64,000 nt of DNA, from the NCBI GenBank assembly GCA_964566225.1, contig CAZMHV010000001.1, positions 242,651 to 306,650 on the forward strand. The letters run 5' to 3'. How positions within the stretch are numbered: the stretch's first letter is position 1; each line of letters opens with the position of its first letter. The stretch is from an uncultured Gammaproteobacteria bacterium (GTDB taxonomy: Bacteria; Patescibacteriota; Patescibacteriia; Magasanikbacterales; UBA922). Below the pieces are notes generated by a model. The model searched no databases. It was given only the letters and a program-made list of their open reading frames with translations, and was not told where the DNA came from. The translations under genes were made by a program, and so were the position numbers. Shown here in pieces: positions 1-64,000 of the stretch.

Positions 1-1
1 C

Positions 2-1063
2 CCTATTGGTCTCAACATGCTTGAGGCACGCACCGAAGAGCAAAAAGATTTTGCGGTCCAAGAAATGATTGCTATTTTTTATAAACTCTTTCCACCAGAA
101 ATGATTGGACCAATGTTTGAACACAACATGCGCAATGTTATGCTTACTCTCATGGCAGACGTAGACGATACCGGAACCATTATTGATATTCCACGCATGT
201 TTACAGATGATTCATATGTAAAAAAGTATTTGCGCAAACTCAAAGACCCAGTAGTGCGATCATTTTGGGAAAAAGAAATGGCCAAAACAAGTGATTTTCA
301 TAAATCTGAAATGCTTGGGTACCTCATTTCCAAAGTCGGTCGTTTTGTAGAAAATGAAATGATGAGAAATATCATGGGGCAACAAAAATCTGGTTTTGAC
401 TTTCGTGAAATCATGGACAAGAAAAAAATTCTTTTGGTGAATTTATCCAAAGGAACCACTGGTGAAGTCAATGCCAAACTGATTGGTCTTATTGTCGTGG
501 CCAAACTCCAAATGGCTGCTATGGCCCGAGCAGAACTCGCCGAAGAAGATAGAAAAGACTTTTATCTCTATATTGACGAGTTTCAAAACTTTATTACAGA
601 CTCTATCTCTACTATTTTGTCAGAGGCACGTAAATATCGTTTGGACTTGATTATTGCCCACCAGTATCTTGGTCAACTTATGGATGACAAAGGTAAGACG
701 CAAGTACGTGACGCTGTACTTGGAAATGCTGGTACTATGGCATCATTTCGTATTGGACCAGACGATGCAGAAATTTTGGCCAAAGAATTTGCACCAACAT
801 TTGGTTCGTATGATTTGCTCAATGTGCCTCAATTTACCTGTTATATTAAATTGCTCATTGATAATACTGCCAGTAAACCATTCAACATGAATACCTACCC
901 ACCAGTTACTGGCAATGCTGACCTTGCTGATGCTATTAAACAGCTTTCTCGCCTCAAATATGGCCGTGATAAACGTATTGTAGAGGCTGAAATCATGGAA
1001 CGTACCAAGCTCGGTGCCTCCGAAGAGCAGGCCAAAACATCAATGGTTGAAGCATCTCTCTAA
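2..1063 (+). CDS. Type IV secretion coupling-protein-like ATPase (VirD4/TraG/TraD family C-terminal region), 5'-truncated by window edge
   Basis: The reading frame is open back to the window start. It has a Walker-B-like 'FYLYIDEFQNF' and 'RKYRLDLIIAHQYLGQL', typical of the TraG-D_C / VirD4 C-terminal region. Confidence 0.55.
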   Translation, partial: PIGLNMLEARTEEQKDFAVQEMIAIFYKLFPPEMIGPMFEHNMRNVMLTLMADVDDTGTIIDIPRMFTDDSYVKKYLRKLKDPVVRSFWEKEMAKTSDFHKSEMLGYLISKVGRFVENEMMRNIMGQQKSGFDFREIMDKKKILLVNLSKGTTGEVNAKLIGLIVVAKLQMAAMARAELAEEDRKDFYLYIDEFQNFITDSISTILSEARKYRLDLIIAHQYLGQLMDDKGKTQVRDAVLGNAGTMASFRIGPDDAEILAKEFAPTFGSYDLLNVPQFTCYIKLLIDNTASKPFNMNTYPPVTGNADLADAIKQLSRLKYGRDKRIVEAEIMERTKLGASEEQAKTSMVEASL

Positions 1064-1095
1064 CCCTTGACTTTTTTACCAAAGAAGCATACCTT

Positions 1096-1122
1096 AGGGG
1101 GATATCAATCCCCCTTTATCTT
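1096..1122 (+). terminator. Rho-independent terminator (AGGGGGA-loop-TCCCCCT followed by T-run)
   Basis: 7-bp GC-rich stem, 6-nt loop, then TTATCTT, right after the stop at 1063. Confidence 0.5.
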
Positions 1123-1130
1123 ATCGTCAT

Positions 1131-1742
1131 ATGGACCGAATTGGCGACATTCTGTACCCAAAAAATCTCAATTCTTCAGCCACACATGCAACTCCGGCCG
1201 AAGAAAAAAATACACACCACACAGCCCCTTTTCATGTTTCTGATTTGAAGGTAATCATTTTGAACATGAAAAAAGACCTGGACCACATGCTCCGCCTCAT
1301 TGATGGTGAACCAATCACTCCCCTCGCCACAGAACACACCCCCAACACTCCTCGTGAAAGTGGCGAAGAAAAAGTAATCGAAGGGGTTTTCAACGGAGTT
1401 AAAATGATTAGTGAAGATGGCAGTGTGTATGACGTACCACCAAACTACGCCAGTAAATCGAAACTGGTAGAAGGTGATATGATGAAACTCACTATTCCGA
1501 CACATGGTAAATTTGTATACAAACAAATTGGACCTATAGAACGAGATCGTGTGCGTGGAGTGCTTCACTACAATGAAACTGAAAATCAATGGAGTGTGGT
1601 GAGTTCTACCGGTAAATCCTACAAAATCTTGACCGCATCAGTTACGTTTTACAAAGGCAAAGCCAAAGACGAAGTTATTGCTCTTATTCCACAAAATGGG
1701 CACAGCGAATGGGCGGCCGTAGAACATATTATTTCACAGTAA
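1131..1742 (+). CDS. hypothetical protein
   Basis: 203-aa ORF with coding-like composition; no recognisable motif. Confidence 0.5.
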   Translation: MDRIGDILYPKNLNSSATHATPAEEKNTHHTAPFHVSDLKVIILNMKKDLDHMLRLIDGEPITPLATEHTPNTPRESGEEKVIEGVFNGVKMISEDGSVYDVPPNYASKSKLVEGDMMKLTIPTHGKFVYKQIGPIERDRVRGVLHYNETENQWSVVSSTGKSYKILTASVTFYKGKAKDEVIALIPQNGHSEWAAVEHIISQ

Positions 1743-1745
1743 AAA

Positions 1746-1780
1746 AAATCCTCGGTTGGTACCGAGGATTTTCTTTTTTA
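1746..1780. terminator. Bidirectional rho-independent terminator
   Basis: Perfect 9-bp stem ATCCTCGGT/ACCGAGGAT, A-run upstream and T-run downstream; lies between convergent genes. Confidence 0.7.
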
Positions 1781-1789
1781 TTTTGAAAA

Positions 1790-2053
1790 TTACGCTGCTG
1801 TCAAGTGTGGACTTACAAGCTTGGTCATTTCAAACATACTGACTTGTTTTTTTCCGTTGAAAATGACTTTGAGGTTTTCGTCCGCATTAATCATGCGTTT
1901 GTTTTTTTGATCTTGAAGATCATTCTTTTTAATATATTCCCAAAGTTTCTTTACAACCTGAGAACGTGGCATTGGACCTTTTCCAACAATGAGCTGGAGC
2001 TCTTCTGAGATCTTGTATGGTCTCATGAGCGCTGGGTTTACTTTTCGTGGCAT
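1790..2053 (-). CDS. SWIB/MDM2 domain protein
   Basis: 'LQLIVGKGPMPRSQVVKKLWEYIKKNDLQDQKNKRMINADENLKVIFNGKKQVSMFEMTKLVSPHL' matches the SWIB-domain consensus known from Chlamydiae/CPR. Confidence 0.75.
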   Translation of the reverse strand: MPRKVNPALMRPYKISEELQLIVGKGPMPRSQVVKKLWEYIKKNDLQDQKNKRMINADENLKVIFNGKKQVSMFEMTKLVSPHLTAA

Positions 2054-2225
2054 ACACGAGCGTGTTAAAAATAACTAAATTACGAATGCTTGTAAGACAA
2101 GACGATGATAGTATAGCAGATACCCTAGATAGGCACAAGTGGTTTTGTCAAGGGATGCTTTACCCCAGTTCAATTCTCTTGTATACTGGTGTAGTATAAC
2201 ACTGCTTTTAAGACTCCGCAAATCT

Positions 2226-3806
2226 ATGGCCCTCTATCACGTCTATCGCCCTCAAAAATTCTCTGAAATCGTTGGCCAAGGCCACATTGTCTCTACACTC
2301 TTAAATCAAATAAAAAAAGATTCCGTAGCCCATGCCTACCTCTTTTTTGGACCTCGAGGAACTGGTAAAACCACTACGGCTCGTATTTTGGCCAAGGCCA
2401 TAAATTGTAAAAATAAACCAGAAGGTTCATTTGAGCCCTGCAATACATGCAGTGCCTGTACAGATATTACGGCAGGTCGTGCCATTGATGTGATTGAAAT
2501 TGATGCTGCCAGTAACACTGGGGTTGATCACGTTCGTGAACACATTATTGAAAATGCACAATTTCATCCAACTTTTTTACCAACCAAAGTATTTATTATT
2601 GATGAAGTGCACATGCTTTCTACCAGTGCTTTCAATGCTCTTTTGAAAACACTCGAAGAACCTCCTGCACATGTTATTTTTATTTTGGCCACCACTGATG
2701 TAGAAAAAATTCCTGAGACTATTGTTTCACGTTGTCAGCGTTTTACCTTTCATCGCATGGAAGAAACCGGTGCACGTGAATATTTGAAAAAAATAGTGGC
2801 AGAAGAAAAACGAGAAATTGACGAGGAAGTACTGGATGTTATTTTGAAAAAAAGTGAAGGAGGTATGCGAGACGCACTGTCACTCCTTGACCAACTTCTG
2901 GCTATTGATACCAAACGCCTTACACTCGAAAACACTACCCTGCTTTTGCCCCAGGTAAAAAATGAAGATATCCAAAGATTTCTCTCTGCTCTTGAAAAAG
3001 AGTCTTTGACCGAGATGCTCAGTATTGTGGCAGAACTTCAAACCAAAAAAACACACTTTGTGCACTTTACCGATGAAGTTATTGCTGCCTTGCGTGAAAT
3101 TTTGATTGGCAAAATTTCCAAAGCAAATACATCTTCTCCACTTTCTCTCGCCCGTATTTTTTCGTTTCTCGATATTTTGCTCGAACGCCGTGCACAAATT
3201 CGTACCAGTCCTATTGCAGCACTTCCTCTTGAAATGGGTTGTATTGAATGGATACATCCCATCACCGAGACTCCCCATACCGGTACAGTGGTCTCAGCTT
3301 CTCCAAGCCCTGCACCAGCACCAACCAAACCAGCAACGCCTACGGTAGAGAAAACGGTTACTGAGCCACTCCCTACCATGGTAAAAACAGCAGCACCTGA
3401 AATACCAGTGCTTGATGCCGAAGATCTTTCCCTCTTGTCTGTTTTACCACCAGAGTCTGCCACTGAACCAACCGCACCAACAGAAATTGGTATAGACTTT
3501 GGTACTATTCAAAAAAAATGGCATGAAGTGATAGCCAAACTCGAAAAAGATTCTCCATCACTGGTTATTATTTTAAAAGCAGCCAGTTTAGTAAAACTCA
3601 CGGGAGATGTTTTGACTCTCTGCGTCCCCTTTCAATTTCACCAAAACAAATTATCAGACAAAACTACCCAAAGAAAATTGGAAGCCATGATGAGTGAAGT
3701 TTTTTTGGGATTCAAAATTCACCTTGACGTAATTATCAGTGAAGCCCAAGAGCAAAAGGCCGAAGCACAAGAACTGGCAGCACTCCTTGGTGGTGAAGTC
3801 GTGTAA
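2226..3806 (+). CDS. dnaX: DNA polymerase III subunit gamma/tau
   Basis: 'MALYHVYRPQKFSEIVGQ', Walker A 'GPRGTGKTT' and the Zn module 'CNTCSACTDI'. A Pro/Thr/Ala-rich low-complexity linker sits near the C-terminus. The ATG at 2226 is chosen over the upstream GTG. Confidence 0.9.
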   Translation: MALYHVYRPQKFSEIVGQGHIVSTLLNQIKKDSVAHAYLFFGPRGTGKTTTARILAKAINCKNKPEGSFEPCNTCSACTDITAGRAIDVIEIDAASNTGVDHVREHIIENAQFHPTFLPTKVFIIDEVHMLSTSAFNALLKTLEEPPAHVIFILATTDVEKIPETIVSRCQRFTFHRMEETGAREYLKKIVAEEKREIDEEVLDVILKKSEGGMRDALSLLDQLLAIDTKRLTLENTTLLLPQVKNEDIQRFLSALEKESLTEMLSIVAELQTKKTHFVHFTDEVIAALREILIGKISKANTSSPLSLARIFSFLDILLERRAQIRTSPIAALPLEMGCIEWIHPITETPHTGTVVSASPSPAPAPTKPATPTVEKTVTEPLPTMVKTAAPEIPVLDAEDLSLLSVLPPESATEPTAPTEIGIDFGTIQKKWHEVIAKLEKDSPSLVIILKAASLVKLTGDVLTLCVPFQFHQNKLSDKTTQRKLEAMMSEVFLGFKIHLDVIISEAQEQKAEAQELAALLGGEVV

Positions 3807-3809
3807 ATC

Positions 3810-3838
3810 TTGACTCTGTCGTTTGTTTTTGGTAGTAT
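3810..3838 (+). promoter_or_regulatory. sigma70-like promoter TTGACT-N17-TAGTAT upstream of tRNA-Gln
   Basis: Seen in sequence with exact 17-nt spacer. Confidence 0.5.
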
Positions 3839-3885
3839 ACTCAGCGTACAAAATCATGTTCACTGCTTTGCGTTCAAAGCACTAT

Positions 3886-3956
3886 TCGGGGATCGTCTAA
3901 TGGTAGGACGGCAGTTTCTGGAGCTGCCTATCTTGGTTCGAATCCAGGTCCCCGAG
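3886..3956 (+). tRNA. tRNA-Gln (anticodon CTG)
   Basis: Manual cloverleaf: acceptor TCGGGGA/TCCCCGA (U1:A72 as in E. coli tRNA-Gln), D-arm GTC-TAATGGTAG-GAC, anticodon stem GCAGT/GCTGC with loop TTCTGGA, T-arm CTTGG-TTCGAAT-CCAGG, discriminator G; no encoded CCA. Confidence 0.8.
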
Positions 3957-3961
3957 CACAC

Positions 3962-3992
3962 AAAAAATGCCTATAAAAAGGCATTTTTTTGA
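3962..3992 (+). terminator. Rho-independent terminator after tRNA-Gln
   Basis: AATGCC-loop-GGCATT followed by TTTTTTT. Confidence 0.65.
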
Positions 3993-4017
3993 TTGTTTCT
4001 CTATTTTTTGCTATAGT
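3989..4017 (+). promoter_or_regulatory. sigma70-like promoter TTGATT-N17-TATAGT
   Basis: Exact 17-nt spacer, 23 nt upstream of the 4040 ATG. Confidence 0.45.
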
Positions 4018-4039
4018 ACGTGTGAAATAATATACAGGT

Positions 4040-5719
4040 ATGCATGAAATTCACCCACGTATTGCAGAAATTTCAGACCAAGACCCTCTTGATCAAGTTG
4101 AATTTACTCCAATTACCATAGAGACAGTCACAAAAGATCTCGAACAAATATTACAAGACAAAAAAAATTCTATCGAAGTACTCTGGAAATTTCAAAAATA
4201 TGCAGTTTCTTCAATACCAGAAATTTTTTTTGGTGAACCAAAAATAAATGAATTACTGAAAAAAGCCATTATCCAATTTTTTTCAGAACATGATGAAATT
4301 CCAGCATTTATTATAGTCAAAAACACGGTACTCAATGTGTGTGAATTATTCAACGTTTCTGTAGGAGATATGATTGATAGTGAGGTACAAACAACCGCAG
4401 AAAAAGGATTTCATGACTCTGTACAAAAAATGGTAGATGAAAAAAATATATCTCACATCCGTCACTGGCTATTTTGGATACACAGCAATTCAGAATATTT
4501 TTCTCTTCAAATACCAGAACTTACACAGGCACAACAAGAAAAAATTGCTCCCAAACTTTTGCTCTTGGCCCAAAAAGGTGATGCTGCTACGCTTGAACAT
4601 TTTTTTGATCTTTTTCACCTTCATGATATTGATACTCCACATGATGGGAGTGTTGATCTATCAGAAACTCCAAGAGAAACATACGAAAAAATTCTTTTTT
4701 CGACTCGAGAAGCGATTGCTGAAGCTGCCCTGTGTCTTGATGTGGCAGCACAAAGTGGTTCACGACAAAGTTTTGACCAGACTCTTGTAGCAATGAAAAA
4801 AGGAAGACTCCTCAGACTCCCCTTTTTGGCAGCCGAAACGCTTGCTCGAATTGGTGAAAAGTATAGTGCAAAATGGCAAAAAACTGAAGAAATTTTTTCT
4901 CGCATTGAAAAACATTTTTATCCAACCAAAAAGCCTTCTCCTCTAGAACTCGGTCAAGCATATGTGCAGTCGGTAATTGAACAAAATCCTAGAGGAAGTG
5001 TGAGCATGTACCAAAAAGAGTCCTTTTTAACGCTCGAGTTTTCGTCAAAGCAAGATTATGATACATTTGTAGAAAAAAAATATGGTAAAATGCAGGCAGA
5101 GAAGCCAACTGCAGGACTCTACTGTGATTCATTGGCACTGCTCCTCGAAGATAGAACCGTTGGTTGTGCGTTTGTTCTTATTGATGCAAGAAAAAAAACT
5201 GCCGTGAAAGAAATATTTGACCATGAACGACACCATGCTATCAATGCCGTTGCAAACATGGACGAACTCGAACAGGCAAACGCCCAGAATAAGAGAGAAC
5301 ACATGGTCAGTGAAAAAAAATTAAAAAAATATGGCGTTCACCTCACTTTAGAAAAAGCCCTGGCAGAAATGGACGAGACATACCCAATCAAGCAAGAAAT
5401 GTATCTCAAAGTAAAAGATGAAATCACTGCTTTTTTGGTTGCTGGGACATACCTTTTTGAGGTGCCAAGGATTTTGCAGTCAACTACATACGAACATATT
5501 TTTACATTTTTCAAAAATAAAAAAATAGAAATAGAAGAAATACGGTTTTACATTCAACAAGTGTGTGAATTGCTCGAAGAAGTACTGAGCCATACCAGAA
5601 GGACATTTGAAGACAGAGCCAAACTTGCCTATCATATAAAAGATGTCAGTTTTGAACGTATTCCTGACTACTTAGAACGTCTCAAAAAAGCACGTGAAAT
5701 AAAAAGTCCACGGTGGTAA
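4040..5719 (+). CDS. hypothetical protein (559 aa, acidic, no recognisable domain)
   Basis: Long uninterrupted ORF with its own promoter. Confidence 0.6.
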   Translation: MHEIHPRIAEISDQDPLDQVEFTPITIETVTKDLEQILQDKKNSIEVLWKFQKYAVSSIPEIFFGEPKINELLKKAIIQFFSEHDEIPAFIIVKNTVLNVCELFNVSVGDMIDSEVQTTAEKGFHDSVQKMVDEKNISHIRHWLFWIHSNSEYFSLQIPELTQAQQEKIAPKLLLLAQKGDAATLEHFFDLFHLHDIDTPHDGSVDLSETPRETYEKILFSTREAIAEAALCLDVAAQSGSRQSFDQTLVAMKKGRLLRLPFLAAETLARIGEKYSAKWQKTEEIFSRIEKHFYPTKKPSPLELGQAYVQSVIEQNPRGSVSMYQKESFLTLEFSSKQDYDTFVEKKYGKMQAEKPTAGLYCDSLALLLEDRTVGCAFVLIDARKKTAVKEIFDHERHHAINAVANMDELEQANAQNKREHMVSEKKLKKYGVHLTLEKALAEMDETYPIKQEMYLKVKDEITAFLVAGTYLFEVPRILQSTTYEHIFTFFKNKKIEIEEIRFYIQQVCELLEEVLSHTRRTFEDRAKLAYHIKDVSFERIPDYLERLKKAREIKSPRW

Positions 5720-5733
5720 AATGAGGCACAGCA

Positions 5734-5762
5734 ATTGACAAAATTGCTAAAGTATGATGTAA
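5734..5762 (+). promoter_or_regulatory. sigma70-like promoter TTGACA-N17-TGTAAT
   Basis: Perfect -35 and 17-nt spacer upstream of the small ORF at 5788. Confidence 0.4.
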
Positions 5763-5787
5763 TGCCACATTCACATAATATTCACCT

Positions 5788-5979
5788 ATGAAATGGTACA
5801 AAAAACAACTGGACATGCTCAATATTTCTCTTGGAGATGGCTCAAAGTCAGGAACACCCCATATTGCACAAAAAACATCCGTGAACTCTCTGGGTGGCAA
5901 AAAAATTTCACCTCAAGTCAAAAATTTTCGTAATCCAGTGGCCGAAAGTAAACGAAGTCGATCAAAAACAGATAAATAG
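5788..5979 (+). CDS. small basic protein (63 aa), hypothetical
   Basis: ORF bracketed by a consensus promoter and a terminator hairpin (5986-6013); Lys/Ser-rich. Confidence 0.35.
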   Translation: MKWYKKQLDMLNISLGDGSKSGTPHIAQKTSVNSLGGKKISPQVKNFRNPVAESKRSRSKTDK

Positions 5980-5985
5980 ACATAC

Positions 5986-6013
5986 TCAAATGGCCCTCTG
6001 GCCATTTTTGTTT
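5986..6013 (+). terminator. Rho-independent terminator
   Basis: AAATGGCC-CTCT-GGCCATTT followed by TTGTTTTTTT. Confidence 0.6.
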
Positions 6014-6035
6014 TTTTGTGTTAGGATATGGCTCT

Positions 6036-7040
6036 ATGAATACCCTTATTTCTCTTGCGAGTAAAAATTTAAGTGACATTATCAATCAGGCTATTTGCCT
6101 CAAACCTACAGAAAAAGCCTTGGTTATTTTTGATACCGAAGCTCCCCTCACCCGTATTGTACTCGAGGGCTATCGAGCAGCATTGCCCGAGGCAAACTTT
6201 GTTGACTTCAACACCATTACCCCTGAACAAGTTCGTGAACTCATTGATGCGTGTACCCCAGGTGATTTGGTGGTACTTTTGCAATCAACCAACTTTCGTC
6301 TCAACGAATTTCGATTTCGCATTGAGCTGTTTGAACGCAAACTCAAGACCATTGAACATGTGCACCTCAAACGAATTTTGGAAGATCAATTTGAATGTTA
6401 TCTAAATGCACTTGCTTACGATGCAAACTACTACCGACCACTTGGCAAGGGTCTCAAAAATATTTTGGAACAAGCCAATGAAATTGTAGTTACCTGCCCT
6501 GGCACCACACTCACCTATATTGGTGGCATGGAAACTGCCAAGTTAAATGTTGGTGATTACAGCGAAATGAAAAATGTGGGTGGCACATACCCAATTGGTG
6601 AAGTCTTTACCGAAGCCAAAGTACTCGAACAAGTGAATGGTGAGGCCATGATCTTTGGTTATGCTGGTGAAGATCACTTGGTACGCCTCATGAAACCATT
6701 TAAAGTGACTATTGAAAAAGGAATTTTGACCACTGGCCCCGATGCTCCAGATGAATTCAACAAAATTCTTGATCTTATTCGTGAAGACGAAGCCGTGTAT
6801 GTACGCGAGTTTGGTATGGGACTCAACCCTGCCATGGGCAAGCACGGACTGGTTTCTGACATTACAGCATTTGAACGCCAAAAAGGCATGCATATTTCAC
6901 TTGGTGCCAAACACGCGATTTATGCCAAACAAGGCCTCAACCGCAAAAAAGGCCGCTACCACGTGGATGTGTTTATTGATATTGAGACCATCACTGCCGA
7001 TGGAAAAGCATTTTATCGTGATGGAAATTTTGTAGTGTAG
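6036..7040 (+). CDS. M29-family (AmpS/aminopeptidase T-like) aminopeptidase, probable
   Basis: C-terminal 'EFGMGLNP', 'HISLG' and 'YHVDVFIDIETITADGKAFYRDGNF' resemble the conserved tail of M29 peptidases. The first in-frame ATG (6036) is chosen; the ORF track starts at a GTG at 6018. Confidence 0.45.
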   Translation: MNTLISLASKNLSDIINQAICLKPTEKALVIFDTEAPLTRIVLEGYRAALPEANFVDFNTITPEQVRELIDACTPGDLVVLLQSTNFRLNEFRFRIELFERKLKTIEHVHLKRILEDQFECYLNALAYDANYYRPLGKGLKNILEQANEIVVTCPGTTLTYIGGMETAKLNVGDYSEMKNVGGTYPIGEVFTEAKVLEQVNGEAMIFGYAGEDHLVRLMKPFKVTIEKGILTTGPDAPDEFNKILDLIREDEAVYVREFGMGLNPAMGKHGLVSDITAFERQKGMHISLGAKHAIYAKQGLNRKKGRYHVDVFIDIETITADGKAFYRDGNFVV

Positions 7041-7197
7041 TTGACTTTTTTCTTTTAAAAGTATAAAGTATTTATACTTTGAGCCTCTTTTATTTTTGGC
7101 TCTTCTCTTCTTTCACAAGCTCCTGGCTGTGCCAAGGGAGCACTCTCTCCGGTATTGCCATTCAATACCATCCCTCTTTATTTATAGAGGTTTTTTT

Positions 7198-8988
7198 ATG
7201 TCTCTAGACCATCTCCTCACAGAGGCGCGACAACATATTGGACACGTGCAAGAATCACTCGGCAACACGCAAGTAACTCTTGAAACACAGTTTAAAAAAT
7301 TAATGAGTCAGTATCCCAAAGCAGAGGGAGCCGAAAAGATGACGCTGCACACGCTTTTGCAATACACCAAAAAACGACAGCACGAACTGACCGCGCTTCA
7401 CCCTTCACCATACTTTTCACGGTGTGATGTGATTCGAGAACACAAAGATGCAACCGTGTACATTGGAAAATTTTCTTTTCCCGAAGAATCTATTGTGTCT
7501 TGGGTCTCCCCTATTTCTACTCTTCGTTTTGAACATCCAGGACCAGCGACCTACACCACGCCTGATCGCACCAAAAAACCAGTGGTGCTCACGCGCAAAG
7601 ATGAATATATGATTACCGATGGGTCAGTTCTCTTTTTTGCCACCGAATCGATTGACACAGCAAGAACCTTGGTCTACCAAGAAAATTTTTCAAACCGCAA
7701 AACTGGATTTGTTTTGCCCGAAATTATTGCTCGCATGGAAGAAGCGCAAGATAAAGTTATTCGTTCTTCTTGGCGAGGACCCTTGGTTATTTCTGGTCCA
7801 GCAGGATCAGGAAAGACTACATTGGCCCTGCACCGCGTTGCCTACCTCATGCAAGTGCCAGAAATACAAGACCATTTTCCAGGTCACCGTATTCGCGTGT
7901 TTGTGCAAGACCCTGGAACCAAATCATATTTTGCAACACTCCTTCCAGATCTTGGAATTGATAATGTAGAAATAACCACATTTCGACAGTGGGCTCACGA
8001 TATTTTGGAACTTGTTCAAAACGATCAAGCAACCGAAGTGCAATCAGAATATTTGGAAGACATACTGACCAACGAAAAATTACAGATCCTGCGTGAATTC
8101 AAAACACCATTACAAGGTGAACCACTCCGTTGGCTCAAAAATTTGTATAGCATCAATCTTACTAACTCAAAAAATATTGTCCTTTCACGAATAGAAAAAA
8201 ATATCCTTGATGACATTGATCTCACCATTCTTTTGCAAGCATACAAAAAATCCAATGGCACACTGCGCGAATCTCGCGAATATTTTATGCAGCAAAAAAA
8301 TAAATATGAAATTCAAAGAAAAATAGGACGCTTTGATGTTTCGTATAACCTGTGTGTGGTCGATGAATTTCAAAATTATTTGCCCGAGCAACTTCAGCTT
8401 ATTCGCGGATGCATGAACGAAGAAACACAATCGATTGTATATGTGGGTGACATGCGACAACAAACACGATTTGGCACAGTGCAATCATGGAATCAAATTG
8501 GTGAAAATATTGACGACTCAAGACTCATTACCCTGGAAAAGGTCTACCGAAATACCAAAGAAATTTTGCAGTATATTGAATCACTTGGATACGTAGTTTC
8601 TATTCCCGAAGCACTGCCGCAAGGAACGCCGGTACAAGTACTCGCAGAGAGTGTGGAAACACCAGAACACATTAGCACACTTGCAGTCTCACACACGGAC
8701 CGATTGGTGGGTATACTTGCCAAAAACACCTCTGAACTGCTACCATACCTCCACCTTGCAACACACAAACATATCAAAGTCATGACCATACGGGAAGCAC
8801 AAGGTGTCGAATTTGATACGGTCTTTTTGGTGGGCAATACACAACAGACTTGGCAGGTTGATCCTGCGCTCTATACAGATGTCATGCGAAAAGAAAAAAC
8901 ACGCATCAACAAAGATTTACTCTATGTGGCATTGACTCGTGCCATGCGAGAATTGTATGTGGTTGGAACACTTCCACACGTATCTTAA
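7198..8988 (+). CDS. UvrD/Rep-family ATP-dependent DNA helicase (helicase IV/HelD-like)
   Basis: Walker A 'GPAGSGKTT', Walker B 'VVDEFQN', C-terminal 'REAQGVEFDTVFLVG'. ATG at 7198 with AGAGG 10 nt upstream. Confidence 0.75.
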   Translation: MSLDHLLTEARQHIGHVQESLGNTQVTLETQFKKLMSQYPKAEGAEKMTLHTLLQYTKKRQHELTALHPSPYFSRCDVIREHKDATVYIGKFSFPEESIVSWVSPISTLRFEHPGPATYTTPDRTKKPVVLTRKDEYMITDGSVLFFATESIDTARTLVYQENFSNRKTGFVLPEIIARMEEAQDKVIRSSWRGPLVISGPAGSGKTTLALHRVAYLMQVPEIQDHFPGHRIRVFVQDPGTKSYFATLLPDLGIDNVEITTFRQWAHDILELVQNDQATEVQSEYLEDILTNEKLQILREFKTPLQGEPLRWLKNLYSINLTNSKNIVLSRIEKNILDDIDLTILLQAYKKSNGTLRESREYFMQQKNKYEIQRKIGRFDVSYNLCVVDEFQNYLPEQLQLIRGCMNEETQSIVYVGDMRQQTRFGTVQSWNQIGENIDDSRLITLEKVYRNTKEILQYIESLGYVVSIPEALPQGTPVQVLAESVETPEHISTLAVSHTDRLVGILAKNTSELLPYLHLATHKHIKVMTIREAQGVEFDTVFLVGNTQQTWQVDPALYTDVMRKEKTRINKDLLYVALTRAMRELYVVGTLPHVS

Positions 8989-8996
8989 ACTTTTTT

Positions 8997-9629
8997 ATGA
9001 ACCCAATCCGCGCCATTCTCTTTGACATCGACGGCACCCTCCTTAATACCACCGAATTTATTTTGCAGGCTGCTGAACACGCTCTCAAAGTTCACAACCT
9101 CCCCATACCAGACAGAAAAGTTATACGTTTGGCAGTCGGGTTACCAGTAAACGAATACTTTCGCACATTTGCCGGCGACTTTGACCCAAAACTTCTTTTG
9201 GAAACGGTTTCTGAATTTCAACAGCAAAACATGCATTTATCGTTTCCCTATGAAAATGCTTTTACAACCCTTCAAAGACTCAAAAACAAAGGATTCAAAG
9301 TTGGTGCCGTGACTTCACGCAGGAGAGAAAGTATTTTACAAACTCTTGAACCCACAAAAATCACTGCGCTTCTTGATGTACTTGTAGCGGGAGAAGAAAC
9401 AGCCCTTGGTAAGCCCCATGCAGATCCCCTCTTAAAAGCAGTAGAACTACTCAATGAACATCCAGATACTGCTTTCATGGTTGGAGATTCTCATCTAGAC
9501 ATTGCCATGGGCAAAAGTGCCGGCACCAAAACTATTCGTGCCATGTACGGTTTTCATACTGAATTTTTGCATGAACCTGAACCAGATTTTTTTGTTGAGG
9601 ATATTAGTGATATATTAAAAATTGTGTAA
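8997..9629 (+). CDS. HAD-superfamily hydrolase (phosphoglycolate phosphatase/PpaX-like)
   Basis: 'ILFDIDGTLLNT' motif I, and 'GDSHLDIAMGKSAG' motif III. Confidence 0.8.
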   Translation: MNPIRAILFDIDGTLLNTTEFILQAAEHALKVHNLPIPDRKVIRLAVGLPVNEYFRTFAGDFDPKLLLETVSEFQQQNMHLSFPYENAFTTLQRLKNKGFKVGAVTSRRRESILQTLEPTKITALLDVLVAGEETALGKPHADPLLKAVELLNEHPDTAFMVGDSHLDIAMGKSAGTKTIRAMYGFHTEFLHEPEPDFFVEDISDILKIV

Positions 9630-9638
9630 TCATAAACT

Positions 9639-10385
9639 ATGGAAACTCAACTTCCCCCAGATATACGTCAGTCTGTTGAAGATGAAAGAAATAAATTTGA
9701 TCCAATTGAGTTAACTTCGCTTGAAGACATGACTGATTTTTGGCTTACCTTCAGAAAGAATAACGGTCTCACCATAAAAGATACAGAAAAAGAACTCCGT
9801 ATGGCACACCTCCAAGCTCTGGAGACACTGGAAAAAATAAAGGCAGGGAACGAAATTTTTTATGGAGTAAAAAAAGATGGAAAAATTATTGCAACAGGAT
9901 TGCTCCATTTAATACCAGAACGTACCAGTATTCGAAAGGAATCAAATCATTCTTGGTATGCGTACCTCGGACTTCTGACTGTGAATCCTGAATATCGAGG
10001 TAAATCTATTGCAAAAAAATTGACTGAAGTGAGAATGGAAAGAGCCAAACAAGAAGGTGCAGCAGGTGTCACAACTCACGTTTTTGCTTCAAACCCGCGA
10101 GCATTGGCTACTAAATTTGATGATGGATTTTATGTAGATCATTTAAATATTCAAGATGATGAGTTAATTGGGTTTAATTTAAAAAAAGATTTTAAAGAAT
10201 CATACTTTTCTCCAGATCCCAAAAAAGGACACCTTCGAGAACTCAAGGAAGTAAATTTAAGTAATCACCAAAGTATTCGTGAAGATGAAGAAAATGGTTG
10301 GAGAGGAATTGATATTAAAAATCTTGGTGATGCGAAAGATAACGATCCTACAAAATGGAATTTAATACTTGAAAAAGAGTTTTAA
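9639..10385 (+). CDS. GNAT-family N-acetyltransferase
   Basis: 'GLLTVNPEYRGKSIAKKL' resembles the acetyl-CoA binding motif A. Confidence 0.55.
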   Translation: METQLPPDIRQSVEDERNKFDPIELTSLEDMTDFWLTFRKNNGLTIKDTEKELRMAHLQALETLEKIKAGNEIFYGVKKDGKIIATGLLHLIPERTSIRKESNHSWYAYLGLLTVNPEYRGKSIAKKLTEVRMERAKQEGAAGVTTHVFASNPRALATKFDDGFYVDHLNIQDDELIGFNLKKDFKESYFSPDPKKGHLRELKEVNLSNHQSIREDEENGWRGIDIKNLGDAKDNDPTKWNLILEKEF

Positions 10386-10411
10386 AAAAGCAGCCTTGAA
10401 AAGCTGCTTTT

Positions 10412-10909
10412 CTATTCTATCATCAATAGAGTATACTCTACTTTTTTGCCCGCAATCTCCACTTTCACCGTCTCCCCCACTTTTCGTCCCAGCAGTGCTG
10501 CACCAATCGGAGAATTTTGTGAAATCACGCCTTGCGCTGGATTACTTTCGGAGGAACCCAAAATAGTATATTGTTTTTGTTTTCCGCCAGATTCAATAGT
10601 CACAGTATGTCCAATTTCAACACGAGTATTTTGCCGAGGTCTTTGAATAATGTCTGCCGCATTCAATTGTTTTTCTAAATCGAGTATTCCTTGGTTAATG
10701 CCACGCAATTTTCCTTTGGCAAGCTGATACTCCACATTTTCTGAAAAATCCCCCAGTTCTGCCAAACGACTCACTTCTTTGGCTGCAGCCGGCTGCACCG
10801 CACGAAGTCGCTCCAACTTTTTTTGCAATTCCAAAAACTTATCCTCGGTCATGGTCGGGTCTTTGGGAATAAGGGCGTATTTGCCTGGTTTGCGGTATGG
10901 GACTTGCAT
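10412..10909 (-). CDS. greA: Transcription elongation factor GreA
   Basis: Full-length match to the GreA family ('LAELGDFSENVEYQLAKG', C-terminal FKBP-like domain). Confidence 0.9.
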   Translation of the reverse strand: MQVPYRKPGKYALIPKDPTMTEDKFLELQKKLERLRAVQPAAAKEVSRLAELGDFSENVEYQLAKGKLRGINQGILDLEKQLNAADIIQRPRQNTRVEIGHTVTIESGGKQKQYTILGSSESNPAQGVISQNSPIGAALLGRKVGETVKVEIAGKKVEYTLLMIE

Positions 10910-11012
10910 AGAACAGACATACTATACCGTTTCCCGGGCCTTCTGTAAAGCCAAAGCCCCCTTGTGTTTTTCTCAAATTGCGCTATAATACAACATATTT
11001 TAACTTCTTCCC

Positions 11013-11852
11013 ATGCTTATTGACGGCCACGCTCTTGCAGACGAAATCCTCGCCAAAACCAAACGCAAGGCAACGCAACTCAAAAAGAAAAAAATTACTC
11101 CTCACCTTGGAGTTGTTTTTGTTGGCAGTGACAGCCGCTCAGGCGTGTATATTCGCAAAAAGGGTGAAGCCGCAGAAGCCGTTGGCATAAAATTTTCACT
11201 GTTTCAATTTAACGAAAAAATCAAAGAAAAAAAATTGATTGAAGAAATAGCACACATTCAAAAAACCCAAAAACTCACCGGGCTCATTGTGCAACTCCCC
11301 TTGCCTGAGCACCTGTACACTCCACACATTCTCAATGCGATTGATCCAAAAATTGACGTGGATTGTTTGACGCACGAAAACTTGGGCAAACTCATGATGA
11401 AATGGGGAGAACTGTTTCCACCCACACCTGATGCGTGTATGGAATGTATCAAATCACTTGGTGTAGAACTGCCTGGAAAAAATGTGGTGATTGTGGGTGC
11501 TGGGGCACTCGTGGGTAAACCACTCTCTATTATGCTCATGAACGAACGTGCCACAGTGACCACCTGCAACAGTGCTACCAAAAATTTTAAAAAATTGTGC
11601 AAAGAAGCAGATATTATTATTACTGGTGTTGGCAAAAAAGATATTATTCGTGGAAACATGGTCAAAAAAGGTGCGGTTATTATTGACGCAGGAATTTGTT
11701 TTGACCAAGGAAAAATTTATGGGGACGTAAATGTAAAGGAAGTAGAAAAAAAGGCCTTGGCCGTCACTCCGACTCCTGGTGGAGTTGGCCCCATTACGGT
11801 GGCAAAACTCCTCTGGAATACAGTTTTGTGCGCCGAACGCATGAAAAAATAA
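11013..11852 (+). CDS. folD: Bifunctional 5,10-methylene-THF dehydrogenase / cyclohydrolase
   Basis: 'LIDGHALADEIL', 'GVVFVGSDSRSGVYIRKK', 'VVIVGAGALVGKPL', 'TPTPGGVGPITVAKLL'. Confidence 0.9.
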   Translation: MLIDGHALADEILAKTKRKATQLKKKKITPHLGVVFVGSDSRSGVYIRKKGEAAEAVGIKFSLFQFNEKIKEKKLIEEIAHIQKTQKLTGLIVQLPLPEHLYTPHILNAIDPKIDVDCLTHENLGKLMMKWGELFPPTPDACMECIKSLGVELPGKNVVIVGAGALVGKPLSIMLMNERATVTTCNSATKNFKKLCKEADIIITGVGKKDIIRGNMVKKGAVIIDAGICFDQGKIYGDVNVKEVEKKALAVTPTPGGVGPITVAKLLWNTVLCAERMKK

Positions 11853-11867
11853 CCTTCACGAACTACA

Positions 11868-11900
11868 AAAAAACCTCTGTAACAGAGGTTTTTCTTTTTT
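11868..11900. terminator. Bidirectional rho-independent terminator between folD and the convergent gene
   Basis: ACCTCTG-TAA-CAGAGGT with A-run before and T-run after. Confidence 0.65.
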
Positions 11901-11905
11901 ACACG

Positions 11906-12283
11906 TTATTTACTTTTTGATTTTTTCGAAAATGCTTTTTTGGTAACAGTTTTGGTTTCACTCACTTTTTCTTCTACGGTTGCCTTTATATTTTCCCACT
12001 GAGATAAAACAATTTTTACCACCATTTCTTTGACAGACTCCAGAGCTGGATATTTTTCAAAGTATTTGTCTACTTTTTGTTGTACCAATTTGGTATACGC
12101 AGATTTGGATGATACATATTTTTTATCCATCTTTTTGAGCTCTTTTACGATATCTTCATAAATATCTGCAGCTGCCTCAAGCATTTTATCTCGAGTTTCC
12201 TTGCCCTTTTTGCTTGAAGTGAGCCAAATAAGCCCAGCTCCCAAAAGTCCTCCAAACAAAAGTGTTTTTTTGAGTTTTGACAT
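11906..12283 (-). CDS. small N-terminally membrane-anchored helical protein (YtxH-like), hypothetical
   Basis: N-terminal hydrophobic 'LLFGGLLGAGLIWL', then a charged helical region. Confidence 0.5.
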   Translation of the reverse strand: MSKLKKTLLFGGLLGAGLIWLTSSKKGKETRDKMLEAAADIYEDIVKELKKMDKKYVSSKSAYTKLVQQKVDKYFEKYPALESVKEMVVKIVLSQWENIKATVEEKVSETKTVTKKAFSKKSKSK

Positions 12284-12332
12284 AAAAAAGTTTTAAAGAA
12301 AAAATACTCTCTTCTTTCATTGTATACCTCTC

Positions 12333-13526
12333 TTAGTCTTTCTGCAAACTAGTATACAAGTCAACCGTGGCTGCAATAATCATAGGCCATGAAAAAAGTT
12401 GTTCTGCAGACTCACGTGCTTGCTGTTTCCAATGTTGCATACCTTCTCTATCTGTAAAATATTCTTGTATACTTTGAGCCAAGGCAACAGAATTTTTGAC
12501 TGGTACAGTAAAACCACCCTGTTCTGCTACAGTACGTACGCCAGGTAAGTCAGAAGCAAGGACAGGGACACCACTGGCCATAGCCTCAAGCAAAACTAAG
12601 CCAAACGCCTCATTACGCTCTGTAGAAGGAAATACAAATAAATCAGCCATATGGTAGTATCGTGGGAGTTCATCGTCTTCTACGCGTCCTACAAAGCGTA
12701 CTAGCTCACCAAGCCCCAAAGCCTTGGCCTGCATTTCATAATTACTCCGCAAATCTCCATTCCCCACCAACACTGCCTGAATTTCAACACCTTTATTTTT
12801 CAAAAGTGACAAAGCTTGCAAAAGTACTGGTACACCCTTAAAGTAATGTGCTGTATCCATACCACCTACAAACAGTACCGTAGGGAATGTTGAACGGAGT
12901 GAGTGACGTACAAACAAATCAAGTGGCTTGGGTGCTGGAAAAAATCTTTCGGTATCTACTCCAAAAGGAATCTCGTACCATTTTTCTTTTGTTTTTTGAT
13001 ATATAATCGAGGCATCACCATGTTCAACATAGTCAAATGTACTGGCAATAATAGCATCGGCCACACCCAAAATTTTTGGCATCCAGTATTTGGCATACCA
13101 TTTAAAGACAAGTCCTTTCCAACTCGGAGCACGAGTATCCATGTGATACGTAATTACGAGTGGTTTCTCAGGATTGCGTAATTTCCATTTGCGCACCAAA
13201 TTGGCAGTACCAAAAAATGGATAGTGCAAATGCACTACATCAAATTCATCAAGTTCGCCGCCTATATTTGGTAACCTCGCAGCATTGCCGTATTCGAGAC
13301 TCGGTGTTATGCGTTTGGCATAGTCAATGGTTTCTTGAATTTGAGGTGCATGAGTTTGTGCTGGAGCAGCTTCTTTACTACGTATTTCTTTATTTTCTGC
13401 ATAGAGCGGGGTCAGTACTTCCACTTCATGACCCTGTTGGACCAATTCCTCAGCCATTTGAAATACAACATTCCCCATGCCACCGAAGTATGGAGGGTAC
13501 GCGCAGACAATATGTGCTATTTTCAT
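12333..13526 (-). CDS. Glycosyltransferase family 4 (GT-B fold)
   Basis: 'MKIAHIVCAYPPYFGGMGNVV', C-terminal E-x7-E-like region 'FPSTERNEAFGLVLLEAMASGVPV'. Confidence 0.8.
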   Translation of the reverse strand: MKIAHIVCAYPPYFGGMGNVVFQMAEELVQQGHEVEVLTPLYAENKEIRSKEAAPAQTHAPQIQETIDYAKRITPSLEYGNAARLPNIGGELDEFDVVHLHYPFFGTANLVRKWKLRNPEKPLVITYHMDTRAPSWKGLVFKWYAKYWMPKILGVADAIIASTFDYVEHGDASIIYQKTKEKWYEIPFGVDTERFFPAPKPLDLFVRHSLRSTFPTVLFVGGMDTAHYFKGVPVLLQALSLLKNKGVEIQAVLVGNGDLRSNYEMQAKALGLGELVRFVGRVEDDELPRYYHMADLFVFPSTERNEAFGLVLLEAMASGVPVLASDLPGVRTVAEQGGFTVPVKNSVALAQSIQEYFTDREGMQHWKQQARESAEQLFSWPMIIAATVDLYTSLQKD

Positions 13527-13558
13527 ATAAGTGAACACTTATCGAGATACCATCAGAA

Positions 13559-13888
13559 TTACTTTTTTTTCAAGGCTTTTTCTCTTACCACTTTGGTGAC
13601 ATCTCGGTTCATATTTTCAATTTTGATATGGAGTCGAAACACCAAAAAGAAAAGTGTAATGACAGAAATATAGAGAACAAAATCACTTCCTCTGCCAATA
13701 CCAAAAGCGGATGCAATCATTTGGACACTATTTGGCCACATCACGACCAAAGAAACTCCGAGCCAAAATAAAATCCAAAAAAATGTTCCCTTCACTCCCA
13801 GGGTTCCCTTATTTTTAAGCTGAACAATATTGACAAGAGTAGCAAGTGCAAACAATACTACAAGCAATTGAAAAATGAGAATAGACAT
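13559..13888 (-). CDS. DUF2304-family small membrane protein
   Basis: Two hydrophobic helices, and a position next to GT2, typical of the DUF2304 family. Confidence 0.5.
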   Translation of the reverse strand: MSILIFQLLVVLFALATLVNIVQLKNKGTLGVKGTFFWILFWLGVSLVVMWPNSVQMIASAFGIGRGSDFVLYISVITLFFLVFRLHIKIENMNRDVTKVVREKALKKK

Positions 13889-13894
13889 AAAAAA

Positions 13895-14554
13895 TTATTT
13901 TAAAAATTTTCCAGTAATCAAATCTTTTACCACATGGAGTCCCCCAATACCACTTTGTCCATATTCATGATAGGTCACCGTAATTGGGAATTCTACATAT
14001 GATAAATTGTGAAATTTTACCAATGCTGGAATTTCGGTAGCATGAGCCATTCTCTCTTGAGTAATCACAATTTTTTCAAGAGCCTTAGCAGACAAAATAC
14101 GAAAACCATTGTGAACGTCACTCAGTGGCACACTCCCAAATACCATATCAATTATTTTTCCAAGTGGAAAGATAATATTTTTTTTCGTCCAAGGTATATT
14201 GGAATCTTTTCCCAAAAAACGTGAACCAAAGAGTATATCTGCCTTTTTGTCTTTCAATTCATTGAGCGCTGGAGCAATATCTGCAACATCAAATTGACCA
14301 TCAGCATCAAAGTGAATAATATATTCAGCGCCAATACTGCGTGCGTAGGCATGTCCAGTCTCCAGTGCTGCTCCTTGGCCACGGTTTATTTCGTGTTGTA
14401 ATACCACAGCACCGGCACCCTTTGCCAAAGCAACCGTCGCATCAAGAGAAGCATCATCAACAACCACAACAGAATCGACCTCGGTGAGGAGGTCGCTGAT
14501 TACCGAAGCAATTGATTTTTCTTCATTGTACGCAGGAACAATGGCAACAAACAT
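13895..14554 (-). CDS. Glycosyltransferase family 2 (Dpm1/GtrB-like)
   Basis: 'VAIVPAYNEEKSI', 'VVVVDDASLD', 'HFDADGQF'. Internal ATG start chosen so it abuts the upstream gene. Confidence 0.8.
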   Translation of the reverse strand: MFVAIVPAYNEEKSIASVISDLLTEVDSVVVVDDASLDATVALAKGAGAVVLQHEINRGQGAALETGHAYARSIGAEYIIHFDADGQFDVADIAPALNELKDKKADILFGSRFLGKDSNIPWTKKNIIFPLGKIIDMVFGSVPLSDVHNGFRILSAKALEKIVITQERMAHATEIPALVKFHNLSYVEFPITVTYHEYGQSGIGGLHVVKDLITGKFLK

Positions 14555-14555
14555 A

Positions 14556-15581
14556 TTATTTAAAAGTTGATCCAAGCATTTCTTTGTTGGCAATGGTATA
14601 GTCAATAGTTTTGCGCAGACCATCTTCCATGCGCACGAGTGGAAGCCATGCTAAATTTTCTTTGGCACGACGCAAATCTGGAATTCCTTTTTTGGACATA
14701 AAACTCAGTGCATTTTCAAAAATAACTTTGGACTCTGAACCAGTCATTTTAATAATTGCTTCAGCGATATCGATAATTCGATACATTTGATCTGAACCCA
14801 AGTTTACCAACGAAATTTCTGGAGGAGATTTCATGAGACGTACGAGTCCATCAACAATATCTGACACATAACACAGGGACTGCGCACTATTTGGATCCCC
14901 ATATACTACCAAGTCTCTCCCTTCAAGTGCATCAATGATAAAATCAGGAATAAGCAACCCATCACGCAACTGCATACGTGGACCATAGGTCGTAAACAGA
15001 CGCGCAATTTTGGTATCAATGCCATGAACCTGTTTATACGTACTCACACAGGTTTCAGCAAAACGCTTTCCTTCGTCATAACAACCTCGAGGAGACAAGT
15101 GATTTACTGCTCCTTCGTCTTGTTCCGCAAAAGAAACCCGGTCTGGACGAGCATCACCGTAGACCACAGAACTTGAAGCAAATACGTACTTAGAACGATA
15201 TTTTACGGCCAAATCAAGCGTAGAAAGCATGGCACTGGAATTTGCCCAAAGTGAGTGCATTTTGAGTGATTCAAAATTTTTGGCACTGGTAGGACATGCC
15301 AGATGATAGATTTCTTGAATTCCTTGAAATTTTACCTTAAATTTATCAAGTTCTTCAAAACTGTCAAGATCTATTGGATTATTGGTATCAAATTTAATAA
15401 ATTCAAAATCTGGGTATTGAAGCAGGTGATCAATATTGTGAATGCTTGAATGTGATAAATCATCTATACAAATTACCTTTGCCTCACGCAGAAGTCTTTC
15501 ACACAGGTGTGAACCAATAAAACCAGCACCACCGGTGACAATGACATTCTTTTTTTCAAATATTGGGATTTCATTCAGCAT
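14556..15581 (-). CDS. NAD-dependent epimerase/dehydratase (UDP-glucuronate decarboxylase / UXS-like SDR)
   Basis: 'VIVTGGAGFIGSHLCERL', catalytic YxxxK context. Confidence 0.8.
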   Translation of the reverse strand: MLNEIPIFEKKNVIVTGGAGFIGSHLCERLLREAKVICIDDLSHSSIHNIDHLLQYPDFEFIKFDTNNPIDLDSFEELDKFKVKFQGIQEIYHLACPTSAKNFESLKMHSLWANSSAMLSTLDLAVKYRSKYVFASSSVVYGDARPDRVSFAEQDEGAVNHLSPRGCYDEGKRFAETCVSTYKQVHGIDTKIARLFTTYGPRMQLRDGLLIPDFIIDALEGRDLVVYGDPNSAQSLCYVSDIVDGLVRLMKSPPEISLVNLGSDQMYRIIDIAEAIIKMTGSESKVIFENALSFMSKKGIPDLRRAKENLAWLPLVRMEDGLRKTIDYTIANKEMLGSTFK

Positions 15582-15598
15582 AGGTTTAAATTCAAATA

Positions 15599-17725
15599 TT
15601 ATTTTACAAATGGAACCACAAAAAAATTATTTGTAGAAGCATTTTTGAGTGGAAGTAAAAATTTTATATCTAACCCTTTACCAAATACCGCATACACACC
15701 ACGACCACCATTTTTTTCATTGGCCAAAATTTCATATTTTCCATCACTGTCAAAGTCATCAAAACTAATATTTGCTTTTTCTTCTTTATTCAAAAATTGA
15801 AAAATCGGTGTACGCACGATAAGTTTTCCATTGTTATCATAATACCTCACCCAGAGTGTATGTTCTGCAATAATAAAGGCTGCGTATTCACCAATGCCAT
15901 CACCATCGACATCTCCATAAAAAAGTCCACCAAGCTCTGTTTTGGGTGATAATTCTGTTCTACGAAGCAATTCTCCCCTGCCTTTATACTCATCCAAAAA
16001 CACCTGTGTCCCTTGTTTATACAAAACCGCAATAACTTCTTTATCAAGCACAGCATCATGCTTTCTTGTAATACTTACACCTGTATGCTTTTGAGTACTG
16101 GTCACTGAAAACAATTCATTTCCATTTTTGTCAGAAACAGAAAAAAGTAATGTATCTGCTACTTTTGGTGCGAGCACTACCTCTGGTTCGCGATCACCAA
16201 TAACATCAGCAAAAATCAAAGTAGACGGAAAATTGAGCATCTTTCGAAAACCACCTATTCGTTGAAAATTTTTGTCAAAAGTTCGAATTACTGAGTATCC
16301 ATCGGCTCGAAAATATAATACCCCATAGCGACTTTCAATACTTTTATTTTTATATCGTGCAAAACTTTCAAGTCCTTGGAAAAAAACTAAATTCTTCTGT
16401 TCTTTGGCAGTCCCGAGTCCACTCGAGAGATAATCATACATGTCGCCCACACCAGAGTTGCCTTCAAACAAAAACAAACCCAATGACTCAGGAACAGCTA
16501 TAGGCGGAAGTGGTTGCGGAGTCACGAGGGGAGGAACCGGAGACTGGGGTTGTTTAATATCTGGTGCAGGTGCAGGAACAACTTCGACGGCAACAGGTGG
16601 AGGCGCCAATACACGAGGACCTAGAGTTGGAACAACACCAGAAAGTGCCGCTACTACAGCTTTATCAATTTGGAGTAAACCTCTTCCAAATAAATGTGCA
16701 TAGACACCTTCGTCAACAGGAGGTGTTTTGTGGACAGTTCCAAGCAAGGTATTATAAATTTCTGTAGCTTTCCAACTTGGTTGCAATGCTTTTACCAAAG
16801 CAGCCGCACCACTCACAAACGGAGCAGAAAAAGAAGTCCCATTCCAATATCCACCATACAAATCTGGAAGCCCTACCGTGATATCGAACCTCATATCACT
16901 CAAAATATGGACTCCAGGGGCAGCCAAATCAATACAACGTGACCCATAATTAGAAAACGATGCCAAATGATGACTTTCACCTACCGCACTCACACCGAGA
17001 ACCAGTTGCTTATCAAGATACGCATCAACACAGGCAGGAAACCGTGGAGTCGCATCCAAAAATCGACTATCATTCCCCGCAGCAGCGACCACCACTACTC
17101 CTTTGTCTGAAGCATATTCAAAAGCACGCACAAGTTCAGGCTCACTTGAATCCCCTACCATGCTGATATTGATAACACTTGCACCATTATCAACAGCGTA
17201 ACGAATGGCACGACTCAGTAATACCAAATCACCAGAACCACTATTATCAATAACTTTTATATTCATGAGACGAACCTTCCAATTGATGCCTGCTCCAGCA
17301 ACACTATTGTCACCCACACCACCAATAATACCTGCGACAACAGTGCCATGATGAAAAATACCTTCTTGTTTTTGTACTTCAGTCAGATTGGCAACACTTG
17401 GAACTGGATCATTGTTGTTGCCTACAAAATTCCATCCCCATACATCATCGACATATCCATTGGTATCGTCATCAATACCATTGTTTTCAATTTCTTTTTG
17501 GTTCTTCCAGACATTATCTTTTAAGTCAGGGTGATTGGCATCAAAACCATTATCAATCACAGCAACAATCACATCTTTGGAGCCAGTGGTATAGTCCCAC
17601 GCACCATATGCTTTTACATCAGTATATCCCCACTGTTGTACATACGGATCACTTGAAAGTTTGGCAAACAACTCATGTGGGAACATCAATGCAATAAGAG
17701 TGACTATAACAAGCTTTGTGTTCAT
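15599..17725 (-). CDS. Secreted S8-family subtilisin-like serine peptidase with Pro-rich linker and FG-GAP/VCBS-like C-terminal repeats
   Basis: Signal peptide; Asp 'VAVIDNGFD', His 'HGTVVAGIIGG', Ser 'GTSFSAPFVSGAAALV'; 'YGDVDGDGIGEY' and 'FDDFDSDGKYEIL' repeats. Confidence 0.85.
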   Translation of the reverse strand: MNTKLVIVTLIALMFPHELFAKLSSDPYVQQWGYTDVKAYGAWDYTTGSKDVIVAVIDNGFDANHPDLKDNVWKNQKEIENNGIDDDTNGYVDDVWGWNFVGNNNDPVPSVANLTEVQKQEGIFHHGTVVAGIIGGVGDNSVAGAGINWKVRLMNIKVIDNSGSGDLVLLSRAIRYAVDNGASVINISMVGDSSEPELVRAFEYASDKGVVVVAAAGNDSRFLDATPRFPACVDAYLDKQLVLGVSAVGESHHLASFSNYGSRCIDLAAPGVHILSDMRFDITVGLPDLYGGYWNGTSFSAPFVSGAAALVKALQPSWKATEIYNTLLGTVHKTPPVDEGVYAHLFGRGLLQIDKAVVAALSGVVPTLGPRVLAPPPVAVEVVPAPAPDIKQPQSPVPPLVTPQPLPPIAVPESLGLFLFEGNSGVGDMYDYLSSGLGTAKEQKNLVFFQGLESFARYKNKSIESRYGVLYFRADGYSVIRTFDKNFQRIGGFRKMLNFPSTLIFADVIGDREPEVVLAPKVADTLLFSVSDKNGNELFSVTSTQKHTGVSITRKHDAVLDKEVIAVLYKQGTQVFLDEYKGRGELLRRTELSPKTELGGLFYGDVDGDGIGEYAAFIIAEHTLWVRYYDNNGKLIVRTPIFQFLNKEEKANISFDDFDSDGKYEILANEKNGGRGVYAVFGKGLDIKFLLPLKNASTNNFFVVPFVK

Positions 17726-17742
17726 ACAAGAAAGACAATATA

Positions 17743-19239
17743 CTATTGTGCTATAAAGTAACTTCCATCACCTGTCACAGGATGACGTAAAAAAGCTGGG
17801 TCAGTTTTGAGTGTTGCTTTGGCTTTGGTAATTGGTACCAAAATAGTTGGACGGATGATAAAATTATCTGCAAATGGAAGTACTATATCATCCTCTTTTG
17901 ATTTTTTAAGTTTATTATAATTGTAGTATTGTCCATCTGTATTACGGAAAAAATTTGTTTTAGTATCAGGATCATACACGACTGACCCAATTGGATACTC
18001 ATACGTATGTTCAGGAACCGTACGCAATTCTCTGTATCCTACAGGTGATTGATTATTTAAAATTTCCTTACCATCAACAATGGCATCGCCATCCGTATCA
18101 GCGAGTACAGGATCACTAAACCAATAGATAATCTCTTCGTAATCACTCAAACCATCAGCATCAGAGTCAACTTTATAATCACTTGATCCATACATTTCTT
18201 CTTGTTTTTTATCAAGACCATCTTGATCTCGATCTTCACGTTGCGTATATACGGTTTGAGATCTTACACGATAAAAAATTTCATAAAATGCATCCATGGT
18301 CATAATTCGTTTCTGCCAGTCTTTGCCAAAAAGCACATAGGCTTCGGCTTCGGAACGAAGTGGCCTGAGAAAACAACCAGGTTCTACTGCATACACTCGA
18401 GATGAGTTGGTAAAACGCAATAACCAAGTTCCTGAACGAAGACAAACAGGAGTTCCTACTTGGTACTCATGCAATTTAACTTGACTCACTACATTTACAT
18501 CCAAAAAATCTTTGAACCAAGAGTGAAACAGTGCATTGTGCAAAAATGCATGTAACCGTCCATCATATCCGTAGTAATACAGTGTATCAGATTGGCCTTT
18601 GAGCAAGGTTCCCTCTTTGAGATAACGACCAGGTTGAACATAACGAATTTTTTGAGATACTACTTTGGAGTTTCCAAAGGCATCACTATATTTGATAAAA
18701 ACTGTTTTATCACCAGTACCTGGAGTCAAAATCCAATTTACATTTTTTTGAACACGAATAGGTACTTCAAAAGAGTCAGCACTATTTCCTAAGGCAATCG
18801 TTTCTACCCCATCACTATACGTAAGGGCCACGTCAACATATCGAGAATTTGTTTCTGTTGCTTTGTTATTTATAGTAAAAGTAAGCGTAGTTTTGGCAGG
18901 GAGCTTCAACTCGATTGAGTCAGATACAATAGGACTATCATATCCACTTTTATCACGAAACTGCGCATACAGAGTTTTGGTACCAGGACCAGAGGTCAAT
19001 GTCCAATTTTTTTGAGAAAAAAATGACTCCCAGTTTGAACCAGACATATCAGCATTATTACTGATTCGAACATACTGAGGTGTCACAGAAGGGACAAACC
19101 ATAGAGTAACAAAACGAGTATTGGTACTGTTTTCACCTCTATTAATAGAGAGCGAAGGCTCTCCTGCTCGAACTGTCTGAGTACCAGCCAAAAAGAGGGC
19201 TAAAAGTACCAGGACACCCCAAAGTTGAAATTTTCTCAT
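17743..19239 (-). CDS. Secreted protein with thrombospondin-type-3-like Ca-binding repeats, hypothetical
   Basis: Signal peptide 'LVLLALFLAGTQTVRA'; 'DSDADGLSDYEE' and 'DTDGDAIVDGKE' D-x-D-x-D-G motifs. Confidence 0.6.
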   Translation of the reverse strand: MRKFQLWGVLVLLALFLAGTQTVRAGEPSLSINRGENSTNTRFVTLWFVPSVTPQYVRISNNADMSGSNWESFFSQKNWTLTSGPGTKTLYAQFRDKSGYDSPIVSDSIELKLPAKTTLTFTINNKATETNSRYVDVALTYSDGVETIALGNSADSFEVPIRVQKNVNWILTPGTGDKTVFIKYSDAFGNSKVVSQKIRYVQPGRYLKEGTLLKGQSDTLYYYGYDGRLHAFLHNALFHSWFKDFLDVNVVSQVKLHEYQVGTPVCLRSGTWLLRFTNSSRVYAVEPGCFLRPLRSEAEAYVLFGKDWQKRIMTMDAFYEIFYRVRSQTVYTQREDRDQDGLDKKQEEMYGSSDYKVDSDADGLSDYEEIIYWFSDPVLADTDGDAIVDGKEILNNQSPVGYRELRTVPEHTYEYPIGSVVYDPDTKTNFFRNTDGQYYNYNKLKKSKEDDIVLPFADNFIIRPTILVPITKAKATLKTDPAFLRHPVTGDGSYFIAQ

Positions 19240-19308
19240 AGATATGCTAACTTAATGTGGGAAAATAATTTATCTCTATTATAGCAAAAAATTGAAACTG
19301 GCACAATT

Positions 19309-20700
19309 ATGAGAATTCTTTACCGTTTAAAACAGAGTATTTTAATAACCGGAGACCTCGTTTGTTTTTTGGTGGCCTTTGTTTTGGGTGAAGCACTCCG
19401 TGAGTTACAAGCCCCAAGCCTTCATACTTTGGAAGAAAACCTCCTTACCATGGCCGGTTTATTTTTTTTGTGGATTGCTATTAACTACATGAGTGGACTG
19501 TATGATTTGGTCCACTTGAGTAGTGACAAAAAACTCTTACGTCGTGCAAGTGAAGCGGCAGGGGTGTCACTTGTTGTAGGTTTAGGATACTTTTACTTTT
19601 TTGCCCCAAATGGAATTCAACCAAAAACGATTTTGGCTCTAACCAGCTTTTTTGGATTTGGTCTGAGTGTTGTACTGCGTCTTTTTTCACACAAAGTCAC
19701 TGGAGTAAAACAGTTACAAACAAGATTACTTTTGGTTGGATATAGTGACCAAATGCAAGATCTTATTGATACGGTTAAACTCCAAGAAAAAAAAGGATAT
19801 ATTATTTCTGCAGTTGTAGACCCCAATAAATCTCTAAAAAAAGACAATCATCCAGGACTTGATATATATACGAATCTCCAAGCAATTCGTCCGCTTATTA
19901 CCAATAAAAAAATAAATTTAGTAGTAGTAGCACCAGAGTTACGAAATGATCCTTCAGCAATGCGGGAACTCTATGAACTCCTCTTTTGGCCAGTATCAAT
20001 TATTAACTTATTTTCATTTTACGAACACATTACTGGACGAATACATCCCGCAACATTTTCTGAAGGTTGGTTTTTGGAACACCTCAAAGCAAATAAGCAC
20101 TTGCTGTATGAACGAGTGAGAGTTATCTTTGACTATAGTATTGGCCTCTGTGTGGCTCTTGTTTTTATACTCTTATTTCCTTTTATTTTTTTGGCAATTA
20201 AAATAAACTCCCGTGGACCAGTCCTGCTCAAACAAGAACGTGTCGGACTGTTTGGCAAAAAATTTAATCTTTATAAGTTTCGTTCTATGTATGCGCTTTC
20301 GGCCGATGGAAGTGCAGAAACCAAAGGATATGAATTTGCCAAAAAAGACGACAAACGTGTTACACTGGTTGGTAAATTTTTACGCAAAACTCGTATGGAC
20401 GAGATCCCTCAAGCACTCAACCTCCTCAAAGGTGATGTGGCACTTATTGGACCACGACCTGAACGACCAGAAATTGTAGCAGACCTCACTGCCCAAATGC
20501 CCTATTATCCTTTGCGCCATGTCGTCAAACCAGGGCTCACTGGCTGGGCAGTCATCAATCAAAATTATACAGACACACTTGAAAAGTCTTTGCAAAAATT
20601 ACAGTACGATTTATACTACATCAAAAATCGATCATTTTTGCTCGATGTCTCTATCTTGCTCCGAACCGTAAACATGTTGGTGCGATTTATGGGGCAATAA
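19309..20700 (+). CDS. Polyprenyl-phosphate sugar phosphotransferase (bacterial sugar transferase, WbaP/EpsE-like)
   Basis: C-terminal 'GPVLLKQERVGLFGKKFNLYKFRSM', 'DEIPQALNLLKGDVALIGPRPERPE'. Confidence 0.85.
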   Translation: MRILYRLKQSILITGDLVCFLVAFVLGEALRELQAPSLHTLEENLLTMAGLFFLWIAINYMSGLYDLVHLSSDKKLLRRASEAAGVSLVVGLGYFYFFAPNGIQPKTILALTSFFGFGLSVVLRLFSHKVTGVKQLQTRLLLVGYSDQMQDLIDTVKLQEKKGYIISAVVDPNKSLKKDNHPGLDIYTNLQAIRPLITNKKINLVVVAPELRNDPSAMRELYELLFWPVSIINLFSFYEHITGRIHPATFSEGWFLEHLKANKHLLYERVRVIFDYSIGLCVALVFILLFPFIFLAIKINSRGPVLLKQERVGLFGKKFNLYKFRSMYALSADGSAETKGYEFAKKDDKRVTLVGKFLRKTRMDEIPQALNLLKGDVALIGPRPERPEIVADLTAQMPYYPLRHVVKPGLTGWAVINQNYTDTLEKSLQKLQYDLYYIKNRSFLLDVSILLRTVNMLVRFMGQ

Positions 20701-20718
20701 AATTTTGCATACAATAAA

Positions 20719-20759
20719 ATATCCCGGATGCTCTCATAGCACCGGGATATTTTTATTTT
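20719..20759 (+). terminator. Rho-independent terminator after the sugar transferase
   Basis: ATATCCCGG-loop-CCGGGATAT (9 bp) followed by TTTTTATTTT. Confidence 0.65.
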
Positions 20760-20811
20760 GACCGAAGGCGAAGGGCTCCATACTTCGCCTGGTCTTTCTT
20801 GGGGTGAGGGT

Positions 20812-20994
20812 TCAGGGAGCGCTGGGTGGCTGGCGCAGGTACTTCCACATTTGCACGGGAATACTGAGCACCGCCCAAACGTAACAAACGATGAGAAAAC
20901 CGATCGCCGGAATCCGGACGAACTGATCTCCCAACGTCTCAGGCTGAAGCCCCCGCTGCATGAACGTTCGCTTCTTCTCCTGCTCTTGCGTCAT
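20812..20994 (-). CDS. small single-TM peptide (60 aa) encoded in a GC-rich islet, hypothetical
   Basis: ATG with GGAGAG 8 nt upstream; hydrophobic 'IPAIGFLIVCYVWAVLSIPV'. The islet (20755-21070) is much GC-richer than its flanks. The ORF track's TTG start at 21009 is not used. Confidence 0.25.
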   Translation of the reverse strand: MTQEQEKKRTFMQRGLQPETLGDQFVRIPAIGFLIVCYVWAVLSIPVQMWKYLRQPPSAP

Positions 20995-21075
20995 CTCGTC
21001 TCTCCACAAAGAAAAACCAGGATGACTCTATCATGTTTTTTGAAGAAAATCAATGAGACATCAAACGAAAGAAGT

Positions 21076-21981
21076 TTAATTCTTTTGTTCTTGAACTTTG
21101 AGAACAGAAATGCTCTTTGCTTCAGTAATTTTTTGAGTTTCAAGTTCAAAAGAGTACTTTTGTTTATCAACGGAAAAATATACTACGGTCATAGTGGGAT
21201 TCACTCCAAGTACGTCTATGGTAGGATAGCCTACATCACAAATAGTATCAATTCCACTGTCTCCTCCACAAGGAACGGATCTTTTTTGTGACAAAGCAAA
21301 ATTTGGCACACCATTCACTAAAAATCCAACAAATTGAGCCGCTCCTTCTGTCTTACAGCTCACCACTCCATCTTTTACACTTTGACAAGTATCATTTTCC
21401 AAAGAAAATGAAATTTTACTTTCTTTTTTTGTGCTATCAATAACTGTCAAAGTCTGTGGAACCCCACAACCTTGATCTACCTTCACAGCAATTGCCGATT
21501 GTTTTTTTGTATCAATATAATAATTATGATTGACACCAAAACACATATCTCCATCGGTCAATTGCAAACGGAATATATTCACATTAGATGTTTTAGCAAA
21601 ACCAAAAGATCCATTTCCCATGCCAGTCCAAATATTTTCAAACAGCGTTACTGTTTTTTCTTTGCCTTCCAAAATCATGTCAGCTTTTTGGGGGTTATAC
21701 AAACTAAGATTTCCATTTGGAGTATCCACCGAAGGAAAATGAAACTGCTCAGATGCCTTCGTATTCAAAACCTCCCATTGTGATTGTGCTACCTTATTTT
21801 GAGAGTCTACCAGTTGTGTTTGTAAACTTTCTTTTTGTTGCAGTACGATCTTATATTGATTTTGAGTTTTCACTAAACGTTGATTTACACAAACCAACGA
21901 AACTACTAATGCAAGAAAAATTATACACAAACTTATGACAAAAATAGGCAAGCGTAAATTTTTATTTTGTTTTTTATTCAT
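21076..21981 (-). CDS. hypothetical N-terminally membrane-anchored protein (301 aa, several Cys)
   Basis: N-terminal TM 'LPIFVISLCIIFLALVVSLV', then a coiled-coil-like segment and a Cys-containing domain. Confidence 0.55.
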   Translation of the reverse strand: MNKKQNKNLRLPIFVISLCIIFLALVVSLVCVNQRLVKTQNQYKIVLQQKESLQTQLVDSQNKVAQSQWEVLNTKASEQFHFPSVDTPNGNLSLYNPQKADMILEGKEKTVTLFENIWTGMGNGSFGFAKTSNVNIFRLQLTDGDMCFGVNHNYYIDTKKQSAIAVKVDQGCGVPQTLTVIDSTKKESKISFSLENDTCQSVKDGVVSCKTEGAAQFVGFLVNGVPNFALSQKRSVPCGGDSGIDTICDVGYPTIDVLGVNPTMTVVYFSVDKQKYSFELETQKITEAKSISVLKVQEQKN

Positions 21982-22089
21982 ACAATATGCGAAATAAAAT
22001 TATTGAAATAGTATACCATATTTATTTTATAAGTGAGAATGAAATAGTAAAAAAAAACTCCCTGGATTCAGGAAGTTTTTTACATGTCC

Positions 22090-24678
22090 TTACTCATCCT
22101 TCAAATACCGTTTCAAATACTGCCCCGTAGCACTCTTGCCAGTGCGGGCCACCTGCTCTGGAGTGCCACAGGTAACGAGTTCACCACCTTTGTCTCCGCC
22201 CTCAGGGCCAAGGTCAATCAGCCAGTCGGCACATTTGATGAGGTCGAGGTTGTGTTCAATAATCATGACGGTGTTGCCCTGAGACACCAAACGTTGGAGC
22301 ACATCAATAAGTTTGCGGACGTCTTCGTAGTGCAAACCTGTTGTTGGTTCATCGAGCAAATACAGTGTCTTGGTCGTACCACGTTTGGCCAGTTCTTTAC
22401 TGAGCTTAATGCGCTGCGCTTCACCACCCGAGAGGGTGGTCGCAGACTGACCAAGGGTCAAGTAATCAAGACCTACTTCGTTTAAAATTTTGAGTTTGTC
22501 ATTGATAACAGGAATATCTTGAAAAAATTCTTCAGCGTCTTCAATAGTCATGTTCAAGACATCAGAAATATTTTTTCCTTTGTAGTGCACTTGCAAAGTT
22601 TCGGCAGTAAATCGTTTACCTTTACACACTTCACAAATAATTTCTACACTGGGCAAAAAGTGCATTTCAATTTCAAGTGTCCCCTTGCCTTCACAGTTTT
22701 CACAGCGTCCGCCTGGTCGATTGAAACTAAAACGACCAACTTTGTACCCACGCATTTTCGCTTCGGGAGTGGAAGCAAATACTTCACGAATGGCGTCAAA
22801 GGCTTTTGTATATGTTGCCGGATTACTACGAGGTGTGCGACCAATGGCACCCTGATCAATTTCAACAATTTTATCAATGTATTCGAGTCCTGTAATTTCT
22901 TTGTGTTTGCCTACAGTGTAACGAGTGTGATTGAGTTTATTGGAAATAGCGCGATACAACACATCGTTCATGAGGGTTGACTTGCCTGAGCCAGAAACAC
23001 CTGTTAAGCACACCAAACGGCGCAGTGGAATTTCTACGTTAATATTTTTTAAGTTATTTTCTGTCACGCCTTTAATTTTAATAAACGGTGTGGCGCTATC
23101 TACTTTACGACGCTTTTCTGGAACCTGTACTTTTTCTTCACCACGCAAAAACTTTCCCGTAAGAGATTTTTTGGAGTCTCCTTGCATCGGAATCAGAGCA
23201 CCTTTGGCTAACTTTTTACTTGGGTCGAGTAAAATTTCAAGTGGACCACTGTATACCACATCTCCCCCATGTTTGCCCGCACCAGGTCCAATATCTACTA
23301 CCCAATCACTTGTGAGAATAGTATCTTCGTCATGTTCTACCACAATAATGGTGTTGCCAATATCACACAAATTACGAAGTGTTTTGACGAGTTGATCATT
23401 GTCTTTTTGGTGCAATCCAATAGTTGGTTCATCAAGTACATACATGGCGCCAACCAATTTTTGACCTACCTGCGAAGCCAAACGAATACGCTGCGCTTCA
23501 CCACCCGAAAGTGTGCCGGCGCGACGATTCAAAGATAAATAGTGCAAGCCCACATTGAGCATGAATTGCAAACGGTTGAGAATTTCTCGCATGGCAGCGC
23601 CGACAATTTCTTGTTCACGAGCCGTGAGTTTTTCATCAATATGCAAAAAGAAATCTACGGCATCGGCAATAGAAAGAGTGGTCACTTCCCAAATATTTTT
23701 GTCGACAATTTTTACAGCCAGTGCATTTTCATTGAGACGTTTGCCCTGACAGACACTACAAAGTTCTTCACTAAATAACTCCTTGGTACCGAGCCCAGTA
23801 CAAGTCGCACAGTAGCCATAGGGACTATTGAAACTAAACATACGAGGTTCAATTTCTGGAAAACTATACCCATCATTGGGACAAGAATACTCTGTGCTGT
23901 ATACAACTTCAGTTTTCTCTGGAGTGATCACTCCACACAAACCATTACTCAGGTCAACAGCATTTTCAACGGCTTCGGTGAGACGCTGCAAATGTTCTTT
24001 GTGCGAAGTAAACTCAGCATTGGTCAATGGAATTTTGTCTACAATCACTTCAATGGTATGCTTTTTATTTTTATCGAGCACCACTTGATCACGCAAACTT
24101 TTTATTTTGCCATCCACTCGAATTTCCAAATATCCACTGTTATACAAATCATAGAGCATTTGGTAATACTCCCCTTTTCGTCCACGAACGACTGGAGAAA
24201 AAATAATAAGTTCTCCAGAAGATTTTTTGTCACTCTTGCTACTGCCACCCAAATGCAAAACATTTTCTACCATTTGGTCAATGGACATTTTTTCAATTTT
24301 GGTGCCACATACAGGACAATGTGGATGCCCAATGCGAGCGAACAAAATACGCAGGTAATCGTAAATTTCTGTGATAGTCGCCACAATAGAACGAGGGTTG
24401 GCACTGTGTGCACGCTGGTCAATAGAAATAGCAGGAGAAAGCCCTTCGATTTCGTCTACATCTGGCTTTTGCATGCCACCCAAAAACTGACGAGCATAGG
24501 CGGAGAGACTTTCAATATACCGACGTTGGCCTTCGGCAAAAATAGTGTCAAATGCCAAAGAAGACTTGCCACTACCTGAAAGTCCAGTAAACACAATCAT
24601 TTTGTTGCGGGGGAGTTCCAAAGAAATATTTTTGAGGTTGTGCTCGCGAGCACCTTTGATAATAATTTTTTCTTGCAT
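22090..24678 (-). CDS. uvrA: Excinuclease ABC subunit A
   Basis: Two ABC ATPase modules, '[15 protein letters not shown]', Zn-finger cysteines, 'LSGGEAQRI' signature twice; 862 aa, somewhat shorter than E. coli UvrA. Confidence 0.9.
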
Positions 24679-24825
24679 AAGGGAAAACTTATACTTTTAC
24701 GTATAAGAATAATAAGTATTCTCTTATTGTAAAACAGAACGCACGTTTTGTCAAAACCATAGAAAATGGCTTTGCTTTCCTCAGAGAAAAAGCTTATACT
24801 TTGAATATACTTTTTTTCTTATCCT

Positions 24826-25716
24826 ATGCGCTTCGGGCATACTACAATTTTCTTTTTTGTAACAACTCTATTTCTGGCAGGTTGCACGAATACTCCCCCA
24901 AATACCAAAACTCAGACATTGGTAGATTCTCAAAAAACAAATCATTTCCAATATGCCGCACCATGGGACAAGTCTTTTTTTGAATCTTTGTACCACAATC
25001 AATACCCACTCCCAAACTTACTCCCGCCTCTCAAAGGAGCCATTGTACCCCACCACCTCCTCGCAGGAGCCATTGATGCAACACTTTTTGAACACCTCCA
25101 AAAACAGCACCCTTCAACAATTGTCATTATTGGGCCAAACCACTTTTCCCGTGGACATGGCGATGTGATTACAACGGCTCGTGACTGGAAAACTCCCTTT
25201 GGAGATGTGCAAACAAACAAACATATTCTGACCCTCCTTCAAAGAAATCATCTTGTGTCTATCAATGAAGAAGTAATGAAAGAAGAACACAGCACCTATA
25301 CCATAATTCCGTTTATAAAAAAATCTCTTGATGGGGCTACGGTTGTACCACTCGTTATCCAACCATACGCTGCTACAACCACACTCAACGCGATTGCAGA
25401 ACTTCTTTTTCAAAACCTTCCACCAGATGCAGTGATTGTTGGTTCAGTAGATTTTTCACATTATAAAGATCTAGAGACAGCAAACAAAAATGATGCCGTC
25501 ACGAGAGAAACCATGAAAAATTTTGACTACAATGCTCTTGGCAGTCTCGACATTGATTCTCCCAAAAGCATTTACCTTATTTTACAGCTGATGCAAAAAT
25601 TTGAGTCCACTAACATTGTTCATGAAATTCAGTCAAATTCTGCGATTATTGCCAGAGACCCAAAGGCAAAAGAGACCACCAGTTATTATTCCCCCTACTA
25701 TGGTAAAAAAGAGTAA
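24826..25716 (+). CDS. MEMO1 / AmmeMemoRadiSam-system-protein-B family protein, predicted lipoprotein
   Basis: Lipobox 'LFLAGC'; 'AIVPHHLLAG', 'VIIGPNHF' and 'IVGSVDFSHY' align with the MEMO1 motifs IIAPHAGY / ILGPSHH / VSSDFCHWG. Confidence 0.5.
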   Translation: MRFGHTTIFFFVTTLFLAGCTNTPPNTKTQTLVDSQKTNHFQYAAPWDKSFFESLYHNQYPLPNLLPPLKGAIVPHHLLAGAIDATLFEHLQKQHPSTIVIIGPNHFSRGHGDVITTARDWKTPFGDVQTNKHILTLLQRNHLVSINEEVMKEEHSTYTIIPFIKKSLDGATVVPLVIQPYAATTTLNAIAELLFQNLPPDAVIVGSVDFSHYKDLETANKNDAVTRETMKNFDYNALGSLDIDSPKSIYLILQLMQKFESTNIVHEIQSNSAIIARDPKAKETTSYYSPYYGKKE

Positions 25717-25758
25717 TACAATGGTATACTAAACGAAATAAACATAATCAAACCTTTT

Positions 25759-27798
25759 ATGAATCCAAAACAAAAAAACGTCGTCCTCATCTTTGTAGGA
25801 GCCGGAATTGCCCTGTGTATTGGCGCAGTGATTTTTGTACTGGTCATGACCATACTCCAAATGGGCAGAGAAAATGAAGGCCTCGCACGAGCACTTGAGG
25901 AAGAAAGACAAAGAAATACTCCTCCAGTGGTTGAAGATCAACCCCCTGCACAAGACACCCCTACACCCGTTGTTGACGAAACAATTGTGGCAACAGACGA
26001 TTTTGGCAGTTACACCATGTTTGCACAAGGGAATAATATAAATGCACCCCTGCGAAACTATTCAAAAGAATTTGAAAATAATCCTATTGAAGTACAATGG
26101 AACAAAGGAGCCAAAAAAATAAGTAAATCAGACACACTGGCTCTCATTCAAAAAATTGATCCCACATTTCAGCACCGCGACTTTACAGGACCTTGTGATA
26201 CTGGATCTACCGAATGTTATGTACACGCATACGAACTTGGAAAAATTACTTCACCCCAAAAAATTAGTGGCAAAACTTTGTATCTTTTTGCACTCCCAAG
26301 TTCTGGAATGGGCATATACTATGAAACGTATCTCGCTTTTTTTGAAGAAAAAACAAACCAATATATTGTTATTCAAAAAGATCTTGTAGATTACAAACCA
26401 GGAGTCTACTATGCAACAGAAAAACGTTTTCTTACTGGAGGAATTATCTTTCAAAATATTGCTTCACTTGAAAAACCAAATACTTTGGCATTCCCAGGGA
26501 CAGACTCTATTTTACAATTTATAAAATCCGAAACTCCCAAAGACATATTTCAAAATTATTCTCCAGCTGAAAATCGTGGAGGAATTATCGATATTCAAAA
26601 AAATGAGATTGTCGATTACTCTCGTCGATACAACAAAAATAACCTTGCATTCAATGATCCAAAATATGGTCCGGTATATCTTTACAACCGTGGCTACCAC
26701 ATTATCCTTCCAGATGGATCGGTTCAAATATATGAACTTATTCCATCATTTTTGAAAGCACTCGTCCCACCAGGAGCTGATAAAAATTTATTTTCCAACC
26801 GATACGAAGCAAAAGTTACATGGACTGATGGACGAAAAAACGAAAATGAAACCTACATGATTGGTGGAGATATCAATGTGGGTGGTTGTGTTGCAGGAAT
26901 TAAAACCTGTACCAATATTGTCAATGCAAATCCTTGGTTCCAAGAAAAAAATCTTGTCGTGGTTGGAAAAACGCACAAGGGAGAAAGTATCTATGAACTG
27001 AGCGATGGACTCAACAAATATTATAAAGAACTCTTTGACTTTGGGTATGTAGCATCTCGTCTATATCCGAATTCAGATCCAACAAGACAAACAGATCGAC
27101 CCACTCTTACACAAGATCAACTTGATGCCATGAGTGATACCGAAAAATTCAAAGATTTTCTCCTCGATCACCCCCTCTTCTTCTGGAAAGATCATGCTGG
27201 CAACTGGCGCATTTACCAAAAAGCAAAGTATCAATCCATGGTTGAATGTGGAAAACCAGTTATCTATCTCTACCCAACCAAAGAAACCAATGTTCATGTT
27301 GAAGTGAAGCCTCAGGGTGGATTTACGATCACAGAACCAGCGTACGGCACAAAGGGATGGGACGTTCGAGCCACACCAAGTGGAAAACTCACCAACCTCG
27401 CTGACCAAAAAGCCTACCCATACTTATTTTGGGAAGGCATTGGATACAACTACAACAAACCAGCACAAGGATTTGTACTCAAACGTGAAAATGTACAAAG
27501 CGAAATGAAAAAAATTCTTGCGCGTTTGGGATTGAATGAAACTGAACAAAAAGATTTTCTCGAATTTTGGGCTCCAAAACTTGAGACGAAACCATTTGTG
27601 TTTGTCACCTTTATTGACCAAAAAGTATTTGACACAATTGCACCGCTTACGGTTTCACCAAAACCAGACAGTGTGATTCGTGTATTTATGGACTACACTC
27701 CACTTGAAAAAGAAATCAAAGTGGCTCCACTTTCTTTTCAAACTCCAGAACGAAAAGGATTTACGGTCGTAGAATGGGGTGGCGCTTTGCACCGTTAA
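25759..27798 (+). CDS. hypothetical membrane-anchored protein (679 aa)
   Basis: N-terminal TM 'VVLIFVGAGIALCIGAVIFVLVMTIL', then a large extracytoplasmic region; no recognisable domain. Confidence 0.55.
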   Translation: MNPKQKNVVLIFVGAGIALCIGAVIFVLVMTILQMGRENEGLARALEEERQRNTPPVVEDQPPAQDTPTPVVDETIVATDDFGSYTMFAQGNNINAPLRNYSKEFENNPIEVQWNKGAKKISKSDTLALIQKIDPTFQHRDFTGPCDTGSTECYVHAYELGKITSPQKISGKTLYLFALPSSGMGIYYETYLAFFEEKTNQYIVIQKDLVDYKPGVYYATEKRFLTGGIIFQNIASLEKPNTLAFPGTDSILQFIKSETPKDIFQNYSPAENRGGIIDIQKNEIVDYSRRYNKNNLAFNDPKYGPVYLYNRGYHIILPDGSVQIYELIPSFLKALVPPGADKNLFSNRYEAKVTWTDGRKNENETYMIGGDINVGGCVAGIKTCTNIVNANPWFQEKNLVVVGKTHKGESIYELSDGLNKYYKELFDFGYVASRLYPNSDPTRQTDRPTLTQDQLDAMSDTEKFKDFLLDHPLFFWKDHAGNWRIYQKAKYQSMVECGKPVIYLYPTKETNVHVEVKPQGGFTITEPAYGTKGWDVRATPSGKLTNLADQKAYPYLFWEGIGYNYNKPAQGFVLKRENVQSEMKKILARLGLNETEQKDFLEFWAPKLETKPFVFVTFIDQKVFDTIAPLTVSPKPDSVIRVFMDYTPLEKEIKVAPLSFQTPERKGFTVVEWGGALHR

Positions 27799-27880
27799 AG
27801 TGCATAACTCTGCTTGCAAAAGATATTGGCTTTGGGTACACTAAAGAAAACTACAATTTATTTTTATTTTTATCTGTCGT

Positions 27881-28315
27881 ATGAACAAATTTCTCTCTTC
27901 GGCCGCAGCTCTTTCTGTACTGTTACTTATGGGTGCAGGATGTAGTCAGTCTCCAACAGAAACAACCCCACCCATTGACCAACCTCAAGTGCAACTCCCA
28001 GCGACAGAACCAACTCCAACAGAACCAGCGCAAGGCAGTGGCCTAGTGCTTACAGGAGAGGCAATTGGAAATAACATGGTTAAATTTAGTTGGCAAATTC
28101 CACAAGGTATGGAAGAACCAGCATCCTTCCGTTTAGTCCGTGGACCAAGTGAAGATCCAGCACTCCCACGAAGTTACTACTTTCAAGTACTTGGCAGTAA
28201 ACGTGAAATTACCTGGACAGGACTTCTCCCAGGAAAACAATTCTTTCGCATTTGTACTTATGTAAACAATGAATGTAAAGAATACAGTAATAATGTAGAA
28301 ATTGAAGTAAAATAG
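27881..28315 (+). CDS. small lipoprotein with Ig/Fn3-like C-terminal domain, hypothetical
   Basis: Lipobox 'LLMGAGC', Pro/Thr/Glu-rich linker. Confidence 0.5.
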   Translation: MNKFLSSAAALSVLLLMGAGCSQSPTETTPPIDQPQVQLPATEPTPTEPAQGSGLVLTGEAIGNNMVKFSWQIPQGMEEPASFRLVRGPSEDPALPRSYYFQVLGSKREITWTGLLPGKQFFRICTYVNNECKEYSNNVEIEVK

Positions 28316-28325
28316 TATTGCAAAA

Positions 28326-28356
28326 AAACGCCGGAATATATCCGGCGTTTTTATTT
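28326..28356. terminator. Bidirectional rho-independent terminator
   Basis: CGCCGGA-ATATA-TCCGGCG with A-run upstream and T-run downstream, between convergent genes. Confidence 0.7.
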
Positions 28357-28360
28357 TATG

Positions 28361-28993
28361 TTAATAAACTACGACATTTCCAATGGTCTGACTCTGTCCG
28401 GCCGCGACCGCCTTTACTCGAGCGAGCCACTCACGAAGTCCCTGTGGCCATATTTTAGCTTCTAGACCATACTCTCTGAGCGTCGCTGAAACTCCTACCA
28501 CGTGTATACCCTGCCGAGAACAAAAATAAATAATTCTCGGCAGATGAAAATCTTGAGAAATAACAATCGTATTTGTCAAATGATAGACCTGAGCAGCACG
28601 TTCACAACTTTTGTAGGTGTTATACCCATGTGGATCAATCTGTATAGCACTCTCTGGTACTCCTGCATCGATCGCATATTTTTTCATAGCACTTACTTCG
28701 TCTGCATTATTGGCACCGTCGTCTCCAGTCATAAACAGGGTATGTACTTTCCCTGCGGTATACAGCTCAATACCACGTTTGACTCGGTCTTCTTGCATTT
28801 CACTCATAGTCACACCATCCTTTTTCATGCCACCACCAAACACCAGGGCCACCGTGCTGGTGGGAACTGATTCGATTGAAGTATATATTTTTCCTTTTCC
28901 AAAAGACAAAATATAAAGATTTGAAAACATAATAAATAAAAATCCACAAACAATCACAATCCATACATATTTTTTCAGTCGTTGAATACCCAT
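28361..28993 (-). CDS. SanA/YdcF (DUF218) family membrane-anchored protein
   Basis: N-terminal TM, 'VALVFGGG', 'LFMTGDDGANNADEVSAMKKYAIDAGV' typical of DUF218. Confidence 0.7.
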   Translation of the reverse strand: MGIQRLKKYVWIVIVCGFLFIMFSNLYILSFGKGKIYTSIESVPTSTVALVFGGGMKKDGVTMSEMQEDRVKRGIELYTAGKVHTLFMTGDDGANNADEVSAMKKYAIDAGVPESAIQIDPHGYNTYKSCERAAQVYHLTNTIVISQDFHLPRIIYFCSRQGIHVVGVSATLREYGLEAKIWPQGLREWLARVKAVAAGQSQTIGNVVVY

Positions 28994-29001
28994 AAAAATT
29001 T

Positions 29002-29646
29002 TTATTTAAAAATATGTTCTTTCTTTCCCAAAAACTTTGGTTTACTGTGAACTACTTCTACTTCAAGCCAGGCTTTACTCCGGGCCAAAAATTCACGCAA
29101 ACCCCAGGCATTGAGCAAATATACATGTTTATCGGCACGAACTCCGATACTCGTTATACCAAGACGCCGACAAATATACAGTGCGCGTGGTAAGTGAAAC
29201 CCTTGTGTTACCAAAACCACATCTTTTTGGAGGCCAAAAATTTCTTTCGCCCGATAACAAGTATCATAGGTATCAAATCCAGCGTAGTCAAGAGTAATAT
29301 CTTCACTTTTTACTCCATTTTTTATAGCAAACTCTTTCATAGCAGTCACTTCATCATACGTTTTGCTCCCATTATCTCCACTCATTAATAACTTTTGCAC
29401 TTTACCCAGTCTATACAGTTCAACCGCTGTTGTTACTCTATCACTCAAAACATCACTGAGTTTTCCATTTGGCCGAACCCCTGCTCCAAAAACCAATGCT
29501 ACCGAACTTGAAGGGATATCGCTCGGTGAGTTATACACATATTTTTTATACAAAGAAATATGCTGAAAAATAAAACAAGATACTGCAAGACCAAGTAAAA
29601 TAAAAAAACCAACAACAAAAAATTTATTTTTACTCTGCTCAGACAT
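29002..29646 (-). CDS. SanA/YdcF (DUF218) family membrane-anchored protein, tandem paralog
   Basis: 'VALVFGAGV', 'LLMSGDNGSKTYDEVTAMKEFAIKNGV'; clearly homologous to the neighbour at 28361-28993. Confidence 0.7.
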   Translation of the reverse strand: MSEQSKNKFFVVGFFILLGLAVSCFIFQHISLYKKYVYNSPSDIPSSSVALVFGAGVRPNGKLSDVLSDRVTTAVELYRLGKVQKLLMSGDNGSKTYDEVTAMKEFAIKNGVKSEDITLDYAGFDTYDTCYRAKEIFGLQKDVVLVTQGFHLPRALYICRRLGITSIGVRADKHVYLLNAWGLREFLARSKAWLEVEVVHSKPKFLGKKEHIFK

Positions 29647-29651
29647 ATTTG

Positions 29652-31727
29652 TTATTTCTTTTTCATTTTCTCTTTCAACTTCAACTCTCGCACCTCATCA
29701 CGAAGTATGGCAGCCAATTCAAACTCAAGTTTTTGTGCTGCCTCACGCATTTGTAATTCTTTGTCTTTGATGATTTCTTTGAGTGGTCGGTCGTCGCCGA
29801 GTAAATCAAGCGATGTAATGGATCCATGTCCACCACGTTTTTTGCGAGTCCCGGCTGCTTCTTGTTTTTTGACTGACACAATTCCAAACTCTTCCATCAT
29901 GTTTTTAATCGCCTTTTGAATGGTCTTCGGCGTAATGCCGTGTTCTTCATTGTATTTCATTTGCAAAGCGCGACGACGAGCAGTTTCTTTGACGGCTCGT
30001 TCAATCGAACCAGTCATGTTGTCGGCATACAACACCACTTGCCCATTCACATTACGCGCAGCACGACCAATGGTTTGGATCAAACTCGTTTCACTCCGCA
30101 AAAATCCTTCTTTGTCTGCGTCGAGAATAGCCACAAGCGAAACTTCTGGCATGTCGAGACCTTCACGAAGCAGGTTCACACCTACGAGCACATCATAACT
30201 GCCACGACGCAGTTCCGTAATAATTTCAATGCGCTCAATGGTATCGACATCACTGTGAATATACGCAACTTTGATTTTCTTTTCTTTTAAATATTCCGTC
30301 AAATCTTCAGCCATTTTTTTGGTCAGCGTCGTCACGAGTGTACGCTCACCCTTTTTGGTTCGCTCTTCAATGCGAAGAATGACATCTTCAATCTGTGATT
30401 TGTTTTTGCCGACTCGCTCCGTAACTGGCACAATGATCACTTCTGGATCAATAAGCCCAGTTGGACGCACGATTTGTTCTACGACTTGTTCACTTTGTTC
30501 AATTTCATAGGGCGAAGGAGTCGCAGACACAAACAAGACCTGAGCAACATTTTTGTTAAATTCATCAAATTTCAATGGACGATTGTCGCGCGCACTTGGG
30601 AGGCGAAAACCATGTTCCACCAGCACATCTTTGCGTGCTCGGTCACCATTGTACATGGCGCGAATTTGTGACGCAGTCACGTGCGACTCATCAATCACGG
30701 TCAAAAAGTTCTTGGCCGAATGTTTGAAATAATCAAGCAAAGTAAATGGTGGCTCACCCTCATTGCGCCCTTCAAAATGTGAAGAATAATTTTCAATACC
30801 ATTGCAGTAGCCAATATTTTGGATCATTTCAAGGTCATACGAAACACGACGCTTGAGGCGTTCATACTCGAGGAGTTTCCCCTCTTTTTGAAACAAAGCT
30901 AACTGCTTTTCAAGTTCGGCACGAATACTCACCACGGCTCGTTCACGCGCTGCTGGTGGCGCCACATAGTGACGCGCAGGGAAAAACCAAATATCTTCTT
31001 GCTCACGCAAAACCTTACGAGTAATGGGATCAATTTGTTCAATGCGATCAATCGTATCTGTGGTTTCAAATCGATAAATTTTTTCTTCATTTACCGGCAT
31101 GATTTCGAGCACCTGTCCGCGAAGCATAAAGGTTCCACGTTTCATTTCTGCATTTGTTCTTTCAAATTGCATTTCAATCAGTTGCTGCATCAGTGCAGTT
31201 CGGTCCATTTTTTGTCCTTTTTCAATATGCAAAACAATTTGTTCATATTCAGTTGGCGAACCCAAACCATAAATAGCAGAAACAGATGCAACAATAATCA
31301 CATCTTGTCTAGTGAGCAAAGCCTGGGTACAGGCATGACGAAGACGGTCAATTTCTTCATTGATCTGGGCTTCCTTTTCAATATACGTGTCGCTACTCGG
31401 CATGTACGCCTCTGGCTGGTAATAATCGTAGTAAGAAACAAAATACTCCACGGCGCTATCTGGGAAAAACTCACGGAATTCATTACAAAGCTGGGCCGCG
31501 AGGGTCTTATTGTGAGCAATCACGAGGGTAGGCATTTGTACCTGTTCAATGACATTGGCAATGGTAAAGGTCTTTCCAGAACCAGTCACACCGAGAAGCG
31601 TTTGGCGTTGAAAGCCTTTTTGGAGGCCAGAAACCAAAGACTCAATGGCTTTGGGCTGGTCTCCGGAGGGTTTGTAGTTGGATTTGATTTTGAATTTCAT
31701 ATCTTGAAAGTGTATCAAATTGCTCAC
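29652..31727 (-). CDS. uvrB: Excinuclease ABC subunit B
   Basis: 'YKPSGDQPKAI', 'GVTGSGKTFT', helicase motifs, C-terminal UVR domain. Confidence 0.9.
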   Translation of the reverse strand: MSNLIHFQDMKFKIKSNYKPSGDQPKAIESLVSGLQKGFQRQTLLGVTGSGKTFTIANVIEQVQMPTLVIAHNKTLAAQLCNEFREFFPDSAVEYFVSYYDYYQPEAYMPSSDTYIEKEAQINEEIDRLRHACTQALLTRQDVIIVASVSAIYGLGSPTEYEQIVLHIEKGQKMDRTALMQQLIEMQFERTNAEMKRGTFMLRGQVLEIMPVNEEKIYRFETTDTIDRIEQIDPITRKVLREQEDIWFFPARHYVAPPAARERAVVSIRAELEKQLALFQKEGKLLEYERLKRRVSYDLEMIQNIGYCNGIENYSSHFEGRNEGEPPFTLLDYFKHSAKNFLTVIDESHVTASQIRAMYNGDRARKDVLVEHGFRLPSARDNRPLKFDEFNKNVAQVLFVSATPSPYEIEQSEQVVEQIVRPTGLIDPEVIIVPVTERVGKNKSQIEDVILRIEERTKKGERTLVTTLTKKMAEDLTEYLKEKKIKVAYIHSDVDTIERIEIITELRRGSYDVLVGVNLLREGLDMPEVSLVAILDADKEGFLRSETSLIQTIGRAARNVNGQVVLYADNMTGSIERAVKETARRRALQMKYNEEHGITPKTIQKAIKNMMEEFGIVSVKKQEAAGTRKKRGGHGSITSLDLLGDDRPLKEIIKDKELQMREAAQKLEFELAAILRDEVRELKLKEKMKKK

Positions 31728-31778
31728 AGAAAAGCAAAAAATCCCGCTCTAAACGGAATTTCTTGTTTTTCTACTTTC

Positions 31779-33128
31779 TTATACCTCAACTGTTTCATGC
31801 GCCTCGGGCACAAACGCCTGCACGCCAAATTCATCTCGAATTTTGTGTGCAAATGTGGTAGCCGCCGAGGGTTCCCCGTGAACACAGTACACTTTTGAAG
31901 GACGATGTTTGGAATTACGAATCCACTGAAGGAGTTTCAACTGATCGGCATGTGCTGAGAGCGCACCAATGGCTTTGATTTTACAGTGCACAGGTACATG
32001 TTCACCTAAAATTTCTACATTTTCTGCTCCTTCATACAAATGTCTCCCCAGTGTCCCCTGCGCTTGATACCCCACAATAATCAAAGTAGATGCCGGGTCA
32101 GACACATAACGAAGTGCATGATGTACAATACGTCCACCATTCATCATACCAGAGCCTGCAATAACAATCTTGGGGCCTCGCACATTGTTGATAGTTTTGG
32201 ATTCTTCGCGAGTATAGGTTACGTGGAGCTGAGGAAAATCGAGAAAATCATCACCATTTTTATCATGTTTCTTAGCATCCTCATCATAATATTCTTTATA
32301 CTTTCTATATACTTCCGTCGCATCAATAGCAAGTGGACTGTCGAGATAAATAGGAATATTGGGGAGGGTATGATCATGCTCACTCATTTCGTGGAGTTTA
32401 TAAATTAACTCTTGAGTACGTTCGAGTGAAAAAGCCGGAATCATAATAGTGCCCCCACGAGCTGCACCTTCTTGAATAAGTGAAAGCAAAATTTGGTCGC
32501 GCTGTGCTGCTGACTCGTGAATTCTGTCTCCATACGTAGATTCACACAGAAGCACATCAATGCCAGGCAAATCTTCGGTATCTTGAATAATCGGTGCATC
32601 AACATTGCCCACATCCCCCGAAAACACCACTCTTTTCCCTTCGGCAAGAAGTTCAATAAATGCAGAACCAAAAATATGTCCTGCATCATGAAACCGAATC
32701 ACTATATCGCCCACACGAATTTCTTCACGATAATCAACACCTTCACAGAGCATAGAGGCCTCAGCAATATCTTGCGGAGTAAAAAGAAGTGGTGACTGAT
32801 ATTTTTTATTGTTGTATTCCATTATTTGGTAGGCATCGTCCCAAATAAGGCGAGCAAGTTCTACCGTGGCCTTGGTCATATAAATTTTTCCGCCAAAACC
32901 ATCTTTGACCAGTTTAGGAATTCTCCCTACGTGGTCAAGGTGGGCATGACTCACAATCACTGCTGAGATTTTTTTGGGATCAAATGGAAAGTTATCATGA
33001 TTTTTTCCTTCGTTAAAGTCACTCCCCTGAAACATTCCACAGTCAAGCAGAATTTTGGTTTTGGCAGTTTCAATAAGGTGACAAGAACCAGTAACTTCGT
33101 GTGCCGCTCCGTGAAAAGTTATTTTCAT
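31779..33128 (-). CDS. MBL-fold beta-CASP family ribonuclease (RNase J/CPSF-like RNA-metabolising metallo-beta-lactamase)
   Basis: 'HxHxDH' motif in 'IVSHAHLDHVGRIP', beta-CASP region with the conserved H near the C-terminus. Confidence 0.75.
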   Translation of the reverse strand: MKITFHGAAHEVTGSCHLIETAKTKILLDCGMFQGSDFNEGKNHDNFPFDPKKISAVIVSHAHLDHVGRIPKLVKDGFGGKIYMTKATVELARLIWDDAYQIMEYNNKKYQSPLLFTPQDIAEASMLCEGVDYREEIRVGDIVIRFHDAGHIFGSAFIELLAEGKRVVFSGDVGNVDAPIIQDTEDLPGIDVLLCESTYGDRIHESAAQRDQILLSLIQEGAARGGTIMIPAFSLERTQELIYKLHEMSEHDHTLPNIPIYLDSPLAIDATEVYRKYKEYYDEDAKKHDKNGDDFLDFPQLHVTYTREESKTINNVRGPKIVIAGSGMMNGGRIVHHALRYVSDPASTLIIVGYQAQGTLGRHLYEGAENVEILGEHVPVHCKIKAIGALSAHADQLKLLQWIRNSKHRPSKVYCVHGEPSAATTFAHKIRDEFGVQAFVPEAHETVEV

Positions 33129-33234
33129 AAAACCAAAAAAAAAGTTTTAGTATAAAATTATCATACCATATCTGTTCAAAATCCACTATACTTATCATCC
33201 ACTTTCTGATATACTATTTTTATCGTTAAAAACT

Positions 33235-33900
33235 ATGCTAAAACCAAAAGAAGACGTTGTTATTCAAGATCCGGCTATTGAAGAATTTGGAAAAAAACAT
33301 TCGTGTATAAAAAGAACCTGCCTTTCTGGATGTGGGTGTTTTCTTTTATTTGTAATACTTTTTGTTGTTGTAATCAACGTAGCCTCTCACCCAAGAAGCC
33401 GTTCACTCAAGGCAATTCCACCCCCTCTCAAAGTTCAGGTTCCACTGTACGATACTCAAAATGTCCAAAAAATTACAGTAATTAAAAATACAGACAATAA
33501 TCTGCTTGGTGGAGTTTTATCATTGGTCCCCAAAATGATCCTTTCACCACTCGTCGTGGTAAAACCAGAACTTTTTCTTACTCGACCGCAGCATGGTGAA
33601 GATGCTGCTCTTGAAAATTTAAAAATATTTTTCAAAAAACCTCTGAGTGAACCAAAAGAAACCTATACCCTACAGTGGAAAAATTTATCAGCAGAACTCT
33701 CTTTTATAAAAGATTATTACCAATCTGAACTGACAAAAAAACAATTTACTGTCAAAACTACTCAAACATCGACGAGTACACTCAACATTTCTTTCCAAAA
33801 ACATGGAATCAGTGGTGTCATATTGGGCGAAGATCATTCTGACAAAAAAGATGGCACTGACTTTGTTTCTGTACAGGTAAGCATACCTAAGGCCCAGTAA
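33235..33900 (+). CDS. hypothetical membrane-anchored protein
   Basis: N-terminal TM 'FLLFVILFVVVINV'; directly upstream of murJ. Confidence 0.5.
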   Translation: MLKPKEDVVIQDPAIEEFGKKHSCIKRTCLSGCGCFLLFVILFVVVINVASHPRSRSLKAIPPPLKVQVPLYDTQNVQKITVIKNTDNNLLGGVLSLVPKMILSPLVVVKPELFLTRPQHGEDAALENLKIFFKKPLSEPKETYTLQWKNLSAELSFIKDYYQSELTKKQFTVKTTQTSTSTLNISFQKHGISGVILGEDHSDKKDGTDFVSVQVSIPKAQ

Positions 33901-33903
33901 CAC

Positions 33904-35538
33904 ATGCTCAAAAAACTTTTTTCTTCGGAGTCACAATCCATTACCGGAGCCGCTCTTTTACTTGGAGCTGCTTCTTTTTTGAGTCGTATTATTGGTGTAT
34001 TTCGTGACCGTATTTTGGCCTCTCAATTTGGTGCAAGCACTGAACTTGATATTTATACCGCAGCATTCCGTATTCCCGATTTTTTATATAATATTGTCAT
34101 AGTAGGAGCCTTGTCTGCAGGATTTATTCCTATTTTTTTGAGTATCTATCAAAAAGAAAAAAATAAAGCATGGGAATTCACCAACCGAGTCCTTACTTTT
34201 ACTTTTTTTTCTCTTTCTTTGGTTTCAATCATTGCTTTTTTTGTACTTCCATCAACAATCCAATTTTTAGTTCCAGGATTTTCGCCAGAAGCTCAAAAAC
34301 AAACACTCATGATGACGCGGATTATGCTGCTCTCACCTCTGTTTTTGGGACTCAGTGCCGTGGTTTCGAGTGTGCTTCAATCACTTCGTTCCTTTTTCGT
34401 CTATTCTCTCACGCCAATTTTTTATAACGCAGGTATTATTTTTGGAGCTCTCTTTTTGGTCCCCTCCTATGGACTAAACGGTTTAGCCTATGGAGTAGTC
34501 ATTGGAGCTTTTCTTCATTTTTGCATCCAACTTCCCGCATTATTTCATTCGGGTTTCCACTTTGCTCCCCTCTGGCACGGTCAAAAAAAAGGATCACATT
34601 TTTTTGATACACACATGAAACAACTGCTCAAACTCATGATCCCTCGTACATTAACTTTGGGTACGGTACAACTCAGTACCCTCATTACAACTTTTTTTGC
34701 TTCCACACTCGCAAGTGGGAGTATTGCAGTATTTACCTTTGCCACCAATATTGCTTCACTTCCAATTGGAATTATAGGTATTTCATTTGCTTTGGCAGCA
34801 TTTCCAACACTTTCTGAACTGGCAACCAAAAATAAAAAAGAAGAATTTGCAAATCATCTCTCAACTACTACCAAACAAATACTTTTTTTTACTTTGCCTC
34901 TCACTGTTATTTTTATTTTACTTCGTGCTCATATTGTACGTGTACTTTTGGGCACTGGCGAATTTAATTGGGATAATACACGAGACACGGCAAATACCGT
35001 AGGGATGTTTTGTATAGCACTCTTTGCACAGTGTCTTATACCACTCTACACCAGAGCATTTTATGCATTTCATGATACCAAGACGCCTTTTTTGAGAGCG
35101 AGTGTTTCTTTGGTGCTCACCGCAATCTTTAGTTTTGTACTCAAACAGTATCTTGGCGTAGCAGGATTGGCTCTCGGTATTTCACTCGCTGCTTTGATAG
35201 AACTTATGTTACTTGTTGTCAGTCTTAAAAAATTTGTATTTAAAATTGATGAAAATATCATACGATCTGCCTTTAAAATGATTTTAGCCACAATCATGAT
35301 GGGTATAACCTTGCAAATGCTCAAAGTCCCTTTGGCAAACCTTTTGGAAACAAATACCTTTATGGGTATATTTTTACAAGGACTCATTTCTGGACTCATT
35401 GGAATTTTTGTGTATATTGTTTTTTGTCTGCTTCTTAAACTTGAAGAAGCAACCCTCCTTTACCAAAGTCTTCAAAAAAAATGGTTGAGACTAAAAAACA
35501 TACCATCTCAAGCTGGGCAAATTGATGAAATTAAATAA
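33904..35538 (+). CDS. murJ: Lipid II flippase MurJ (MviN)
   Basis: 'GASTELDIYTAAFRIPDFLYNIVIVGALSAGFIPIF' and about 14 predicted TM segments. Confidence 0.85.
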   Translation: MLKKLFSSESQSITGAALLLGAASFLSRIIGVFRDRILASQFGASTELDIYTAAFRIPDFLYNIVIVGALSAGFIPIFLSIYQKEKNKAWEFTNRVLTFTFFSLSLVSIIAFFVLPSTIQFLVPGFSPEAQKQTLMMTRIMLLSPLFLGLSAVVSSVLQSLRSFFVYSLTPIFYNAGIIFGALFLVPSYGLNGLAYGVVIGAFLHFCIQLPALFHSGFHFAPLWHGQKKGSHFFDTHMKQLLKLMIPRTLTLGTVQLSTLITTFFASTLASGSIAVFTFATNIASLPIGIIGISFALAAFPTLSELATKNKKEEFANHLSTTTKQILFFTLPLTVIFILLRAHIVRVLLGTGEFNWDNTRDTANTVGMFCIALFAQCLIPLYTRAFYAFHDTKTPFLRASVSLVLTAIFSFVLKQYLGVAGLALGISLAALIELMLLVVSLKKFVFKIDENIIRSAFKMILATIMMGITLQMLKVPLANLLETNTFMGIFLQGLISGLIGIFVYIVFCLLLKLEEATLLYQSLQKKWLRLKNIPSQAGQIDEIK

Positions 35539-35737
35539 GCTATTATCGTGGCTTCAAATTCTTCTTTTTTGATATTTTTATGCCTCGCCAACTCCAAGCC
35601 TCTTCTGCGCACGCTGTCTGTGCCCCGTGTCTTTCTGATGAGACTCCAACGCTCATTGACGTTAAAATGGCGGATTGGGTAGGCTCAAACAAAATAAAAA
35701 TATCAAAAAAGAAGAATTTGAAGCCACTCAAGGCAGC

Positions 35738-35766
35738 TTGCCAAATACCATAAACAATGCTAAAAT
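35738..35766 (+). promoter_or_regulatory. sigma70-like promoter TTGCCA-N17-TAAAAT upstream of lepA
   Basis: Exact 17-nt spacer; 35 nt upstream of the lepA ATG. Confidence 0.4.
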
Positions 35767-35800
35767 AGCCCTAAGTTTCAGGACTATTTTTTTGTTTTTT

Positions 35801-37603
35801 ATGCAGAATATACGGAATTTTTGTATTATCGCCCACATTGATCATGGCAAATCGACCCTCGCCGACCGTTTTGTTGAAATTACGGGTACGGTCGACAAGC
35901 GCAAAATGAAGGATCAACTCCTTGATCAAATGGAACTGGAGCAAGAACGCGGCATCACCATTAAGCTGCAGCCCGTGCGCATGAAGTATACCTATAAAGA
36001 TGGTACTGAATACCTCATGAACCTCATTGATACTCCAGGTCATGTGGATTTTACCTATGAAGTTTCTCGATCACTCGCAGCGGTAGAAGGTGCGATTCTT
36101 TTGGTTGATGTGAGTCAGGGTGTGCAGGCACAAACCATTGGTAATTTGTATTTAGCGATTGAACAAAATCTCAAAATTATTCCGGTTCTCAATAAAGTAG
36201 ATTTACCAAATGCAGATATTGAAAAAGCCAAAGCCGAACTGATTCACCTCCTTGGTTGTGATGAAAGTGAAATTCTCATGTGCAGTGGAAAATCTGGCAT
36301 GGGTGTGCCAGAGCTGCTCGAAGCCGTCATTGAACGTGTTCCTGCCCCAACCGAGTTTTTACCAGGTGAAACTCGAGCATTGATTTTTGATTCATTCTAC
36401 GACGAATACAAAGGTGTGGTAGCCGCAGTGCGCATCACCGATGGCAGCATGCACAAAAGTGAAAAAATTCATTTTATGAAAAGTGGTGCGGAAGCAGAAA
36501 TTTTGGAAATTGGACACTATGCACCAAAACCTGTGAGTGACCTGGCGCTTGAAACTGGACAAATTGGATATATTGCCACGGGTATTAAAGAACTCCGTGA
36601 TGTACGCGTGGGTGACACCATTACTTTGTCTGCCACTCCTGCTACAGAAGAACTCCCTGGCTACCGCGAAGTTCGTCCTATGGTGTTTGCCGGAATCTTT
36701 CCCAAAGAAGGAGACGACTATAACGCACTGCGTGACGGAATTGATAAACTGAAACTCAGTGACTCAGCCCTGTACTATGAACAAGAACATTCACAAGCGC
36801 TTGGATTTGGTTTTCGTTGTGGGTTCCTCGGCATGCTGCACCTTGATATTTTTCAAGAACGTCTGCGCCGTGAATTTGACCTCGACATTGTGGCCACAGT
36901 GCCAAGTGTTGCGTACCATGTAACCAAAACCAATGGTGACTCACTCACTGTAAAAAGTCCACAAAGTTTACCAGACCCAACCTACATTGAACATGTAGAA
37001 GAACCTTGGATGACCGTGGACATTATTACACCAGATAACTACATTGGAAATGTGATGAGTTTGGTGATTGAAAAAAAGGGACGCTACCTCAACACCGAAT
37101 ACCTCAGTATGGGTAGTGGCAAACGCGCCATGCTCCACTACGAAATGCCACTCACTTCTCTTATTACTGACTTCTATGACAAACTGAAGAGTGCAACCAG
37201 TGGCTATGCATCACTCAATTATGAACTGAAACGCTACGAAGAAACCGATGTGGTGCGTCTTGATATTCTCGTTGCAGACGAACTGGTAGAAGCACTCGCC
37301 ACACTGGTATGGCGTGATGATGCACACAAAGTTGGAAAAAAGATGGTAGAGACCCTCAAAGAAACTTTGCCCCGCCAACAATTTGTGTTAAAAATTCAAG
37401 CTGCGATTGGTGGAAAAGTGGTTGCTTCCGAAAAAATTTCTGCCATGCGCAAAGATGTAACTGCCAAACTCTATGGTGGAGACGTGACCCGCAAAAACAA
37501 ACTCCTTGAAAAACAAAAGAAAGGAAAAAAGAAAATGATGGAAATGGGTAAAGGAACCGTAGATATTCCAACCGAGGCGTATTTAGCAGTACTCAAACGA
37601 TAA
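35801..37603 (+). CDS. lepA: Elongation factor 4 (LepA)
   Basis: 'IRNFCIIAHIDHGKSTLADR', 'DTPGHVDF', LepA-specific C-terminal domain. ATG at 35801 preferred over the upstream alternative start in the ORF track. Confidence 0.9.
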   Translation: MQNIRNFCIIAHIDHGKSTLADRFVEITGTVDKRKMKDQLLDQMELEQERGITIKLQPVRMKYTYKDGTEYLMNLIDTPGHVDFTYEVSRSLAAVEGAILLVDVSQGVQAQTIGNLYLAIEQNLKIIPVLNKVDLPNADIEKAKAELIHLLGCDESEILMCSGKSGMGVPELLEAVIERVPAPTEFLPGETRALIFDSFYDEYKGVVAAVRITDGSMHKSEKIHFMKSGAEAEILEIGHYAPKPVSDLALETGQIGYIATGIKELRDVRVGDTITLSATPATEELPGYREVRPMVFAGIFPKEGDDYNALRDGIDKLKLSDSALYYEQEHSQALGFGFRCGFLGMLHLDIFQERLRREFDLDIVATVPSVAYHVTKTNGDSLTVKSPQSLPDPTYIEHVEEPWMTVDIITPDNYIGNVMSLVIEKKGRYLNTEYLSMGSGKRAMLHYEMPLTSLITDFYDKLKSATSGYASLNYELKRYEETDVVRLDILVADELVEALATLVWRDDAHKVGKKMVETLKETLPRQQFVLKIQAAIGGKVVASEKISAMRKDVTAKLYGGDVTRKNKLLEKQKKGKKKMMEMGKGTVDIPTEAYLAVLKR

Positions 37604-37607
37604 CCTT

Positions 37608-39377
37608 ATGCAAAAAATTTGGAAACTCCTTGACGCTCCTCCCCAGTCTTTTTACGATGAATTCGCAGAGTTGCCACCACTCGTGGCCAACTTACTGTAC
37701 CACCGCAACATTCGTACCCAAAAAGCTATTGATGAATTTCTCTACACAGATTATGGTGAACATATCCATGATCCTTTTTTGTTTCGTGACATAAAAAAAG
37801 CTGTGGAACGACTGTTTGCCGCCATTGAAAAAAACGAAAAAATTACCATTCATGGAGATTATGATGCTGATGGTGTTTCTGCTTCCACTATTTTGTATAC
37901 CACTCTCAAAAATCTTGGAGCAACGCAACTTGATGTCTTTCTCCCCCACCGTGAACTTGATGGCTATGGCATGAACCTTAAAACCGTTGCCATGCTCAAA
38001 GAAACCGGGACCACTGTGATTATCACCTGCGACTGCGGTATTAGCAACACCGAAGAAATTACCAAAGCCGAAGAACTTGGCATGAATGTGATTATCACTG
38101 ACCACCACGCAATTCCAGCCGTGCTGCCACCCGCCACAGCCATCATCCACCCAAAGGTTGACGGTGAAACCTACCCAGACAAAGGCCTTGCCGGAGGTGG
38201 TGTGGCCTTTAAATTGGCCCAGGCGCTGCTTTTGACCCACAAAGAACATGGAAAGACACTCTTGAATGGTGACAGCCATGAAGCGGCCGAAAAATGGCTC
38301 CTCGACATGGCTGCTATTGCCAGTGTGGCAGATATGGTCCCACTTGTGGGAGAATCTCGCACGCTTACCAAATATGGTCTCATTGTGATGAACAAAACAC
38401 GTCGCATTGGCCTCCAAAAACTCTTGCTCGAAGCACGCATCATGGAACAAGACGGAAGCATGAAAAAAGAATTGACTGCTGACACCATTGGTTTTCAAAT
38501 TGCCCCACGCATCAATGCTGCAGGCAGACTCGAACATGCCAATGTTGCGTTTAAACTCATGACGACAGAAGATCCAATTGAAGCCACAGACTTAGCGTAT
38601 CAATTGGACCAAAACAACAAAGAACGACAACAGCTCACAGATGCTTTTTGCAAACAAGCCATTGAACAAGTGGAACGTGATCAAAAAAACAATCCTATTC
38701 TTTTTGTATTTGGCAGTGAGTGGACTACGGGGATTGTAGGACTCATTGCGAGCAAACTCAAAGAAAAATACCAAAAACCAAGTATTGCCATGGCACTCAA
38801 TGGTGAACTTCTTACCGGATCAGGCCGAAGTATAACTGGCTTCAACATGATTGAATCGATTCAAGAAATACCCGAACACTTTTTGAAATTTGGCGGCCAC
38901 CCCATGGCTTGTGGATTTAGTTTGAAAGACAAAGAAAAAAGAAAAGAATTTGAAGCAGCCCTGATTGCCAAATACCATGAAAAAACAAAAAACGTAGACA
39001 TGACTCCCCTCCTGTACATTGATACAGAAGTCAAACTCCAAGAAATTAACTGGGAACTTTACGACACACTTGATAAATTTAAACCCTTTGGACAAGCCAA
39101 TGAACGACCAAAATACTTAGTACGTGATGTTTCTGTCACTGGCATTGAGCAAATGGGCCAAATGAAACAACACCTCAAACTCATGATTCGCCAAAATGGT
39201 GGCAACATCAAAAAAACTGTTGGTTGGAGAATGTGTGAAGAAAATGGTGAACGCACCAACTGGGCCAAAGCACTCAAAATTGGAGACAAAATTGATATGG
39301 TGTTTGAACTCGATGTCAATGAATGGAATGGAAATCGAGAATTACAACTTACGATTGTTGATATTAAAAAAATTTAA
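37608..39377 (+). CDS. recJ: Single-stranded-DNA-specific exonuclease RecJ
   Basis: DHH motifs 'IHGDYDADGVSA', 'ITDHH', DHHA1 'GGHPMACG'. Confidence 0.85.
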   Translation: MQKIWKLLDAPPQSFYDEFAELPPLVANLLYHRNIRTQKAIDEFLYTDYGEHIHDPFLFRDIKKAVERLFAAIEKNEKITIHGDYDADGVSASTILYTTLKNLGATQLDVFLPHRELDGYGMNLKTVAMLKETGTTVIITCDCGISNTEEITKAEELGMNVIITDHHAIPAVLPPATAIIHPKVDGETYPDKGLAGGGVAFKLAQALLLTHKEHGKTLLNGDSHEAAEKWLLDMAAIASVADMVPLVGESRTLTKYGLIVMNKTRRIGLQKLLLEARIMEQDGSMKKELTADTIGFQIAPRINAAGRLEHANVAFKLMTTEDPIEATDLAYQLDQNNKERQQLTDAFCKQAIEQVERDQKNNPILFVFGSEWTTGIVGLIASKLKEKYQKPSIAMALNGELLTGSGRSITGFNMIESIQEIPEHFLKFGGHPMACGFSLKDKEKRKEFEAALIAKYHEKTKNVDMTPLLYIDTEVKLQEINWELYDTLDKFKPFGQANERPKYLVRDVSVTGIEQMGQMKQHLKLMIRQNGGNIKKTVGWRMCEENGERTNWAKALKIGDKIDMVFELDVNEWNGNRELQLTIVDIKKI

Positions 39378-39405
39378 AATTCTTATTTCCCCGAAACAAA
39401 CTTCT

Positions 39406-39807
39406 ATGATCCTCACCATCTTCACCGACGGCGGCTCCCGTGGCAATCCAGGCCCAGCTGCCACAGGAATTGTCATCAAAAATGAATCTGGCCAAGTGGT
39501 AGCAGCCTATGGCGAATACCTCGGCACCCAAACCAACAACTATGCAGAATACTCAGCCATAATATCTGCCCTCAAAAAAGCCAAAGAACTCGGTGCTACC
39601 GAAGTAAACTGCCTGGCCGATAGTAAACTCGTTATTGAACAGCTCAGTGGCCACTGGAAGGTGAAAGAACCCACCATTCAAAAACTGTTTCTTGAAGCTT
39701 GGAACGGACTCCACCAATTCAAAAAATATACACTCAAACATGTAATGCGTGAAAAAAATACAGAGGCAGACGCAGAAGTAAACAAAATTTTGGATGCAGC
39801 ACACTAA
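39406..39807 (+). CDS. rnhA: Ribonuclease HI
   Basis: 'IFTDGGSRGNPGPAATG', 'TNNYAEYSAIISAL', C-terminal Asp. Confidence 0.85.
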   Translation: MILTIFTDGGSRGNPGPAATGIVIKNESGQVVAAYGEYLGTQTNNYAEYSAIISALKKAKELGATEVNCLADSKLVIEQLSGHWKVKEPTIQKLFLEAWNGLHQFKKYTLKHVMREKNTEADAEVNKILDAAH

Positions 39808-39811
39808 AACA

Positions 39812-39840
39812 AAAACCCGGTCAAAAGACCGGGTTTTTTG
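39812..39840. terminator. Bidirectional rho-independent terminator
   Basis: AACCCGGTC-AAAA-GACCGGGTT with A-run upstream and T-run downstream. Confidence 0.7.
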
Positions 39841-39860
39841 ATACCTATTGACTGTCATCA

Positions 39861-40838
39861 TTATGATGCACAGTTTGAAGTATTTGCACTTACGGTGTTG
39901 GTACCGGTACATGCACCTGCTACTCCATTTGATGGGATTTGAATCATCCACAATGTTGAACTGGTACTACTTGCAGATTCAGTAGCAACTGACATACAAA
40001 CGTTCAAGTTTGCAGCAGCGCCACTCAAAGCTGTTTTTGATCCATATGCAACACCAGTAGTAGTTGCATATTTTTGATTTGAGTTAGGGATAGTTCCAAC
40101 GGTACAAGTAAGATCAGTACCACTTACTTGAGGGTTGGTACGTACATTACCTGTGTTGCGGATGATAAGATTTACATCAGCAGCAGAGGTTGCACCAAGA
40201 GCGAGTGAGCCATAGGCAATACTTGCTCCACTTCCATTTTCACCAAGACCGATCGCGAGCAAACTGTTCATTTCTACGCCACCGGTTGTTGTTGCAAATG
40301 CACTTGCATATTTATCAGTTGCAGTTGCCGTTGCAAGCCAAGTTTGAGATGAGTACGTTCCTGAATCAGTTGGGTTTGTATAGTACTGTACAGAAGAAGT
40401 ACACAAGAATGAACCTGTTGTATCTGATCCACCTGAAGTACAGTTAAAGAAACTACAACTAATTGTTTGATAACAATTAGAGTTATTCGCACTACAGTTA
40501 GTACCACCAGAGATACCACTGCGATACAGTGTTGTAGTGATACCACCACCAACACCACTTACTTCGTCACAACCGTTGTTATCACTAAATGTACCTTTTA
40601 CAAATACATCGGTTGTTGTATTTTCGGTTAATGTAATACTGTCCTGATATGTTGCTTGACTCGATGTGGTGATATAAATACTATCAACACTTGGAGCAGC
40701 ATTGGTTACGGTTGCAGATGTATCGGATGTGTCCCCTTGACTTTTTATCGTTACAAAGATAAGTATAATCAAGAGACCAGCAATACCGAGAAGGACTGCA
40801 AATATCAGGTGTTGTCTACTGTCATTGGTTTCTGTCAT
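39861..40838 (-). CDS. Membrane-anchored Ser/Thr/Gly/Asn-rich, cysteine-containing surface protein (paralog 1)
   Basis: N-terminal TM 'LIFAVLLGIAGLLIILIFV'; shares a conserved Cys-containing core and C-terminal 'LWMIQIPSNGVAGAC' block with the 41205-42122 paralog. Confidence 0.6.
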   Translation of the reverse strand: MTETNDSRQHLIFAVLLGIAGLLIILIFVTIKSQGDTSDTSATVTNAAPSVDSIYITTSSQATYQDSITLTENTTTDVFVKGTFSDNNGCDEVSGVGGGITTTLYRSGISGGTNCSANNSNCYQTISCSFFNCTSGGSDTTGSFLCTSSVQYYTNPTDSGTYSSQTWLATATATDKYASAFATTTGGVEMNSLLAIGLGENGSGASIAYGSLALGATSAADVNLIIRNTGNVRTNPQVSGTDLTCTVGTIPNSNQKYATTTGVAYGSKTALSGAAANLNVCMSVATESASSTSSTLWMIQIPSNGVAGACTGTNTVSANTSNCAS

Positions 40839-40904
40839 ACCTGCATGAGATTAAATGTATTAAATGATCTTAAAAAATAAGATTATATCATTGGCCAATG
40901 ATAT

Positions 40905-41159
40905 TTATTTTTTGATTTGAACACTGGTTTCTGCAGCGTTTTGTGGATTTGAGGCAGTTCCCTCAATTTGAACTGAAGTTTTTGCTACGTTTGACGTTAC
41001 ATTTCTTGGACCAGATTCATCTAACTGGTCTTTGAAAGGACGTCTATAATGTGCTGGTTGCATTTCTTGATTTGAGTTAGGCATTACCAAAATGATAACA
41101 CCAACAACAAAACACAAAAAGACCCAGACCACACCTGCCGACAAAAGATATTTACTCAT
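40905..41159 (-). CDS. small membrane protein with repeated 'TSVQI' motif, hypothetical
   Basis: ATG with AGGGGG RBS; N-terminal TM; the track's GTG start at 41177 is not used. Confidence 0.45.
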   Translation of the reverse strand: MSKYLLSAGVVWVFLCFVVGVIILVMPNSNQEMQPAHYRRPFKDQLDESGPRNVTSNVAKTSVQIEGTASNPQNAAETSVQIKK

Positions 41160-41204
41160 GTTATCACCCCCTTTCACTAAAAATTATTTGAAACTTGATT
41201 TTAT

Positions 41205-42122
41205 TTATTGACTGACCGCAGAAATATTATTGGCCCCACGACACACGCCAGCGGCACCACTTGAAGGCATGGCGAGTTGAAAATACAAAGTGGTGGTACT
41301 TTCACGATCCTGAAACTTTGTTAGATTCAAATCCACTAATGTTGATGAGGTAGTTACTGATACCATCGAAAAATAATCTGTTCCTGTGACGGTTGAATAC
41401 CGCTGATTTTCAACTGGGATACTGCCACTTGAACACAACATATTTCCCCCATCGATAGTTATATCGATGCTTGTATTCCCTGTATTTTTTATATAGAGCA
41501 TTTGTTGTGTTGATGTTGCCAAAAATGAAAGTGTCCCATATTGGATTGTTCCTTCTAATCGAAGTGCCGTCATTGAATTTATTTCTGTAAAACTTGTATT
41601 TGAACCAGAAGTCATATCCGCATCGGTTATTTCGGTATAAGCAATCCAATTATCTGCCATATACTCACCGACATCAGTAGCATCGGTATAGTACTCGAGA
41701 GGGATAAGACACTGATAGGGAACCGTTGTTTCTGTGCCAGCAGAACAGTCTTGAATTGTGCAATCATGAGCTAAAACAGCTTTATAACAATAATGATTTT
41801 CAGCAACACAGGATGATGTGGTACTCACACTACTTCGGTACAAAGTAATCGCAATATTTCCGCCATCTCTTACATTGGCACAACCATCCTCATCAGTAAA
41901 AGTGCCATGTACATATACATTTTTTACTCCATTGTCTGTCAAGTTAATGGATGGAGTAGCAGACCCAAAACTTTCTTCTGAAATTACTACTGAGTTTACA
42001 ACTGGATTTGCAATAGCATGAATAATTGTTTTCCTAAAAATAATTCCAATCATTCCACAAATAATTATAATGCCGATACCAACGCGAATACTTTTTTTGC
42101 GAAATGATAGTTTTCTTTCCAT
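41205..42122 (-). CDS. Membrane-anchored Ser/Thr-rich, cysteine-containing surface protein (paralog 2)
   Basis: N-terminal TM; 'YVHGTFTDEDGCANVRDGGNIAITLYRSS...SSC' parallels 'FVKGTFSDNNGCDEVSGVGGGITTTLYRSG...TNC' in paralog 1. Confidence 0.6.
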   Translation of the reverse strand: MERKLSFRKKSIRVGIGIIIICGMIGIIFRKTIIHAIANPVVNSVVISEESFGSATPSINLTDNGVKNVYVHGTFTDEDGCANVRDGGNIAITLYRSSVSTTSSCVAENHYCYKAVLAHDCTIQDCSAGTETTVPYQCLIPLEYYTDATDVGEYMADNWIAYTEITDADMTSGSNTSFTEINSMTALRLEGTIQYGTLSFLATSTQQMLYIKNTGNTSIDITIDGGNMLCSSGSIPVENQRYSTVTGTDYFSMVSVTTSSTLVDLNLTKFQDRESTTTLYFQLAMPSSGAAGVCRGANNISAVSQ

Positions 42123-42152
42123 AACTGTAATACACTAAATTTTTACCTATCA

Positions 42153-43547
42153 TTATTTTTGTACGGTATTTTGTGTATTGGGTGAGGTAACAACAGGAGT
42201 AACCGGTACAGCAGGAGTGACAGCAGGGGTTGGAGTAGGTTGTCCAGATACAGTTTGAGTATTTTGTGTTGAAATTATAGGTTGAGTTGGTGCGACAGGA
42301 GGAGCCGGAGGAACCACAGGAGGTTGATCATCTTTTTTCTTTCGACGAGACATCAAAATAATAAAAATGATAAGAAGTATGAGAAGTATTGATATCATTA
42401 TGATATATTTCCAAGTAAAATCTGAACCAACAGTAAAGCTTTGTTCCAAAACATCTGATTTTCGTGCTCCATATTCAAAGTATGCTTTGGCAACATAATC
42501 TCCCTTCTCTTCTGGTGTATAGGTGAGAGGGAAAGCTTGACCTTCTCCCTTCAAAACAAGAGATTTATCACCTCGTTTTAAGTCAAGAACTTGTTCATCT
42601 TTTGAAATTTCAACCACAAATACAGGCTCAATTGCTACCTCACCAGTATTCTTTACATTTCCAGTAAAACGAACTGGTTCAGACACAGCATACTTTTGCT
42701 TATTGAGTTGAAGACTTATAAATTCTAATTTTTGAGCCAGAGATCCCTTTGGTAAAATCTTCACCATAAAATTTTTGGTAAAGATAACACTCTGATCTGA
42801 AATAAATTTTATCTCCAAGTTATACTTTCCTTCTGGAACTTTGGCAGAAGATTTTGCAACAACTTTTTCAGTAGCCAAAGGTGCGACCATGTTTAAAGTT
42901 GGTCCATCAATAGAATCCAGAATAAAGTGAGTGGGGTCAGAAACATCGGTAAAGACAAGATCAATTTTGTCTGGGCGAGCACTTACATTGCCACTGTTTT
43001 TAAGTAAAAAATAAAATACAAAAGGTTGATCAACTTCTGTTTCTTCATCATATACTTCAACAATGTCAAACTTTTTAATTTGCTTGTCAGTAATAACAAA
43101 TTGAATTTGAGCAGTTACCCCTGTCAAAAAGGCAACATTATTTTGACCACTTTCAATTTTATGATCAGGAACCGTACCAGTAATTACCAAAAAAGCTCTG
43201 TAGGTACCATTTGGGGCAGCGACTGGTTTAATATGAACGGTGAAAGGAACCTGTTTTTCACCTTTGGGAAGTGCAATCGTTGTTTTATCTACTGAGACAT
43301 AAGGAGCTCCATCACCTTCAATGGTGATTTTATAGTATTCTTCTTTGCTTGGGTTTGCCCGACTCATGTAGAGTGTTTTGTCTAAAACAATATTGTTTGC
43401 CAAACCATCAAGTTCTACGATACTTGGAGAAACACCAATTGCTAAAACGTTTTGAACAGAAAAAAATGAAAGAAAAAAGAAAATTAATAGTTTAAACGAA
43501 ATACTTTTCATTTTTGAAAACATAAAAAAATTTAATATTTGACTCAT
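42153..43547 (-). CDS. Secreted beta-rich surface protein with C-terminal TM anchor and Pro/Thr-rich tail
   Basis: Signal peptide ending 'VQNVLA', C-terminal 'YIIMISILLILLIIFIILMSRRKKKDD' then a PPVVPPAPP... tail. The architecture recalls the DUF916/DUF3324 WxL-locus proteins, as an inference only. Confidence 0.55.
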   Translation of the reverse strand: MSQILNFFMFSKMKSISFKLLIFFFLSFFSVQNVLAIGVSPSIVELDGLANNIVLDKTLYMSRANPSKEEYYKITIEGDGAPYVSVDKTTIALPKGEKQVPFTVHIKPVAAPNGTYRAFLVITGTVPDHKIESGQNNVAFLTGVTAQIQFVITDKQIKKFDIVEVYDEETEVDQPFVFYFLLKNSGNVSARPDKIDLVFTDVSDPTHFILDSIDGPTLNMVAPLATEKVVAKSSAKVPEGKYNLEIKFISDQSVIFTKNFMVKILPKGSLAQKLEFISLQLNKQKYAVSEPVRFTGNVKNTGEVAIEPVFVVEISKDEQVLDLKRGDKSLVLKGEGQAFPLTYTPEEKGDYVAKAYFEYGARKSDVLEQSFTVGSDFTWKYIIMISILLILLIIFIILMSRRKKKDDQPPVVPPAPPVAPTQPIISTQNTQTVSGQPTPTPAVTPAVPVTPVVTSPNTQNTVQK

Positions 43548-43622
43548 TGGCTGCTTTATTATACTATATTTTCAATAAAAGATAAAAAAGCTTACTCTTA
43601 ATCTGTGGATAATTACCTTCAT

Positions 43623-44609
43623 ATGAAAAAATTTCAACTCAAAATTGGTATCATTTTACTTATAATAGTGATTTCACTCAGCTCACTTGGGATCATTTTC
43701 TTCAAAAAATTAAAAGTCAGTATGATACCGCTGAGTGAACAACGCTGGTCTCGACCTCCTGGACTCGTCACCGCATTTTATAAAAACCAAACACCTGGAT
43801 TGTCTGTTTTTAGGTTGGTTGATGGAAAAGAAGAAAAGTTAGATGGCAGTTGGACTATTCATTATTTTCAAGAAAATGAAATGAGTATTTATGGTTCGTT
43901 CAATGCAGAAAGTACAACATCAACAGAAAGCCAAGCAAGACGACTCTTTTTACTCACTGACCGTGGAGGCGAAGTAAAAGATATTTCAAAACTTTCTGGT
44001 GAAATCATATCTTTGGAACAAAATCCATCGGGAACCTACTTTCTTATTTATGGGTTAAAAGAAAATCCTAAAACGAAAGTTATAGAACCCTATGCATGTG
44101 TTGCAGAAAAACTCCGGACAACCATGTCACCATGTGATGAAGTACTTGGAAAAATTCTTACCAAAGATCTTCTCGACAACACGGTTCAACATCGTATATT
44201 TTGGAATAAACTCGTTGAACGACAACTCGTAATTGCTGAAGTTGGTGGTAAAAATCGTGTATTTCTATATGATCCTTGGGAAGATAAACCAACCGTACTT
44301 ACTGATGAAGCCGAAAAAACAAAAATTCTCAAACAATTTGAAGAAACAGAACCAAGTGTTATCCCCAACTATACAGTGAAACAAATTGGAGGGCTTACTT
44401 TGTTTCAAGATGCACAAAAAGTACCAGTAGCCTTAGCCAAAATTCCTCAAAACAGTGCAACCATGTGGGTTACACCAGAAATATACCTTTATACCAAGGG
44501 AACAGATATGTATATTGTAAATGTAACACGAAAAACAGAAAGTAAGTTTACCTTTATCCCAAGTGGAACGTATCTCATTAATACATACCATAATTCAAAA
44601 AACTTATAA
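43623..44609 (+). CDS. hypothetical membrane-anchored protein
   Basis: ATG at 43623 (the track start at 43605 is a GTG); N-terminal TM 'IGIILLIIVISLSSLGIIFF'. Confidence 0.5.
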   Translation: MKKFQLKIGIILLIIVISLSSLGIIFFKKLKVSMIPLSEQRWSRPPGLVTAFYKNQTPGLSVFRLVDGKEEKLDGSWTIHYFQENEMSIYGSFNAESTTSTESQARRLFLLTDRGGEVKDISKLSGEIISLEQNPSGTYFLIYGLKENPKTKVIEPYACVAEKLRTTMSPCDEVLGKILTKDLLDNTVQHRIFWNKLVERQLVIAEVGGKNRVFLYDPWEDKPTVLTDEAEKTKILKQFEETEPSVIPNYTVKQIGGLTLFQDAQKVPVALAKIPQNSATMWVTPEIYLYTKGTDMYIVNVTRKTESKFTFIPSGTYLINTYHNSKNL

Positions 44610-44640
44610 AAAAAAGCCCCTCAATTGGGGCTTTTTTTAT
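44610..44640. terminator. Bidirectional rho-independent terminator
   Basis: AGCCCC-TCAATT-GGGGCT flanked by A- and T-runs. Confidence 0.7.
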
Positions 44641-45167
44641 TTGAAAATTTTTCCAACAATTTGCGAACGAAGAATTGGCCCATAATACCTTGAATCCACA
44701 CTTACTCTTCTGTTATCTCCCAGAACAAAATATTGATTGGGGCCAAGTTCAAATGTTCTTTTTTGGTACGACTCTGGTATATCGGTATAAACGTCAGCCG
44801 CTAAATACTTTGTTTCATCCAGTTCAAATTCAGGACCTCCGGGAGCTTCGATATACACCTTACCTCGTTTGATAGTCAAAATATCATTGGGCACTCCAAC
44901 AACCCTTTTGATAATCAATTTTTTTTCTTTTGGGTCGATTACTTGGACAATATCACCTCTGCGAGGAGGGCGCATCAATAAAATAAATCGATTTATATAA
45001 AAAATATTTTCATCCTTAAAGTTTGGCTCCATAGATGGACCATTCACGACTCCAACACTAAAAATAAAAAAACGAAATACCAAAACTGTGGTGATAAAAA
45101 TAAAAAATGATCGAAAAATATACCACAAGTATCGCTCAAAAGCAGTAATTTGAATTTTTTCAATCAT
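44637..45167 (-). CDS. lepB: Signal peptidase I (S26)
   Basis: 'VVNGPSMEPNF' Ser box, 'RGDIVQV', 'VLGDNRRVSVDSRYYG' Lys/box E region. Confidence 0.85.
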   Translation of the reverse strand: MIEKIQITAFERYLWYIFRSFFIFITTVLVFRFFIFSVGVVNGPSMEPNFKDENIFYINRFILLMRPPRRGDIVQVIDPKEKKLIIKRVVGVPNDILTIKRGKVYIEAPGGPEFELDETKYLAADVYTDIPESYQKRTFELGPNQYFVLGDNRRVSVDSRYYGPILRSQIVGKIFK

Positions 45168-45256
45168 AGAGAATGAAATTTCTTTTCAAAATTTTAAATT
45201 TGTTGTATACTATTCTCTAGTATACTCCCTTTTTGTCTTTTTTGCACGCGGTTGCT

Positions 45257-45604
45257 ATGTCAAACAACTTTTTTTTTGGAATATTAGCAATTACAAAAGA
45301 CATCAAACTTTTTTTTATGTCACTCTTACACAATAAAGTTATCCTAGGGTTTATCTTTGGAATTTTACTGACGGTACTTATCATTGGTTTTCTTATTACC
45401 AAAAATCCAAGTCACATTCCAGTTATTCTCAAATACTCTGCTACCGATGGTTTTCAAAAAATTTCTGAACGTGATACTACCGGTACCTACAATATGTCTT
45501 ATACCGCATATACCAAAATGCATACGCAGATCCGAAGTCTCTTTCTTTTGGCAATGATTACCTTTTTTGTCATGGTGACCACCATTGTCATCCGCGCGCA
45601 ATAA
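45257..45604 (+). CDS. small membrane protein, hypothetical
   Basis: Two hydrophobic segments; ATG at 45257 (track start is a TTG); followed by a terminator. Confidence 0.4.
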   Translation: MSNNFFFGILAITKDIKLFFMSLLHNKVILGFIFGILLTVLIIGFLITKNPSHIPVILKYSATDGFQKISERDTTGTYNMSYTAYTKMHTQIRSLFLLAMITFFVMVTTIVIRAQ

Positions 45605-45611
45605 AATTCTA

Positions 45612-45650
45612 TAAAAAATCCTCACTTCTGGTGAGGATTTTTTTGTTTTT
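45612..45650. terminator. Bidirectional rho-independent terminator
   Basis: AATCCTCAC-TTCTG-GTGAGGATT flanked by A- and T-runs. Confidence 0.7.
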
Positions 45651-46770
45651 AGTTCAATTCTTGTTGCAGTTCTTCCAAAAGTTTTTTGGCACTGCGACTC
45701 AGGTGCTTGGGTACGTCTACAATCACTTCTACATAGTGATCTCCCCTGCCACTACTGCGCAAATGTGGCACGCCCTCGTGTTTGAAACGAATTTTTTCTT
45801 TGGACTGTGTGCCATCTGGGATTTTTATTTTCTTTTTGCCATCGAGTGTTTCAATTTCTTTTTCTGTGCCGAGTGCGGCTTCGGGAAATGAAATGTGAAT
45901 GGTGGAGTGAATGTCGTCGCCTTCACGAGTGAATGTTTTGTCTGCTTTAATATGAACGACGACGTAGAGACTACCAGGTACTGAACCGACTCCCCCACTT
46001 TCACCTTTGCCATCGAGTCGAATGGTCGCACCATCATGAATACCTTCGGGAATTTTCACATTGTACTTGGATTCACTCTTGGTCACGCCTTTGCCACCAC
46101 AGTGCTTACAAGATTTTTCGGGAATTTGACCAGTGCCATGACACAGATAACACTGCACCACGGTTTGCATGGCACCAAAAATGGTTCGCTGCACCTGCTG
46201 CACCTGGCCCTTGCCCTTACATTCGCCACACTGCATCATTTTGCTGCCTGGTTCTTGACCACTGCCAGTACACACATCACAGTGATTATTTTTCATGAGG
46301 CGAATTTCTTTTTCTACACCAAACACGGCTTCTTTGAATTCAAGCTCAATATCTACCTGCACATCGCGGCCACGCTGGGTTCGGCCTTGACCTCCACCAC
46401 CACCGCCGAAGAAGTCTCCAAAAATATCTCCAAGGTCAACGCCACCAAAGTTGAAGTTAAAGCCACCAGCCTGACCACCAAAGCCACCTTGGCCTCCCTG
46501 GCCACGCGTAGCGCGCATAAAGTCGTCCCAGTTCATGCCACCACCAAATCCGCCCTGAGATTCAAAATCTGAGCCATATTGGTCATATTGCTTGCGCTTC
46601 TGCTCATCGCCAAGAATTTGGTATGCCTCGTTAATTTCCTTGAATTTGGCCTCGTCACCACCCTTTTTGTCTGGATGGTATTCATGAGCCTTTTTGCGAA
46701 AGGCTTTTTTGATTTCGTCGGCTGAGGCGCCTTTTTCAAGGCCGAGGGATTTGTAGTAGTCTTTGGACAT
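45649..46770 (-). CDS. dnaJ: Molecular chaperone DnaJ
   Basis: J-domain 'DYYKSLGL...HPDKK', G/F-rich region, four CxxCxGxG zinc-finger repeats. ATG at 46770. Confidence 0.9.
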   Translation of the reverse strand: MSKDYYKSLGLEKGASADEIKKAFRKKAHEYHPDKKGGDEAKFKEINEAYQILGDEQKRKQYDQYGSDFESQGGFGGGMNWDDFMRATRGQGGQGGFGGQAGGFNFNFGGVDLGDIFGDFFGGGGGGQGRTQRGRDVQVDIELEFKEAVFGVEKEIRLMKNNHCDVCTGSGQEPGSKMMQCGECKGKGQVQQVQRTIFGAMQTVVQCYLCHGTGQIPEKSCKHCGGKGVTKSESKYNVKIPEGIHDGATIRLDGKGESGGVGSVPGSLYVVVHIKADKTFTREGDDIHSTIHISFPEAALGTEKEIETLDGKKKIKIPDGTQSKEKIRFKHEGVPHLRSSGRGDHYVEVIVDVPKHLSRSAKKLLEELQQELN

Positions 46771-46796
46771 AATTATTTCCTGAAGAAAAGTTATAA

Positions 46797-47090
46797 TTAT
46801 TTCACCGGCCAAACAAATTGTTGTTTTGTTTCACCAGAGTCTTCAATCTTTCCAAATTGAGATTCGTATTTGTATAAACTGTCCTGCATTGCTTTGATCA
46901 TTCGTTTAAAATGCGCAGGACTCACAATCACACGAGAAGCTAAAACTCCTTGTGGAGGAAATACACTCATGAAATCAAGAATGAATTCTTCTTTGGTGTG
47001 TGCAAGGTTGGCAATATTTGCATATTTACCTTCCAGTACATCATCTTTTGCTTTAATTTCAATGTTTTGATTTGGATTATTTGATTCCAT
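46797..47090 (-). CDS. DUF3467-family protein
   Basis: 'GKYANIANLAHTKEEFILDF...RVIVSPAHFKRMIKAMQDSLYKYESQFGKI' matches the DUF3467 consensus. Confidence 0.6.
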   Translation of the reverse strand: MESNNPNQNIEIKAKDDVLEGKYANIANLAHTKEEFILDFMSVFPPQGVLASRVIVSPAHFKRMIKAMQDSLYKYESQFGKIEDSGETKQQFVWPVK

Positions 47091-47118
47091 AAAAAAATGA
47101 TAAGAATATATTTTCAAA

Positions 47119-47409
47119 GGGGGGCGGAATGGGTTAGATCATTCCGTGTTGAGAGCGGGAGAGTCGGTGACTTTGGCTACGAGCCACAGCGAGCCAAAAA
47201 TCCCCAGGGTTTGAAAGATCGATGCCAGTTCGAGGTGTTCCCCCGAAAAATGCTGTACCCAGTCAGAGTAGAACTCAAACAGGTACAACGGATTGAAGGT
47301 TTTCGGTGCCAGAAACACCAGAAAGAGATACATACAGAGAGAAACCTTGAAAGCCAATAGACACTCTTGCCGAGAAAACTTCATATCCATCTCACTTTCC
47401 CCGCCCCCC
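47119..47409. mobile_element. MITE-like element (291 bp) with perfect 9-bp GC-rich terminal inverted repeats and a 5-bp TSD
   Basis: Left end GGGGGGCGG (47119-47127), right end CCGCCCCCC (47401-47409). Direct repeat TCAAA immediately flanks both ends (47114-47118 and 47410-47414). The interior is GC-richer than the flanking DNA. Confidence 0.4.
47139..47390 (-). CDS. small hydrophobic protein (83 aa) encoded inside the MITE-like element, hypothetical
   Basis: ATG ORF co-oriented with the dnaK-dnaJ operon; two hydrophobic segments; weak RBS. Confidence 0.2.
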   Translation of the reverse strand: MDMKFSRQECLLAFKVSLCMYLFLVFLAPKTFNPLYLFEFYSDWVQHFSGEHLELASIFQTLGIFGSLWLVAKVTDSPALNTE

Positions 47410-47476
47410 TCAAAAAATACATTCTAATCAGAGAAATCCCGGTTACTACTGAGCAACCGGGACTCTCATTCTATCA

Positions 47477-49417
47477 TTATTTTTTATCATCCACCACTTC
47501 GCCTTCAATTGGACCTTCGTCTTTTTGATCTGGAGTTGCAGCATCGCCTGCTGGTTGTTCACCTTGAGGGGCACCTTGTTGTGATGCTTGTTGTTCTTGT
47601 TGGTACAACTTTGTTCCAACGGCTTGTGCAGCGTTTGTGAGTTCGTCTGCAGCCTTTTTCAAAGCTTCGGCATCGTCTTTATCTTTGAGTTCTTTGACGC
47701 GAGCAAGTGCATCAGTAACTTTTTGTTTTTCTTCATCACTCACTGCTACTTTCTTTTCTTCTACATCTTTCATCATTTTTTCGGTGGTGTAAATCATGGT
47801 GTCTGCAGTGTTGCGCACGTCTGCCATTTCACGTTTCTTTTTGTCAGCGTCCGCATTCATTTCTGCTTCTTTTTTCATGCGTTCAATGTCTTCTTTTGAA
47901 AGTCCTGAACTTGCTTCAATGCGGATGGATTGTTCTTTGCCAGTGCCTTTGTCTTTGGCAGATACGTGCAAAATTCCGTTTGCATCAATGTCGAATTTTA
48001 CTTCAACTTGTGGTACACCGCGTGGTGCAGGTGGAATTCCATCGAGAATGAAACGACCAAGATTTTTATTGTCTGCAGCCATTTCACGTTCACCTTGAAG
48101 TACATTAATTTCTACACTTGGCTGGTTGTCGGCAGCAGTTGAGAATACTTGTGATTTACTGGTTGGAATAGTTGTGTTTTTTTCAATGAGTTTGGTCATT
48201 ACGCCACCGAGTGTTTCAAGACCGAGTGAAAGTGGAGTCACATCGAGGAGCAAAATTTCTTTGCCGAGATCTCCTTGCAATTGTCCAGCTTGGATACCAG
48301 CACCAATGGCAACTACTTCATCTGGATTCACAGTCATGTTGGCTTTTTTGCCAAAGTAATCTTCTACTTTTTTGACTACCAAAGGCATGCGGGTCATTCC
48401 GCCGACCATCACAATTTCGTTGATACCATTTTTATCTACACCAGCATCTTTGAGAGCTTGTTCTACTGGACCCATGGTTTTGTTCACAAGGTCCATGACA
48501 ATATCTTCGAGTTTTGCGCGAGAAAGTTTGAGGTTCAAGTGTTTTGGACCTTCACTAGTTGAAGTAATAAATGGTTCGTTGATCTCTACTTCTGGAGTAC
48601 TACTGAGCTCGATCTTTGCTTTTTCTGCAGCGTCTTTAACACGTTGCAATGACAATGGATCTTTACTGAGGTCAACTCCTTCAGTATTTTTGAATTCACT
48701 AATAATCCATTCAATAATTTTTTTATCAAAGTCGTCTCCACCAAGGTGTGTGTCACCATTGGTTGCGAGCACTTCTACGGTTGATTGATCGCCGTCGTGT
48801 GAAATGTCGAGTACAGATACATCGAATGTTCCACCACCGAGATCGTACACGAGGATTTTTTGATCTTGTTTTTTATCAAAACCGTATGCAAATGCAGCGG
48901 CCGTTGGTTCGTTGATAATACGAAGCACTTTGAGACCAGCAATTTCACCTGCATCTTTGGTTGCTTGGCGTTGTGAATCATCAAAGTACGCAGGGACGGT
49001 AATAACGGCTTCGGTAATGGTTTCACCAAGTTTTTCTTCAGCATCTGCTTTGAGCTTTTGGAGCACCATGGCAGAAATTTCTGGTGGAGTGTATGCCTTG
49101 TCACCAAGTTTTACTTTTACTTTGTCGCCTTCAGTAACAACTTCATAAGGTGCATGTTCTTTAACAAGAGACACTTCTTTGTCTCCAGGTCGGCGTCCAA
49201 TGAGACGCTTAATAGAATACAAAGTATTTTTTGGATTGGTCACAGCTTGGCGCTTGGCAAGTTGACCTACGAGACGTTCTCCTGTTTTTGACAGTGCAAT
49301 AACAGAAGGGGTCGTACGATGACCTTCTTTATTTTCAAGTACTTTTGGTTGACCACCTTCGATGATTGACACGCAGGAGTTGGTCGTTCCGAGATCGATT
49401 CCGAGAATCTTTGACAT
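47477..49417 (-). CDS. dnaK: Molecular chaperone DnaK (Hsp70)
   Basis: '[13 protein letters not shown]', 'DLGGGTFD', full Hsp70 signature set. Confidence 0.95.
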
Positions 49418-49447
49418 ATATAAATAATTTATAAATTGATTAAGTGA

Positions 49448-49942
49448 TTATTTTTTTAATTCTTTGAGCATTTCAATAGCTCTTTCTTTGTAACCATGAG
49501 ACAGATAAAATCCGTATGCGTTCGTGTTTGGTTTCAAAACTTCAAGGACAATATCATCATAATTATTCTCACGGAAATAATTCTCTATTTTCTCCATGAG
49601 CATTTTTCCAATTCCCTGCTTGCGGTATTCATCGTCGACATAGAGCTCCGTTACTCTTCCGCATTTTCGTTCGCCTTGTTCAACATTCAGCTGTGGGGAA
49701 TTTTCTTCGTGCACACCAATCACTCCACCGATAATTTTTTCGTCATCACACGCGACATAAAATTTTCCACCTTTTTCTTCAATTTCTTGTAATGTGAGCG
49801 TGAGATATTTTTCTGCAAATCCTTCTTCTCTTCGTAAGCGTTTCATGTCATCGATGGAGATAAGATAATCTTCAAATCGATCAGCGAGTGGAAGAATTGC
49901 TTCAAAGTCCGTTGACTCGTATTCTCTTATTATTATCTTCAT
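49448..49942 (-). CDS. GNAT-family N-acetyltransferase
   Basis: 'RKQGIGKMLMEKIENYFRE' motif A; 4-bp overlap with the upstream NUDIX gene. Confidence 0.7.
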   Translation of the reverse strand: MKIIIREYESTDFEAILPLADRFEDYLISIDDMKRLRREEGFAEKYLTLTLQEIEEKGGKFYVACDDEKIIGGVIGVHEENSPQLNVEQGERKCGRVTELYVDDEYRKQGIGKMLMEKIENYFRENNYDDIVLEVLKPNTNAYGFYLSHGYKERAIEMLKELKK

Positions 49943-50373
49943 ACATCTTTTAAAAAATACTTTTTCAAAACATACAATCCTTCTGGATGAAACTGACTTT
50001 CATCTTTTATCATTTCTCTCAATTGCTCCACAGAAAAAGCTTCAACCCGTTCCACTTCTTTTTTATCTGGAATAAATTCTCCATCGTACTGTCCTGTATA
50101 AATATACATCCACTCTTTATCTTCTTCACTAAACACGAATAATTCTTTGGCGATAAATTGTACATCAGCAGAGACACCAATTTCTTCTTGCAGTTCACGG
50201 TGCGCTGCTTGGTCGGGTGTTTCTCCTGCTTCAACTCCTCCTCCGGCAGTAGCATCCCAACAACCTCCGTAACTGTCGTCATCTTTGGCGCGCAGTTGCA
50301 GAAAAATTTTATTTTCTTTGTTACGAAGCATGATGAGCGAAGCCTCAGCAATAGTATGATCTTTATGTAACAT
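49939..50373 (-). CDS. NUDIX hydrolase
   Basis: Nudix box 'GGGVEAGETPDQAAHRELQEEIG'. Confidence 0.85.
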   Translation of the reverse strand: MLHKDHTIAEASLIMLRNKENKIFLQLRAKDDDSYGGCWDATAGGGVEAGETPDQAAHRELQEEIGVSADVQFIAKELFVFSEEDKEWMYIYTGQYDGEFIPDKKEVERVEAFSVEQLREMIKDESQFHPEGLYVLKKYFLKDV

Positions 50374-50465
50374 GTAATTTTATTAATTTTCTTTTATCCC
50401 TCAGAAACTCATTGATTCACGGTTGTATAGACTATAAATCAATGAGCGTTCTTAAGAATAAAATC

Positions 50466-50897
50466 TTATTTTACTTGAATGTCCACTTTTTTCGCTTTGG
50501 CAGGCGAAGCCTTGGGACAGGTAATTTTCAAAATACCTTCTTCAAAGACTGCGGCCACATTGCCTTCGTCCACTGCCACAGGGAGTGGCACTTGACGATA
50601 AAATGAACCACTACGAGTTTCTTTGCGATAGTAATTTTTTTCTTCTACTTCGTGTTCTTTACTACTGGTGCCACTAATGGTGAGCACACCTTTTTCTACA
50701 TTGACTTCAACATTTTTGGGATCAACGCCAGCGAGTGGAGTTTCTACTACCACAGCATCTTTGGTTTCGTACATGTCGAGAGCCGGCACAAAACCTTTTT
50801 GCATTGACTGATTACTGTTCATGGGTAACATGGATTTCATCATTTCATCCATGTCTTGAAATGGGTCCCATTGGGGTGACCATCGAATGATTGACAT
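50466..50897 (-). CDS. Hsp20/alpha-crystallin family small heat shock protein
   Basis: Alpha-crystallin domain 'DMYETKDAVVVETPLAGVDPKNVEVNVEKGVLTISG', 'GILKI'. Confidence 0.85.
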   Translation of the reverse strand: MSIIRWSPQWDPFQDMDEMMKSMLPMNSNQSMQKGFVPALDMYETKDAVVVETPLAGVDPKNVEVNVEKGVLTISGTSSKEHEVEEKNYYRKETRSGSFYRQVPLPVAVDEGNVAAVFEEGILKITCPKASPAKAKKVDIQVK

Positions 50898-50923
50898 AGA
50901 ATTACGGGTTAAAAATAAATATT

Positions 50924-51454
50924 TTATTTTGCAACAATAACTTTGGCAACCTTCAAAACTTTTTCTCCTGCTTTGTATCCACCATCCATTTCTTTGACAA
51001 TTTGGTGTGAAGGAACATTTTCAACTTCTTCTTCGCCAACAATTTCATGAAAACGTGGATCAAACATTTCTCCCACAGTTTTGATTTCTTCAATACTATT
51101 TTGCTTGAGCACGTCACCAAACTGTTTCATGATATATTCAATTCCCTTTTTCCAATTTTCAAATTGTTTAGCGTCTCCATCACCACTTGAAAAAGAAAAC
51201 GCTTTTTTGAAATTGTCGTAAACGGGAATGAATGACTCGAGGATATCTCCTTTGATCATTTGCATCCATTCAGATTTTTGTTTGGCGGTTTCTTTTTGCA
51301 AATTGACATAATCTGCTTGAGCACGTTGCCAACCTTGTTTGTATTCATCCATTTGTTTACGTGAGGCTTCACAGTTTACACAATCTGGAGCAGATTCCAC
51401 GACCACATCATTTTCTTCTGCCTCATCGTTTACATTTTGATTTTCGTCTGACAT
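50924..51454 (-). CDS. grpE: Nucleotide exchange factor GrpE
   Basis: GrpE family C-terminal region; positioned between hrcA and dnaK. Confidence 0.8.
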   Translation of the reverse strand: MSDENQNVNDEAEENDVVVESAPDCVNCEASRKQMDEYKQGWQRAQADYVNLQKETAKQKSEWMQMIKGDILESFIPVYDNFKKAFSFSSGDGDAKQFENWKKGIEYIMKQFGDVLKQNSIEEIKTVGEMFDPRFHEIVGEEEVENVPSHQIVKEMDGGYKAGEKVLKVAKVIVAK

Positions 51455-51458
51455 AAGT

Positions 51459-52142
51459 TTAAGCTAAAATTTGTTTGATATAATTTATAATTCCAATATT
51501 TTTGGTATAGTCCATACGGATTGGTCCAAGCAACGCCACCAGGACATCGTCATTAATTTTCACAAGTACCGTACTACAAAAGGCACCGAGTGGATTTTCA
51601 CTTCCAATCAAAATACGACTTTCAGCATCGGATACTTTTTCAAACAGTCCTGGTACATGTTCTTCACAGTGATCAAAAATTGATGAGACACGAATGGTTT
51701 GATTTACATTTTGAAATTCTGGTTGTGCAAACAAATAGGAAATCCCGGTATAGTAAATTTTATCTTTGCCAAAAGCAATGATAATTGCGTTTTGGGAATA
51801 TGCTGCGGAGAGTTTGGCTAATTCTTTGAGCGTTAATTCTTGTTCAAAGTCTCCTGCAATAATTTTTTGGGCATTTTCCTCGTACACAGAAGCTACTTCC
51901 GGGTCCCCTGCCAGATGTTCGACATAGTATTTATAACCAAGTTCTGTAGGGATACGACCAGCAGACGTGTGTGGGTGGGTCAAAAAGCCCTGTGTTTCGA
52001 GTTCACTCAGTTCATTGCGGATAGTGGCGCCACTGACGTCAAGTTCACCTAAATCTGCCAAAAATTTGGATCCAACAGGTTCTGCGGTCTTGATGTAGCT
52101 CTCAATAACGAGCTTGAGGAGTTGTTGTTGGCGTGGTTCCAT
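51459..52142 (-). CDS. hrcA: Heat-inducible transcription repressor HrcA (short, 227 aa)
   Basis: N-terminal wHTH 'EPVGSKFLADLGELDVSGATIRNELSELETQGFLTHPHTSAGRIPT'; CIRCE immediately upstream. Confidence 0.8.
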   Translation of the reverse strand: MEPRQQQLLKLVIESYIKTAEPVGSKFLADLGELDVSGATIRNELSELETQGFLTHPHTSAGRIPTELGYKYYVEHLAGDPEVASVYEENAQKIIAGDFEQELTLKELAKLSAAYSQNAIIIAFGKDKIYYTGISYLFAQPEFQNVNQTIRVSSIFDHCEEHVPGLFEKVSDAESRILIGSENPLGAFCSTVLVKINDDVLVALLGPIRMDYTKNIGIINYIKQILA

Positions 52143-52146
52143 AAAT

Positions 52147-52173
52147 TTAGCACTCTAACCTTCTGAGTGATAA
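52147..52173 (-). promoter_or_regulatory. CIRCE operator (HrcA binding site)
   Basis: TTAGCACTC-N9-GAGTGATAA, one mismatch to the consensus TTAGCACTC-N9-GAGTGCTAA; 4 nt upstream of the hrcA start. Confidence 0.8.
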
Positions 52174-52176
52174 TTT

Positions 52177-52207
52177 ACCATAACAAAAACCCCCTGTAAA
52201 GGGGGTT
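52177..52207 (-). terminator. Rho-independent terminator for the SPFH gene
   Basis: AACCCCC-TTTACA-GGGGGTT followed by a T-run on the minus strand. Confidence 0.65.
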
Positions 52208-52225
52208 ATCCACATTGATTTGTAA

Positions 52226-52813
52226 TTATTCTGCAGCCTTAGCGTAATCTTGAATATTTCCTATTTCAGAGAGCAAAACATTTTCTACAAAGATCCCACG
52301 GGCATAAAAAATGCGTTCCAGCTCGTTTTTGAGCTCGGTTTCCACATCGTCACGCTTTGGACCCACAATATCTGCCTGAGAATAGCGACTCGCTACCATA
52401 CGAATACGACTGCGAACCGTTGGGCGGATGATTTTTTCTACGAAATCTTCACCAATATTTTGCCAGATCACTGGAATTTGGTGAATATCGAGACGAAGTA
52501 AAACCGTACCTTCTACCCCAATACGTTTACCATCAGCCGTAACAGCAGCAATAGGAATATCTCCGAGAGCTTTTTCAAAAGAAGCATTGAAGTTACGACT
52601 AATACTGTATTCTAATGTTTGGGTATTAAATAACTTGGCTTTTTGCCAAAAAGGAATCTTGAAATGAAGTCCTGGAGTCAAAACCTTTTTGAGAACTCCA
52701 CGGCCAAGATCGTAAACACAAGCGACATATCCTGGTGGGACATGAATAAAAAGCCCTTTGAGCACATCCTCCATGACAAAGGAGTACATCATTTTGTCAA
52801 TCGATTCTGCCAT
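52226..52813 (-). CDS. SPFH/Band-7 (stomatin/prohibitin/HflK-C-like) domain protein
   Basis: Band-7 core similarity in 'YVACVYDLGRGVLKKVLTPGLHFKIPFWQKAKLFNTQTLEY'. Confidence 0.65.
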   Translation of the reverse strand: MAESIDKMMYSFVMEDVLKGLFIHVPPGYVACVYDLGRGVLKKVLTPGLHFKIPFWQKAKLFNTQTLEYSISRNFNASFEKALGDIPIAAVTADGKRIGVEGTVLLRLDIHQIPVIWQNIGEDFVEKIIRPTVRSRIRMVASRYSQADIVGPKRDDVETELKNELERIFYARGIFVENVLLSEIGNIQDYAKAAE

Positions 52814-52840
52814 ATTTTTGCTGTGTTAAGAGAAAATTGT

Positions 52841-53572
52841 CTAGTGACCAGATTTTTTGTCTTTGGGAGCAAAAATCGTTTTACTAAACTGGTGAATTAT
52901 ATCAGAAAAAAGCGAAGATGTCAATATAAAGAGGGACTTTACCATAGGAAGCATCCAGAGCGCCAAGAACGAAAAAACTGGAAAAACCAAGAGATATGCC
53001 AGATTGGCTTGACTAATTTTTTTGTCTTTTTGGTGACGATATTCCAAGTAAATTTCAAAAAAGAGCACCAGTCCGACCACCAATGGCCAAAACAAAGTAT
53101 GTGTCTCACCAAGCTCAAATCCGTAAAAATTGGTGTTGATAGTCCCTGGAATTTCTACTGATGGATAGAGGTATTCAAGCAGATTACGTCCACTGATACC
53201 ACGAATAAATACTTGGTAGAGAAGAATCAATACCAGAAGTTGTACCCCAATAACAATGATTCTCGCAAATGGGCGTACTTTTCTTTTTTTCAAAATTTTA
53301 CGCACATGCATTTTTTGCTGAACCGGATCTTGTTTGAATTCTTTCATCACTTTTTCTACTTCATGTTCAAGTTCTACATTTTGCGCTTGAGTCTTTTCGG
53401 TAAGTAAAGTAAATGGAAGTAATGCCAAACGGAGCAAAATAGTCAGATACACCACAGCCCAACCCAAATTTTGGTCAGTCCAGTTGTTGTAAATCCAAAT
53501 CAAAAGGTTAAAAACTGGTTTATACAAATATTCGTTCCACAAATCAAACATAAAAAAGAGACAAAAGTACAA
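52841..53572 (-). CDS. yidC: Membrane protein insertase YidC/Oxa1 family (short form)
   Basis: 'NLGWAVVYLTILLRLALLPFTLLTEKTQ' is the conserved first-TM region of YidC; a polytopic membrane protein. Confidence 0.75.
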   Translation of the reverse strand: MYFCLFFMFDLWNEYLYKPVFNLLIWIYNNWTDQNLGWAVVYLTILLRLALLPFTLLTEKTQAQNVELEHEVEKVMKEFKQDPVQQKMHVRKILKKRKVRPFARIIVIGVQLLVLILLYQVFIRGISGRNLLEYLYPSVEIPGTINTNFYGFELGETHTLFWPLVVGLVLFFEIYLEYRHQKDKKISQANLAYLLVFPVFSFLALWMLPMVKSLFILTSSLFSDIIHQFSKTIFAPKDKKSGH

Positions 53573-53612
53573 TGAATAGTATACCAGAAAAAGAGATAAA
53601 AAGCAATGAAAC

Positions 53613-53641
53613 TTGACAAAAATTCAAAAATAATGTATTAT
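53613..53641 (+). promoter_or_regulatory. sigma70-like promoter TTGACA-N17-TATTAT upstream of the tRNA pair
   Basis: Consensus -35, exact 17-nt spacer, -10 TATTAT; the tRNA begins 17 nt downstream. Confidence 0.55.
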
Positions 53642-53658
53642 TTCGAGTCAAATAATTT

Positions 53659-53733
53659 GGGGTCATAGCTCAATGGTAGAGCGAAGCGACCTTGGAAGTC
53701 GCACGGTTCGGGGTTCGAGTCCCCGTGATTCCA
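53659..53733 (+). tRNA. tRNA, probably tRNA-Pro (anticodon TGG), with non-canonical linker lengths
   Basis: Canonical D-arm GCTC-AATGGTA-GAGC, T-arm CGGGG-TTCGAGT-CCCCG, 7-bp acceptor (two G-U). The anticodon stem GCGAC/GTCGC with loop CTTGGAA is preceded by 3 nt (GAA) and followed by a 6-nt variable loop. Confidence 0.55.
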
Positions 53734-53744
53734 TGATTTTGACT

Positions 53745-53758
53745 GGCACTTCGGTGCC
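53745..53758 (+). other. C(UUCG)G tetraloop hairpin in the inter-tRNA spacer
   Basis: GGCAC-TTCG-GTGCC, followed by TCTTT. Confidence 0.4.
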
Positions 53759-53763
53759 TCTTT

Positions 53764-53835
53764 GGGGTTGTAGCTCAGCGGTAGAGCAGTGGGTTTAGGT
53801 CCCATGGGTCAGGGGTTCAAATCCCCTCTTCTCTA
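53764..53835 (+). tRNA. tRNA-like element with a tRNA-Leu(UAG)-type anticodon loop but class-I architecture and a non-pairing acceptor stem (possible pseudo-tRNA)
   Basis: D-arm GCTC-AGCGGTA-GAGC, anticodon stem GTGGG/CCCAT with loop TTTAGGT (identical to the E. coli tRNA-Leu-UAG loop), 5-nt variable loop, perfect T-arm AGGGG-TTCAAAT-CCCCT. The following 7 nt CTTCTCT do not pair with the 5' GGGGTTG; a CAACCC complement lies 10 nt further on. Confidence 0.35.
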
Positions 53836-53841
53836 TCCAAC

Positions 53842-53880
53842 CCGGGGTGTAGGCTTGTCCATGTGACACCTACACCCCGG
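53842..53880 (+). other. Perfect 12-bp hairpin (CCGGGGTGTAGG / CCTACACCCCGG, 15-nt loop) downstream of the tRNA-like element
   Basis: Seen in sequence; no T-run follows immediately. Confidence 0.4.
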
Positions 53881-53898
53881 GAACCAATTCACCAAAAC

Positions 53899-53932
53899 AA
53901 AAAGACATCCAGTATTTAGGATGTCTTTTTTA
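53899..53932. terminator. Bidirectional rho-independent terminator (tRNA operon / Mur ligase gene)
   Basis: AGACATCC-loop-GGATGTCT followed by TTTTTT; overlaps the stop codon of the minus-strand gene. Confidence 0.6.
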
Positions 53933-55262
53933 ATACTTCTCGAACAATTTTTCTGTCGTCCCAAGGAATAATTTTTCCTTTCACCACCATGCCCTGTTCA
54001 CTGCCCTTGCCTGTAATAAGTACCAAATCTTGTGGTCCTGCCATTTCAAGGGCCTTTTCAATGGCCTCTTTGCGATCCAAAATTTTAAATATATTTGTGC
54101 CTTCTTGTTTGCCTGTTTTCAGTACAGCAGAAGCCACATCATCAATAATGGTTTGAGGATTATCGTCGTATGGGTCTTCGTCGGTAATAATACACATGTC
54201 AGCATGATTCCCCACAAACTCACCCACGGTAAAACGACGCTGCACATCTCGGCCACCACCAGTAGAACCAAATACATGAATCACACGTTTGGGTACCAAA
54301 AGTTTTACTACTTCGTACAATTTTTGAATTGCCACAGGCTCAAATGCATAATCCACAATAACCTGAAATCCTTTTGCTTCGGCTTCTTTGATAAATTCCA
54401 AACGTCCTTCTGGTCCCTGCAAATTATTCACAGCTTGTTTTAACAGTGCCTCGGAAATTTGTAACCGATGCGCCACAGTGAGTGCTGCCAAAATATTTGA
54501 CACATTGTGTTCACCATAGAGTGGTGCATGAAAACTGTTTCCATTCCATACAAAGTGCAAACCATTTTTATCTGTGACAATATTTGCATTTGAACTTTGA
54601 AATTGTAATTTTTCATCAAAAGAATACTGCAAAAATTCATTGGCATATTCATTGTCGCCGTTGACCACAGCAATTTTTGGAATAGTATTTGAAAAAATCT
54701 TTTGCACTTTTGGTGTGAGCGCACGTGGTCCAGTCCATCGTCTTTGTGTGCCATGCACATTTTTGCGTCGAAGATTTGCAATGTGTTTGAAAAAAGAAAG
54801 TTTGGCGCCTTTGTAATTTTTGAAACTGCCATGTGACTCGATGTGTTCTGGATACAAATTGGTGAGCATGGCAATGTCGTAATTGATAAACCGGTGACGA
54901 TGCTGCACTACACCTTCGGATGTGGTTTCCACAATGGCAATGTCACATTGTTTGTTTACCATTTCACGCAAATACTTTTGAATTTGCATTTTGCCAAGCA
55001 TGGTCATTTTTTGGTCGTTGAGTTTCATTTCACCATTGATGTAAAAATCAATGGTAGAAAGTGAGCCGACTTTGAAACCAGCAGACTCCAAAATTTGTCG
55101 TAGAAAAAAAGTGGTGCTTGATTTGCCACTGGTTCCCGTAATACCAATCACCAGCAAACAATCTGCAGGGTGATGGTATTCGAGCGCGCCATACCAAGCA
55201 TAGTACAAATGCTTGAGGTTACGAATAGGTTTGGGGAGGAGTTTTTTGATGAGGGTTTTCAT
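53916..55262 (-). CDS. Mur ligase family protein, probably UDP-N-acetylmuramoyl-tripeptide synthetase (MurE-like, lacking the N-terminal domain)
   Basis: 'VIGITGTSGKSSTTF', 'NLYPEHIESHG', 'GRLEFI', 'DYAFEP' match MurE/Mur-ligase motifs. Confidence 0.6.
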   Translation of the reverse strand: MKTLIKKLLPKPIRNLKHLYYAWYGALEYHHPADCLLVIGITGTSGKSSTTFFLRQILESAGFKVGSLSTIDFYINGEMKLNDQKMTMLGKMQIQKYLREMVNKQCDIAIVETTSEGVVQHRHRFINYDIAMLTNLYPEHIESHGSFKNYKGAKLSFFKHIANLRRKNVHGTQRRWTGPRALTPKVQKIFSNTIPKIAVVNGDNEYANEFLQYSFDEKLQFQSSNANIVTDKNGLHFVWNGNSFHAPLYGEHNVSNILAALTVAHRLQISEALLKQAVNNLQGPEGRLEFIKEAEAKGFQVIVDYAFEPVAIQKLYEVVKLLVPKRVIHVFGSTGGGRDVQRRFTVGEFVGNHADMCIITDEDPYDDNPQTIIDDVASAVLKTGKQEGTNIFKILDRKEAIEKALEMAGPQDLVLITGKGSEQGMVVKGKIIPWDDRKIVREVLKKTS

Positions 55263-55441
55263 AGGATTGATTTATTTTAGCGGAATTAAAGAGAAAATAC
55301 AACCCATTTAAAAAAATTTGACAAAAAAATAAAGTTCGTATAAAGTTGAATTATATGAATAAACAAATCTCATCAATCCAAACTACCACCACAACCTGCC
55401 CTCTTGGCTAAGGCTGTGGTTTGATATCTCTATCTTCCAAA

Positions 55442-55468
55442 CTGCCCTAGCCGGGGCAGTTTTTGTTT
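55442..55468 (+). terminator. Terminator-like hairpin followed by a T-run, upstream of the GC-rich small ORF
   Basis: CTGCCC-loop-GGGCAG then TTTTTGTTT. Confidence 0.35.
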
Positions 55469-55539
55469 ATCGCGATATGCATCGATGCGGAATGGTCCGT
55501 GTCGATGCAGGGTCGCGAGAAACAGAAGAAGGAGGAAAT

Positions 55540-55887
55540 GTGAGACCTGATCTCTACCATCCGTGGTCGCCAGACGTGGGGCAGATGCTTCACGTCGGAA
55601 GCTGGCAGGTGGGATGTGTGCCACCGAGGGAGATGAAAGTGGAGGTCACGGTGCCTCCCGTGCAAAAGAAAGGACGGACGGCGTTCGCAGAGTGGCTCAA
55701 GGGGGTGAGCCAGTCGGAAAGCCGGATGCGAGTGCCAGGCGAGATCATCACCATGGGCGAGAACGTCTGCTCATGCTACATTTGCACGTGTGGATGCTAT
55801 AACCAATCGCGAGGAGGGATGCAGTACTTCATCGAAAAGCGTGAAGGCGTGTTCGTTCACGACTTCTGCGGAGAATCGGTGGAGTGA
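55540..55887 (+). CDS. GC-rich small cysteine-cluster protein (about 115 aa), hypothetical
   Basis: GTG start 4 nt after a perfect AAGGAGG; about 58% GC against an AT-rich background; motif 'CSCYICTCGCY' plus 'DFCGE'; followed by a strong GC hairpin terminator. Confidence 0.35.
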   Translation: MRPDLYHPWSPDVGQMLHVGSWQVGCVPPREMKVEVTVPPVQKKGRTAFAEWLKGVSQSESRMRVPGEIITMGENVCSCYICTCGCYNQSRGGMQYFIEKREGVFVHDFCGESVE

Positions 55888-55935
55888 AAAAAAAGGCGGC
55901 CGAGGATGTTCCCGGCCGCCGCTTCGATTTTGTTT
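55887..55935. terminator. Bidirectional rho-independent terminator with an 8-bp all-GC stem
   Basis: A8-GGCGGCCG-loop-CGGCCGCC-GCTTCGATTTTGTTTT between convergent genes. Confidence 0.7.
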
Positions 55936-56282
55936 TAGAGGGCATTTACAAATCCCTGAAGAAAAGCAATATCTTCACCTGTACCAATTTTATTTTTTTT
56001 GAGAATTTCAATTACCTTTTGTTTGTAATCTTTATCTTTTTGAGATTCTTTTTCAAGGCGTTTAAAAATGTCTGTGGTATAATCTGATAGTTTTCGATCA
56101 ATATATGTCTTCAGATTATGTTCTAACTTCACGTTTTCTGATTTCATCTCTGTTCGTAAACCATCGATTTTTCCATCCATCATATCTGACATGGCCGGAA
56201 TCAAAAAATCATTAGCAAACTCTACCAATAAATCTTTCATTTCTTCTTTTGTTGCAGGAGAATTATTTTTCATATACATCAA
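55935..56282 (-). CDS. hypothetical helical protein (115 aa), co-transcribed downstream of the translin homologue
   Basis: AT-rich native-type composition; no recognisable motif. Confidence 0.45.
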   Translation of the reverse strand: MMYMKNNSPATKEEMKDLLVEFANDFLIPAMSDMMDGKIDGLRTEMKSENVKLEHNLKTYIDRKLSDYTTDIFKRLEKESQKDKDYKQKVIEILKKNKIGTGEDIAFLQGFVNAL

Positions 56283-56316
56283 TTATAATCATCCTTTTCT
56301 TTTTCTGTCAAGTCTG

Positions 56317-56901
56317 CTACTTTCCACCACGCAGTGTCGTCTCATACACCACCACCTCAAGTTTATGCGCCGCCTGTTTGGCCTGGTCAAATTTGTTGCG
56401 TAAATATTTGGTGAGATTAAATTCCATGAGTTCACCAATAATTTCTTCGGCAGCAAGGGAACATTTTTTTACTGTGTTCATGTCGTGATTGGTTGCGGCA
56501 CGAATGGCGTAGCGAAAGAGTTCGCCTGGAACATCACAGAGACCTGCCAAATAAATTTCACCTGGCACATCAAGTCCTTTGACTTCTCCCATTTCTCCGG
56601 TTTTCAAAAATTGGTAAAATAAACTGGCTTCCACATATTCTTCGAGTGCTGCGGCAAAAACACCTTCGTCTTGAATTTCTGGATTCTTTTTATTGCGTTT
56701 GACCAAATCTTTCATGATGGATTCCACGAGTTTCAACTTTTGTTCGGCCTCTTTGACTTCACCTCGGTGAAGATCAAAAATAACTCGCTTGGCATGGTGC
56801 AAAGCATCGTCAGAACTTTTAATAACGTCCCGGCGGATGAGGGCGTATTCATGAAGATTTTTCTTGAGTTTTTCTACGTAATTCTTTTTGAGCATAGGCA
56901 A
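56317..56901 (-). CDS. Translin-family protein
   Basis: 'EEYVEASLFYQFL', 'YLAGLCDVPGELFRYAIRAATNHD' and 'LRNKFDQAKQAAHKLEVVVYETTLRG' align with the human translin C-terminal region ('YLVGVLQLASELSRLSVNSVTAGD', 'LRKRYDGLKYDVKKVEEVVYDLSIRG'). Confidence 0.6.
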   Translation of the reverse strand: MPMLKKNYVEKLKKNLHEYALIRRDVIKSSDDALHHAKRVIFDLHRGEVKEAEQKLKLVESIMKDLVKRNKKNPEIQDEGVFAAALEEYVEASLFYQFLKTGEMGEVKGLDVPGEIYLAGLCDVPGELFRYAIRAATNHDMNTVKKCSLAAEEIIGELMEFNLTKYLRNKFDQAKQAAHKLEVVVYETTLRGGK

Positions 56902-56958
56902 AAATAAGGGTCAATAAGTGCCTGTATTATATACTCCCCACCCCTTTTGGTCAAAAAC

Positions 56959-56987
56959 TTGACTTTTTTTTGAAAAAGTTTTATTAT
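56959..56987 (+). promoter_or_regulatory. sigma70-like promoter TTGACT-N17-TATTAT upstream of tRNA-Lys
   Basis: Exact 17-nt spacer; the tRNA begins 21 nt downstream. Confidence 0.5.
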
Positions 56988-57008
56988 AAAGCGGTTCAAA
57001 AAAACCAT

Positions 57009-57081
57009 GGGATGGTAGCTCAGTCGGTAGAGCAGTAGCCTTTTAAGCTAATGGTCCTGGGTTCGATCCCCAGCCGTCCCA
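57009..57081 (+). tRNA. tRNA-Lys (anticodon TTT)
   Basis: Acceptor GGGATGG/CCGTCCC, D-arm GCTC-AGTCGGTA-GAGC, anticodon loop CTTTTAA, T-arm CTGGG-TTCGATC-CCCAG, discriminator A; no encoded CCA. Confidence 0.8.
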
Positions 57082-57084
57082 CAC

Positions 57085-57120
57085 AAAAAAATACCTCGAG
57101 AAATTCGAGGTATTTTTTAT
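57085..57120 (+). terminator. Rho-independent terminator after tRNA-Lys
   Basis: ATACCTCGA-GAAAT-TCGAGGTAT followed by TTTTTT. Confidence 0.7.
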
Positions 57121-57239
57121 TATATTTTTCAATCCCGCACTCCTAGAATATGTCGAACAGTCAACAGATTCTGCTGCTGCGGGATCGACGAAATTTCACC
57201 TTCTCCCCCGCAACAACACCGGCATTGCACCGGGGGGGG

Positions 57240-58145
57240 TCAGTAGTCGATCTGGTTCGCCGGGAGCGGATCGATGAGCCTGATCTGGCGGAGGCGACGG
57301 AACTTGTAGGCGCCGGCCGTCACCAGAGGCTGAGTGACCTCCGGGTGGATGAAGATCGGCATGGAGAACCGATCCCGGCAGGCCGCGCGCGGGTTGACCA
57401 CGCGGTGCGTCACCGAGGGGATCTCGCCGAACGTGTGCATCTGCAGCATGTCACCAGGGTTGACGATGATCGACCCCATGGGGTTGTTGGCGTCCAGCCA
57501 CACGCCGTCGCGCGTCTTCACCTGCAGGCCCGGCTCGTCCGACGGCACCAACAGAGTGACCAGGTTGATGTCCTCGTGATCACCCGAACGGGGCACTTCG
57601 GGGTCCGAGCCGTCCAGCGCCGGGTAGTGGATGACGCGGAGCAGGTTCTCGCCCTTGGCGATCCAGTTGAGGAAGAAGTTCGGATCGCGACCGAGGTGCA
57701 TGGCGAGCGCCTTCAGGATCGTTCCACCAGCACAGGCCTTGAGCGCCGCGTGAAGTTCCAGAGCCGTGGGCCCGAAGTCCGGCACCTCGACCGGGAACTC
57801 GTTCCGAACGATCGACGCCGGATCGTTGACGTGCCAGAAGGCCATGCGGTTGGCCCGGGTCTGCCCCACCGAGACTTCGGTGTCCGCGGGCGTGAAGCCC
57901 ATCTGGTGACCCTCGGCCACGAACTCGTACCGCAGCCGCTGCTCCAGGGTCATGCGGGTGAGGAAGACCTCACGCGCGAGCTCGAAAGCCCGGGCGAGAA
58001 GATTCTCCTGCACGCCGTGTCCGACGATGGAGACGAAGCCGTGCTCACGGAAGATACGCCCGAGCGCGTCCGCGATTTCCATGTCTCCCGCTTCGTCTTC
58101 TCCGAAGCGGTGCATGTCAAGAATGGGAATACCACTCAATTTCAT
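57240..58145 (-). CDS. 2OG-Fe(II) oxygenase, isopenicillin-N-synthase-like family (GC-rich, foreign composition)
   Basis: N-terminal DIOX_N-like 'IPILDMHRF', HxD 'HEDINLVTLL', distal His in 'THRVVNP'; about 62% GC. Confidence 0.7.
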   Translation of the reverse strand: MKLSGIPILDMHRFGEDEAGDMEIADALGRIFREHGFVSIVGHGVQENLLARAFELAREVFLTRMTLEQRLRYEFVAEGHQMGFTPADTEVSVGQTRANRMAFWHVNDPASIVRNEFPVEVPDFGPTALELHAALKACAGGTILKALAMHLGRDPNFFLNWIAKGENLLRVIHYPALDGSDPEVPRSGDHEDINLVTLLVPSDEPGLQVKTRDGVWLDANNPMGSIIVNPGDMLQMHTFGEIPSVTHRVVNPRAACRDRFSMPIFIHPEVTQPLVTAGAYKFRRLRQIRLIDPLPANQIDY

Positions 58146-58214
58146 TACCCTTTCAATTTGAGTTCAATTATCCCAGGCAACCACGCCCGAGAACCACCCG
58201 CAAGAATACAAAAA

Positions 58215-58240
58215 ATACTTTTGATTGTCAACAAAAGTAT
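58215..58240 (+). promoter_or_regulatory. Perfect 9-bp inverted repeat ATACTTTTG-N8-CAAAAGTAT (operator candidate) overlapping the -35
   Basis: Seen in the divergent intergenic region between the oxygenase and the nucleoside phosphorylase. Confidence 0.4.
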
Positions 58241-58268
58241 TGACAAACAGAAGAATTTTCTTTATTCT
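58240..58268 (+). promoter_or_regulatory. sigma70 promoter TTGACA-N17-TATTCT for the nucleoside phosphorylase gene
   Basis: Consensus -35, 17-nt spacer; AGGGGA RBS before the ATG at 58300. Confidence 0.5.
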
Positions 58269-58299
58269 GCACCTACACCAACAACCAGGGGAAACCCAA

Positions 58300-59109
58300 A
58301 TGAGTGAGAAAGCTGTCTCGGCAGCCCGTCCGATCATCGGTGGACTGACCATGCACCTCAAGACCGCGCCGGGCTCGCTGGCGCCGCACTGCCTCATGGT
58401 GGGCGCGGCGGGGCGTGCACGGACGATCGCGCAGGAGTACCTGACCGGCGCAGTCAAGGTGGGCGGTGACGACAACCGCTACTACGACTGCTACACGGGC
58501 GAGTACAGGGGGTTGCCGATCTCCGTGGTCACCCACGGGATCGGCATGCCTTCGATGCTCATCGCGATCGAAGAGTCCCGCATGTCAGGTGCCCAACGGT
58601 ACCTGCGAATCGGGTCGTGCTCCACGCTCCGGCGAGACATCAACATCGGTGACGTAGCCATCGTGGCCGGCGCGCTCCCGCCGGGCGCGACAGACATCGA
58701 CGGGTTGGTGAATGCTGACCCAAGGATGTACCACGCGCTTCTCGAAGCTGCAGACAAGATCGTCAAGGTGCCCTATGCCTACGGCATCTGCGTGACCACC
58801 AACGACTTCACTGGTGGGCAGGGCAGGCCGGACGCAGAAGGCTTCCTGGACGAGGAGGACAAGCTCGATCACGAAGCGAGGATCAACGGCGGCGAGATCG
58901 ACTTCTACGACATGGAGAACTACGCGCTGTTCAACCGGGCCAGGACTCGTCGCACCGCGAGACGCGCCGGCTTCATGGCCGGCAGCGTGATGGCGGTATA
59001 CGGCAACCGCATCACTGACCAGCTCGTCGAGCACGCCGGTGACAAGGAGACCATCGAGACGGCCCTGCAGGCCATGGTGCTGCTCGCGCACGACCACCCC
59101 CTCCCCTGA
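58300..59109 (+). CDS. PNP/UDP-family (family-1) nucleoside phosphorylase/nucleosidase (GC-rich, foreign composition)
   Basis: 'HCLMVGAAGRARTIAQEYL' resembles the DeoD 'VVLMPGDPLRAKYIAETFL' region; 'ISVVTHGIGMPSMLIAIEE' and 'GSCSTLRRDINIGDVAIV' resemble the family core. Confidence 0.65.
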   Translation: MSEKAVSAARPIIGGLTMHLKTAPGSLAPHCLMVGAAGRARTIAQEYLTGAVKVGGDDNRYYDCYTGEYRGLPISVVTHGIGMPSMLIAIEESRMSGAQRYLRIGSCSTLRRDINIGDVAIVAGALPPGATDIDGLVNADPRMYHALLEAADKIVKVPYAYGICVTTNDFTGGQGRPDAEGFLDEEDKLDHEARINGGEIDFYDMENYALFNRARTRRTARRAGFMAGSVMAVYGNRITDQLVEHAGDKETIETALQAMVLLAHDHPLP

Positions 59110-59217
59110 CCTTGCCTCGGCAAGGGGACACGCGGGTGGCATCAAGGACGACGTCACCCGGACTGTGCATTTCATTTTTGAAAAATACAGTTTGGAGATG
59201 TGATGTCGTCTCAACAT

Positions 59218-59256
59218 AAAAATAATCCCGTTTTCTGCGGGATTATTTTTTTATCT
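59218..59256. terminator. Bidirectional rho-independent terminator
   Basis: AATAATCCCG-loop-CGGGATTATT followed by TTTTTTT. Confidence 0.65.
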
Positions 59257-59264
59257 TTCAAATT

Positions 59265-59678
59265 TTAATTTGCCTTCTTAAACTTCACCTGAAACACTGG
59301 CTCATAATTTTGTTCGTATTCATCAGTTACAGAAACAGTCTCCCCTTTCATTACTTGAGTCATAGCAATGTCACTGAGCATTTCGTTGTCACTTTCAATG
59401 TCAATTTTCAAATCTTCAATTTGTTGAAATTCGTTGTGAAAATCTTGGCGAATGGTATTTTCAATTGATTTTTTCTTTTCACGAAGGGTCTTGAGTTTTT
59501 CCATGGCCTCAACATATTCTTGCACGGTTTTGAGCGCATCACTGTATGATGTTTTTAAATCTTTCATTTTCTTTTTATTTTTTTGAATGCGCACGAAAAT
59601 TTCTTGGATGTTTTGCATAGAGTCATGAAGAAGTAAAAATGATTGCTCTATTATAGATGAAAAAATGATTCTGGTCAA
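59265..59678 (-). CDS. hypothetical coiled-coil protein (AT-rich, native composition)
   Basis: Lys/Glu-rich helical ORF between two GC-rich genes. Confidence 0.45.
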   Translation of the reverse strand: MTRIIFSSIIEQSFLLLHDSMQNIQEIFVRIQKNKKKMKDLKTSYSDALKTVQEYVEAMEKLKTLREKKKSIENTIRQDFHNEFQQIEDLKIDIESDNEMLSDIAMTQVMKGETVSVTDEYEQNYEPVFQVKFKKAN

Positions 59679-59813
59679 AGAACAAAAAAACTGACTCTAT
59701 ATGAATCAGTTTTTTTGTAATTTGTGAAAACAAAATTTTCTTTGCACAAATCTCCCCCGGCCGCCTTGCACGAAATTGTGAACAGGGCGGGCCGGTGAAT
59801 ACGTTGTTGTGGG

Positions 59814-60896
59814 TTACTGAACTGCCGAGACAGCCTGAGCATCAGCAGGTGCACAGATACTCGTCATCACCTCGTGAGTCCTGGCCATCTCCGGAAATGA
59901 CGGAAACTGAAACCCTGAGAGTGTCTGAACATGCGAGGACTTGTCGAGCTTGAGCAGCTTGGTGATATCCTCCATCTGCTCGGCACAGAAAATATCGTCG
60001 AGCACAGCCTGACGAACCGGTGTTTCCTCATACGCCGCTTGATAGGCCATAGCTTCGGCCACCACAAACTGCATATACTGCTCGCGGATGTCTCCAATGC
60101 AGAGTGAGATCTGATTGGGATTTTTCACCCCGTTCAGATGAAAATCTGCGAGCAAATTGAGCGCCACAACGGAACGAATCACGAACTGTCCATTGGCATC
60201 CCTCGGCAACGCCTCCCGCAGATTCCAGTGCAACTGTGCACACTGGGCTTCGCGGTGACGTGTACGAAAGCACTCCAACTTCTTGGCCGCCGCTCGACTG
60301 GTCTTGGCTGCACTCGTCAGCACACCTTCGCACTGAGCTCGAGTGCTCTCGGTCAGACTGACCTTCTCCGTGATCAGTTTGGACGAAGGTGCAAAGCCCC
60401 GCCACTCCCAGTCTTCACTGTAAACCTTACATGGGAGATTCCTACAGACGGTGAGCAGATCAGCGTCCGAGACCACCGCCTGAACCGAGGACGAGACCGC
60501 CACGGTTGGTAGCGCAGGTGGAAGAGGTGGAGTTGGCGCTGTCGTATCAGGTTCCAGAGACGGAGGCGAAACCGGCGATGATAGCATCACCGGAAGGGAC
60601 TTCGCCGGGACAGGAAGAACCAGCGTCGGCTCCGAAGAGATTGCGCCCAGCAACCACGCGATGTCATCCAAATCCCCTGCAGCATGGAAGTCTTCGACCA
60701 CCACCTCCTTTTCGTCTTGCGAACTGCCCCCCGAGGCTCCCAGGAAGTATCCACCTCCAAACGACACAGCCCAGAGAAACAGAACGCTGCGGACGACGTT
60801 CCGAAGAGCCTTTCCACTCAACTCGATTTTGTTGCTCACGACAGACTCCCCTCGCGCCTCGCGCGAATTGAAAAAGTGAAGCATCAGTCGACCCAT
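59814..60896 (-). CDS. hypothetical membrane-anchored protein with Pro-rich linker (GC-rich, foreign composition)
   Basis: About 55% GC; N-terminal TM 'VVRSVLFLWAVSFGGGYFLGA', linker 'PTPPLPPALP', Cys-containing C-terminal domain. Confidence 0.45.
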   Translation of the reverse strand: MGRLMLHFFNSREARGESVVSNKIELSGKALRNVVRSVLFLWAVSFGGGYFLGASGGSSQDEKEVVVEDFHAAGDLDDIAWLLGAISSEPTLVLPVPAKSLPVMLSSPVSPPSLEPDTTAPTPPLPPALPTVAVSSSVQAVVSDADLLTVCRNLPCKVYSEDWEWRGFAPSSKLITEKVSLTESTRAQCEGVLTSAAKTSRAAAKKLECFRTRHREAQCAQLHWNLREALPRDANGQFVIRSVVALNLLADFHLNGVKNPNQISLCIGDIREQYMQFVVAEAMAYQAAYEETPVRQAVLDDIFCAEQMEDITKLLKLDKSSHVQTLSGFQFPSFPEMARTHEVMTSICAPADAQAVSAVQ

Positions 60897-61045
60897 TCGA
60901 CCGAAAATACAACAGAAAAAATTTTCTCCTGTACATTCGGCCGAATCTATAACAACGTATTTTTTCTCCTCATAAAAAGAACAACTTAGAAAATTCTAAG
61001 TTGCTGAGTATAGCAAAAAAAACTTATAAAGTCAAGAAGCAACGC

Positions 61046-62230
61046 TTAAAACCGATACAACTGCATAAGACGCTCCAAATACTTCTCCCTCGACAACATC
61101 TCAATCCCTGCTCGGCCAGTCATACCCATTGTACAAACCTCGCCTGGGTGCTCCACACACCACTGCAATTTTTCACGCAAAGAATTTTCATTTCCTGCCA
61201 CAAAAGTAAAACCATTCTCACCCTCTTTAATCAGCTCGGCAATCCCTTCAATATTACTTGCCAGCACCGGCGTTTTGTACGAAAAACTTTCAAAAATAAC
61301 TGTGGGAGAATTTTCGTAGCACAGAGATGGCACGACCGTGATATCGACAGTTTCAAATACGGCAGATAATTCCGAGTGTTCAAGTCGTCCATGAATTTTT
61401 ATATTTTTTTCTGCATCAACAAGTGTATGCAGCTCTTGCAATTTTGAACCCGTACCAACAATGTGCAATTCACATGGCACAGAACTTTTTTTGACAAAAT
61501 CACAAAATGTTTTGGCCAAAAATAAAACCCCTTTGTGTGTTTCAATTTGCCCTAGATACAAAAAGCGAAACACATCATTTTCTTTTTTAACAATATCTGC
61601 CACATCCAGCATCACGGGATTGCGCAGCACCACACGCTCAGAATCAGCAAAAAATCCCCACTTCTCATAGAACTGCAACAAAAATTGCGAAGGAGAAATC
61701 ACTACATTTGGTGAACCCAAAAGTCGTCGCATAATTGCAGCATAAACGCGAGTAACAAATCCACGATAACGCCATGAATTTTCTTTTTGTTTCAAAATAA
61801 TGCCACTTGGTTCTACCAATTGCACATCATGCACCGTGTGCACATGCAAAATTTTGAGTGAACGAATAACACGTGAAATAAGAAATCCAATTCCCATAAA
61901 ATTGTGTGTGTGCACCACATCTGGTTTTTCTTGTACCAAAATCTTTTTTATTGATCGAGCAGAGTCAAAATTCCAAATATCAACAACATGCCACCACAAC
62001 CGAGAGAGCGCTGAATGTTTGTGAGCGTCCAAATACGAAAAAATATTTTGTGGACAAAGACGATAAATAGTCACATTCCCCTTTTTTTCTACTTCAAAAT
62101 TTGGTCCAAGCGTAATAACCACCACTGAGTGCCCAGCCTCAACCAAACCCTGGACAGTCTTAAAAACCACCTGTTCGGCTCCGCCGCGGGCATAAGGTGG
62201 GTATAAATTGTGGACGATAGCGACTTTCAT
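61046..62230 (-). CDS. Glycosyltransferase family 4
   Basis: 'MKVAIVHNLYPPYARGGAEQVV', C-terminal 'VVPSLCYENSPTVIFESFSYKTPVLASNIEG'. Confidence 0.8.
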   Translation of the reverse strand: MKVAIVHNLYPPYARGGAEQVVFKTVQGLVEAGHSVVVITLGPNFEVEKKGNVTIYRLCPQNIFSYLDAHKHSALSRLWWHVVDIWNFDSARSIKKILVQEKPDVVHTHNFMGIGFLISRVIRSLKILHVHTVHDVQLVEPSGIILKQKENSWRYRGFVTRVYAAIMRRLLGSPNVVISPSQFLLQFYEKWGFFADSERVVLRNPVMLDVADIVKKENDVFRFLYLGQIETHKGVLFLAKTFCDFVKKSSVPCELHIVGTGSKLQELHTLVDAEKNIKIHGRLEHSELSAVFETVDITVVPSLCYENSPTVIFESFSYKTPVLASNIEGIAELIKEGENGFTFVAGNENSLREKLQWCVEHPGEVCTMGMTGRAGIEMLSREKYLERLMQLYRF

Positions 62231-62320
62231 ATAGAGCAGTATACGCAATCAAGCGAAATTTCGCAATGGGGCAAAATCCTTGAAAAGAAGGCTGTTTTAC
62301 GGTAAGATACTATTTACCCT

Positions 62321-63745
62321 ATGCCAAATGAAATAGAACGAATTCCACCTCAAAATATTGAAGCCGAAATGTCACTGCTCGGTTCTATTTTGCTTGATAA
62401 AGAAGCTATTCTCAAAGTAGCTGATCTTATTGACCAAGATGATTTTTACAAAAATGCACACCGAGATATTTATGGCACCATCATGGAACTCTATGGTCGC
62501 AATGAACCCGTAGATTTGCTTACTCTCAGTAACCGCTTGGAAGAAAAAAAGATGCTCGAACGAATTGGTGGACGTACCTACTTGGTAGAAATTTCCAACG
62601 CAGTTCCAACATCATCACATATTGTAAACTACGGACAAATTATTCGTCGCAAATCTTTGCTGCGCCGACTTATTCAAGCAGCATCATCGATCAACGGACT
62701 CGGTTACCAAGAAGAAACAGAAGATGTCGACAAAATTTTGGATGAAGCGCAACAACAACTCTACGGAATTTCCTCAAAACACATTAAACAAAGTTTTACC
62801 CCCATTCAAAACATTTTGAGTGAGGCATTTGACCGCATTGACGAACTGCACCGTGAAAAAGGCAAACTGCGTGGGGTGCCAAGTGGATTCAAAGACCTCG
62901 ATAACTTACTCGGTGGTTTTCAAAAATCTGACCTTATTATTCTCGCAGCTCGTCCATCTGTGGGTAAAACCGCGCTGACACTGGACTTTGCACGTGCCGC
63001 TGCAGTGAAATACAAAGTACCTGTTGGCCTCTTTTCACTCGAAATGAGTAAAGAACAGCTCGTTGACCGTTTGCTCAGTTCTGAAGCAGGTGTGGACTTG
63101 TGGAAACTGCGTACCGGAAACCTCTCTGACCGACCAGACAGTGATGACTTTCCTCGTATTGGTCAGGCCATGGGTGTACTTTCGGAAGCACCTATCTATA
63201 TTGACGACAGTGCAGGCAACAACATTATGCAAATTCGTACCAAAGCCAGACGGTTGCAAGCTGAGCACGGACTTGGTATTATTATCATCGACTATTTGCA
63301 GCTCATGGAATCACACAACAGTAAAGGCAGTGACAACCGTGTACAAGAAGTCTCTGAAATGAGTCGTGGACTCAAAAGTTTGGCCCGTGAACTCAATGTG
63401 CCAGTAATTGCACTGTCACAGCTTTCTCGTGCGGTAGAACAAACCAAACCAGCGATTCCAAAACTGTCTCACCTTCGTGAATCTGGGAGTATTGAACAAG
63501 ATGCCGATGTGGTTATGTTTATTTATCGTAAAGCGGCTGACCGTAACTACCGACTGGAGGACATTCCACCAGATGAACGTCACATTGGTGAAATTCATGT
63601 AGCCAAACACCGTAATGGTCCAACTGGCATGGTCAAAGTATTCTTTGATGAAACGCGTGCGAGTTACCGCAACCTCGACATGCACTTTACGCCTCCGACT
63701 TCAAGTGCATCGCCTCCAGCAAAACCCGCTATCCCACAATTTTAA
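62321..63745 (+). CDS. dnaB: Replicative DNA helicase DnaB
   Basis: Walker A 'ARPSVGKTALTL', 'IIIDYLQLM', 'ALSQLSRAVE', 'LRESGSIEQDADVV'. Confidence 0.9.
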   Translation: MPNEIERIPPQNIEAEMSLLGSILLDKEAILKVADLIDQDDFYKNAHRDIYGTIMELYGRNEPVDLLTLSNRLEEKKMLERIGGRTYLVEISNAVPTSSHIVNYGQIIRRKSLLRRLIQAASSINGLGYQEETEDVDKILDEAQQQLYGISSKHIKQSFTPIQNILSEAFDRIDELHREKGKLRGVPSGFKDLDNLLGGFQKSDLIILAARPSVGKTALTLDFARAAAVKYKVPVGLFSLEMSKEQLVDRLLSSEAGVDLWKLRTGNLSDRPDSDDFPRIGQAMGVLSEAPIYIDDSAGNNIMQIRTKARRLQAEHGLGIIIIDYLQLMESHNSKGSDNRVQEVSEMSRGLKSLARELNVPVIALSQLSRAVEQTKPAIPKLSHLRESGSIEQDADVVMFIYRKAADRNYRLEDIPPDERHIGEIHVAKHRNGPTGMVKVFFDETRASYRNLDMHFTPPTSSASPPAKPAIPQF

Positions 63746-63768
63746 TATATTATTTTTAATACAGAACT

Positions 63769-64000
63769 ATGTTTCAAAAACTCAAACAGTTCAAAGACCT
63801 TCGTGACCAAGCCAAACACTTGCAAGACGAACTTGAAAAAGAAGTCATCAGTGTGAATGCTGCGAGTAACCAAATTGTCCTTACCATGAACGGTAACCTC
63901 AAAATCACTGGACTTGCTATCGATGACGCACTGCTCTCTCCATCTATGAAAACCAAACTTATTGATGGCCTCAAAGATGCTCACGAAGATGCCCTCAAGA
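63769..64000 (+). CDS. YbaB/EbfC-family nucleoid-associated protein, 3'-truncated by window edge
   Basis: 'MFQKLKQFKDLRDQAKHLQDELEKEVISVNAASNQIVLTMNGNLKITGLAIDDALLSP...DGLKDAHEDALK' matches the YbaB family; the ORF runs off the window and is not in the ORF track. Confidence 0.6.
   Translation, partial: MFQKLKQFKDLRDQAKHLQDELEKEVISVNAASNQIVLTMNGNLKITGLAIDDALLSPSMKTKLIDGLKDAHEDALK

What the first reader, a model, noticed from the sequence alone, without database searches (positions are those of the whole stretch)
55540..55887. Highly expressed-looking GC-rich ORF with a CSCYICTCGC cysteine cluster, insulated by terminators
A roughly 115-aa ORF of about 58% GC starts at a GTG 4 nt after a perfect AAGGAGG. 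It ends at an 8-bp all-GC bidirectional terminator and is preceded by another terminator-like hairpin.

The protein carries five Cys in ten residues (CSCYICTCGC) plus a further Cys. That resembles metal-binding or redox modules, and superficially the Cys/Ser/Thr-rich cores of thiopeptide or ranthipeptide precursors, but no maturation enzymes are nearby.

The shorter in-frame alternatives (MRVPGEII..., MGENVCSCY...) would give a 44-53 aa Cys-rich peptide. Either a novel small metalloprotein or a structured GC-rich RNA mis-read as coding.
Basis: partly seen in the sequence, partly recalled or inferred. Interest (0 to 1): 0.6.

Follow-up and report, generated by a model that had tools for sequence, protein, structure and literature searches.

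The report
Thr-leader-gated orphan Cys-rich protein gene
The GC-rich ORF is a real gene for a very rare, uncharacterised small cysteine/histidine (probably zinc-binding) protein in a Magasanikbacteria (CPR) genome, and the "terminator" in front of it looks like the off-switch of a threonine-codon leader-peptide attenuator, a control device I found no report of in these bacteria in the paper library searched.

Summary
A 115-codon ORF (GTG 55540 to TGA 55887, 58% GC, GC3 0.71) starts 4 nt after AAGGAGG in a roughly 40% GC genome. It has hairpins on both sides and a CSCYICTCGC cluster.

It codes for protein. A syntenic orthologue (63% identity) keeps the start, the frame and all cluster cysteines, with dN/dS 0.31 and only in-frame indels. 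The structured-RNA and short-peptide readings are rejected.

The protein belongs to an orphan family: 5 clusters among 1.84 and 5.8 billion proteins. Its roughly 70-aa C-terminal domain carries an invariant CxCxxCxCxC...HxxC signature. No Pfam, NCBIfam, PHROGs, PADLOC, PDB-sequence or fold match was found.

The upstream hairpin is not an insulator. A perfect TTGACA promoter (55318) drives a tiny ORF, MNKQISSIQTTTTTCPLG. A hairpin overlaps its Thr codons and stop, followed by an intrinsic terminator. Predicted antiterminator pairing replaces the terminator when a ribosome is placed on the Thr run.

The same architecture recurs upstream of other GC-rich orphan genes in related genomes, with Thr5, Tyr3 or Ser5 runs. 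The Mur-ligase/Translin slot carries different GC-rich genes, or none, in relatives.

Protein function and metal binding remain inferred.

The parts
55318..55346 (+). Sigma-70-type promoter: TTGACA, a spacer, then TAAAGT/TATAAA. It is the only plus-strand promoter-like site upstream of the ORF.
   Evidence: A perfect TTGACA with the same spacing is present in all six leaders.
55355..55411 (+). Leader-peptide mini-ORF MNKQISSIQTTTTTCPLG* (ATG to TAA). The ATG lies about 10 nt after the -10 box, so initiation is probably leaderless or nearly so.
   Evidence: Read. Counterparts are L002 MMKQIASIQTTTTTYPQG*, L004 MKQNLQQLNQTTTTTAFLSLRVW* and L007 MMNNSVQQLQTTTTTQPEC*.
55382..55396 (+). Five consecutive Thr codons (ACT ACC ACC ACA ACC), the proposed regulatory codons.
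   Evidence: The run is kept through synonymous changes in L004 (ACT ACG ACC ACA ACC) and L007 (ACA ACT ACC ACA ACC).
55388..55420 (+). Hairpin H1 (regions 1:2). It overlaps Thr codons 3-5 and the leader stop codon.
   Evidence: dG about -15 kcal/mol. The apical stem differs in L007 but stays paired.
55406..55454 (+). Predicted antiterminator (regions 2:3). GGCUAAGGCUGUGGUUUGA (55406-55424) pairs with CCAAACUGCCCUAGCCGG (55437-55454).
   Evidence: Constrained folds. Duplex dG is -19.2 kcal/mol, matched by 17 of 2000 shuffles; in L002 it is -23.1 kcal/mol, matched by 1 of 2000.
55439..55469 (+). Intrinsic terminator of the leader (regions 3:4): a 10-bp stem, a 4-nt loop and TTTTTGTTT.
   Evidence: It is conserved in L002.
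55470..55518 (+). GC-rich 5'-UTR hairpin H3 with the conserved loop GAAUGG. Its function is unknown.
   Evidence: Six of 20 pairs show compensatory changes across window, L002 and L004.
55529..55535 (+). Shine-Dalgarno sequence AAGGAGG, 4 nt before the GTG.
55540..55887 (+). 115-aa protein-coding gene, a member of an orphan Cys6His family.
55675..55884 (+). Conserved C-terminal domain of about 70 aa (residues 46-115): a helix, RVPGEI, the Cys cluster, a beta-hairpin and HxxC.
   Evidence: Alignments. AlphaFold2 gives pLDDT 77 and pTM 0.64.
55768..55797 (+). Cys cluster CSCYICTCGC (C77, C79, C82, C84, C86).
   Evidence: Invariant in 5 of 5 full-length family members. Only the CxC part is kept in the duplicated second domain of P0002.
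55858..55869 (+). HDFC (H107...C110), a conserved HxxC knuckle.
   Evidence: A partial paralogue in L006 has CEDC at this position.
55888..55920 (.). A-run plus a GC hairpin. It is a canonical terminator for the convergent minus-strand gene and a weaker one for the ORF.
   Evidence: The stem-loop is 26 of 26 identical in L002.

Best explanation
The ORF encodes a small cytoplasmic protein. Its C-terminal domain of about 70 aa is held together by metal, most likely zinc, bound to an invariant Cys6His set (CxCxxCxCxC...HxxC). I infer a core site of C77, C79, H107 and C110, and a second site using C82, C84 and C86.

The gene is an accessory gene of foreign composition (GC3 0.71 against about 0.36). 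It sits in a variable slot between the Mur ligase and Translin genes of a Candidatus Magasanikbacteria-like genome.

Its expression is gated by a ribosome-mediated transcription attenuator, which would work as follows.
1. A consensus promoter makes a nearly leaderless transcript whose first 18 codons contain five consecutive Thr codons.
2. If the ribosome runs through to the leader stop codon, the terminator at 55439-55462 forms and transcription ends.
3. If the ribosome stalls on the Thr run because charged tRNA-Thr is scarce, the 3' arm of hairpin H1 pairs with the 5' arm and loop of the terminator. This is the antiterminator.
4. RNA polymerase then reads through H3 into the strongly ribosome-bound ORF.

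Shown: coding status, family conservation, the leader architecture and its recurrence, and the predicted alternative pairings.

Inferred: metal binding, the Thr response, and the protein's action. Because the domain is acidic (pI 5.3), I guess it acts by binding a partner protein rather than nucleic acid.
For: Coding status:
- The orthologue in L002 shares the start position, with an SD, and 63% identity. The alignment has a 3-nt and a 219-nt in-frame indel.
- dN/dS is 0.31 and dS is about 1.0. Substitutions by codon position are 33, 26 and 49.
- The same arrangement appears in three independent assemblies.

Family:
- Only 5 clusters were found in exhaustive HMM searches.
- C77, C79, C82, C84, C86, H107 and C110 are invariant in the five full-length proteins.
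- H is replaced by C in a partial L006 paralogue.
- The domain model has pLDDT 77.

Leader:
- The promoter and terminator are detected.
- The leader is about 92-96% identical between window and L002, although the adjacent ORFs have dS of about 1.
- The Thr5 mini-ORF is conserved through synonymous codon changes in four distinct loci.
- Analogous Tyr3 and Ser5 leaders occur in L007. The Ser run mixes TCN and AGC codons.
- With a ribosome placed on the run, the minimum-energy fold loses the terminator in window, L002, L007syn and the Ser5 leader. With the ribosome at the stop codon, the terminator forms in all six.
- The 2:3 complementarity beats shuffles in the four Thr5 leaders: 17, 1, 4 and 40 of 2000.
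- No other plus-strand promoter lies between the terminator and the ORF.

Slot variability: it is empty in L029 and L030, holds His_Phos_1 in L027 and L028, and holds a Thr5 leader plus a GCS2-like gene in L007.
Against: - There is no experimental evidence for transcription start, termination, leader translation or a Thr response.
- The downstream gene has no visible link to threonine, and CPR bacteria are generally thought to lack amino-acid biosynthesis (my own knowledge). The regulatory logic is therefore unexplained.
- Only six leaders from about four organisms are available.
- The antiterminator is weak or not predicted as the minimum-energy fold in L004 and the Tyr3 leader. The shuffle test is not significant for the Tyr3 and Ser5 leaders.
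- MAFFT plus RNAalifold did not recover a consensus for the leaders.
- Metal binding rests on a residue pattern only.
- The full-length model was poor, with pLDDT 52.
Confidence: 0.6

Rival explanations
1. The upstream unit is an independent small gene (an sRNA or an 18-aa peptide) with its own terminator. The Cys-rich ORF is transcribed separately, so it is truly 'insulated'.
For: The terminator is strong: 10 bp plus a T-run. The leader is far more conserved than the ORF, as a stand-alone RNA gene would be. The gene is unrelated to Thr metabolism.
Against: No promoter-like site lies between 55463 and 55540; that space is filled by the conserved H3 hairpin. The same leader type sits immediately upstream of a co-oriented gene with a strong SD in all six cases. 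The antiterminator complementarity covaries and beats shuffles.
Confidence: 0.15
2. The region is a structured GC-rich non-coding RNA mis-read as an ORF.
For: It has high GC, and folding is mildly better than shuffles (z = -2.4).
Against: dN/dS is 0.31 with an excess of third-position changes. The only indels are an in-frame codon indel and an in-frame domain duplication in L002. Protein-level homologues down to 36% identity keep the Cys/His pattern. Rfam gives no hit.
Confidence: 0.02
3. It is a RiPP precursor (thiopeptide- or ranthipeptide-like), or a short 44-53-aa Cys-rich peptide made from an internal start.
For: The core-like stretch is rich in Cys, Ser and Thr.
Against: No modifying enzymes are present in the window neighbourhood or in any homologue's contig. 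Conservation covers a roughly 70-aa domain with predicted secondary structure and a distal HxxC. N-terminal residues 2-45 are under purifying selection in the orthologue pair, with omega 0.31.
Confidence: 0.03
4. The Cys cluster binds an iron-sulfur cluster or acts as a redox or disulfide centre rather than a structural zinc site.
For: CxC motifs with seven potential ligands fit Fe-S or redox chemistry as well as they fit zinc. No fold match discriminates between them.
Against: The H-to-C exchange in the knuckle, and the survival of a minimal CxC...HxxC set in the duplicated domain of P0002, are typical of a four-ligand zinc site (my own knowledge). No Fe-S assembly or redox partner genes are nearby.
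Confidence: 0.2
5. The gene is cargo of an integrative mobile element or phage, for example a small host-takeover or anti-defence protein. The leader belongs to that mobile module rather than to host physiology.
For: Composition is foreign and the slot is variable. In L004 the module sits next to a tRNA 3' end and a truncated serine recombinase. P0003 lies about 1 kb from a tRNA-Thr gene. The leader plus H3 is shared between different loci.
Against: There are no hits in IMG/VR, PHROGs, BFVD or PADLOC. No integrase or repeats flank the window copy. The gene is retained in two diverged genomes at dS of about 1.
Confidence: 0.25

Closest known systems
Enterobacterial amino-acid operon leaders (thrL, hisL, pheL; Rfam Thr_leader RF00506)
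   Same: A short ORF with tandem codons for one amino acid. A 1:2 hairpin overlaps those codons. There are mutually exclusive antiterminator and intrinsic terminator structures, followed by a structural gene.
   Different: There is no sequence or covariance-model match. The leader ORF appears leaderless. The organism is a CPR bacterium. The downstream genes are GC-rich orphan or accessory genes, not Thr biosynthesis genes. Sister leaders use Tyr3 and Ser5 runs.
Leaderless polycysteine short ORFs of mycobacteria (Canestrari et al., bioRxiv 10.1101/834739)
   Same: Leaderless mini-ORFs with a homopolymeric codon tract act as ribosome-stalling sensors controlling downstream genes. Several loci share one design.
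   Different: In mycobacteria, stalling unmasks a sequestered ribosome-binding site, and the controlled genes are Cys-metabolic. Here an intrinsic terminator is the switch, the tracts are Thr, Ser or Tyr, and the cargo has no evident link to the sensed amino acid.
Small zinc-knuckle or zinc-ribbon type domains
   Same: Short knuckles (CxC, HxxC) flank a beta-hairpin. His and Cys are interchangeable in one ligand position. The domain is about 70 aa.
   Different: The CxCxxCxCxC spacing with seven conserved ligands matches no Pfam or NCBIfam model. The model matches no solved fold.

Membership tests
Leader-peptide transcription attenuator (thrL type) | A short ORF with tandem codons for the sensed amino acid | tested here: met
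   An 18-codon ORF carries five consecutive Thr codons at 55382-55396. The run is conserved in L002, L004 and L007 through synonymous changes.
Leader-peptide transcription attenuator (thrL type) | An intrinsic terminator between the leader ORF and the structural gene | tested here: met
   A 10-bp stem plus a T-run lies at 55439-55469. The same element is present in all six leaders.
Leader-peptide transcription attenuator (thrL type) | An alternative antiterminator pairing that forms when the ribosome stalls on the regulatory codons | tested here: met
   This is prediction only. Constrained folds replace the terminator in 4 of 6 leaders. The 2:3 duplex beats shuffles in the four Thr5 leaders.
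Leader-peptide transcription attenuator (thrL type) | Downstream genes that make or charge the cognate amino acid | tested here: not met
   The downstream genes are an orphan Cys-rich protein, a weakly GCS2-like ligase and other orphans.
Leader-peptide transcription attenuator (thrL type) | A match to the Rfam Thr_leader model | tested here: not met
   cmscan at E up to 1 over 53000-61000 gave no hit in 55300-55540.
Leader-peptide transcription attenuator (thrL type) | Read-through induced by limitation of the amino acid | not testable with these tools
   This needs reporter assays or Term-seq.
Leaderless homopolymer-sORF attenuators (mycobacterial Cys 'ribulon') | The sORF starts at or near the transcript 5' end | tested here: inconclusive
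   The ATG lies 9-15 nt after the -10 box in all six leaders and has no SD. The transcription start is not measured.
Leaderless homopolymer-sORF attenuators (mycobacterial Cys 'ribulon') | Stalling relieves sequestration of the ribosome-binding site | tested here: inconclusive
   An anti-SD pairing is predicted in the window. By my reading of the L004 sequence it is not conserved there. A terminator is the conserved element.
Zinc-knuckle / zinc-ribbon domains | Conserved ligand pairs in short knuckles | tested here: met
   CxC and HxxC are invariant in all family domains aligned. The knuckle His is replaced by Cys in a partial L006 paralogue.
Zinc-knuckle / zinc-ribbon domains | Structural similarity to a known zinc fold | tested here: not met
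Zinc-knuckle / zinc-ribbon domains | Bound zinc | not testable with these tools
   This needs metal analysis of purified protein.
RiPP precursor (thiopeptide / ranthipeptide) | Adjacent maturation enzymes and a leader-core architecture | tested here: not met
   No such genes occur in the window or in the homologues' contigs. Conservation spans a folded 70-aa domain.
Metallothionein | Very high Cys content (my own knowledge: roughly 20-30%) with few aromatic residues | tested here: not met
   It has 7 Cys in 114 residues, about 6%, and conserved Y, F and W positions.

The most novel reading that the evidence does not exclude
Magasanikbacteria (CPR) may use a family of leaderless homopolymer-codon leader peptides (Thr5, Ser5, Tyr3) as amino-acid or ribosome-stalling sensors. 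These sensors would gate GC-rich, apparently horizontally acquired orphan genes that sit in insertion hot spots. For an episymbiont that depends on imported amino acids, a shortfall in supply would switch on foreign accessory genes. One of these encodes a new Cys6His metal-binding fold.
Probability: 0.4. Interest if true: 0.75.

Novelty: new variant of a known kind. Interest (0 to 1): 0.6.

Why it matters
Ribosome-mediated attenuation is textbook biology for amino-acid biosynthetic operons of proteobacteria. A leaderless variant is known in mycobacteria. Two full-text searches of the paper library found no paper combining leader-peptide attenuation with Patescibacteria or the candidate phyla radiation. 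In the cases found here it also controls genes unrelated to the sensed amino acid.

If confirmed, it would give a direct handle on how ultra-small symbiotic bacteria sense nutrient supply. It would also define a testable regulon of orphan accessory genes.

The protein adds a rare, structurally unmatched Cys6His domain.

A further puzzle is that GC3 stays near 0.7 in two orthologues that have diverged to dS of about 1 inside roughly 40% GC genomes. This persistence of foreign composition is unexplained.

Tried and rejected
Homology and family searches that found nothing:
- Pfam, PHROGs, NCBIfam and PADLOC scans of the protein and of other cargo proteins gave nothing usable.
- PDB sequence searches gave only chance-level hits.
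- Family scans of GTDB representative genomes, IMG/VR and JGI metagenomes found no relatives.

Structure:
- The AlphaFold2 model of the full-length protein with 3 sequences was poor, at pLDDT 52.
- Only the domain alignment gave a usable model, and it matched no fold.
- The afdb50 library was not available.

Searches for more leaders:
- A DNA pattern for the Thr5 leader in JGI metagenomes and IMG/VR returned only the L007 organism again plus chance hits.
- An nhmmer profile of the leaders found no further copies in the window or in loci L008-L030.
- MAFFT plus RNAalifold on six leaders failed because the alignment is not structure-aware. I used per-sequence constrained folding and duplex shuffles instead.

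Ideas tested and dropped:
- Homology between the window protein's N-terminus or domain and L004 ORF1 was not significant.
- An anti-SD pairing (55426-55436 with the SD) predicted in the window does not appear conserved in L004 by my reading of its sequence. I dropped it as a mechanism.
- The other GC-rich islands in the window have no Thr-type leader.

Full report
**Observation**

The sequence shows AAGGAGG at 55529-55535, four bases, then GTG at 55540. The open frame runs to TGA at 55885-55887 and is 115 aa.
- The ORF is 57.8% GC with GC3 0.71. Neighbouring genes (Mur ligase, YidC, Translin, DnaB) have GC3 of 0.25-0.42, and the window averages about 40% GC.
- The pattern scan finds a terminator-like hairpin with a T-run at 55439-55462 on the plus strand.
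- It also finds a 10-pair GC hairpin at 55895-55920. This one is canonical for the minus strand; on the plus strand the T-run begins 6 nt after the stem.
- The protein has CSCYICTCGC at residues 77-86 plus C26 and C110.

**It is a protein-coding gene**

The word-indexed search of 5.8 billion clusters returned a 99% identical copy and a 63% identical 186-aa protein.
- The 99% copy is P0001 in L001, from an independent SRA assembly.
- A third assembly also carries the arrangement.
- The 63% homologue is P0002 in L002.

L002 is syntenic with the window. It has the same Mur-ligase 5' end, the same upstream leader and the same 3' hairpin.

Evidence for coding from the window/L002 pair:
- P0002 starts with ATG behind GGAGGA exactly where the window has its GTG.
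- The alignment contains one 3-nt indel and one 219-nt in-frame duplication of the C-terminal domain.
- Nei-Gojobori gives dN 0.31, dS 1.0 and dN/dS 0.31, similar in the N- and C-terminal halves.
- Substitutions at codon positions 1, 2 and 3 number 33, 26 and 49.
- The ORF RNA folds only mildly better than shuffles (z = -2.4).
- Rfam has no match.

The ncRNA reading and the short internal starts are therefore rejected. The longer ATG starts picked by gene callers (131 or 136 aa) lie inside a conserved RNA hairpin, H3, and have no SD.

**An orphan Cys6His family**

An exhaustive HMM search of 1.84 billion representatives found only five clusters. A profile search of the 5.8-billion set found the same five. 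Nothing was found in GTDB representative genomes, IMG/VR or JGI metagenomes.

The shared part is a C-terminal domain of about 70 aa. Its pattern is F..W(L/F)...(R/K)VPG..(I/V)...CxCxxCxCGCY...(K/R)R..G.(F/W)(V/I)HxxC(G/K).

Points bearing on the metal site:
- In the duplicated second domain of P0002, only the CxC...HxxC part survives.
- In a partial tandem paralogue upstream of P0005, the knuckle reads CEDC instead of HxxC.
- I read this as a core four-ligand metal site (C77, C79, H107, C110) plus a second site using C82, C84 and C86. This is inference.
- The domain is acidic, with pI 5.3.

Structure and family searches:
- The full-length AlphaFold2 model was poor (pLDDT 52). The domain alignment gave pLDDT 77 and pTM 0.64, with a helix, a short strand and a terminal beta-hairpin.
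- Pfam, NCBIfam, PHROGs, PADLOC and PDB-sequence searches gave no significant match.

One member, P0003, sits in a contig of about 57% GC, where its composition is native. This fits transfer from a GC-richer lineage.

**The upstream 'terminator' is part of a leader-peptide attenuator**

Between window and L002, the stretch from the TTGACA promoter (55318) to the terminator is about 92-96% identical, while the adjacent ORFs have dS of about 1.

Reading that stretch gives the following elements, in order.
1. A promoter.
2. About 10 nt later, an ATG at 55355 opening MNKQISSIQTTTTTCPLG*, with five consecutive Thr codons at 55382-55396.
3. Hairpin H1 (55388-55420), covering Thr codons 3-5 and the stop codon.
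4. A spacer.
5. The terminator.

The same design occurs elsewhere:
- L002: MMKQIASIQTTTTTYPQG*.
- L004: MKQNLQQLNQTTTTTAFLSLRVW*.
- L007, on the Mur-ligase side: MMNNSVQQLQTTTTTQPEC*.
- The Thr run is kept through synonymous changes in these loci.

A homologous leader elsewhere in L007 has YYY instead (MKMAKIAQVNAYYYAVPS*). A sequence-independent scan for a mini-ORF with a homopolymer run followed by a terminator picked up a third type in L007. This one is MIFMVRQCVSSSSSGIEAG*, whose Ser codons are TCA TCA AGC TCT TCT and so come from two codon boxes. Mixed codons argue that the run is read as amino acids, not as an RNA motif.

All six leaders have a perfect TTGACA, a spacer of about 17 nt and an ATG 9-15 nt after the -10 box with no SD. 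This suggests leaderless initiation, which is inference.

Folding tests:
- The leader-to-start-codon RNA folds far better than shuffles (z = -7.3).
- With a ribosome footprint placed on the run, the minimum-energy structure replaces the terminator by pairing the H1 3' arm with the terminator's 5' arm and loop. This happens in window, L002, L007-syntenic and the Ser5 leader.
- With the ribosome at the leader stop codon, the terminator forms in all six.
- The 2:3 duplex runs from -16 to -23 kcal/mol in the Thr5 leaders. It is matched by only 17, 1, 4 and 40 of 2000 shuffles.
- The paired sequences differ between loci: GGCUAAGG with CC(C/U)UAGCC, UAAGGG with CCCUUA, and GCUGAGG with CCUCAAGC.
- For the Tyr3 and Ser5 leaders the shuffle test was not significant, partly because of poor automatic region choice.

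No other plus-strand promoter-like site lies between the terminator and the ORF.

This is the anatomy of a thrL-type attenuator. The closest described relative of the leaderless aspect is the mycobacterial polycysteine sORF system, which acts on the ribosome-binding site rather than on a terminator. Two full-text searches of the paper library for leader-peptide attenuation in Patescibacteria or the candidate phyla radiation returned nothing.

**H3**

Between the terminator and the SD lies a GC-rich hairpin at 55470-55518.
- It is conserved in window, L002 and L004.
- Six of its 20 pairs change on both sides across those three sequences.
- Its loop, GAAU(G/A)GG, is conserved.
- Its role is unknown. 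It marks the start of the GC-rich segment.

**Genomic context**

Mur-ligase relatives place the window in Candidatus Magasanikbacteria (CPR), with a best GTDB hit of 61%. The slot between Mur ligase and Translin varies among relatives:

| Locus (Mur-ligase identity) | Content of the slot |
|---|---|
| L029 (76%), L030 (74%) | Empty; in L029 Translin is followed by Mur ligase after 30 nt |
| L027 (86%), L028 (82%) | GC-rich His_Phos_1 gene behind a plain promoter |
| L007 (61%) | Thr5 leader plus a GC-rich, weakly GCS2/YbdK-like gene |
| Window, L001, L002 | Thr5 leader plus the Cys-rich gene |

- All leader-driven genes are GC-rich relative to their genomes, with GC3 of 0.57-0.79, and most are orphans.
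- In L004 the leader and H3 precede a three-gene GC-rich operon that ends with the family member P0004. The operon lies next to a tRNA 3' end and a truncated serine recombinase.
- The gene thus looks like accessory, probably horizontally acquired, cargo in a hot spot.
- Both orthologues keep GC3 near 0.7 after dS of about 1. This is unexplained.

**Verdict**

The ncRNA, RiPP and short-peptide options are rejected. 'Insulated and highly expressed' should be replaced by 'gated by a Thr-codon leader-peptide attenuator'.

My confidence by claim is:
- About 0.95 that this is a real member of a conserved protein family.
- About 0.7 for the attenuator.
- About 0.55-0.6 for zinc binding.
- Low for any specific cellular role.

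I rate novelty as a new variant of a known kind. That covers a leader-peptide attenuator in a new lineage with unusual cargo, and an orphan Cys6His domain.

Noticed in passing
window 57240-58145 (-), 58300-59109 (+), 59814-60896 (-): Three further sharply bounded GC-rich single-gene islands lie beside tRNA-Lys (57009-57082) in a roughly 40% GC genome. They are a 2OG-Fe(II) oxygenase (GC3 0.85), a PNP_UDP_1 phosphorylase (GC3 0.84) and a 360-aa orphan (GC3 0.62). The relative L029 lacks the first two.
   Followed up: partly
L007 13798-13966 (+) and 15448-15612 (+): Two more leader-peptide attenuator-like units sit in a Magasanikbacteria MAG. One has a Tyr3 run (MKMAKIAQVNAYYYAVPS*) and one a Ser5 run (MIFMVRQCVSSSSSGIEAG*, mixed TCN/AGC codons). 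Each precedes a GC-rich orphan gene with a strong SD. Thr, Ser and Tyr are the three hydroxyl amino acids, which may be chance.
   Followed up: partly
window 55470-55518; L002 ~311-357; L004 ~590-637: The GC-rich 5'-UTR hairpin H3 has a conserved GAAUGG-type loop and 6 of 20 compensatory pairs. It is shared by loci that carry the Cys-rich family gene. Its function is unknown.
   Followed up: partly
window 60897-61045 (minus strand); L029 3384-3545: A second kind of conserved leader lies upstream of the GC-rich 360-aa ORF and of the L029 228-aa ORF. It has a TTGAC(T/A) promoter, a terminator-like hairpin whose stem sequence differs between the two loci, a T-run, an SD followed by a 2-4-codon mini-ORF, and a conserved TCGGTCGAATGG box with a related TTCGGCCGAATG upstream.
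   Followed up: no
window 55895-55920 vs L002 ~949-974: The 3' hairpin, loop included, is 26 of 26 identical between the two genomes, although the flanking coding sequences have dS of about 1. This suggests constraint beyond simple termination.
   Followed up: no
L002 715-933; L006 1-81: The family shows internal and tandem duplication. P0002 carries a second domain that has lost three of the cluster Cys. L006 has a partial upstream paralogue with CEDC in place of HxxC.
   Followed up: partly
L004 112-142 and 378-408: A truncated serine-recombinase ORF (Resolvase N-terminal domain) is flanked by direct repeats GGGAAAAGAGTCTGGGATGATTTTTAT. It lies next to a tRNA 3' end, immediately upstream of the Thr5 leader.
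   Followed up: no
window 56317-56901 (-) and L007 6090-6701, L029 5392-5970: A Translin-family gene is conserved next to the Mur ligase in these Magasanikbacteria.
   Followed up: no
L004 1521-1554; L005 287-330; L006 377-420: Downstream of the family gene, L004 and L005/L006 share the sequence GGGGAACACCAGAAAAAATC. In L005/L006 it continues to form a GGGGA...TCCCC hairpin. This suggests a common module end that differs from the window's 3' hairpin.
   Followed up: no

Follow-up and report, generated by a model that had tools for sequence, protein, structure and literature searches.

The locus raises the question of what a translin-like gene does in a bacterial genome, and whether its product acts alone, with the protein encoded just downstream, or on the transcript of the adjacent tRNA gene. 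We addressed it through the encoded protein, its neighbors in the window (the whole 64-kb stretch of DNA that was analyzed), and related loci in other genomes; the features concerned are collected in Table 1. Read from its TTG codon, the translin ORF gives 194 aa. Public gene calls, including an identical protein (P0001), and about 200 homologs, i.e., almost all of them, are 190 to 192 aa long; because of these lengths, the ATG at codon 3 (56895), giving 192 aa, is probably the true start.

Table 1. Features at the translin-family locus, in window coordinates
Feature	Coordinates	Strand	Basis or remark
MurE-subfamily Mur ligase, 448 aa, lacking the N-terminal domain	53916..55262	-	TIGR01085
Strain-specific insertion 2, GC-rich (57%) block	55317..55887	+	Absent from L033
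Cys-rich 136-aa ORF in insertion 2	55477..55887	+	No family match
GC-rich terminator hairpin	55895..55920	-	Terminator scan
Strain-specific insertion 1, carrying a promoter and the 115-aa ORF	55925..56316	-	Absent from L033
115-aa helical orphan ORF, GC 30%	55935..56282	-	34 bp downstream of translin ORF
Perfect-consensus promoter, TTGACA-18-TATAAT (12/12)	56311..56282	-	Consensus scan
Translin/TRAX-family (prokaryotic C3PO-like) gene	56317..56901	-	Pfam PF01997, PDB matches, AF2, Foldseek
Sigma-70-like promoter candidate of translin gene, TTGACC-17-TATAAT	56926..56954	-	Consensus scan
Promoter candidate of tRNA-Lys, back-to-back with that of translin gene	56959-56987	+	Consensus scan
tRNA-Lys(UUU), divergent upstream neighbor	57009..57082	+	ARAGORN, Rfam
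tRNA-Lys terminator	57086-57118		Island starts directly after
GC-rich (about 60-64%) foreign island, about 2 kb, directly 3' of tRNA-Lys	57130..59200	.	Composition
2OG-Fe(II) oxygenase in island	57240..58145	-	Pfam, NCBIfam
Uridine/purine-nucleoside-phosphorylase-like gene in island	58225..59109	+	Pfam, NCBIfam

The assignment to the translin family, made earlier from the sequence alone, holds. Pfam PF01997 (Translin) matches the 194-aa protein with an E value of 3.1e-19 and 70.2 bits (curated cut-off, 25.9 bits). The match is well beyond what chance would give and spans positions 3 to 205 of the 205-position profile and protein residues 23 to 192, indicating that the similarity is full length and extends beyond the C-terminal half. 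The sequence-only reading had seen a resemblance to the C-terminal half of translin; the shared blocks are real, but the C-terminal limit is wrong, an impression explained by the eukaryotic translins aligning only over residues about 78/103 to 192 (phmmer, E about 1e-3 to 3e-4). In the same phmmer search of PDB sequences, the archaeal proteins AfTRAX (E = 1.2e-12, residues 9 to 175) and NEQ131 (E = 1e-9) align across residues 9 to 186. A profile built from 112 homologs (profile A1) recovered NEQ131 (3e-32), human TRAX (3e-25), Drosophila TRAX (7e-24), and AfTRAX (5e-23) from the PDB, which upholds the translin/TRAX family assignment, whereas translins scored more weakly (4e-19 to 4e-14); by these profile E values, TRAX and archaeal C3PO are nearer relatives of the protein than translin is. 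The AlphaFold2 monomer model (pLDDT 96.4, pTM 0.90) has seven helices and shows the all-alpha seven-helix translin fold. Its best Foldseek matches in the PDB are NeC3PO, human TRAX chains, and AfC3PO (TM 0.85 to 0.89, rmsd 1.6 to 2.3 Å), and every one of the best 50 PDB matches listed is a translin, TRAX, or C3PO chain (TM 0.73 to 0.89).

The catalytic tetrad of the 194-aa protein consists of E88, E91, D123, and E127, which align (phmmer) with E82, E85, D117, and E121 of NeC3PO; the spacing of the Ne tetrad (3, 32, and 4 residues) confirms the alignment register. In NeC3PO, Glu82, Glu85, Asp117, and Glu121 coordinate two catalytic cations, and their equivalents in human TRAX are Glu123, Glu126, Asp193, and Glu197 (PMC5100593). 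The two AfTRAX chain sequences, 3zc1 and 3zc0, disagree with each other at the site matching D123 (D versus A). The sequence-only reading had made its proposal depend on such acidic residues, and they are present and nearly without exception conserved: among 217 single-domain homologs, E88 and E127 are found in 217/217 and E91 and D123 in 216/217 each. K38, G126, R130, R168, K170, and D172 are conserved across the same 217 proteins, with K38, R130, R168, and K170 forming the set of invariant basic residues. Because all four catalytic residues are present, and translin lacks them, the protein is, as judged by its sequence and predicted fold, of the catalytic, TRAX-like type rather than translin-like.

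The protein can be compared with known members of the superfamily. Nanoarchaeum equitans C3PO (NEQ131, or NeTrax; PDB 5JR9, 5JRC, and 5JRE) likewise consists of one translin-superfamily protein, about 190 aa long, from an ultra-small, reduced-genome organism; it is the best profile match (E = 3e-32, TM 0.85 to 0.89), and its E-E-D-E tetrad aligns residue for residue. It differs in that identity is about 22% and its host is archaeal rather than bacterial (Patescibacteria); an octamer and nuclease activity are predicted for the present protein by homology. The substrate-stacking R164 of the Ne protein aligns with N169 here, which is flanked by the invariant R168 and K170. Archaeoglobus fulgidus C3PO (AfTRAX; PDB 3ZC0 and 3ZC1), the best single-sequence match, is equal in length, keeps the catalytic Asp position, and shares 27 to 28% identity at an rmsd of 1.6 to 2.0 Å; archaeal TRAX is often encoded in a SepRS operon (PMC5424206), whereas here it is tRNA-Lys and a MurE-like ligase that are conserved as neighbors. 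Eukaryotic TRAX (human 3PJA chains J-L) has the same fold (TM 0.89) and an identical catalytic tetrad, but it is 290 aa long, is not stable by itself, and depends on translin, with which it forms a 6:2 hetero-octamer, whereas no translin-type partner gene and no RNAi context are present here. Eukaryotic translin shares the superfamily and fold and aligns over its C-terminal half; unlike the present protein, which has all four, translin subunits lack the catalytic residues for phosphodiester hydrolysis (PMC5100593).

Archaeal TRAX alone is an active homo-octamer (PMC5100593; PMC9051087), and no second translin-family gene was found within the 64-kb window, which together argue for self-sufficiency. 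We consider the protein to be, most likely, a bacterial counterpart of archaeal C3PO (AfTRAX, NEQ131), i.e., a self-sufficient TRAX-like nuclease encoded by a vertically inherited housekeeping gene. By homology with AfC3PO and NeC3PO, it would self-assemble into a hollow homo-octamer in which chemically identical subunits split their roles: two neighboring ones would cut (“TRAX-like”) and six would bind (“translin-like”). Inside the cavity, two-metal, Mg2+/Mn2+-dependent hydrolysis would cleave short ssRNA and, to a lesser extent, DNA, and no second subunit would be required. Going by gene context, the protein would most likely help to clear or process RNA fragments in general within a reduced genome, rather than act in defense. 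The archaeal structures from which the oligomer, the metals, and the substrate are taken are 22 to 28% identical to the protein.

Could the gene nevertheless be half of a pair? The sequence-only reading had described a two-gene minus-strand unit in which the 115-aa protein could be a TRAX-like partner. The two ORFs do share a strand, with 34 bp between them and foreign insertions around them, as might be expected of a two-subunit C3PO-like or defense module acquired as foreign DNA; the rest of the evidence, however, effectively refutes such a module. A locus from another sample (L033), 96% identical over the translin gene and 90% over murE, lacks window positions 55317 to 56316 save for a 37-nt terminator hairpin (its positions 746 to 780 match window positions 55924 to 55888). 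The ancestral junction, as preserved there, runs from the translin stop codon through 13 nt, the GC-rich terminator hairpin, and about 45 nt to the murE ATG. The 115-aa protein had no tblastn match in 30 related loci and two matches only among 5.8 billion proteins, namely itself and a 54% relative within an unrelated cluster of small genes. Against PDB, Pfam, and NCBIfam, it gave noise-level coiled-coil matches only, and against the translin profile the hhalign probability was 0.25%. Its gene has its own perfect promoter and a GC content of 30%, versus 42% for the translin gene, and the searches gave no PADLOC match and no phage or plasmid homolog.

The same-strand arrangement is thus real, but it is a strain-specific insertion and not a unit: the 115-aa gene is no partner of the translin homolog, and the apparent two-gene unit is an accident of one strain. 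A TRAX-like partner is further disfavored because the translin homolog is itself of the TRAX-like catalytic type, which is homo-oligomeric in archaea (PMC5100593). A eukaryotic-style heteromeric C3PO would call for a further translin-family protein without catalytic residues, and neither the 115-aa neighbor nor any other gene of the window supplies one. The small ORFs at the corresponding junction in other relatives are unrelated to the 115-aa protein and, barring two pairs of close orthologs, to each other; since they differ in this way, the translin-murE junction is an insertion hot spot with no conserved third gene. In one relative (L009), a 193-aa ORF directly follows the translin gene and was considered as a paralog, which sequence comparison did not bear out. 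In the window, the 136-aa Cys-rich protein of the second insertion matched nothing in Pfam, NCBIfam, PADLOC, or PHROG. No RNA gene was found in the GC-rich spacer (55263 to 55934), and the whole-window Rfam search gave four tRNAs only.

Beyond the insertions lies the MurE-like ligase, which scores 317 bits against TIGR01085 (cut-off, 257 bits) over model positions 77 to 471. We surveyed the neighborhoods of translin relatives (39 to 81% identity) in 30 species-representative genomes. In 26 of the 30 loci, a MurE-subfamily ligase is encoded downstream of the translin gene and in the same orientation, and in three of the other four the contig ends shortly past the translin gene. Eleven loci have a gap of -4 to +10 bp between the two genes, which indicates an operon. 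The ligase is the ancestral immediate downstream neighbor of the translin gene, and gene context suggests that, in Ca. Magasanikbacteria, the two were ancestrally co-transcribed.

This conserved two-gene operon could reflect a joint cell-envelope-related function, the more so as the MurE-like protein lacks its N-terminal domain and as a ligase is still close by in a relative at 38% identity (L035). We regard that as very unlikely: no chemistry joining a translin-fold nuclease to Mur ligases is known, the linkage is missing from six loci (L027, L036, L038, L040, L041, and L043), and within the subclade to which the window belongs a terminator and variable inserts part the two genes. In Magasanikbacteria, the pairing is tight and in part overlapping, a feature that an RNA-turnover role leaves unexplained.

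The tRNA-Lys gene was correctly placed directly upstream on the opposite strand, 107 bp from the translin ORF. The promoter candidates of the translin gene and the tRNA match the consensus at 11/12 and 10/12 positions, respectively; these candidates are consensus matches only. Of the 27 survey loci that could be evaluated, 19 have tRNA-Lys(UUU) upstream at a distance of no more than about 500 bp; it was not found upstream in L004, L005, L007, L009, L010, and L023. The gene itself has a GC content of 42.4%, close to the window mean of 41%, and the wider neighbors in the window are housekeeping genes, namely, those of DnaB, YidC, HrcA, and GrpE. Because of this composition and the conserved synteny, the translin gene is native and appears to be vertically inherited in Magasanikbacteria, which speaks against its having been foreign.

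The adjacency might mean that the protein is a dedicated tRNA-processing nuclease tied to the neighboring tRNA-Lys, removing 5' leader fragments, for example, as Neurospora C3PO does. The divergent arrangement in 19/27 loci with back-to-back candidate promoters fits this reading, as do the degradation of 5' pre-tRNA fragments by eukaryotic C3PO (PMC5100593), the operon of archaeal TRAX with SepRS (PMC5424206), and the position of the translin gene beside class IIb aminoacyl-tRNA synthetases in two related contigs (L041 and L043). It is nonetheless improbable. The adjacency is limited to one class that shares overall synteny, it is absent upstream in six close loci, the six distant loci have no tRNA gene within 5 kb, and the adjacency of a tRNA gene is uninformative about substrate. 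Since they are lost in distant lineages, the tRNA-Lys and MurE adjacencies are lineage-specific synteny, conserved for tRNA-Lys within Magasanikbacteria only, and the suggested link between the gene and tRNA (19/27 close loci, 0/6 distant loci) is not supported.

In more distant relatives, the neighborhoods are of other kinds. In L035, the translin gene is followed by a glycosyltransferase and a Mur ligase. In L036 (36% identity, on an 897-kb contig), the order is YceG, translin gene, O-methyltransferase, RNase T-like exonuclease, RlmH, and PyrH. Kerfeldbacteria-type loci have RuvA, FemAB, a nucleotidyltransferase, and the translin gene, then exonuclease VII or LexA with a type I restriction-modification system, and a PD-(D/E)XK protein is also nearby. 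L041 and L043, archaeal-looking contigs by their Pelota and pyruvoyl arginine decarboxylase genes, carry the translin gene, an HD or metallo-beta-lactamase protein, and two class IIb aminoacyl-tRNA synthetases. In the neighborhood survey that had been called for, the tRNA/MurE setting thus disappears in distant lineages, where RNA-processing, DNA-repair, and aminoacyl-tRNA-synthetase genes take its place. The common thread of the distant contexts is information-processing housekeeping. Neighborhoods vary by lineage, and with RNA-processing, DNA-repair, and tRNA-synthetase neighbors all occurring, no single pathway is indicated.

RuvA, exonuclease VII, the PD-(D/E)XK protein, and LexA in the Kerfeldbacteria-type loci would suit a nuclease of ssDNA or of recombination and repair rather than an RNase, and NeC3PO does cleave ssDNA and dsDNA too (PMC5100593). 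With ssRNA, however, the activity of this archaeal enzyme exceeds that with ssDNA by 10-fold or more (PMC5100593), and the remaining contexts are RNA related or cell wall related, so that we give this alternative little probability. A bolder version of the C3PO-like reading is also unlikely: the homo-oligomeric TRAX-like nuclease as a conserved core gene of whole Patescibacteria classes (Magasanikbacteria, Kerfeldbacteria, and others), replacing missing canonical RNases and having a real tie to tRNA metabolism. Such a tie, if true, would account for the tRNA-Lys adjacency, the class IIb synthetase neighbors, and the archaeal TRAX-SepRS operon alike; it would give prokaryotic C3PO its first physiological role and supply an evolutionary root for tRNA processing by eukaryotic C3PO.

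The surroundings were described beforehand as a region of repeated foreign-DNA insertion, and the GC-rich patches and the insertions relative to L033 and L001 agree with this. In L001, a homolog of the 137-aa protein is located about 300 bp from tRNA-Lys, without the island; L002 has different GC-rich cargo at the island site, with a PyrF-like ORF. The best relatives of the island's oxygenase are 56 to 64% identical, followed by about 40%-identical proteins of Pseudomonadota, Myxococcota, and Cyanobacteria. The island was recovered in two independent run assemblies, which makes an assembly chimera unlikely. No integrase was found, and the flanks of the island did not show direct repeats matching the 3' end of tRNA-Lys, as att sites would leave. 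The island, which is no part of the translin unit, the 115-aa gene, and the GC-rich ORF are later strain-specific insertions, and the translin gene is a resident, not cargo.

A defense role, which had been raised as a possibility, found no backing in these data. PADLOC gave nothing significant for the translin homolog (best E = 0.021, 11.8 bits), and PADLOC and PHROGs together gave nothing significant for it or for the 115-, 136-, 137-, and 360-aa proteins; the two island enzymes, scanned with PADLOC only, gave nothing significant either. The translin homolog had no matches in plasmid collections, phage collections, or IMG/VR. Judged by these searches, its GC content, and its synteny, the gene has the marks neither of a defense system nor of mobile cargo.

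Bacterial homologs had been called rare, which the searches contradict. A word-indexed search returned 648 related 90%-identity clusters, and an exhaustive search returned 1055 50%-identity clusters at E <= 1e-3 (508 at E <= 1e-10); with such numbers, the translin family is no rarity in this part of the bacterial tree. Named homologs and related loci belong to Ca. Magasanikbacteria and Patescibacteria, the ultra-small Candidate Phyla Radiation bacteria from which the window itself comes, and the more distant members include Ca. Kerfeldbacteria. The family is spread through Magasanikbacteria, Kerfeldbacteria, and other Patescibacteria, and the gene is common, and core, in Magasanikbacteria. In the literature searched, bacterial superfamily members are listed for Chloroflexi only (PMC5100593, with reference to Gupta et al. 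2012); as summarized there, those proteins also occur as one gene per genome and are strongly similar to the archaeal ones, and they come from a different phylum than Patescibacteria.

The translin superfamily and its TRAX/prokaryotic C3PO subtype are thus already known, and the present protein is a further member. What is new is modest, namely, the wide, conserved presence in Patescibacteria and, in Magasanikbacteria, the conserved association with a short MurE-like ligase. In the literature searched, no paper joined translin with Patescibacteria or CPR, and no physiological role was found described for prokaryotic C3PO-like nucleases, whose crystal structures are available. The TRAX-like gene reveals no new mechanism or system; as a widespread, vertically inherited core gene, it extends the known bacterial range of the family to several Candidate Phyla Radiation classes, and many sequences and conserved contexts can now be used for working out function. 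For this locus, the picture changes in three respects: the protein is TRAX-like and probably self-sufficient, the 115-aa gene came in by an insertion and is unrelated to it, and the proximity of the tRNA reflects lineage synteny.

Database names for these proteins are uneven. The nearest NCBIfam models (PRK14562) are named “haloacid dehalogenase superfamily protein,” and UniRef gives one homolog the same “haloacid dehalogenase” name; this label conflicts with the translin fold of the predicted model and is, on that basis, a mislabel. Other such proteins are auto-labeled “translin family RNA/ssDNA-binding protein,” and one homolog, P0136, is a tandem-domain protein.

A GC-rich island of ~2 kb (60 to 64% GC, versus 41% for the genome) lies directly 3′ of the tRNA-Lys terminator and carries genes for a 2OG-Fe(II) oxygenase and a nucleoside-phosphorylase-like protein; neither an integrase nor att repeats were found at the island. 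The closest relatives of the oxygenase share 56 to 64% identity, the next ones (~40%) come from Pseudomonadota, Myxococcota, and Cyanobacteria, and no exact match exists in the protein collection. The public gene call at this place, on contig L031, is a 385-aa open reading frame (ORF) that, judged by position, is antisense to the oxygenase and has no Pfam match. In related Magasanikbacteria, this position beside tRNA-Lys is occupied by other GC-rich cargo, such as a PyrF-like ORF in locus L002, and four loci (L005, L006, L007, and L008) have GC-rich patches just upstream of the translin gene. These observations suggest that the site is a recurrent hot spot where GC-rich genes are acquired, including some that belong to nucleotide metabolism.

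Features of the window and of the compared sequences
Feature	Sequence	Position	Strand	Remarks
MurE-subfamily ligase	window	53916-55262	-	TIGR01085, 317 bits
Hairpins flanking Cys-rich ORF	window	55439-55462, 55895-55920
Cys-rich ORF, 136 aa	window	55477-55887	+	57% GC; motifs CSCYICTCGC and FCGE
Sigma-70 promoter	window	56282-56311	-	perfect consensus, TTGACA-18-TATAAT
GC-rich island	window	57130-59200
2OG-Fe(II) oxygenase	window	57240..58145	-	in island
Uridine/purine-nucleoside-phosphorylase-like gene	window	58225..59109	+	in island
360-aa ORF	window	59814-60896	-	56% GC; Pro/Ser/Thr/Ala-rich region
PyrF-like ORF, 239 aa	L002	4910-5629		beside tRNA-Lys
385-aa ORF	L031	4589-5746
Archaeal-looking translin context	L041	5001-10579
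Archaeal-looking translin context	L043	4742-8962

The 360-aa ORF, which has no Pfam or NCBIfam match, is probably another foreign insertion, since tblastn finds matches in none of the 30 related loci. The Cys-rich ORF is flanked by a hairpin on either side and is missing from the 96%-identical strain L033; it has no match in Pfam, NCBIfam, PADLOC, or PHROG. The sigma-70 promoter lies a few bases beyond the stop codon of the translin gene, and its –10 box extends to the point where the 115-aa ORF is annotated to start; this inserted gene therefore came with its own promoter, and its mRNA may be leaderless, or translation may begin at an internal Met. The MurE-like ligase covers only positions 77 to 471 of the TIGR01085 model, so the N-terminal domain of canonical MurE is missing, and the orthologous ORFs (L002 to L029) are similarly short (~415 to 460 aa).

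Many database proteins of 350 to 550 aa contain two translin-family domains; they make up 44 of the best 150 representatives (including P0136, P0138, P0139, and P0148). In 15 checked proteins whose two domains are both complete in length, the catalytic E-E-D is missing from the N-terminal half, which retains R-R-K-D, whereas the whole E-E-D-E tetrad is present in the C-terminal half. The two-domain proteins look like single-chain translin-TRAX fusions; the only one with a named source is P0136, from the raphidophyte alga Chattonella subsalsa. Two further contigs (L041 and L043) are archaeal-looking by their Pelota and pyruvoyl arginine decarboxylase genes, and in both, an HD or metallo-β-lactamase protein is encoded after the translin homologue, and two class IIb aminoacyl-tRNA synthetases come next, an arrangement that recalls the published archaeal TRAX-SepRS operon.

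Fourteen third-party-annotation (TPA) metagenome-assembled genomes (L001, L003, L008, L010 to L014, L018, L021, L022, L027, L029, and L030) are titled “uncultured Gammaproteobacteria bacterium”; most of them share their genes and gene order (tRNA-Lys, translin, short MurE) with “Ca. Magasanikbacteria”, and the titles look like placeholder mislabels. Prokaryotic translin-family proteins are called “haloacid dehalogenase (superfamily protein)” in NCBIfam (PRK14562 models) and UniRef (P0123), a name that conflicts with the translin fold of the window protein.

Follow-up and report, generated by a model that had tools for sequence, protein, structure and literature searches.

A GC-rich divergent oxygenase–phosphorylase gene pair beside a tRNA-Lys gene in an AT-rich Patescibacterium: a candidate nucleoside-salvage module

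A 64,000-nt stretch of DNA from a Magasanikbacteria-like Patescibacterium (termed the window) carries a GC-rich cassette of two divergently transcribed genes, an Fe(II)/2-oxoglutarate oxygenase and a uridine-phosphorylase-like nucleoside phosphorylase. For the host DnaB, the best matches that bear a name are Candidatus Magasanikbacteria or Patescibacteria. On balance, the cassette appears to be a compact, self-contained nucleoside-salvage module, and it probably salvages unusual nucleosides. It is shared by diverged syntenic relatives and its codon usage is the opposite of that of the host. Related loci and contigs are referred to by L numbers.

To our knowledge, candidate-phyla-radiation bacteria have no de novo nucleotide synthesis and depend on scavenged nucleosides. 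A conserved oxygenase–phosphorylase module would add an oxygen-dependent step to this nucleoside economy. It would also offer a first functional handle on the large uncharacterised branch of bacterial IPNS-like oxygenases.

The GC-rich patch and its two genes

Features of the cassette and its borders are listed in Table 1. In 300-bp windows across the 64-kb window, positions 57200–59150 show a GC content of 0.61–0.67 vs a background mean of 0.40 (386 windows, sd 0.044, maximum 0.53), i.e. z = 5–6. The jump in GC after the tRNA-Lys terminator, as stated in the original prediction, is therefore present. By composition the cassette extends from 57125 to 59170. The GC-rich composition continues about 60 bp beyond each stop codon, which had been overlooked. 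The 3′ tail of the oxygenase unit contains an imperfect inverted repeat (57129–57188) and a small hairpin (57219–57233) and has a GC content of 0.63 at 57189–57239; on the right, GC richness ends at ~59170. The 3′ end of the tRNA-Lys gene points toward the 3′ end of the oxygenase gene. GC3 is 0.85 in the cassette vs 0.35–0.41 in host genes, and the cassette proteins are low in Lys and high in Ala, Arg and Gly. Two other GC-rich patches, also overlooked earlier, are located close by at 55400–55930 (an Rfam search of 55200–56100 gave chance-level matches only) and 59814–60896.

Table 1. Positions of features in and around the cassette (numbering of the window).
Feature	Position	Strand	Remarks
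tRNA-Lys (anticodon UUU)	57009..57082	+	ARAGORN; Rfam tRNA 70 bits
tRNA-Lys intrinsic terminator hairpin	57086..57118	+	Last host-composition element before cassette
Oxygenase unit 3′ untranslated tail	57125..57239	-	Left cassette edge; L005 homology begins ~57125
Spurious antisense ORF, 385 aa	57150..58307	+	Given by public gene calls instead of oxygenase
Fe(II)/2-oxoglutarate oxygenase, IPNS-like fold (DIOX_N + 2OG-FeII_Oxy), 301 aa	57240..58145	-	Pfam, PDB matches, AF2, Foldseek
Oxygenase promoter TTGACA-N17-TATTCT	58203..58231	-	Left arm of 29-nt inverted repeat I1; overlooked earlier
Perfect 9-bp inverted repeat ATACTTTTG-N8-CAAAAGTAT	58215..58240	.	Loop holds oxygenase -35 box
Back-to-back -35 boxes TTGTCAA-N8-TTGACAA	58225..58246	.	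Unique in window; 0.06 expected by chance
Phosphorylase promoter TTGACA-N17-TATTCT	58240..58268	+	Right arm of inverted repeat I1
Uridine-phosphorylase-like nucleoside phosphorylase (NP-I / PNP_UDP_1), 269 aa	58300..59109	+	Pfam, NCBIfam, PDB, Udp residues
Spurious antisense ORF, 210 aa	58585-59217	-	Called opposite phosphorylase
Phosphorylase unit 3′ untranslated tail	59110..59170	+	0.66 GC; hairpin CCTTGCC-TCG-GCAAGG
Terminator hairpin common to cassette and convergent host gene orf137 (59265-59678, -)	59218..59250	.	

Both domains of the oxygenase exceed their Pfam gathering cut-offs: DIOX_N (PF14226, 52.1 bits, cut-off 27.3) and 2OG-FeII_Oxy (PF03171, 58.8 bits, cut-off 23). The protein displays a metal triad H190-x-D192...H247 and a 2OG-binding R259-x-S261, together with R170 and Y174. 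Of these, H190, D192, H247, R259 and S261 do not vary among 44 homologues and align with PDB relatives. The AF2 model (pLDDT 95) is predicted to form the double-stranded beta-helix fold, with Foldseek matches to 3oox, thymine-7-hydroxylase (T7H), EFE and IPNS (probability 1.00, TM 0.7–0.82). The nearest structures are the uncharacterised 3oox and T7H (TM 0.82). The predicted assignment to IPNS-like 2OG-Fe(II) oxygenases with an HxD...H motif is thus upheld by both domains, the invariant motifs and the fold.

The phosphorylase has a match to PF01048 (57.5 bits, cut-off 25.1), and its best PDB match is uridine phosphorylase 3qpb. Its best NCBIfam match is uridine phosphorylase (TIGR01718) at 100 bits; because this is below the 280-bit equivalog cut-off, the protein is classed by sequence as Udp-like and not as a Udp equivalog. 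In Udp, Arg30, Arg48, Arg91 and Thr94 contact phosphate, Met197 and Glu198 contact ribose, and Gln166 and Arg168 are uracil-specific; Arg223 is a further listed residue. Equivalents are present for R30, R48, R91, T94 (as Ser), F162, Q166, R168, M197, E198 and R223. R39 corresponds to Udp R30, and a BLASTP alignment with E. coli Udp (sequence compared with the known residue numbers) places R60, R103, S106, F170, Q174, R176, M205, E206 and R237. In a 14-member subfamily alignment R39, R60, R103, F170, Q174, R176, M205, E206, N236 and R237 are invariant; the T94-equivalent position is Ser or Thr and is the sole listed Udp position that varies. The assignment to family-1 nucleoside phosphorylases, made earlier from the sequence, agrees with these results. 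Although the phosphate, ribose and uracil contacts of the hexameric NP-I family are all kept, identity to E. coli Udp is 28%, and GAAG stands where Udp has its GDP motif ahead of R30. The protein belongs to a separate, rare subfamily: a set of 1.84 billion proteins contains only 8 representatives at E<=1e-30, and every informative member has the oxygenase beside it. The cluster names of the subfamily yielded no taxonomic assignment.

Comparison with L005 gives dN/dS values of 0.12 for the oxygenase and 0.16 for the phosphorylase. Both are real genes under purifying selection.

Public annotation displays other open reading frames at these positions. Both antisense frames in Table 1 come from the gene calls of L017, a contig 100% identical to the window, and comparison of called genes with tblastn shows the same type of mis-call in L001, L005, L010 and L019. 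A called 296-aa frame beside the L001 oxygenase was considered as a phosphorylase and rejected as an antisense artefact; the true gene is on the opposite strand. An exact look-up of the oxygenase in a gene-position index was empty because of such mis-calls and not because the gene is absent. The module has so far escaped notice because gene callers that were trained on the AT-rich host predict antisense frames across it. Such mis-calling may conceal further GC-rich accessory genes in metagenome-assembled genomes.

Age and origin of the cassette

The cassette appears to be old, as judged from diverged relatives that are syntenic and from dN values equal to those of the flanks. L001 is syntenic with the window and shows identities of 72% (DnaB), 60% (Translin) and 64% (oxygenase). 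Between L002 and L016 the nucleotide identity is 75.5% in the flanks and 77.7% in the oxygenase, and dN of the oxygenase is 0.12 vs 0.05–0.135 in the flanks. GC3 of the cassette is 0.74–0.87 in eight hosts with a background GC of 0.29–0.47. At four-fold sites, C<->G differences are found at 17–30% of sites and A/T remains low; change at these sites is close to saturation, while their GC-rich composition is stationary.

The tRNA gene that flanks the cassette is tRNA-Lys in the window, L005 and L001, and tRNA-Glu in L002 and L016. Additional insertions are present between the tRNA and the cassette in L005, L001 and L016. The view that the site beside the tRNA 3′ end is a variable hot-spot is supported.

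A recent horizontal acquisition, i.e. a fragment of a GC-rich donor that arrived at the tRNA-Lys 3′ end and has not ameliorated, with no maintenance of its GC, is unlikely. It would fit the high-GC-type codon usage and the Lys-poor, Ala/Arg/Gly-rich proteins, as well as the adjacency to tRNA-Lys (tRNA-Glu in the L002/L016 lineage) and the further insertions at those 3′ ends. The contexts of L010 and L019 differ, hence the pair has moved, and between the window and L005 dS is higher in the island (0.58–0.69) than in the flanks (0.13–0.42). However, L001, with a DnaB only 72% identical, has the same cassette at the same locus, and the oxygenase occupies the same locus in L002 and L016 with dN like that of flanking genes. 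Because the four-fold sites are near saturation, independent recent transfers would require that the donors had diverged in parallel with the recipients.

Searches for a close donor also argue against recent arrival. Among 5.8 billion proteins, none with >42% identity was found outside AT-rich contigs. Single-sequence and clade-alignment scans of 185,579 GTDB species genomes with the oxygenase gave only a 27% Variovorax relative, an IMG/VR scan gave no close relative of the cassette, and PLSDB plasmids and INPHARED phages gave no relative with >35% identity. The top matches had been expected in high-GC lineages, but no GC-rich lineage, plasmid or phage has a close relative. Neither the cassette nor the additional open reading frames of L005 yielded an integrase or recombinase domain, and the tRNA end is not repeated as an att-type direct repeat on either side of the cassette. 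Its promoter core is host-like and rich in AT, and it is conserved.

Of the proposal that the genes were horizontally acquired at a tRNA 3′ end, the foreign composition and the hot-spot stand; a recent date and a GC-rich donor are not supported. The original prediction had also held that homologues of similar GC in close relatives would point to native genes. Such homologues were found, and by this measure the cassette counts as native.

The cassette resembles tRNA-associated genomic islands in its position directly 3′ of a tRNA gene, its foreign composition and the further insertions at the same tRNA 3′ end in L005, L001 and L016. It differs in that it is just 2.1 kb, is without an integrase, a duplicated tRNA 3′ segment or att sites, has its own host-type promoters, and is common to diverged syntenic relatives instead of being strain-specific.

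Synteny and matching dN suggest that the cassette has been vertically inherited, a pattern that a tRNA-targeted integrase could mimic. An ancient horizontal entry into the lineage at the tRNA-adjacent hot-spot appears to have come before, and the bias toward G/C-ending codons seems to have been actively maintained since entry. Near-saturated synonymous sites and 80–87% G/C-ending codons in hosts of 29–47% GC are hard to square with simple amelioration.

Recurrence of the pair and its candidate function

The adjacency of oxygenase and phosphorylase is found at six loci in four genomic contexts (tRNA-Lys locus, L21/RecR, SecY/Adk and tRNA-Glu locus), always divergent and with a shared promoter region. 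A metagenome scan with the oxygenase clade alignment added two new loci. The oxygenase|Udp-like pair is present at the tRNA-Lys locus (window, L005, L001), between L21 and RecR in L010, where a GC-rich PyrE-like phosphoribosyltransferase is added, and inserted between SecY and Adk in L019. The L016 pair consists of a clade-A oxygenase and, divergent from it, a bona fide purine nucleoside phosphorylase, PunA (303 bits, cut-off 218). The pairs thus draw on two clades of oxygenase and on two types of phosphorylase that are not orthologous (Udp-like and PunA), and identities among pairs are as low as 35% for the oxygenase and 37% for the phosphorylase. Adjacency holds across contexts and deep divergence, as in a conserved gene pair. 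The oxygenase adjoins the gene of the Udp-like subfamily in 4/4 informative loci. Five loci (L002, L003/L004, L007, L008, L014) have a clade-A oxygenase and no neighbouring phosphorylase, so the pairing is frequent and not obligatory. The pair, put forward earlier as one not described as an operon, is real and recurrent and, within the literature searched, undescribed.

It is rather improbable that the genes are neighbours without a functional link, with an oxygenase that acts on a non-nucleoside metabolite and an ordinary salvage phosphorylase that happens to accompany it. Most IPNS-family enzymes do act on non-nucleoside metabolites, the bacterial IPNS-like family has no assigned function (the closest structures, 3oox and 3on7, are uncharacterised), an adjacent phosphorylase is missing at half of the clade-A loci, and thymine-binding residues of T7H are lost (Y217 to Ile, N294 to His). 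Against this, the pair recurs at six loci in four contexts, with both oxygenase clades and both types of phosphorylase, which speaks for a functional module in nucleoside salvage. The constant divergent geometry with a common promoter region, the presence of the oxygenase next to every informative member of the rare subfamily, and the added PyrE-like gene in L010 also argue for a module.

In the proposed salvage scheme, two back-to-back host-type sigma-70 promoters would drive the two genes. The oxygenase would oxidise a non-canonical free nucleoside, the likeliest target being the sugar: a deoxynucleoside could be hydroxylated at the 2′ position, or a methyl group could be taken off oxidatively. 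Either step may turn the nucleoside into a substrate for phosphorolysis. The phosphorylase, which appears to represent a dedicated subfamily of hexameric-type uridine-phosphorylase-like enzymes, would then free the base and ribose-1-phosphate for salvage. Oxidation before phosphorolysis is the favoured order; we infer both this order and the type of substrate.

Several observations weigh against parts of this scheme. The Udp-like partner has uracil-type residues whereas the L016 partner is of the purine type, a mismatch that may reflect either sugar-directed chemistry or clade-dependent specificity. The closest characterised structure is T7H, which would favour oxidation of the base and not the sugar. 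Dependence on O2 would not be expected of an enzyme in a lineage that lives largely by fermentation, and the five clade-A loci with no adjacent phosphorylase also count against a module.

T7H contacts its substrate through the base-sandwiching Phe292 and Tyr217 and through Asn87, Glu122 and Asn294 (PMC4787775). The enzyme of fungal thymidine salvage (NcT7H, PDB 5c3p-5c3s; PMC4787775) has the same DIOX_N + 2OG-FeII_Oxy fold (TM 0.82, E 1e-21), and its R190, Y194, R286, S288 and F292 correspond to R170, Y174, R259, S261 and F265 of the oxygenase; F265 is thus the equivalent of the base-sandwiching Phe292. Both systems are tied to pyrimidine nucleoside cleavage. However, identity is just 24–25%, no iso-orotate decarboxylase is near the cassette, and the hosts are a fungus and a bacterium. 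Orthology to T7H was rejected, as I193 replaces Y217, H267 replaces N294 and Q81 replaces N87. The residues that the two share are family-wide and not T7H-specific.

Other oxygenases act on nucleosides or nucleotides. AdaV-type Fe/2OG nucleotide halogenases (PDB 7v52; PMC11186838) have the same fold family (E 5e-8) and act at C2′ of dAMP and dGMP, with GMP as a by-product of dGMP hydroxylation (PMC11186838). They are distantly related in sequence, have an HxG/A motif where the oxygenase has HxD, and unlike the cassette are located in actinomycete antibiotic clusters. A PhyH-family 2OG dioxygenase demethylates free 2′-O-methyl nucleosides for salvage (PMC12709175). These FJS / PHYHD1 demethylases (PMC12709175) follow the logic proposed here, a 2OG oxygenase acting on free modified nucleosides that lead into salvage, but belong to the PhyH family and not to the IPNS-like family, and no paired phosphorylase has been described for them.

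A broader combined reading is tentative and, taken whole, somewhat doubtful. It joins long vertical inheritance in AT-rich Patescibacteria to an oxygenase with a new free-nucleoside reaction (such as 2′-hydroxylation of deoxynucleosides or demethylation) that, together with its dedicated phosphorylase, provides an O2-dependent salvage route. On this reading the extreme G/C-ending codon usage would be an equilibrium that is actively kept up within the limits of the two transcription units, instead of being left over from a transfer. Selection at the mRNA/codon level could maintain it, or biased fixation limited to transcription units. If correct, this would be a gene-specific compositional maintenance outside standard amelioration theory, and candidate-phyla-radiation bacteria would have an O2-dependent way to obtain ribose-1-phosphate and bases from the nucleosides of scavenged DNA or modified RNA.

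Promoter region and assembly

The two genes are separated by 154 bp with a GC content of 0.40, in close agreement with the AT-rich 155 bp first given. The TTGACA-N17-TATTCT promoter of the original prediction is confirmed as that of the phosphorylase. The pair of -35 boxes is the only promoter feature kept in all divergent pairs (window, L005, L001, L010, L016, L019). Translin and tRNA-Lys are served by a similar back-to-back promoter pair (56926–56987).

The palindrome ATACTTTTG-N8-CAAAAGTAT had been proposed as a repressor operator; here it would control both promoters. The repeat itself exists, is perfect and is unique in the 64 kb (0.08 expected even with 3 mismatches allowed). It spans the -35 box of the oxygenase and borders directly on that of the phosphorylase, and L005 keeps both arms. 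Nevertheless an operator function is improbable. L005 is nearly identical, so that conservation there is little informative; the palindrome is missing in L001, L010, L016 and L019, where the -35 pair alone is retained; and no regulator gene is within or next to the cassette. The palindrome is also nested in a 29-nt mirror symmetry that results from two inverted copies of one promoter, and the Translin/tRNA-Lys promoter pair is of similar build. Because the feature conserved across divergent pairs is the -35 pair and not the palindrome, a repressor operator is neither required nor shown.

An assembly chimera, in which a GC-rich fragment of another organism was wrongly joined, would fit the abrupt composition change with limits at the gene ends but is excluded, since the junctions that had been in question recur in other assemblies: Logan contig L017 (SRR16481186, 32 kb) is 100% identical to window positions 54321–64000 and spans both, L006 (SRR16481187) also spans the right one, L005, which comes from a different sample, shows this cassette between the same flanks at 84% identity, and the same kind of island is present in the other genomes L001, L010, L016 and L019.

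Composition and layout of the GC-rich cassette

Directly beyond tRNA-Lys and its terminator the base composition of the window changes abruptly, as the original prediction had stated. GC content in 300-bp windows is 0.61–0.67 from about 57200 to 59150, compared with a mean of 0.40 (sd 0.044, maximum 0.53) in 386 background windows (z = 5–6). The two divergent open reading frames display the domains expected of an oxygenase and a phosphorylase, in agreement with their earlier assignment, and are separated by a 154-bp spacer with a GC content of 0.40. The GC excess is chiefly synonymous: GC3 is 0.85 and 0.84 in the cassette genes and 0.35–0.41 in neighbouring host genes, and codon choice is opposite to that of the host (TTC 100% vs 11%, ATC 94% vs 14%, AAG 85% vs 14%), so the description of the composition as foreign-looking holds. 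The encoded proteins have few Lys and abundant Ala, Arg and Gly. Approximately 60 bp beyond each stop codon are still GC-rich (0.63 and 0.66), and the promoter core from one −10 box to the other has a GC content of only 0.24. Thus the island consists of two GC-rich transcription units around an AT-rich core.

Features in and around the cassette (window positions unless a contig is named)
Feature	Position	Strand	Remarks
TTGACA promoter-like site	55318		first element of GC-rich patch
Mini-ORF	about 55355–55411		18 codons, five consecutive Thr codons
Terminator-like hairpin	about 55441–55470		
GC-rich ORF	GTG start at 55540		115 aa; GAAGGAGG ribosome-binding site; Cys-rich CSCYICTCGCY motif
Strong terminator	about 55897–55922		
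Back-to-back promoter pair	56926–56987	−/+	TTGACC-N17-TATAAT (−) for Translin; TTGACT-N17-TATTAT (+) for tRNA-Lys
tRNA-Lys(UUU)	57009–57082		
Terminator hairpin of tRNA-Lys	57086–57118		directly 3′ of tRNA
Antisense call over oxygenase	57150–58307	+	385 aa
Oxygenase	57240–58145	−	301 aa; DIOX_N and 2OG-FeII_Oxy domains
Oxygenase promoter	58231–58203	−	TTGACA-N17-TATTCT, exact twin of phosphorylase promoter
Phosphorylase promoter	58240–58268	+	TTGACA-N17-TATTCT
Phosphorylase	58300–59109	+	269 aa; PNP_UDP_1 domain
Antisense call over phosphorylase	58585–59217	−	210 aa
orf360	59814–60896	−	GC 0.56, GC3 0.62
Antisense calls in relatives	L001 9022–9912; L005 1692–2741; L010 4883–5896; L019 4922–5842		judged against tblastn

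The predicted phosphorylase promoter is present, and together with its twin it makes up an imperfect inverted repeat of 29 nt whose arms are 8 nt apart. Predicted transcription starts are near 58196 (−) and 58275 (+). The back-to-back −35 boxes (TTGTCAA-N8-TTGACAA) have no second copy in the window; their spacing is identical in L005, the closest relative of the window, and in L001, and slightly altered in L010, L019 and L016 (all related loci from other assemblies or metagenomes). A 9-bp palindrome in this region, proposed to be an operator, is indeed present and unique in the window, and such a role is possible; however the palindrome is kept only in the near-identical L005, and an operator is neither needed nor supported. 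A similar promoter pair serves Translin and tRNA-Lys, which makes the promoter architecture of the cassette an ordinary one for this genome, in the usual style of the host.

A different motif, a hairpin of the form GCGCTGAAA-N-A-N-TGCGC, is found just upstream of the ribosome-binding site in L003 (~6550–6575), L008 (~535–560) and L014 (~1470–1495). The GCGCTGAAA hairpin is common to these three oxygenase 5′ leaders, which are on different contigs and have no adjacent phosphorylase; possibly it acts as a small element of cis regulation.

A chimeric assembly, for which a check of the junctions had been suggested, is ruled out. A 32-kb Logan contig (L017, run SRR16481186) has 100% identity to window positions 54321–64000 and thus crosses both junctions, a contig from SRR16481187 (L006) crosses the right one, and L005, a related strain from another sample, has the same cassette with the same flanks. 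The host assignment is supported by DnaB (62321–63745): an NCBI contig of 325 kb carries an identical copy, and the named relatives of this protein (72–76% identity) are Candidatus Magasanikbacteria or Patescibacteria.

Public gene calls on these contigs omit both cassette genes and give long antisense open reading frames instead. The oxygenase is therefore not on record in a gene-position look-up, and for the mis-called genomes protein databases lack it, sometimes along with the phosphorylase. Further accessory genes of high GC content may be concealed by the same artefact in AT-rich metagenome-assembled genomes.

The divergent pair and its proposed function

The oxygenase has an iron triad (H190-x-D192...H247) and a clamp (R259-x-S261) that are invariant in 44 homologues. 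Its AlphaFold model is confident (pLDDT 95), and in structure it best matches the uncharacterised Caulobacter CC_0200 (3oox), the thymine-7-hydroxylase of Neurospora (T7H; TM 0.82), an ancestral ethylene-forming enzyme and an IPNS-like protein from Pseudomonas. Orthology to T7H was rejected; Tyr217 and Asn294 of T7H are replaced by Ile193 and His267. Among 5.8 billion proteins only a handful (P0001–P0005) show 56%–64% identity to the oxygenase, all others being at 42% or less.

The phosphorylase is nearest to uridine phosphorylases (Udp; 3qpb, E-value = 5e-19), with a TIGR01718 score of 100 bits that is under the cut-off. By alignment to an E. coli Udp sequence that was checked for its known residue numbering, the equivalents of R30, R48, R91, T94 (as Ser), F162, Q166, R168, M197, E198 and R223 are kept, and these are invariant across the subfamily except for the T94 position (Ser/Thr). 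The subfamily is rare, with only 8 representatives at E ≤ 1e-30 among 1.84 billion proteins. Ratios of dN/dS against L005 (0.12 for the oxygenase, 0.16 for the phosphorylase) indicate that both genes are under purifying selection.

Co-occurrence of the two genes in other genomes, which the original prediction had proposed as a check, was found repeatedly. The divergent oxygenase/Udp-like pair is present in the window, L005, L001, L010 and L019, and all informative Udp-like subfamily members that were inspected have the oxygenase as a neighbour. L001 (JGI 3300004210) displays a syntenic order, DnaB...GT1...pair...tRNA-Lys...Translin-MurE. The L010 pair (oxygenase 36% and phosphorylase 39% identical) is between L21 and RecR and adjoins a GC-rich PyrE-like phosphoribosyltransferase gene. 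That of L019 (NCBI GCA_964388785.1; identities 35% and 37%) is between SecY and Adk in the ribosomal superoperon, where the SecY-adenylate kinase order is otherwise very conserved; a methyltransferase gene precedes the inserted pair there (3902–6810). In a neighbor-joining tree the window-type oxygenases form one clade (clade A), and those of L010 and L019 form another clade of the same family. L016 (Ga0233425_10000630) has a clade A oxygenase (54% identical) divergent from a bona fide purine nucleoside phosphorylase, PunA (303 bits on NF006054, cut-off 218). One divergent geometry is thus shared by oxygenases of two clades and phosphorylases of two non-orthologous types.

In L002, L003/L004 and L007 the clade A oxygenase has no accompanying phosphorylase. 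The short contigs L008 and L014 likewise gave no sign of one, and the L014 oxygenase adjoins an HD-domain protein. A 1-kb indel (L016 6885–7923) between L016 and the syntenic L002 corresponds exactly to the PunA gene, which is GC-rich and upstream of the oxygenase.

We read the pair as a functional nucleoside-salvage module. The sugar is the common denominator of the pyrimidine-type and purine-type partners, so a sugar-directed oxidation is favoured, in which the oxygenase would oxidise the nucleoside sugar prior to phosphorolysis. Candidate reactions would be 2′-hydroxylation of deoxynucleosides or oxidative demethylation. Precedents are PhyH-family dioxygenases, which demethylate free 2′-O-methyl nucleosides (PMC12709175), and IPNS-fold enzymes that act on C2′ of dAMP and dGMP, with GMP as a hydroxylation by-product (PMC11186838). 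A base-directed, T7H-like reaction is a possible alternative. The cassette combines elements of known kinds: its enzymes are from known superfamilies, it is a small genomic island, and its genes form a conserved divergent pair. The oxygenase-phosphorylase partnership, which appears to be undescribed, merits follow-up in these nucleoside-scavenging candidate-phyla-radiation bacteria.

tRNA association, age and origin

The link to tRNA genes is real but indirect. The cassette directly adjoins tRNA-Lys in the window, and in L002 a distance of 220 bp separates the oxygenase and tRNA-Glu. The L005 cassette is parted from the tRNA-Lys 3′ end by an AT-rich insertion of 1.6 kb (64–1660), which shows this flank to be an active insertion point; in L001 a GC-richer SDR gene is present between them, and in L016, syntenic with L002, a 4.6-kb AT-rich insertion (9068–13676) is between oxygenase and tRNA-Glu. 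The tRNA adjacency and the regulated look of this two-enzyme cassette are as predicted. An integrase and att-type repeats were sought at the cassette and none were found. The minus strand of the L005 insertion has open reading frames of 441 and 80 aa, neither of which matches Pfam.

Recent acquisition is not supported. The cassette is judged not to be recent because dN of the oxygenase is comparable to that of the flanks, both for the window and L001 (oxygenase 0.31, DnaB 0.24, Translin 0.35) and for L002 and L016 (oxygenase 0.12, flanks 0.05–0.135; nucleotide identity 77.7% and 75.5%, respectively).

Oxygenase GC3 is 0.74–0.87 across eight hosts with background GC of 0.29–0.47. C↔G differences make up 17%–30% of four-fold sites in the cassette vs 3%–7% in host genes, and codons ending in A or T remain rare. 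Comparison of the window with L001 gives four-fold classes (same G/C 0.40, C↔G 0.30, S↔W 0.23) that are, by our estimate, close to those of complete saturation under a stationary, GC-rich composition. There are two readings of this. The genes may have been maintained GC-rich throughout their residence in AT-rich genomes. Alternatively, each lineage may have drawn them recently from an unsampled GC-rich reservoir, with divergence mirroring that of the hosts. High-GC lineages had been expected among the top matches, but no GC-rich reservoir with a close relative was found among 5.8 billion proteins and 185,579 species genomes, nor in IMG/VR, PLSDB plasmids or INPHARED phages; as a caveat, mis-calling conceals cassette copies in AT-rich hosts, but not in GC-rich ones. 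The GC-rich codon usage, confined to the genes and still present in AT-rich genomes despite synonymous divergence near saturation, also merits follow-up.

Between the window and L005, dS is 0.58–0.69 in the cassette vs 0.13–0.42 in the flanks, with identities of 100% (DnaB), 99% (orf137), 90% (oxygenase) and 83% (phosphorylase). This excess divergence is an exception among the comparisons and points to exchange of alleles or to a raised local rate of substitution.

Sequences adjacent to the cassette

orf360 looks like a fast-evolving surface protein gene beside the cassette. Its product has 51% identity to the L005 counterpart (dN/dS = 0.41), compared with 94%–100% for the flanking orf137, GT1 and DnaB. 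A Pfam search gave no match; by eye the N-terminus seems hydrophobic (a possible membrane helix) and is followed by a Pro/Ser/Thr/Ala-rich stretch.

A third GC-rich patch (55318–55930, GC 0.55–0.58) is present between the MurE-like Mur-ligase gene and orf115. It has a predicted RNA fold z of −6.8 and no match in Pfam, PDB or Rfam. The syntenic L001 has no such patch, and Translin and the MurE-like gene are immediate neighbours there; in the window orf115 and the patch are between the two. The Translin-family protein itself (PF01997, 70 bits) is encoded at 56317–56901 (−) in the window and at 15146–15724 in L001. This family is discussed mostly in eukaryotes and archaea.
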